Assembly (NCBI GenBank): GCA_044222475.1
Contig: JBGANF010000008.1
Coordinates: forward strand, 98,688 to 117,567
Origin: Polyangiaceae bacterium
Lineage (GTDB): Bacteria; Myxococcota_A; Polyangia; Polyangiales; Polyangiaceae
Reading direction: 5' to 3'
Length of the DNA: 18,880 nucleotides
Shown: positions 1 to 18,880 of the stretch, in pieces
Numbering within the stretch: position 1 is the first letter of the stretch
Layout: the number at the start of each line of letters is the position of its first letter
Notes under the pieces: generated by a model
Databases searched by the model: none
What the model was told of the DNA's origin: nothing
The model's input: only the letters and a program-made list of their open reading frames with translations
Position numbers and translations under genes: made by a program

Positions 1-1319
1 GCAAGGCGGTGATGATCAAGCACGAGTGTCGCCGCTGCCACGAGATCGACGACCTGCCGGCGGCGTCGCGGCCCAACGGGTGCACGAGCTGCCACTTGTG
101 GCTCAAGGGCCTCAAGCCCGAGGACAAGCAGTACAAGGACATCGTCTCGAAGTACGGCGAGCCGATCGTCCAGCGGTACCAGCGGAACATCGTTCACCTG
201 GAGCGCGTGCCCGAGCTCACCGGCATCGGCAAGCGGGTGCGTGCAGACTACATCGAAAAATTCCTCGCCGAGCCGTACGACCAGCGGCCGACGCTCGAGG
301 AGAGCATGTTCCGCCACAAGCTCACCGATGCGGAGATCCGCTCGGTCGCGCGCTACTTCGCCGCGATGGTCGACGCGCCGGATCCGTGGGCCGCCGGCTA
401 CGTGGCGCCCGTCGTCGCCAAGCCCGACGCGGCGCGCATCGAAGAAGGTCGAAAGCTCTTCCTCGGAAAGGGCTGCGTCGCCTGCCACACCTACGGCAAC
501 GTCGAGACGGGCATGACTCGCGAGACGCTCGAAGCCGCGCGCGGAGCGAACGCGCTCGCGCCGAACCTCCGGTTCGTGAAGGATCGGACCCGGCTCGACG
601 CCATCGTCACCTGGATCATGGCGCCCCAGTCCCTCGCGCCGAAGACGACGATGCCGGGCAGCGGCGCGACCGTCGGCGAGGCCGAGGCGATTCGCGACTT
701 CCTCCTCTACGGCGACCCGCAGCTCAAGCCCGCGCCTGCCACGTACGAGATCAAGCCGCCGGCGATTCTTCCGCGTCCGGTGCCCTACGCCGAGATGAAG
801 GAGAAGGTGCTCGGCAAGGTCTGCGTCCACTGCCACATGAACGACTACGAGAAGGACACCGGACCGGGCAATCACGGCGGCTTCGGGTATGCCGGCATCG
901 GGCTCGCGGTGCGCACGTACGAGACGATGGTCGCCGGCGCCGTCGGCCCGGACGGAAAGCGCTACTCGATTTTCCAGCCGCGTCCCGGGGAGACGATGCC
1001 CCACGTGCTGGTCGTCATGCTCCAGCGTCGCATCGAGGAGCAGCGTGATCACGTCCCCGCGTTCGCCGACTACGAGCGGCCGTCGTACCCGAAGGGGATG
1101 CTCGGCATGCCGATCGGTCTACCGAGCATGGACGACGAGGCGATGTCGATCCTCGCGACGTGGATCGCGCAAGGCTGCAAAGGGCCGACGGCCATCACCG
1201 GAAAGACCGGCGTCAACGACGGGTACCTCGTCCCCGACGGGCCGCTCAAGAAGAACGAAGGCTGCGAGCTCCGCGGTCCAGAGAAGCCGCGCCCGGCCTG
1301 GGCGTTCGATCAGAAATGA
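1..1319 (+). CDS. c-type cytochrome with four CxxCH haem-binding motifs, 5'-partial (frame continues from position 3; ORF track starts at GTG 9 / ATG 12)
   Basis: Four CxxCH motifs are present in the translation: CRRCH, CTSCH, CVACH and CVHCH. GC3 is high in this frame. No signal peptide precedes the first haem motif, and the frame is open to the window edge, so the true N-terminus probably lies upstream. The stop TGA at 1317-1319 overlaps the next ATG. Confidence 0.75.
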   Translation, partial: KAVMIKHECRRCHEIDDLPAASRPNGCTSCHLWLKGLKPEDKQYKDIVSKYGEPIVQRYQRNIVHLERVPELTGIGKRVRADYIEKFLAEPYDQRPTLEESMFRHKLTDAEIRSVARYFAAMVDAPDPWAAGYVAPVVAKPDAARIEEGRKLFLGKGCVACHTYGNVETGMTRETLEAARGANALAPNLRFVKDRTRLDAIVTWIMAPQSLAPKTTMPGSGATVGEAEAIRDFLLYGDPQLKPAPATYEIKPPAILPRPVPYAEMKEKVLGKVCVHCHMNDYEKDTGPGNHGGFGYAGIGLAVRTYETMVAGAVGPDGKRYSIFQPRPGETMPHVLVVMLQRRIEEQRDHVPAFADYERPSYPKGMLGMPIGLPSMDDEAMSILATWIAQGCKGPTAITGKTGVNDGYLVPDGPLKKNEGCELRGPEKPRPAWAFDQK

Positions 1320-2980
1320 CCAAGCGCCTCGCGACCCCGATCGAGAACATCGCCTACCGCTACGACGTCGTCGTCGTCGGCTCGGGGTACGGCGCGGCCA
1401 TCACCGCGGCGCGGCTCGCGCAGGCCGGGCTCAAGGTTGCCGTGCTCGAGCGCGGTCGCGAGTGGATCCCCGGCGAGTTCCCCGCCGACGAGGCCTCGGT
1501 CGCGAAGGCGGTGCGCACGCCGCTCACTCCGCTCGGGCTCTTCGACGCGAACGTGCAGCCCTCGAACGACCTCGACGTCGTCGTCGGCTGCGGCCTCGGC
1601 GGCACGTCGCTCATCAACGCGGGCATCTCGCTCCGGCCCGAAGCCGAGGTCTTCGCCCAGCCGGAGTGGCCGAAGGCCATCCGCGACGCGTGGAGCGACG
1701 GCTCCCTCGCCCACTACTACGATCGCGCCGAGGAGATGCTCGGCGCGTACTCCGACGACTCGCTGGGCGAGATGACGAAGGTGCGCCTACATCGCGATCT
1801 CGTCGAAGCGCGCGGTGTGAAGCACGGCCTGATGAAGCTCAACGTGACGCGCCACGCGCACGAGCGTCACGGCATCGCGCTCGCGCCGTGCACCCACTGC
1901 GGTGACTGCGTCGCGGGCTGCAACGTCGGCGCGAAGAACACCCTCGCCACGAACTACCTGCCGCTCGCGAAGCACCACGGCGCGAAGCTCTTCACCGGCG
2001 TCGAGGTCCGCACGGTGTTGCCCGCCGATCCGGGTTGGGAGATCTCGTTCCGCCTCGCCGAGAGCGACGTCGCCGGCACCGTGCGCGCGGCCACCGTGGT
2101 GCTCGGCGCAGGATCGATGGGCTCGACCGAGATCCTGCTCCGCTCCAAGCTCGGCGGTCTTCCGCTCGGAGCGATGGTCGGCGCGCGTTTCTCCGGCAAC
2201 GCCGACATCATGGCGCTCAGCTACGCCGGAAAGACCCGCACCGACGTGCTCGGCTACGGCGCCACCGTGAAGGGCGTCCGAGAGGGTTGGCCCGTCGGCA
2301 CCACCATCAGCTCCTACGGCGATTTCCGCCGCGGGCCGGCGAAGAACTTCCAAGAGCGGTTCCTCCTCCTCCAAGGCGCCATCCCGACCGCGCTCGCGAC
2401 GCTCGTGTCGCGCGTGTTCGGCGCATGGGGTTTGGTCTCCGCCGACGCGCGCCAGCGCGCGTTGATCCAGAAGGACCTCACCTCGCTGACCGGGCCCGAC
2501 CCCGACGGCGCGTTGAACCACTCGATGCTGTTCCTTGCCTGCGGTCACGACTCCGGGACCGGGCGTCTCGTCCTCGACGACGCGGACGATCGCGTGCACG
2601 TCGAATGGAAGGGCGTCGGCGACGAGCACTGCTTCGCCGCGATCACGGACGAGATGGTCGCGCTCACCGAAGCGCACGGCGGGCTCTTCGCGCCCAACCC
2701 GCGGAGCACGCTCCTCGGTGGTGATCGTCAGATGACGGTGCACCCGCTCGGCGGTCTGCCAATGGGCGACGACGTGGACCACGGCGCCGTGAACCATCGC
2801 GGGCGCGTGTTCGACACCGAGGGTGGCTTCCACCTCGGGCTCTACGTGGTCGACGGATCGATCGTGCCGCGTTCGCTAGGCGTGACGCCGCTGCTCACGA
2901 TCTCGGCGCTCGCCGAGCGCGCGGCCGAGTCGATCGTTCGTCACGTGACGAAGAAGGCGCCCGGGACGACCCGGACCTGA
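1316..2980 (+). CDS. GMC-family FAD-dependent oxidoreductase, cholesterol-oxidase-like
   Basis: The ATG at 1316 overlaps the upstream stop (ATGA). The N-terminus is a Rossmann motif, 'YDVVVVGSGYGAAITAARLAQAGLKVAVLERG'. A downstream 'VVGCGLGGTSLINAGISL' segment resembles the class I cholesterol oxidase/GMC pattern. The protein is 554 aa with no N-terminal signal or Tat motif. The family call is from memory of the motifs, not a search. Confidence 0.85.
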   Translation: MTKRLATPIENIAYRYDVVVVGSGYGAAITAARLAQAGLKVAVLERGREWIPGEFPADEASVAKAVRTPLTPLGLFDANVQPSNDLDVVVGCGLGGTSLINAGISLRPEAEVFAQPEWPKAIRDAWSDGSLAHYYDRAEEMLGAYSDDSLGEMTKVRLHRDLVEARGVKHGLMKLNVTRHAHERHGIALAPCTHCGDCVAGCNVGAKNTLATNYLPLAKHHGAKLFTGVEVRTVLPADPGWEISFRLAESDVAGTVRAATVVLGAGSMGSTEILLRSKLGGLPLGAMVGARFSGNADIMALSYAGKTRTDVLGYGATVKGVREGWPVGTTISSYGDFRRGPAKNFQERFLLLQGAIPTALATLVSRVFGAWGLVSADARQRALIQKDLTSLTGPDPDGALNHSMLFLACGHDSGTGRLVLDDADDRVHVEWKGVGDEHCFAAITDEMVALTEAHGGLFAPNPRSTLLGGDRQMTVHPLGGLPMGDDVDHGAVNHRGRVFDTEGGFHLGLYVVDGSIVPRSLGVTPLLTISALAERAAESIVRHVTKKAPGTTRT

Positions 2981-2983
2981 TCT

Positions 2984-3976
2984 TCACGGGGCCAGCGGGC
3001 CGATGTAGCGCTTCGCGGCCACGAGGTTGTCGTACCACTTGTGGGTCGTGCTCTGCGGGTTGCTCCCCGCGTGGAGCCCGATGTTGAAGCGGTCGATCTT
3101 CAGCGTGTCGATGTCGCGGAAGCGAAGGTTGGGGAAGTCCGCGATGAGCTGGCCATCGAGCCACAGCGTGATCCGCCCGTCGCGCTGACCCACGGTGTTC
3201 GCCTTGAGCAGCACCTCGTAGCAGTACCAACGATCGAGATCGACGGTGACCTCGGGGCGCGGCACGAACGTCGGCCCGAAGTTGTTCGGGATGCTCGTGT
3301 TCGGCTGCACGAGCCCCGACGGGAAGAAGTGGTCGCCGTAGTTGCTCCGCTGCTCCGGGTGGTAGACGTACACGTTGAGCATCCCGGGCGACTTGTCGGT
3401 CGTGGCGCCGCGCCAGCTCTCGAACTCGATGAGGAACTTGTTCGTGCCGTTGGCCGGTACGCCCGGCGTGGCGTTGTTGCCTTGGAAGTAGTGCGCCGAG
3501 ATGCCGCCGCCGTTGTGGCTCGAGCCGGTGATGTCGAAGTTCTTGTCGAACTTCGAGTAGAAGCGCAGGTAGAGCTGGTCGAGCTCGGTCTTGAGGATCT
3601 TCTGCACCGCGTTCGAGAGCTCGGTGTTCCCCTGCGGCTCGGTGAACTCGAGCGCTTGCTTGCCGGCCTTCACGTTGGCGGGATCGGTGACGATCTTCGT
3701 CTGCGCTTGCTGGAAGTAGTTGTCCCACTTCTTCGTGAGGTCCGTCGCCGTGGCGTAGCTCTCGAAGTCGTCGGCGAAGATCACGTCGGGATCGCTCTCG
3801 ATCCCTTTGTCGCCGGGGTACTTCGACGCGATGCCGCCGCCGCCGCCGTCGGGTCCGGGCCCCGTGTCGGGCACCGAGGTCACGTCGGTTCCGGAGTCCG
3901 GCGCGGGCGTGGTCGACGAGCCGTCATCCGAGCAGCCCGCGAGCAGCGCGACACACAGCATGGCAAAGCGACGCAT
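2984..3976 (-). CDS. Lipoprotein of unknown function, 330 aa, possibly a secreted carbohydrate-binding or hydrolase-like fold
   Basis: An internal ATG at 3976 yields 'MRRFAMLCVALLAGCSDDGSS', a signal peptide with an LAGC lipobox. A GGGAGG Shine-Dalgarno sits 8 nt upstream at 3985-3990 on the minus strand. A Gly/Asp/Pro-rich linker follows, then a mixed beta-rich domain. The longer ORF start at 4213 is rejected because it has no signal peptide and the SD position favours 3976. Confidence 0.8.
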   Translation of the reverse strand: MRRFAMLCVALLAGCSDDGSSTTPAPDSGTDVTSVPDTGPGPDGGGGGIASKYPGDKGIESDPDVIFADDFESYATATDLTKKWDNYFQQAQTKIVTDPANVKAGKQALEFTEPQGNTELSNAVQKILKTELDQLYLRFYSKFDKNFDITGSSHNGGGISAHYFQGNNATPGVPANGTNKFLIEFESWRGATTDKSPGMLNVYVYHPEQRSNYGDHFFPSGLVQPNTSIPNNFGPTFVPRPEVTVDLDRWYCYEVLLKANTVGQRDGRITLWLDGQLIADFPNLRFRDIDTLKIDRFNIGLHAGSNPQSTTHKWYDNLVAAKRYIGPLAP

Positions 3977-4013
3977 GTCGATGACCTCCCAGCCTTCGAG
4001 GTTACCATGGGGC

Positions 4014-5045
4014 ATGGCTCCTGTCGGGGCATGCACCGAACGCGAGCTCTTCGACGACGTCGACCTGTGCACCCCTCGCGGTCGACTCGCGCCGGCGGCC
4101 GTCGGCTGGGCGCGAAGGCCGCTGCACCGGTGCGCGCTTCCGGGCACCTGGGGCCGAAACAAGCGGTGGGACTTCTGGGGCGTCATCGGTCCGGGTTTCG
4201 CCCTCAGCCTCACCTACGCCGACGTGGACTACCTCGGCCTCGTCGACGTGTGGTTCCACGACTTCTCCACCGCGCGCACGTTCGCGCGCTCGAGGATGGT
4301 GCCCCTCGCGCGCGGGATGTCGCTCCCGGATCGGCCCTTCGGAGCGCCGATTCGGTTCGCCCGACGCGGCCTCGAGCTGTCGTTCGTCGAGGTCGACGGC
4401 GGAACCCGTCTCGTCGCGATGTACCAAGATGGTACGAACGAGTTCGAGGCGGACGTCGTCGTCGAGCGGCCCGTCGGTCACGAGTCGCTCAGCGTGGTCA
4501 TCCCGTGGAGCAAGCGGCGCTTCCAGTGCACGACGAAGGACGTCGCCCGACCCGCGCGGGGTGCCGTGCGGTGGAACGGCGAGCGCTGGTCGCTCGCGCC
4601 GGCCTCGTCGTGGGGCTGCCTCGACTTCGGTCGCGGCAAGTGGCCCTGGCGCACGAAGTGGAACTGGGGCGCGGCGGCGGCGAACGTCGCCGGCCATCGC
4701 GTCGGGCTCCAGCTCGGCGGGAAGTGGACCGTCGGCACCGGCATGACGGAGAACGCCCTCTCGGTCGACGGGCGGCTGTCGAAGATCTCCGAGGAGCTCG
4801 AGTGGACCTACGACCCGCGCGACTGGCTCCGCCCGTGGACGATCCGCGCGCCGCGCACGAAGCGCGTCGCTCTTCGGTTCACCCCGACCTACGACAAGGT
4901 CTCGCGGATCGAAGCCGGCGTCGTCAGCGCGAAGGTGGACCAGTGCTTCGGCACCTACGAGGGGACGATCGTGCCGGATGACGGGCACGAAATCCGGATT
5001 GCGGGCATGTTCGGCTGGGCCGAAGAAGCGACGTGGCGCTGGTAG
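4014..5045 (+). CDS. Trp-rich hypothetical protein, DUF2804-like, 343 aa
   Basis: High GC3 begins at ATG 4014, with GAGG 12 nt upstream. The upstream in-frame segment 3960-4013 has atypical codons (tta, cca) and overlaps the divergent lipoprotein start. Motifs such as 'KRWDFWGVIGPGFALSLTYADVDYLGLVDVWFHD' and 'GKWPWRTKWNWGAAAAN' recall the DUF2804 family. That is from memory and unverified. Confidence 0.65.
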   Translation: MAPVGACTERELFDDVDLCTPRGRLAPAAVGWARRPLHRCALPGTWGRNKRWDFWGVIGPGFALSLTYADVDYLGLVDVWFHDFSTARTFARSRMVPLARGMSLPDRPFGAPIRFARRGLELSFVEVDGGTRLVAMYQDGTNEFEADVVVERPVGHESLSVVIPWSKRRFQCTTKDVARPARGAVRWNGERWSLAPASSWGCLDFGRGKWPWRTKWNWGAAAANVAGHRVGLQLGGKWTVGTGMTENALSVDGRLSKISEELEWTYDPRDWLRPWTIRAPRTKRVALRFTPTYDKVSRIEAGVVSAKVDQCFGTYEGTIVPDDGHEIRIAGMFGWAEEATWRW

Positions 5046-5086
5046 GCATCGGGGGTGTCGATTTCGTGATCAAACCTGCCGATGCC

Positions 5087-5097
5087 GGGAATTTCCC
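5087..5097. promoter_or_regulatory. Palindrome GGGAA-t-TTCCC, 12 nt upstream of the 5110 start codon
   Basis: Five-bp arms with a 1-nt spacer are read directly from the sequence. A second inverted repeat, GCATCGG (5046-5052) and CCGATGC (5079-5085), lies in the same 64-bp intergenic region. Confidence 0.3.
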
Positions 5098-5109
5098 CCC
5101 GACGGACCC

Positions 5110-5529
5110 ATGAACACCGCAGAGCTGGAAGCGCTGATCAGGGAGCGGAAGGCCGTGGAGCTCGACCTCCGCCATCAGGTGAATGAACGGCTGGAACGCC
5201 GACGAGCCGAGATCGACGACGCCGTGAGGTCGGCGATGAACCACTCGCGCCGTCACGTCGTCGCGACGTTCATGTACCTCTACCCGACAGGCGGTGCGAT
5301 CGACGAGTTCGAGAAGCACCTCCAGCAGAGCGGATGGCATCGCACCCAACTCCCCGCCGATGGTTGGGCCCGCCCGATGGAGCGCGGGACGACTTTTCCC
5401 GACGCGGTGAAGCTCGCTCACGACGAGATTGACCGAGCCCGTACACACGCGATGGCGGCGGTGAGGGTCAGTTGCAAGTTCGTCGTGAACGGCGTCCGCG
5501 TCGGGAGCTTCAAGGTCCTGTCGCTCTGA
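5110..5529 (+). CDS. Small hypothetical protein, 139 aa, with a predicted coiled-coil N-terminus
   Basis: The ATG at 5110 follows a low-GC3 non-coding stretch. The frame shows moderate GC3 bias, noticeably lower than neighbours, with several rare codons (gca, gaa, agg, aat, aca, ggt, act, ttt, att, agt). The N-terminus 'ELEALIRERKAVELDLRHQVNERLERRRAEIDD' is heptad-like. No family was recognised. Confidence 0.5.
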   Translation: MNTAELEALIRERKAVELDLRHQVNERLERRRAEIDDAVRSAMNHSRRHVVATFMYLYPTGGAIDEFEKHLQQSGWHRTQLPADGWARPMERGTTFPDAVKLAHDEIDRARTHAMAAVRVSCKFVVNGVRVGSFKVLSL

Positions 5530-5541
5530 CGCCCGGCTCGC

Positions 5542-5997
5542 TCATCGGGCGAGCGCGTACTGCTGCGGCGCCGGCGGCAGCGAGGCGCGCGCCTGCTGGA
5601 ACGTCTGCACCATGCCCTCGGCGGCGCCGAAGTTGTCCTTCATCCAGAAGCGACCGAGGACGACGGTCTTGTCGAACCCGCGAGCCTGCGCCTTCACCGA
5701 GAGGTTCTTGTTGAAGATGCCCCAGCCGAGCTCCGTGCGATCGACCTCGTGCCAGCCGAGCGCGTCGACTTGCTTCGCCGCGTAGCCGCTGAGCAGGCCG
5801 CCGTACTGGATGAAGAGGAGGCGCTGGTTCGTCGCGGCGACGAGGTAGTTGCGCCAGAGGAAGCTCCCGAGACGGGAGAAGAGGCGCGAGTACCACGGCT
5901 TCTCGACGCCGCGGGCGCGGTAGAGCATGCGCTCGTTCGGGCCGAGCTGCGCTTGAATGAGGGACATCGCGTGCTGTTCGCTGAAAGTAAGTGCCAT
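5542..5997 (-). CDS. Bacterial PH-domain-like protein (bPH/YcxB-like), 151 aa
   Basis: The ATG at 5997 has an AGGAGAG SD about 7 nt upstream. GC3 is high. The 'ERMLYRARG...WRNYLVAATNQRLLFIQYGGLL...LGWHEV' pattern looks like bacterial pleckstrin-homology proteins ('TNQRLLF', strand-loop alternation). This is recalled, not searched. Confidence 0.7.
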   Translation of the reverse strand: MALTFSEQHAMSLIQAQLGPNERMLYRARGVEKPWYSRLFSRLGSFLWRNYLVAATNQRLLFIQYGGLLSGYAAKQVDALGWHEVDRTELGWGIFNKNLSVKAQARGFDKTVVLGRFWMKDNFGAAEGMVQTFQQARASLPPAPQQYALAR

Positions 5998-6062
5998 GAT
6001 CGTTCTCTCCTGTTGTGAGCGACTCAGCGTCGCGTCGTGTGCGGAGAGTTACGGGGGGTGGG

Positions 6063-6093
6063 CATCAAACCCCCATCAAACGAGCCATCAAAT
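6063..6093. promoter_or_regulatory. Three phased direct repeats CATCAAA(C/T) in the divergent intergenic region between the PH-domain gene and the creatininase-family gene
   Basis: CATCAAAC occurs at 6063-6070 and at 6074-6081, and CATCAAAT at 6086-6093, a spacing of 11-12 bp (one helical turn). They sit in the largest non-coding gap of the window (5998-6120). A GGGGGG...CCCCC inverted repeat flanks the first copy. Confidence 0.35.
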
Positions 6094-6120
6094 CGCGGCG
6101 TTGCCGTAAGATGACCGCCC

Positions 6121-7071
6121 ATGGACGTGTTGCTCCAGGATCTCCCGGTGGCCGACGCGAAGAAGCTCCTCGCGAGCGGCGCGCCGGTATTTCTCCCGGT
6201 GAACCCGGTCGAGTACCACGGCCCACACCTCTCGCTGCACAACGACCGGCTGATCTCCACGGGCCTCGCACGCGACGTGCACGCGCGTCTTCCCGGCGGT
6301 CACCCGTTCGTCCTCGCGGCCGATCTCGAGGTCGGTGTCGACCCGACGCCCGGTCCGGGGACGCGCTTCGTTCCGTTTCCCATCGTGCGCGACGTCGTCC
6401 TCGAGGCATGCCGCGCGCTGCACGCGATGGGAGCACGAACCGTCATCGCGATGACGTGGCACGGGGCACCGCTTCATTGCATCGCGATCGAGCCCGGCCT
6501 CGAGTGGTTGCGCTCCCGCGGTGTCGTCGCGCTGAACCCGTTCTGCCTCGCCATGCGCGAGCAGTGTCGCCTCGAAGGCGCACGCTTCGCGCGCGCGTTC
6601 GATCACGTCGCCGACCTCGAGCTCCGCGCGAAGATGATCGAGTCGCTTCGCTACGACTTCCACGCCGGCTTCTTCGAGACGTCGATGACGCTCCACTACG
6701 CGCCCCACACCGTGTCGAAGATTCACCTCGACCTACCGCCGTGCCCGCCGCTCGTCGCCGACAAGAAGACGCTCGGGCTCGCGCGCACCGCGGCGGCGGT
6801 CGGCCGGATCGAGCTCGCCGACGAGCTCGCGATGGTCGCGCACGGGCTCGCGTGGCACGCGCTGAAGCCGTTCCCCGGATACACCGGGCACCCGCACCTC
6901 GCGCGCGCGGCGAGCGGCGCGATCTTCGCGAAGGAGGTCGCCGACGGCTACGCAGCGCTCATCGGCGACGTCGTCGCCGGGCGCGCCGACGCACCCGCGC
7001 CGCCGATGCAGTGGATCGCGAAGCTCACCGCGAACGGGCGCTTCGCGCCGAAGCTCCCGAGCGCGAAGTAG
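6121..7071 (+). CDS. Creatininase-family (creatinine amidohydrolase-like) metal-dependent hydrolase
   Basis: 'LPVNPVEYHGPHLSLHND' matches the creatininase-family E-x-HG-P-HLP-x-x-D active-site signature. GC3 is high. The protein is 316 aa. Confidence 0.85.
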   Translation: MDVLLQDLPVADAKKLLASGAPVFLPVNPVEYHGPHLSLHNDRLISTGLARDVHARLPGGHPFVLAADLEVGVDPTPGPGTRFVPFPIVRDVVLEACRALHAMGARTVIAMTWHGAPLHCIAIEPGLEWLRSRGVVALNPFCLAMREQCRLEGARFARAFDHVADLELRAKMIESLRYDFHAGFFETSMTLHYAPHTVSKIHLDLPPCPPLVADKKTLGLARTAAAVGRIELADELAMVAHGLAWHALKPFPGYTGHPHLARAASGAIFAKEVADGYAALIGDVVAGRADAPAPPMQWIAKLTANGRFAPKLPSAK

Positions 7072-8667
7072 TCAGGGGCTGAGGCCCATCACGAACGCCT
7101 GCGTGGTGTTCCCGCTGGAGCTCACCGGGTTCGTGCCATCGAGGGCGACGGTGCCCTTCCAGTTCCCACCGACGCGCAGCTCGCTGCTGGACGCCACGAC
7201 GGCGACGGAGCTCGCCGTGACGGCTTCCCCCGAGTTTCCGGACGCGACTCCCTTGGCCCAGAGCACGGTCCCGCCCGGCGCGTACTTCACGATGAACGCT
7301 GCAGCGTTGTTGTTCGAGGGCGGACCTGCGATCGGCTTGCCATCCGCGGTGGTGTCCGTCGACTGGTGAGTGCCGACCGCGATGGCTTCACCCCAGCTGT
7401 CGAACGCGACGCCGCGGGTGTACTCGGGCTGGTTGTTGGCGCTGCCGCCGATCGTCTTCGCGTACTGCGCGGTCTTGCTCGTCGAGTCGAAGCCGACGAG
7501 GAACGCGTCGTTGATTCCAGTCGACGCGACCACTCCCTTGCCGAGATCGACGTTGCCGAACAATCCGCCGAGCCCGACGATCGACGACTTCGGGTCCGCG
7601 CCGATGGAATACGCGCTGGTGTCCTTCGTGCCGGCGTAGAGCTTCGTCCACACCTGCTTGCCGTTCGACGCAGCGAGGCGCCCGAAGAGAGCGTCGCGCT
7701 GCGAGTTGGCAGGACGCGCGATGTTGATCGACGCCAGCGAGTCGGCGACGGTCGTTGCTGCGCTCGAGGCCGAGATGTTGCCCGCGAACAGGACGTCGCC
7801 CGATGCGTCGGCGCCGAGCCCGAGGATGCCGTCGCTCGTGCCCTTGCCGCCCACGCCGTTGGCCCACTTGGTCGCGTGGGTCCCCGGGTCGAGGCCGATG
7901 ATCACGAAGTCGGCCAGGAAGTTCGACGGGTTGTCCTGGTTGGTGACCGGTCCTCCGCCGGTCCAGGTGACGGTGTTGCCGTCGAAAGTGCACCCGAGGG
8001 CGACGACCGTCGCGGAAGCGGCGATGCCGTTGCATCCATTGCTGATGCCGTTGTTGCTCGACGACATCATGACGACCCACTGACCCGCCCCGTCGGCGCC
8101 GGACAGCTTGGCGGCGAAGCCTCCGAGGTTGGACGACATCGTGGCGGTGTTGCCGACGGTGATCGAGCCCGAGTCGGTCTTTCCGCTCACGTACACGTTG
8201 CCCGCGGGGTCGACCGCGATTGCGGTCGCGTACTCGTCGTTGACGCCCAAGCTTCCGCCGGTACCGCCGATCGATGCGGCCCACAGCGTGGCGCCCGACG
8301 GGTCGAGCTTGACGACGAAGGTGTCCGCTCCCTTGGAGCTCGTGAGCTTCTTCCCGTTTCCGAAGTCCATCTGCGAGCCGTAGAAGATGCCTGCGGCGTA
8401 CGTGTTTCCGTTCTTGTCGGTGGCGACGCCGTCGACCTCGGTTCCGGGGAGCGTGCGCACCCACAACGTCTTCCCGGTCGCGGGAGGGGGACCCGCTTCG
8501 ATGCTGCCGTCCGTGGGAGGGGGCGAGTCGGGGTTGCCACCGTCCGTCACGGTTCCGTCCGGACCGGCATCGGTCGTTTGGACGACTGGCGTGTCACCGA
8601 CGCAAGCGGCCAAAGAGGCCAACGTGGAAAGAGCAGCAGCGCCGAGAAGGGGAAAGCCGATTTTCAT
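7072..8667 (-). CDS. SBBP/beta-propeller-repeat lipoprotein, 531 aa
   Basis: ATG 8667 gives 'MKIGFPLLGAAALSTLASLAAC', a signal peptide with an LAAC lipobox. Repeated 'G..GG.G...D.A.AIAVD.AGNVYVSG.T.S' blades are typical of SBBP beta-propeller repeats. The GTG at 8712 offered by the ORF track would overlap the upstream gene and gives a poor signal n-region. The stop abuts the creatininase stop with 0 bp between them. Confidence 0.8.
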   Translation of the reverse strand: MKIGFPLLGAAALSTLASLAACVGDTPVVQTTDAGPDGTVTDGGNPDSPPPTDGSIEAGPPPATGKTLWVRTLPGTEVDGVATDKNGNTYAAGIFYGSQMDFGNGKKLTSSKGADTFVVKLDPSGATLWAASIGGTGGSLGVNDEYATAIAVDPAGNVYVSGKTDSGSITVGNTATMSSNLGGFAAKLSGADGAGQWVVMMSSSNNGISNGCNGIAASATVVALGCTFDGNTVTWTGGGPVTNQDNPSNFLADFVIIGLDPGTHATKWANGVGGKGTSDGILGLGADASGDVLFAGNISASSAATTVADSLASINIARPANSQRDALFGRLAASNGKQVWTKLYAGTKDTSAYSIGADPKSSIVGLGGLFGNVDLGKGVVASTGINDAFLVGFDSTSKTAQYAKTIGGSANNQPEYTRGVAFDSWGEAIAVGTHQSTDTTADGKPIAGPPSNNNAAAFIVKYAPGGTVLWAKGVASGNSGEAVTASSVAVVASSSELRVGGNWKGTVALDGTNPVSSSGNTTQAFVMGLSP

Positions 8668-8695
8668 CGGCGCCCAGTCTATCACAGGGTGGCGG

Positions 8696-10648
8696 TCACT
8701 CCAGCCAGCCACCGGCGCTCATCAGCGCGACGGCGACACCGAGCAAGCTCTCCCCAGCGATGATCCCGCTGGCGACCGCGACGACGTACTTCTCCGCGTG
8801 CTCCTTCTTCGCGCGCTCCCAGAAGTAGGCGATGACCGCCCCGAGGAACATCGAGAAGGAGTTGAACCAAGGGATGACGAGGGACAGGCCGATGCCCATC
8901 GCCGACGGGATCCACTTCTTGTGCTTCGGGAACGCGAGCTCCAGGAGCGGAAGGATGATCCCGATCACGCCACCGACGACCATGCCCCAACGCGCCCACG
9001 GGTGGAGCGACTCGACGCCGTTGGCGAGAACTTCGGCGACGCCCTTCCAGACCTGCGCCGACGGAGCGGGGAACCGATCCGTCCCGAGCGCGGCCGGCGT
9101 CGGCACCAGCTTGTAGAACGCCGGGACGACGACGAGCGTACCGACGATCGTCCCCGACAGCTGAGCGAGGAACTGCTTCCGCGGGTTCGCGCCGAGGAGG
9201 TAGCCGCTCTTGAGATCGGTCAAGAGGTCGGCCGAGCTGCCGGCGGCGCCCGCGGTGATGCTCGCGGTCATCAAGTTGGTGACGACGTTCGCGGGAGCGA
9301 GGATTCCGTACGTGAGCTGCGTGATCTTCCCCATCGCGCCGACCGGTGTCGTGTCGGTCTCGCCGGTGGCGCGGCACGCGACGATCGAGAGGACGAACGA
9401 CAAGAGCACTGCCAGCACTCCGAGCCACGGCCTTATGCCGAAGAAGACGTAGCCGATGACCACGAGGCCGATGGTCGCGAAGACCATCCCGCCGCCGAAC
9501 CACGAGACAGGGACCTCGATCTTGTCCATCTCCTCGCGGACCTTCTCGGCGTCGCTGGTCGCCGCCGGCTTGCCGCCCTTCAGCAGCGCTCCGATGCCGC
9601 TGAAGGCGCGCAGCACGGTGCGCCACTGGAGCGCGAACGTCAGGAGTCCGGACGTGACCATCAGCGCCGCGCCCGGCCACAAGCTGAACGATACGATCGC
9701 GCGGTATCCGAGGGCCGCCGCGCCATGGTCGTCGAGGTGGGTCTTGATGGCGCCAGCGTCGAGCGCGCGCGGCGCGATGACGAAATAGTTGATGGTCGCA
9801 CCGATCAACATGCTGACCGTCGTGCGCAGGCCCATGAGCATGCCGGCCGCGATCATGATGAGCGAGCCTTCGAGGCCGACGGTCCAGTTCTTGAGCGCGA
9901 GGCCGCGAAGCTTGCCGGGGAAGGGGACGAGGCTTGGGATGACCGAGAGCTTCGTGAAGAATCCCAAGATGGGATGACCGGCGGCCGCGTGCGCGTCACG
10001 CAGCCACGCCACGACGGCGCCGGCGCCCATCGTGATGAAGAGCCACCGCGCCTTCTCGGCCGCCTCGGTGCCCTTCCCGTAGAGCGACTTGAGCGTCTCC
10101 GCGGCTGCGATGCCGGACGGGAACTTGAGCTGCTCCACGTTGATCATCTGGCGCTTCATCGGGATCGCCATGACGGTGCCGAGCACCGCCATGAAGAACG
10201 TCCACCCCATGAGCGTCGGCCACGGTAGGTGGTGGCCTTGGACCAGCAGGAGCGCGCAGATCGCCGACGTGGTCACGCCGCCGGTCGAGTAGCCGGCGGA
10301 AGATGCCGTCGACTGCATCGCGTTGTTCTCCAGCATCGTGAGGTTGGTGCCGAAGATGCTCGGAGCGATGCGCGAGAGCGTCGAGTACAGCGCGAACGAG
10401 AGGATGCACGCGGTGATCGCGACGCCGAGCCCCCACCCGGTCTTGAGACCGACGTACAGGTTCGACAGCGCCATGAGGGCGCCGAGCACGCTGCCCACGA
10501 TGAACGACCGGACGGTGAACTGCGGGACGTCGCCGCGGTAGACGGTCTGGAACCACTCGACTTCGGGGTCGCCGTGGGGTTTCTCCTTCGCCGCCGACTC
10601 GCGGTACGCGGCTTCCTTCTCGGCTTCGGCTTCCGTCGGGATGGACAT
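8696..10648 (-). CDS. OPT-family oligopeptide transporter, 650 aa
   Basis: The N-terminus 'YRGDVPQFTVRSFIVGSVLGALMALSNLYVGLKTGWGLGVAITACILSFA' and many hydrophobic segments match OPT-superfamily transporters, at a typical length of about 650 aa. The start is ATG 10648. Confidence 0.9.
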   Translation of the reverse strand: MSIPTEAEAEKEAAYRESAAKEKPHGDPEVEWFQTVYRGDVPQFTVRSFIVGSVLGALMALSNLYVGLKTGWGLGVAITACILSFALYSTLSRIAPSIFGTNLTMLENNAMQSTASSAGYSTGGVTTSAICALLLVQGHHLPWPTLMGWTFFMAVLGTVMAIPMKRQMINVEQLKFPSGIAAAETLKSLYGKGTEAAEKARWLFITMGAGAVVAWLRDAHAAAGHPILGFFTKLSVIPSLVPFPGKLRGLALKNWTVGLEGSLIMIAAGMLMGLRTTVSMLIGATINYFVIAPRALDAGAIKTHLDDHGAAALGYRAIVSFSLWPGAALMVTSGLLTFALQWRTVLRAFSGIGALLKGGKPAATSDAEKVREEMDKIEVPVSWFGGGMVFATIGLVVIGYVFFGIRPWLGVLAVLLSFVLSIVACRATGETDTTPVGAMGKITQLTYGILAPANVVTNLMTASITAGAAGSSADLLTDLKSGYLLGANPRKQFLAQLSGTIVGTLVVVPAFYKLVPTPAALGTDRFPAPSAQVWKGVAEVLANGVESLHPWARWGMVVGGVIGIILPLLELAFPKHKKWIPSAMGIGLSLVIPWFNSFSMFLGAVIAYFWERAKKEHAEKYVVAVASGIIAGESLLGVAVALMSAGGWLE

Positions 10649-10672
10649 CGGCCCGGACGATACGCCAGCCGC

Positions 10673-10684
10673 TCAAAAAGGGAA
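10673..10684. promoter_or_regulatory. CAAAAAGGGAAC motif in the 44-bp gap upstream of the OPT gene; a near-identical copy lies at 18861-18873
   Basis: AAAAA runs occur only about three times in this window (near 255, 10675 and 18862), and two of them are embedded in the same 12-13-mer. Each copy lies 5' of a minus-strand gene start. Confidence 0.3.
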
Positions 10685-10692
10685 CGGGCCTC

Positions 10693-13600
10693 TCACTGCG
10701 GACGGTCGTTGACGCACCGCACGAGGTGGCGACCGCCGTTGCCCATGATTCCGAGCTCGGCGGTGGGCGCGTCGGACTTCGGCAACTTGGCGGCGAATGC
10801 ATCGTCGCCGAGCGTCGTCACGAACGCTCCCCGCTCGAGACACGCCCCACCGCGCGTGACGTGCAGCCGCGCGAGGAACCCGCTCGTCGACGGGTGGAAC
10901 GTGATGGGCGCGTCGTCCTTCTTCTTCGCGTCGAACTTCACGCTGATCGTCGATGCCGGCCACCGCTCGTCGATGACCCAAGCGCTGTCGTGACCGGTGC
11001 AGATGCCGACGTTCTTTCCTCCGAGGTCGACGCTGCCGAGCGCCTCCGGCTCGCCGATGCTGCCGCTGTCGATGTCGACCGGGAGCACCCACTGGGTCGC
11101 CGCTGCGCCGACGGTCTGCGGCTGTCCGTCGATCACGACACCGACGGTGCGACCGCCCTCGCGCCGCGCCAACCGAGCTTGCGCCGGGCGCCCGTCCTGC
11201 GCCGCGCGCGGAATGCGAGCAAGCTCTCGCGCGAGCCCGCCCTCGACCTCGTAGAGGATCAGCGTCGAGTAGTCGCCCGGGCTCGTCGCCGCGACGTACC
11301 AGTGACCCTGCATCCGCACCGCGGCGTCGATCTCGCCGATGACCGCGCCGTCCAGCCGATGGACCTCGAACGGCGGTCGGTCGGCCTCGAGCTCGAACGC
11401 GACGGTGTCCATGGGGGACGCGCCGGACGCGTTGCGCCGAGCGAGGAGGAGCATGTGCGTCGTGTCGTCACCGGCGACGACCGACCACTGGCTCACCGGT
11501 CGGGTGATCTGACCCAGGGTGACGAAGTTCGTGTTCTCGCCCAACACCGACGGCGTGGCCATCGACTGCGTCGCGTGCACGACGTTCGACGACTCGAACG
11601 GACCGGTGAAGCGGAACAACGTGCGTCCCTTCGTCTCCCACTCGATGCCCTTCGGACCCCACGCGTAGACGCGCAGGAGGGAGCCGATGAGCACCGTCAT
11701 CTGGTTCCCGCGCTCGGCCACGGCGCCGACGGGGGTGCTCCAGCCGAGCTCGTCGGTGCCGAGCTTCGGTGCGGCGGTGCCGAAGAACGACTCCCAACGT
11801 TGCGTCACGATCGCCGGGCCGCGCCCGTAGTAGTAACCGGGGTAGGTCGTCACGGCGGGCGAGGGGAGCTCGGCCACGTCTTTCGCCTTCGTCACCACCT
11901 CGCACCGAAGCGCGAGCGTCGGCGCGACGGGTCGACCGGGGATGGGCACGGAGCTCGGGATCGCGACGGCGGAGTCTTTGGCGGCCGTTCCCCAACCCAC
12001 GCGCGCCCAACCAGCGAGCGTGCAACCGACCGGGCTGCACGCTCGGGCGAGCGGCGCGCCGCGGTGGCGCACGTCGAGCGGATCCGGCAGGTCGATCACC
12101 TCCCACGACTTTCCGCCGTCGGTCGTCTCGTAGCCGCGGCGCGCACCCGTGAACGCGAGCGCGTAGCGTCCGGCCACCATCGTCGTCCCGAGATCGCGGA
12201 TGTACTTTCCGTACGTCGCGTGGCCGTCGGTGCGGAGCTCGATTCCCAAATAGGTACCGCCGAGCTCGACCCAGCCGGTGAGCGCGCCTTGCGCTCGCTC
12301 CTCGAAGCCGTCGAGCCACGTGCCGGATCGAAGCGTCTGCTCGACGAGGTCGGACACGTCTTCGCCCTCTTCGCCGGCCGCCGTGCGGAGCGTGAACACG
12401 ATCGGAAACGTGGTCGCCTTGCCCTTGTCGAGCACGGTGATGCGCGCACCGGCGAGGTCGCCTTGGGGCGGAGACACGATGACCGTGCGCCCGTCCGCGA
12501 GAGGAACGATGCGTTCCGCCCCGACGTCACCCTTCACGTCGAGCTCGGTGAAGGTCTCGTTGGCGGCGCCGATGCAATACACCTGGTGACCGCGCGTGCC
12601 GCCGTCGCCCGTGCCATCGGGATCGCACGTGCCTTTTACGACGAGGTTGCCGTTCGCGGGGCTCCCGATCTGGCGCGGCTTCGAGAAGTGGCGGATGAGC
12701 CGCATCCGCGAGGCGTTCGCGTCCCACGCGTAGATTTCGGTCGCGCCTCGCGGTTGGCCGCACACGAACCCGAACGCGGCCATGTCCTTCGGCCTCGGCA
12801 GCGGCACCGCGTGGCACGCCGACGGTCGCAGCGGATACGCGTTGGGGACCTCTTCGACGATGACGCCGTCGCGGAGGCGCACGCGCGAGAGCGTGCCGTC
12901 GCGTGCGACGAGAGCCGTGCCGTCGGTGAGCGGCCAACCGTCTTCGACTGCGGCGACGATCGGGCGCTTGCCGAGGACGCGACCACCGTCGTTCTGCTCT
13001 TCCTCGACGTCCTCTTCTTTGGTGGGGTCGCCGATGCGAGTGACGCTCCCGTCCGCTTGCAGCGCGAAGTAGGCGTTCTGCCTGGTGGCGTCGATGCCGG
13101 AGATCACGAGGGCGTCGCCGACGAGGCTCACGTCGCGCGCCTGCGCCTGGAGCGCGAGCGGCTTCCACGTGCTGCCCGCGTCGAGCGTGACGACCGCGCC
13201 GCGAAGGTCGGTGATCGCGACGGCGCGCCAACCGTCGGCGGCGGCGTACGAGCCGACGAACGGTGAGGGAGGCCACGGACCGAGGTCGAGCGGAGCGCCG
13301 GACTTCGGCTCGAAGGCGAGGTGGGTCATCGACGACGTGCGCACGTACGCACGGTCGAGCCCGATGAAGACTCGCGTGATGCCGACGGGCGACGTGTAGA
13401 TCGGGCGGAGGGGACCGAGCCACTCGTCGGCGCGCCAGACCACCGAGCCCACGACGAAGAGGAAACCTCCGCCCATGCGCGGCGGGACGCTCACCGTCTG
13501 CGACGGCGGCTGACTGAACACTTGAGAAGCGGCGAGGACGCCTCCTCCCGGAAGGTTGAGGATGCGGACGCCGGCGGTCATCGTCCGCAGGCCTCGCCCG

Positions 13601-13842
13601 GCCTCGAACCCGAAGCGATGGGCAGCGTCGTACTCGACGGGGACCACGTGAGGTTCGGACGGCGGTTTGTCGAGCGGTTTGGCGGGGGCGGCGAGCGCGA
13701 GGGTGCTCTGATCCGCCGGCGAGGCCGCGTGGGGCGCGCACGCCGCGGCCGCGCCGAGTGCGACGAGCACTGCGAACGAGGCGAACGAGGGCGGACGACC
13801 AGGCGACGTCATCTTCAAGGAGACAGCCTCTCGCGACGCCAT
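10693..13842 (-). CDS. Large secreted protein, 1049 aa, with two BNR/Asp-box-like motifs; function unknown
   Basis: ATG 13842 has a GAAGGAAGG SD 6 nt upstream (13849-13857). The N-terminus has a signal peptide, '[22 protein letters not shown]'. Two SxDxGxTW-like motifs are present, '[11 protein letters not shown]' and '[11 protein letters not shown]'. GC3 is high across the 3.1 kb. The start overlaps the pdxH 3' end by 28 nt. Confidence 0.85.
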
Positions 13843-14468
13843 GTTCCGCCTTCCTTCAGGTAGCGGAGACGGTCGTGAAGGCGATTCGGTCTACCCTGCC
13901 AGAACTCGATACTTGCAGGATGCACGCGATACCCGCCCCAGTGCGGCGGGACCGGCACTTCGCGCCCCGCGTACTCGGCTTCGAGCTCGGCCAGGCGCGC
14001 CTCGAGGACGTCACGCCCGGCGACGACGGCGCTCTGCTCCGACGCCCACGCGCCGAGCTGGGAGCCCCGCGGCCGGGTCCGAAAATACGCTTCGGTCTCC
14101 TCCCGGGTCACTTTGTCGACGGTTCCTCGGATCCGCACCTGCCGCTCGAGCGGGAGCCACGCGAAGCACAGCGATGCGACCGGGTGGCGCGCGAGATCCT
14201 TCGCCTTTCGGCTTCCGTAGTTGGTGAAGAACACGAAGCCCCGCTCGTCGAACTCCTTGAGGAGCACGGCTCGCGCGTCGGGCGCGCCGTCGCCGTCGAC
14301 CGTGGCGAGGATCATCGCGTTCGGTTCCGGTACTGCGGCGGCGCGCGCCTCTTCGAACCAGCGGCCGAATTGCGTGATCGGATCGGGGTCGGCGTCGGAG
14401 TCGGCGAGGCCGGCGCGAGTGTAGGTCTCGCGGAGGTCGGCCAGCGAAGGAGGCGGCATCGCGCCCAT
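13815..14468 (-). CDS. pdxH: Pyridoxamine/pyridoxine 5'-phosphate oxidase
   Basis: The C-terminal '[31 protein letters not shown]' matches the PdxH signature (E. coli: IEFWQGGEHRLHDRF...RLAP). The protein is 217 aa. The start is ATG 14468 or 14459. Confidence 0.9.
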
Positions 14469-14531
14469 GATAGGCGATTTCGCGTCGCTCGCCTGCCTCG
14501 CCGCTCCCTGCTACCGTGCACGCCGGTGAGC

Positions 14532-15371
14532 ATGGACGAAGCCCTCGCCCGGGCACGTTTTCTCGAGCTGGTTCGGCGCGAGATGGAGGCGACCGAGGTC
14601 ACCGTCGTCCCGGCGGGGCCGTCGGTCGCCGACCCCGGCGTTCTCACGTCGGCGTTCGGCAAAGACGAGATGATCGTCGTTCGCTTCGACGCCGCTCCGG
14701 ACGACCGAGAGGCGAAGGGTCGCCGGCTCGAGATGCTGTCGATCGCCTTCCAGACCGCCCGCGAGGGCGAGGCGCCGAAGAAGCGCATCTCGGCGCGCTC
14801 CCTCCGCGACGAGCTTCGGGCGCTGGCCGCGCGGGCGAACGCGCTCGACGCCCTCGTGATCGATGCTCACTCGCCCGTGGTGTGGGGGGCCGTCCTCGGG
14901 GTTCGGGCCAAGCCGGGCGCCCAGGTGATCCCGCTGTCGGCCAAGGGGCGCGAGCGCGTGGAGCTCGTTCAGGAGTCTCACCGCGATCTGATCGCCGCGC
15001 TCGGAGTGAACGACGACGACACCGAAGACGACGGCCACATCTCTCAGCCACCGCCCGACACGAGCTCTCCTCTCTCCGAGAAAGCCGTCGAGGCGGTGCG
15101 CGCGCTCCCGATCCTCGCGCAGCTGCACCGCGGGGCCCACCTCGCCCACGCCGAGCGAAGCGAGGGGCTCGGCTGGATCGCGCGGAGCTTCGCCGCCATC
15201 TACGTTCTCATCCTCGTGTTCGACAAAGCGTTCGACGAGATTCGCGCGGAGCGCGCGCTTCGCGACGGGCTGCCCATCGTCGAGCGACTCGTCCTCGCGC
15301 TTCCGCCGCTCGATCCCGAGCCGGCGCCGAAGGCCGGTGTGATCTCTCTACGCATGCGGAGGCGCCGATGA
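14532..15371 (+). CDS. Hypothetical protein, 279 aa, translationally coupled to the M23 peptidase gene
   Basis: ATG 14532 has GGTGAG 4 nt upstream. The upstream part of the ORF-track frame is antisense to pdxH and is rejected. The stop TGA at 15369-15371 overlaps the next ATG at 15368. No signal peptide or family was recognised. Confidence 0.65.
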   Translation: MDEALARARFLELVRREMEATEVTVVPAGPSVADPGVLTSAFGKDEMIVVRFDAAPDDREAKGRRLEMLSIAFQTAREGEAPKKRISARSLRDELRALAARANALDALVIDAHSPVVWGAVLGVRAKPGAQVIPLSAKGRERVELVQESHRDLIAALGVNDDDTEDDGHISQPPPDTSSPLSEKAVEAVRALPILAQLHRGAHLAHAERSEGLGWIARSFAAIYVLILVFDKAFDEIRAERALRDGLPIVERLVLALPPLDPEPAPKAGVISLRMRRRR

Positions 15372-16315
15372 AGCGGTTCTCGATCGTTCTGGTCAGCGTG
15401 CTCCTAGCCGGCTGCGGTGACGCCGTGGATTCGATCGACGTCGACGGCGCAGCGCCGCCCGACGGAGCCTCCGACGTCAGCCAAGGCACGGACGCGACGG
15501 CCAAGCCCGACGCCACCGACGCCAGCGCGCCCGACGCGCCGTCGCTGCCGATCACCTGCACGGGGAAGGCTCCCGGCGCGTACTGCGGCGGCGACCAGGT
15601 CACCAACGGCGATCCTTCGACGCTGTACGAGTGCCCCGGCGCGGGACAAGCGCCGACCAAGGCGACGCCGTGCGTCGCCGGTTGCGTGGTCGAGCCACCG
15701 GGCACCGCGGATCATTGTAAAGCGCAACCATCCCAGAACGGATACCGGCTGCCCTGGTCCAAGAACGTCACCATGAAGCTGACGCAGGACTGCAACGACT
15801 CGTGCTGCTCCGACCACGTCGGCAACGACAAGTACGCGTGGGACTTCGCGAACGGCGGCGCCTTCACCGTGCTCGCCGCGCGCGGCGGAACGATCACCCA
15901 CCTCAAGATCAACAGCACCACCGGCTGCGGCACCAGCGGGTGCGTGAACGACGCGAACGTCATCGTGATCGATCACGGGGACGGCACCGAGTCGACGTAC
16001 CTCCACCTCGCGGGAAACAGCCTCGCGGCCGGCATCACGTGCGGTGCGACCGTCACGCAAGGTCAGGCGCTCGCGACGGCGGGTACCACCGGGTGGTCCA
16101 CCGGGATTCACCTGCACTACCAAGTGGAGAAGGTGCACGCCAACGTCGCCAAGTGCGAGTGCGGCACGAACGGCAACACGTGCGCGGCGAACACGGTGCC
16201 GTGGGGCAGCTTCTGGCCGACGGTCACCTATCCGACGGTGGCGATCGACTTCGACGAGTGGCAGTCGTCGCAGTGCGCCAACCGCCGCATCACGATGCCG
16301 CAGTCGCTCAACTGA
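15368..16315 (+). CDS. M23-family (LytM-like) metallopeptidase lipoprotein
   Basis: 'MKRFSIVLVSVLLAGCGD' carries a lipobox. The M23 zinc-ligand motifs HxxxD ('DHVGNDKYAWDF') and HxH ('GIHLHYQV') are present. A Cys-rich N-terminal linker or module precedes the catalytic domain. Confidence 0.85.
   Translation: MKRFSIVLVSVLLAGCGDAVDSIDVDGAAPPDGASDVSQGTDATAKPDATDASAPDAPSLPITCTGKAPGAYCGGDQVTNGDPSTLYECPGAGQAPTKATPCVAGCVVEPPGTADHCKAQPSQNGYRLPWSKNVTMKLTQDCNDSCCSDHVGNDKYAWDFANGGAFTVLAARGGTITHLKINSTTGCGTSGCVNDANVIVIDHGDGTESTYLHLAGNSLAAGITCGATVTQGQALATAGTTGWSTGIHLHYQVEKVHANVAKCECGTNGNTCAANTVPWGSFWPTVTYPTVAIDFDEWQSSQCANRRITMPQSLN

Positions 16316-18880: not shown

Follow-up and report, generated by a model that had tools for sequence, protein, structure and literature searches.

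Introduction

In the fructose dehydrogenase FdhSCL of Gluconobacter (FDH; 7W2J, 8JEJ) and the gamma-alpha-beta FAD-glucose dehydrogenase (FAD-GDH) of Burkholderia cepacia (6A2U), the catalytic flavoprotein has no signal peptide, a small Tat hitchhiker subunit (~170-250 aa) is encoded alongside, the gene of a c-type cytochrome is adjacent, and the subunit genes occur together across taxa. The acetol dehydrogenase AceDH (GmcA/GmcB) of Methylacidiphilum fumariolicum SolV is a periplasmic enzyme with covalent FAD, whose GMC alpha subunit holds a [4Fe-4S] core, at 10.9 A from the FAD, by means of a CxxCxxCxxxC motif and whose electrons go to a c-type cytochrome; its Tat-signal beta subunit is needed and also contributes the Met that coordinates an additional Cu (bioRxiv 10.64898/2026.06.11.731722). 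In our literature searches, descriptions of such a motif were confined to AceDH and the heterotrimeric sugar dehydrogenases, and we found nothing on Fe-S in the literature on mycobacterial ChoD.

Here we analysed a window of 18,880 nucleotides (the whole stretch of DNA under study) from an uncultured Polyangiaceae bacterium (Myxococcota), in which a cytochrome gene is followed by the gene of a GMC-family flavoprotein (Table 1). The initial annotation had described a four-CxxCH cytochrome whose TGA overlaps the ATG of the GMC gene, which we confirmed, and had compared the pair with FdhSCL.

Table 1. Position, strand and supporting evidence of the features considered in the window
Feature	Position	Strand	Evidence or remark
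Tetrahaem c-type cytochrome lipoprotein gene, 3' 1.3 kb	1..1319	+	Translation; frame from base 3
Haem motif 1, CRRCH	27..41	+	Invariant in alignments A1 and A5
Haem motif 2, CTSCH	81..95	+	Invariant
Haem motif 3, CVACH	474..488	+	Sole segment recognised as class I cytochrome c domain; invariant
Haem motif 4, CVHCH	822..836	+	Start of most conserved block, CVHCHMNDYEKDxGPGNxGGFGY
ATGA start/stop overlap, cytochrome gene/GMC gene	1316..1319	+	TGA 1317-1319, ATG at 1316
GMC-family flavoprotein gene, cholesterol-oxidase-like, 554 aa, no signal peptide	1316..2980	+	Pfam, NCBIfam
FAD-binding Rossmann motif DVVVVGSGYGA (residues 17-27)	1364..1396	+	G22, S23, G24, Y25, G26 invariant
CxxCxxCxxxC motif C192-T-H-C195-G-D-C198-V-A-G-C202, probable Fe-S cluster site	1889..1921	+	Conservation, profiles
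His476 (HPLGG), equivalent of cholesterol oxidase catalytic His447	2741..2743	+	HMMER alignment; invariant
Thr524 in place of cholesterol oxidase Asn485 (GVTPLL vs GVNPFV)	2885..2887	+	HMMER alignment, column conservation
PL14-like	2984-3976	-	Pfam; clade-specific block
DUF2804	4014-5045	+	Pfam; clade-specific block
139-aa ORF	5110-5529	+	Clade-specific block
bPH-like, 151 aa	5542-5997	-	Pfam; clade-specific block
Creatininase-family	6121-7071	+	Pfam; clade-specific block
SBBP beta-propeller lipoprotein	7072-8712	-	Pfam; clade-specific block
OPT transporter	8696-10648	-	Pfam OPT 2.7e-97; conserved synteny partner of cytochrome gene
1049-aa secreted protein	10693-13842	-	Conserved synteny partner of cytochrome gene

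Results

The Cytochrome Gene and Its Product

The cytochrome reading frame (3-1319) is open at the window edge, and residues 67-505 of the 505-aa protein lie inside the window. We recovered the full gene at L001:8487-10004, from contigs identical to the window DNA; L001 and four other contigs gave it together with the upstream gene of a 405-aa protein. The initial annotation had left open that the cytochrome might be a fragment devoid of a signal peptide. The upstream sequence settled this point, the N-terminus, MRRVNLPRSALAFAIALAAIAAAC|GKTSS, being a lipoprotein-type signal peptide. This signal is also the sole hydrophobic segment of the protein, and the hydrophobicity scan found no C-terminal membrane anchor of the kind that had been envisaged. 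Across one alignment of 27 homologues and another of 40, none of the twelve Cys and His residues of the four CxxCH motifs varied, so the motifs are no chance occurrences but true sites of haem binding. As judged from its sequence, the cytochrome is thus a genuine exported haem protein and no fragment.

More than 200 homologues of ~500 aa each were found, mostly in Polyangia; search patterns were drawn from the most conserved block (Table 1). Pfam Cytochrom_C was recognised (1.9e-10) over residues 146-235 of the fragment, spanning the third haem motif, and it is this ~90-residue segment that resembles the class I monohaem cytochromes c, many structures of which it matched. No full-length relative was found in the PDB (pLDDT of our structure model, 84), and this family of tetrahaem lipoproteins is structurally uncharacterised.

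Fold and Cysteine Motif of the GMC Flavoprotein

The 554-aa ORF matched GMC_oxred_N (1.4e-17) and GMC_oxred_C (4e-12) in Pfam. Its N-terminus, MTKRLATPIENIAYRYDVVVVGSGYG, leads directly into the FAD-binding beta-strand; we detected neither a hydrophobic window (Kyte-Doolittle >=1.6 over 19 aa) nor an N-terminal twin arginine, in agreement with the initial annotation, which had noted the lack of a Sec or Tat signal. An upstream in-frame start, GTG 1160, was rejected as the source of a Tat signal, the extension being Arg-rich, of out-of-frame type and without a hydrophobic core. The structure model (pLDDT 91.8) was matched by Foldseek with cholesterol oxidase (TM 0.70), the FDH large subunit (0.69) and FAD-GDH alpha (0.68), with E values of 1e-26 for 8jej_A and 7e-25 for 6a2u_B. 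Only a profile of the region and a comparison of folds reached FAD-GDH and FDH; the whole-protein sequence search of the PDB did not. The segment GGTSLINAG aligned with the non-covalent GGGSLVNGG of ChoA.

The initial annotation had favoured a dehydrogenase over an O2-reducing oxidase, and had overlooked a feature that supports this view, a CxxCxxCxxxC motif. The motif was invariant in 39/39 aligned homologues and present in 150/150 of the best 50%-cluster representatives of the family, the library holding 1412 representatives at E<=1e-30. Positions 26-122 of a region profile matched residues 211-303 of FAD-GDH alpha (6a2u_B), so that C192, C198 and C202 fell on the 3Fe-4S ligands Cys212, Cys218 and Cys222, a correspondence based on the profile match coordinates and the identical 0/+6/+10 spacing. 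With a shorter profile of 50 columns around the motif, the top match was to 2[4Fe-4S] ferredoxins (E 6.5e-5), and 6a2u was not among the five alignments listed. The spacing is also that of the [Cu-4Fe-4S] motif of AceDH (C187/190/193/197). Because the invariant motif aligns with the FAD-GDH ligands and shares the AceDH spacing, the GMC protein is probably an iron-sulfur dehydrogenase and not an oxidase.

We defined the subfamily by E <= 1e-85 to the query together with the CxxCxxCxxxC and HPLGG motifs; the window protein, short and without a signal, is typical of its members. The subfamily is large, uncharacterised and usually annotated "cholesterol oxidase" or "GMC oxidoreductase". Of the family representatives, ~15% carry their own Tat signal, and some family members are fused to alpha/beta-hydrolase or C2 domains, fusions that hint at a lipid-like substrate.

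Gene Order and Distribution of the Pair

The four-base overlap was kept in 4/4 related lineages with the cytochrome-GMC pair, as GTGA by sequence in L007 and from the called gene coordinates in L087 and L098, which bears out the coupling proposed for the two genes. In bacteria, genes on the same strand overlap by four bases more often than by any other length, so the ATGA shows co-transcription or coupling and not a physical complex. The gene directly upstream of the cytochrome, outside the window, encodes a 405-aa Sec/SPII lipoprotein with no Pfam domain and only 16 homologues, and the signals of this family are classic SPII signals (LLAAC|S) without RR throughout. The three co-oriented, tightly packed genes probably form an operon; promoter and terminator scans across it gave nothing above chance.

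Cytochrome and GMC genes were found side by side at no more than 5 loci, which belong to 4 close lineages. Among the 80 genome loci with cytochrome orthologues, a single one (L007, 87% identity) has a GMC gene within 6 kb, and none stands next to the orthologue of L096 (74% identity). Likewise, no CxxCH protein is encoded beside the GMC homologues of ~60% identity (L089, L090, L092) or beside the Tat-bearing ones of 44-50% identity (L093-L095), and a family-wide cytochrome partner, sought through the latter, was accordingly discarded. The idea that the GMC protein is tied to a haem partner thus did not hold for its nearest relatives, which are also signal-less.

The neighbourhood of the cytochrome, whose ORFs were clustered on GC3-filtered gene calls, is different outside the clade, and consists either of the OPT transporter and the 1049-aa protein or of a HEAT/cNMP-binding membrane protein. 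In seven relatives (L096, L008-L011, L014, L062) the OPT and 1049-aa genes, both on the opposite strand, come next after the cytochrome gene, across a gap of 17 nt to 1.7 kb. In the window these two genes sit 7.4 kb downstream of the cytochrome gene, with the GMC gene and six others between, and the GMC gene therefore belongs to a clade-specific insertion. The remainder of this insertion is the block 2984..8712 between GMC and OPT, none of whose genes was found beside the cytochrome in relatives of 60-73% identity. On balance, we consider it likely that the pairing is a recent accident of gene order in one small myxobacterial clade and not a complex of the fructose dehydrogenase type.

Two observations sit less easily with a mere accident: no pair-bearing lineage has lost the overlap, and the clade gained genes on both flanks of the cytochrome gene (the 405-aa gene upstream, GMC downstream). 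Both could reflect selection for co-expression. The genes might also be linked in function without contact of their products, a cytoplasmic GMC protein feeding the quinone pool or another carrier while the periplasmic cytochrome and lipoprotein would act further along the same response. Co-transcription conserved within the clade and the opposite predicted compartments agree with such a link. We nevertheless hold it to be unlikely, since neither a conserved partner nor a membrane subunit nor a regulator common to the two was found and the cytochrome family keeps quite other company outside the clade.

Export and the Search for a Tat Partner

The comparison with FdhSCL had led to the expectation of a small Tat-signal subunit just upstream, where the 405-aa lipoprotein is encoded instead. 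No Tat-type small ORF was present within ~8.5 kb upstream (L001) or in the window, and no neighbouring small ORF of either matched a hitchhiker family in Pfam. Among the individual candidates, the 139-aa and bPH-like ORFs of the window were rejected for want of a Tat motif and of a Pfam small-subunit match, and L001 742-1296, 3373-3597, 4141-4743 and 4754-5221 for want of a Tat motif and of any Pfam match; the 405-aa protein was rejected as a large hitchhiker, its whole family being Sec/SPII without twin arginine. Given that export signals are missing from the GMC protein and its nearest relatives, and that the vicinity encodes no Tat partner, the predicted location of the protein is most likely the cytoplasm or the inner face of the membrane.

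It is quite unlikely, in our opinion, that the two proteins make up a flavoprotein-cytochrome c dehydrogenase, periplasmic or bound to the membrane, after the FDH/FAD-GDH logic, the GMC protein hitch-hiking through Tat on a partner encoded elsewhere. The ATGA/GTGA coupling in four lineages, the homology of the putative Fe-S motif with that of the FDH/GDH catalytic subunits, the Tat-exported paralogues and the reduction of a cytochrome c by AceDH through such a cluster would all be in keeping with it. The FdhSCL-like complex nevertheless fails on the missing Tat subunit, on a cytochrome that is not of the FDH/ADH trihaem type and on an adjacency confined to one clade.

Some observations on export point away from a purely cytoplasmic enzyme. 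The Tat-bearing family members indicate that the scaffold can function as a periplasmic enzyme, for which a c-type cytochrome is the obvious acceptor, and AceDH shows that a cluster of this type can reduce a cytochrome c. A Tat partner could also be encoded elsewhere in the genome, the data used here being at contig level. We regard as very doubtful that the GMC protein is exported, whether on such a partner or in some way not yet recognised, and hands its electrons straight to the tetrahaem lipoprotein. In that event, a cholesterol-oxidase-like scaffold and a cytochrome family without a solved relative would recently have been combined, within a single Polyangiaceae clade, into a new dehydrogenase-cytochrome module of two genes.

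Relation to Cholesterol Oxidases

Class I ChoA (Streptomyces sp. SA-COO, 1B4V; Brevibacterium, 1COY) is the closest solved relative of the GMC protein, the Streptomyces enzyme being its top phmmer match in the PDB (E 2e-28), with a fold likeness of TM 0.70 at 22-23% identity. The active-site comparison suggested by the initial annotation was only partly favourable to a cholesterol oxidase. The equivalent of the catalytic His447 is kept, whereas the flavin-tuning Asn485 is replaced (Table 1) and Glu361, the isomerisation base, is aligned by HMMER to Leu400. The top NCBIfam match, ChoxAB (NF058674), reached 168.4 bits for a cut-off of 850. From this score and the two replacements, the protein does not appear to be a true cholesterol oxidase; it also lacks the secretion signal of ChoA, and the Cys motif is absent from ChoA and true cholesterol oxidases in the alignment. 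A conventional cytoplasmic O2-reducing cholesterol (3-beta-hydroxysteroid) oxidase, with the four Cys structural or zinc-binding, is very unlikely, for although class I cholesterol oxidases are the top sequence and structure matches, the catalytic His is conserved and some sources label the homologues "cholesterol oxidase", the score and the replaced residues speak against it, as does a Cys motif that is invariant here, missing there, and matched by 4Fe-4S ferredoxin motifs and the FAD-GDH cluster ligands.

Discussion

The explanation that we prefer, with somewhat better than even confidence, is that of a cytoplasmic FAD/Fe-S dehydrogenase merely co-transcribed with a cytochrome. The GMC protein would oxidise an alcohol, probably lipid-like, at the FAD, with His476 as the base; an Fe-S cluster at the surface would receive the electrons from the FAD and deliver them to an external acceptor, though not to O2. 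The place of work of the GMC protein would be the cytoplasm or the inner membrane face, and that of the cytochrome the periplasm; the GMC gene would have been inserted recently behind the cytochrome gene in one clade and share its transcription, in which case no FDH-type complex and no direct electron transfer to the cytochrome would be expected.

The locus itself is a fairly ordinary lineage-specific operon junction, and the part worth keeping is the invariant motif across a family labelled "cholesterol oxidase". Should the motif hold an Fe-S cluster, like its counterparts in FAD-GDH, FDH and AceDH, the family is mis-annotated and would consist of single-subunit FAD/Fe-S dehydrogenases with acceptors other than O2. 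Such a reading would matter for annotation, for the oxidation of lipids or sterols by bacteria and for the search for direct-electron-transfer enzymes for biosensors.

Compared with known systems, the GMC protein shares the fold of the FDH and FAD-GDH catalytic subunits (Foldseek TM 0.66-0.70), at only 17-19% identity. As in those enzymes, it lacks a signal peptide and a c-type cytochrome gene is adjacent. The putative cluster site falls in the same loop as the 3Fe-4S or 4Fe-4S clusters of FAD-GDH and AceDH, where the FDH large subunit matches too, with a fourth Cys that distinguishes the window protein from FDH and FAD-GDH. The locus departs from theirs by having no Tat hitchhiker gene and by a gene order restricted to one clade, instead of maintained across taxa. 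The cytochromes also differ, that of FDH/ADH being a C-terminally anchored trihaem protein of unrelated architecture, and the window tetrahaem lipoprotein resembles it only at the level of the generic class I domain. As for AceDH, no gene for a Tat-signal beta subunit lies near the window GMC gene, and the Met ligand to the extra Cu, the covalent FAD and the periplasmic site are not evident here. The motifs themselves, CDQCGFCFQGC in AceDH and CTHCGDCVAGC here, have the same CxxCGxCxxGC spacing.

The cytochrome-GMC junction and the upstream genes

The window (68% G+C) opens inside the cytochrome gene, whose visible part encodes the four haem motifs CRRCH, CTSCH, CVACH and CVHCH and whose TGA overlaps the ATG of the gene for the GMC flavoprotein. 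The initial annotation had pointed to this overlap and to the lack of a Sec or Tat signal on the flavoprotein, and we confirmed both: the GMC N-terminus, with neither a hydrophobic segment nor a twin arginine, leads straight into the FAD-binding strand. An alternative in-frame start, the GTG at 1160, was rejected, the extension being Arg-rich junk only. The overlap reads GTGA in the related locus L007, and the called gene coordinates give a 4-nt overlap in two further loci, L087 and L098. This operon junction is ordinary.

Features of the window
Feature	Position	Strand	Remarks
Cytochrome fragment	3-1319	+	frame open at window edge; 438 residues
Start/stop overlap	TGA 1317-1319 over ATG at 1316	+	cytochrome/GMC
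GMC ORF	1316-2980	+	554 codons; Pfam GMC_oxred_N and GMC_oxred_C
SBBP protein	7072-8712	-	546 aa; large, secreted or lipoprotein-like; SBBP beta-propeller repeat
OPT transporter	8696-10648		
1049-aa protein	10693-13842	-	large, secreted or lipoprotein-like; weak BNR/Asp-box match; conserved synteny partner of OPT and cytochrome
Pyridoxamine-5'-phosphate oxidase	13815-14468	-	unrelated housekeeping
M23 peptidase-domain protein	14516-16315	+	unrelated housekeeping
AlkZ-like DNA glycosylase	16819-17898	+	unrelated housekeeping

A search for exact copies of the GMC protein gave six loci among the 23 contigs read, five of which reach upstream of the first base of the window. In one of the six, the 22.5-kb NCBI MAG contig L001, the complete cytochrome has 505 aa and begins with a signal of lipoprotein type and then a low-complexity linker (MRRVNLPRSALAFAIALAAIAAAC, then GKTSS); the 67 residues missing from the window contain no additional haem motif. 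The complete gene therefore excludes an ORF that begins at 9-12 without a signal peptide, a scenario that the initial annotation had weighed against its own proposal. The two cytochromes differ by one residue (window 770-772), Pro in the window (PPAILPRPVPY) and Gln in L001 (PPAILQRPVPY), which is strain-level variation among metagenomic contigs with an identical GMC protein.

The small Tat-signal subunit proposed just upstream, on which the flavoprotein would hitch-hike as in fructose dehydrogenase (FDH), was not found there. The gene located 19 nt upstream of the cytochrome gene encodes instead a 405-aa protein without Pfam domain, all 16 known homologues of which start with a textbook Sec/SPII lipoprotein signal (e.g., MRFALPMVVLLLAAC, then SAT) and lack a twin arginine in their N-termini. 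Sec substrates cannot take a folded flavoprotein along. The next gene encodes a divergent Ser/Thr kinase. When Tat-like N-termini were sought across L001 and the window, the sole match was a kinase transmembrane segment; the small neighbouring ORFs of both had no match in Pfam, hitchhiker small-subunit families included. Distant homologues of the 405-aa lipoprotein (37-39%; L099:5001-6206 and flanks) lie directly upstream of genes for a 956-aa MFS/TLC-HEAT protein and a 306-aa cNMP-binding protein, the same type of partner as that of the cytochrome, and also adjoin an FA_hydroxylase, an MFE-2-like adh_short-MaoC-SCP2 protein of 1000 aa and a thiolase.

Distribution and synteny of the cytochrome and GMC genes

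The well-conserved cytochrome family numbers more than 200 members, each about 500 aa long; nearly all come from Polyangia/Myxococcota, together with one Terasakiella sequence. All four CxxCH motifs are invariant in the alignments, as are the lipobox Cys, four Met residues and the C459/C488 pair. The neighbourhoods compared revealed no conserved flavoprotein partner in any version of the family. For distant cytochromes (43-60% identity, 33 loci/genomes), the downstream neighbour is a membrane protein of about 1046 aa with a multi-pass hydrophobic N-terminal region, HEAT repeats and a C-terminal cyclic-nucleotide-binding domain. Its gene (e.g., L019:7607-10717, and 32 loci of the L020-L065 subset), lies nearly always on the strand of the cytochrome, with a median gap of 82 nt; no other neighbour of the family is widely conserved. 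In relatives without the 405-aa gene, a bacterial vault-protein-like gene immediately precedes the cytochrome gene: L096:2952-4961 encodes 669 aa that match the Major Vault Protein shoulder (E 1.7e-29) and Vault_3 repeats, and L008:3816-5933 a homologous ORF of about 680 aa (the Pfam match is from L096 alone).

Scanning cytochrome orthologues with one genome per species (80 loci, 31-87% identity), we recovered by tblastn a GMC gene within 6 kb of the cytochrome at L007 only (cytochrome 87% identity), which was also the only locus of the 80 with the 405-aa gene. Among GMC homologues, those of L087 and L098 (81% and 75% identity) have the cytochrome upstream; no CxxCH protein adjoins those of L089, L090 and L092 (about 60%) or the Tat-bearing ones of L093-L095 (44-50%), and GMC is absent from L096, whose cytochrome is 74% identical.

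Seven relatives (cytochrome 60-73% identity) have, 17 nt to 1.7 kb past the cytochrome gene, a convergent gene for an OPT transporter (73-84% identity with that of the window) and beyond it an orthologue of the 1049-aa gene. In the window, these two genes lie 7.4 kb downstream of the cytochrome gene, and the interval is occupied by GMC together with six unrelated genes (PL14-like, DUF2804, two small ORFs, creatininase-family, SBBP propeller). The GMC gene therefore belongs to a clade-specific insertion in a conserved cytochrome-OPT-1049-aa framework, and this synteny accounts for the narrow distribution of the pairing.

Location of the flavoprotein

N-terminal twin-arginine signals (e.g., NRRDFV, then a hydrophobic stretch) occur in about 22 of 150 GMC-family representatives, including Bdellovibrionota and Kofleriaceae homologues (42-50% identity), which suggests that the scaffold can be exported with its cofactors. 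In the alignment, neither the window protein nor its relatives at 75-81% nor any member of the clade at about 60% has an N-terminal extension, and the relatives at about 60% have no haem-protein neighbours. A direct couple between GMC and cytochrome would be possible only with an export partner that escaped us, and we consider it very unlikely. The FDH-like three-subunit complex suggested initially is not supported, its key prediction and most of the features expected of a member having failed. Most parsimoniously, GMC would work in the cytoplasm or at the inner face of the membrane, its gene having come to lie behind that of a periplasmic cytochrome.

Comparison with cholesterol oxidases

The best NCBIfam model for GMC was cholesterol oxidase ChoxAB, which scored 168 bits where the cut-off is 850. 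Streptomyces cholesterol oxidase was the nearest solved relative (E 2e-28; Foldseek TM 0.70 with a predicted structure of pLDDT 91.8; 22-23% identity), closely followed in Foldseek by the FDH large subunit and the alpha subunit of FAD-glucose dehydrogenase (FAD-GDH; TM 0.66-0.70). Of the active-site His and Asn singled out for comparison in the initial annotation, the catalytic His447 is kept as His476, but Asn485 corresponds to Thr524; in place of the isomerisation base Glu361 there is Leu400. GMC thus does not appear to be a bona fide cholesterol oxidase. A subgroup of about 785 aa in the GMC-homologue alignment A2 (P0182, P0185, P0202, P0203, P0223, P0231, P0239) keeps Asn at the site of Asn485, in contrast to the Thr of the window clade and of most shorter homologues, and has a conserved C-terminal extension of about 230 residues without Pfam match.

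A ferredoxin-like Cys motif

The main new finding was the GMC segment C192-T-H-C195-G-D-C198-V-A-G-C202. None of its four Cys varies among 39 homologues (41-81% identity), and the motif is present in 150/150 best representatives of 50%-identity clusters, as counted in the best 150 of 1412 family representatives (E<=1e-30). True cholesterol oxidases have no Cys at the aligned position.

Some members of the GMC family are fused to alpha/beta-hydrolase domains, one of them also to a C2 domain, a hint that substrates may be lipid-like. More than a third of the representatives exceed 900 aa (P0264, P0270, P0288, P0305 and about 50 others); those checked have a GMC domain with the Fe-S motif fused to alpha/beta-hydrolase domains, and the one with an additional N-terminal C2 domain suggests a eukaryotic, membrane-targeted form.

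The profile of the motif region matched the FDH large subunit and FAD-GDH alpha (6a2u_B; profile 26-122 to chain 211-303). C192, C198 and C202 fall, with equal spacing (0, +6, +10), on Cys212, Cys218 and Cys222 of FAD-GDH, the three ligands of its 3Fe-4S cluster (PMC6719666). With a 50-column motif profile, the best PDB matches were 2[4Fe-4S] ferredoxins (CxxCGxCxxxCPVGA; E 6.5e-5). The spacing is also identical to that of CDQCGFCFQGC (C187/190/193/197) in the acetol dehydrogenase of Methylacidiphilum, which binds a [4Fe-4S] core located 10.9 Å from FAD that relays electrons to a c-type cytochrome (bioRxiv 10.64898/2026.06.11.731722, 2026 preprint). Taken together, the conservation of the Cys, the profile matches and this precedent favour a route from FAD via a putative Fe-S cluster to an external acceptor rather than O2 reduction. 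The narrower idea of the initial annotation, a dehydrogenase-type GMC enzyme and not an oxidase, thus gains support from the putative Fe-S motif. Judged from its sequence, GMC would join the known Fe-S-containing GMC dehydrogenases, the novelty being a four-Cys motif in a single-subunit, cholesterol-oxidase-like scaffold.
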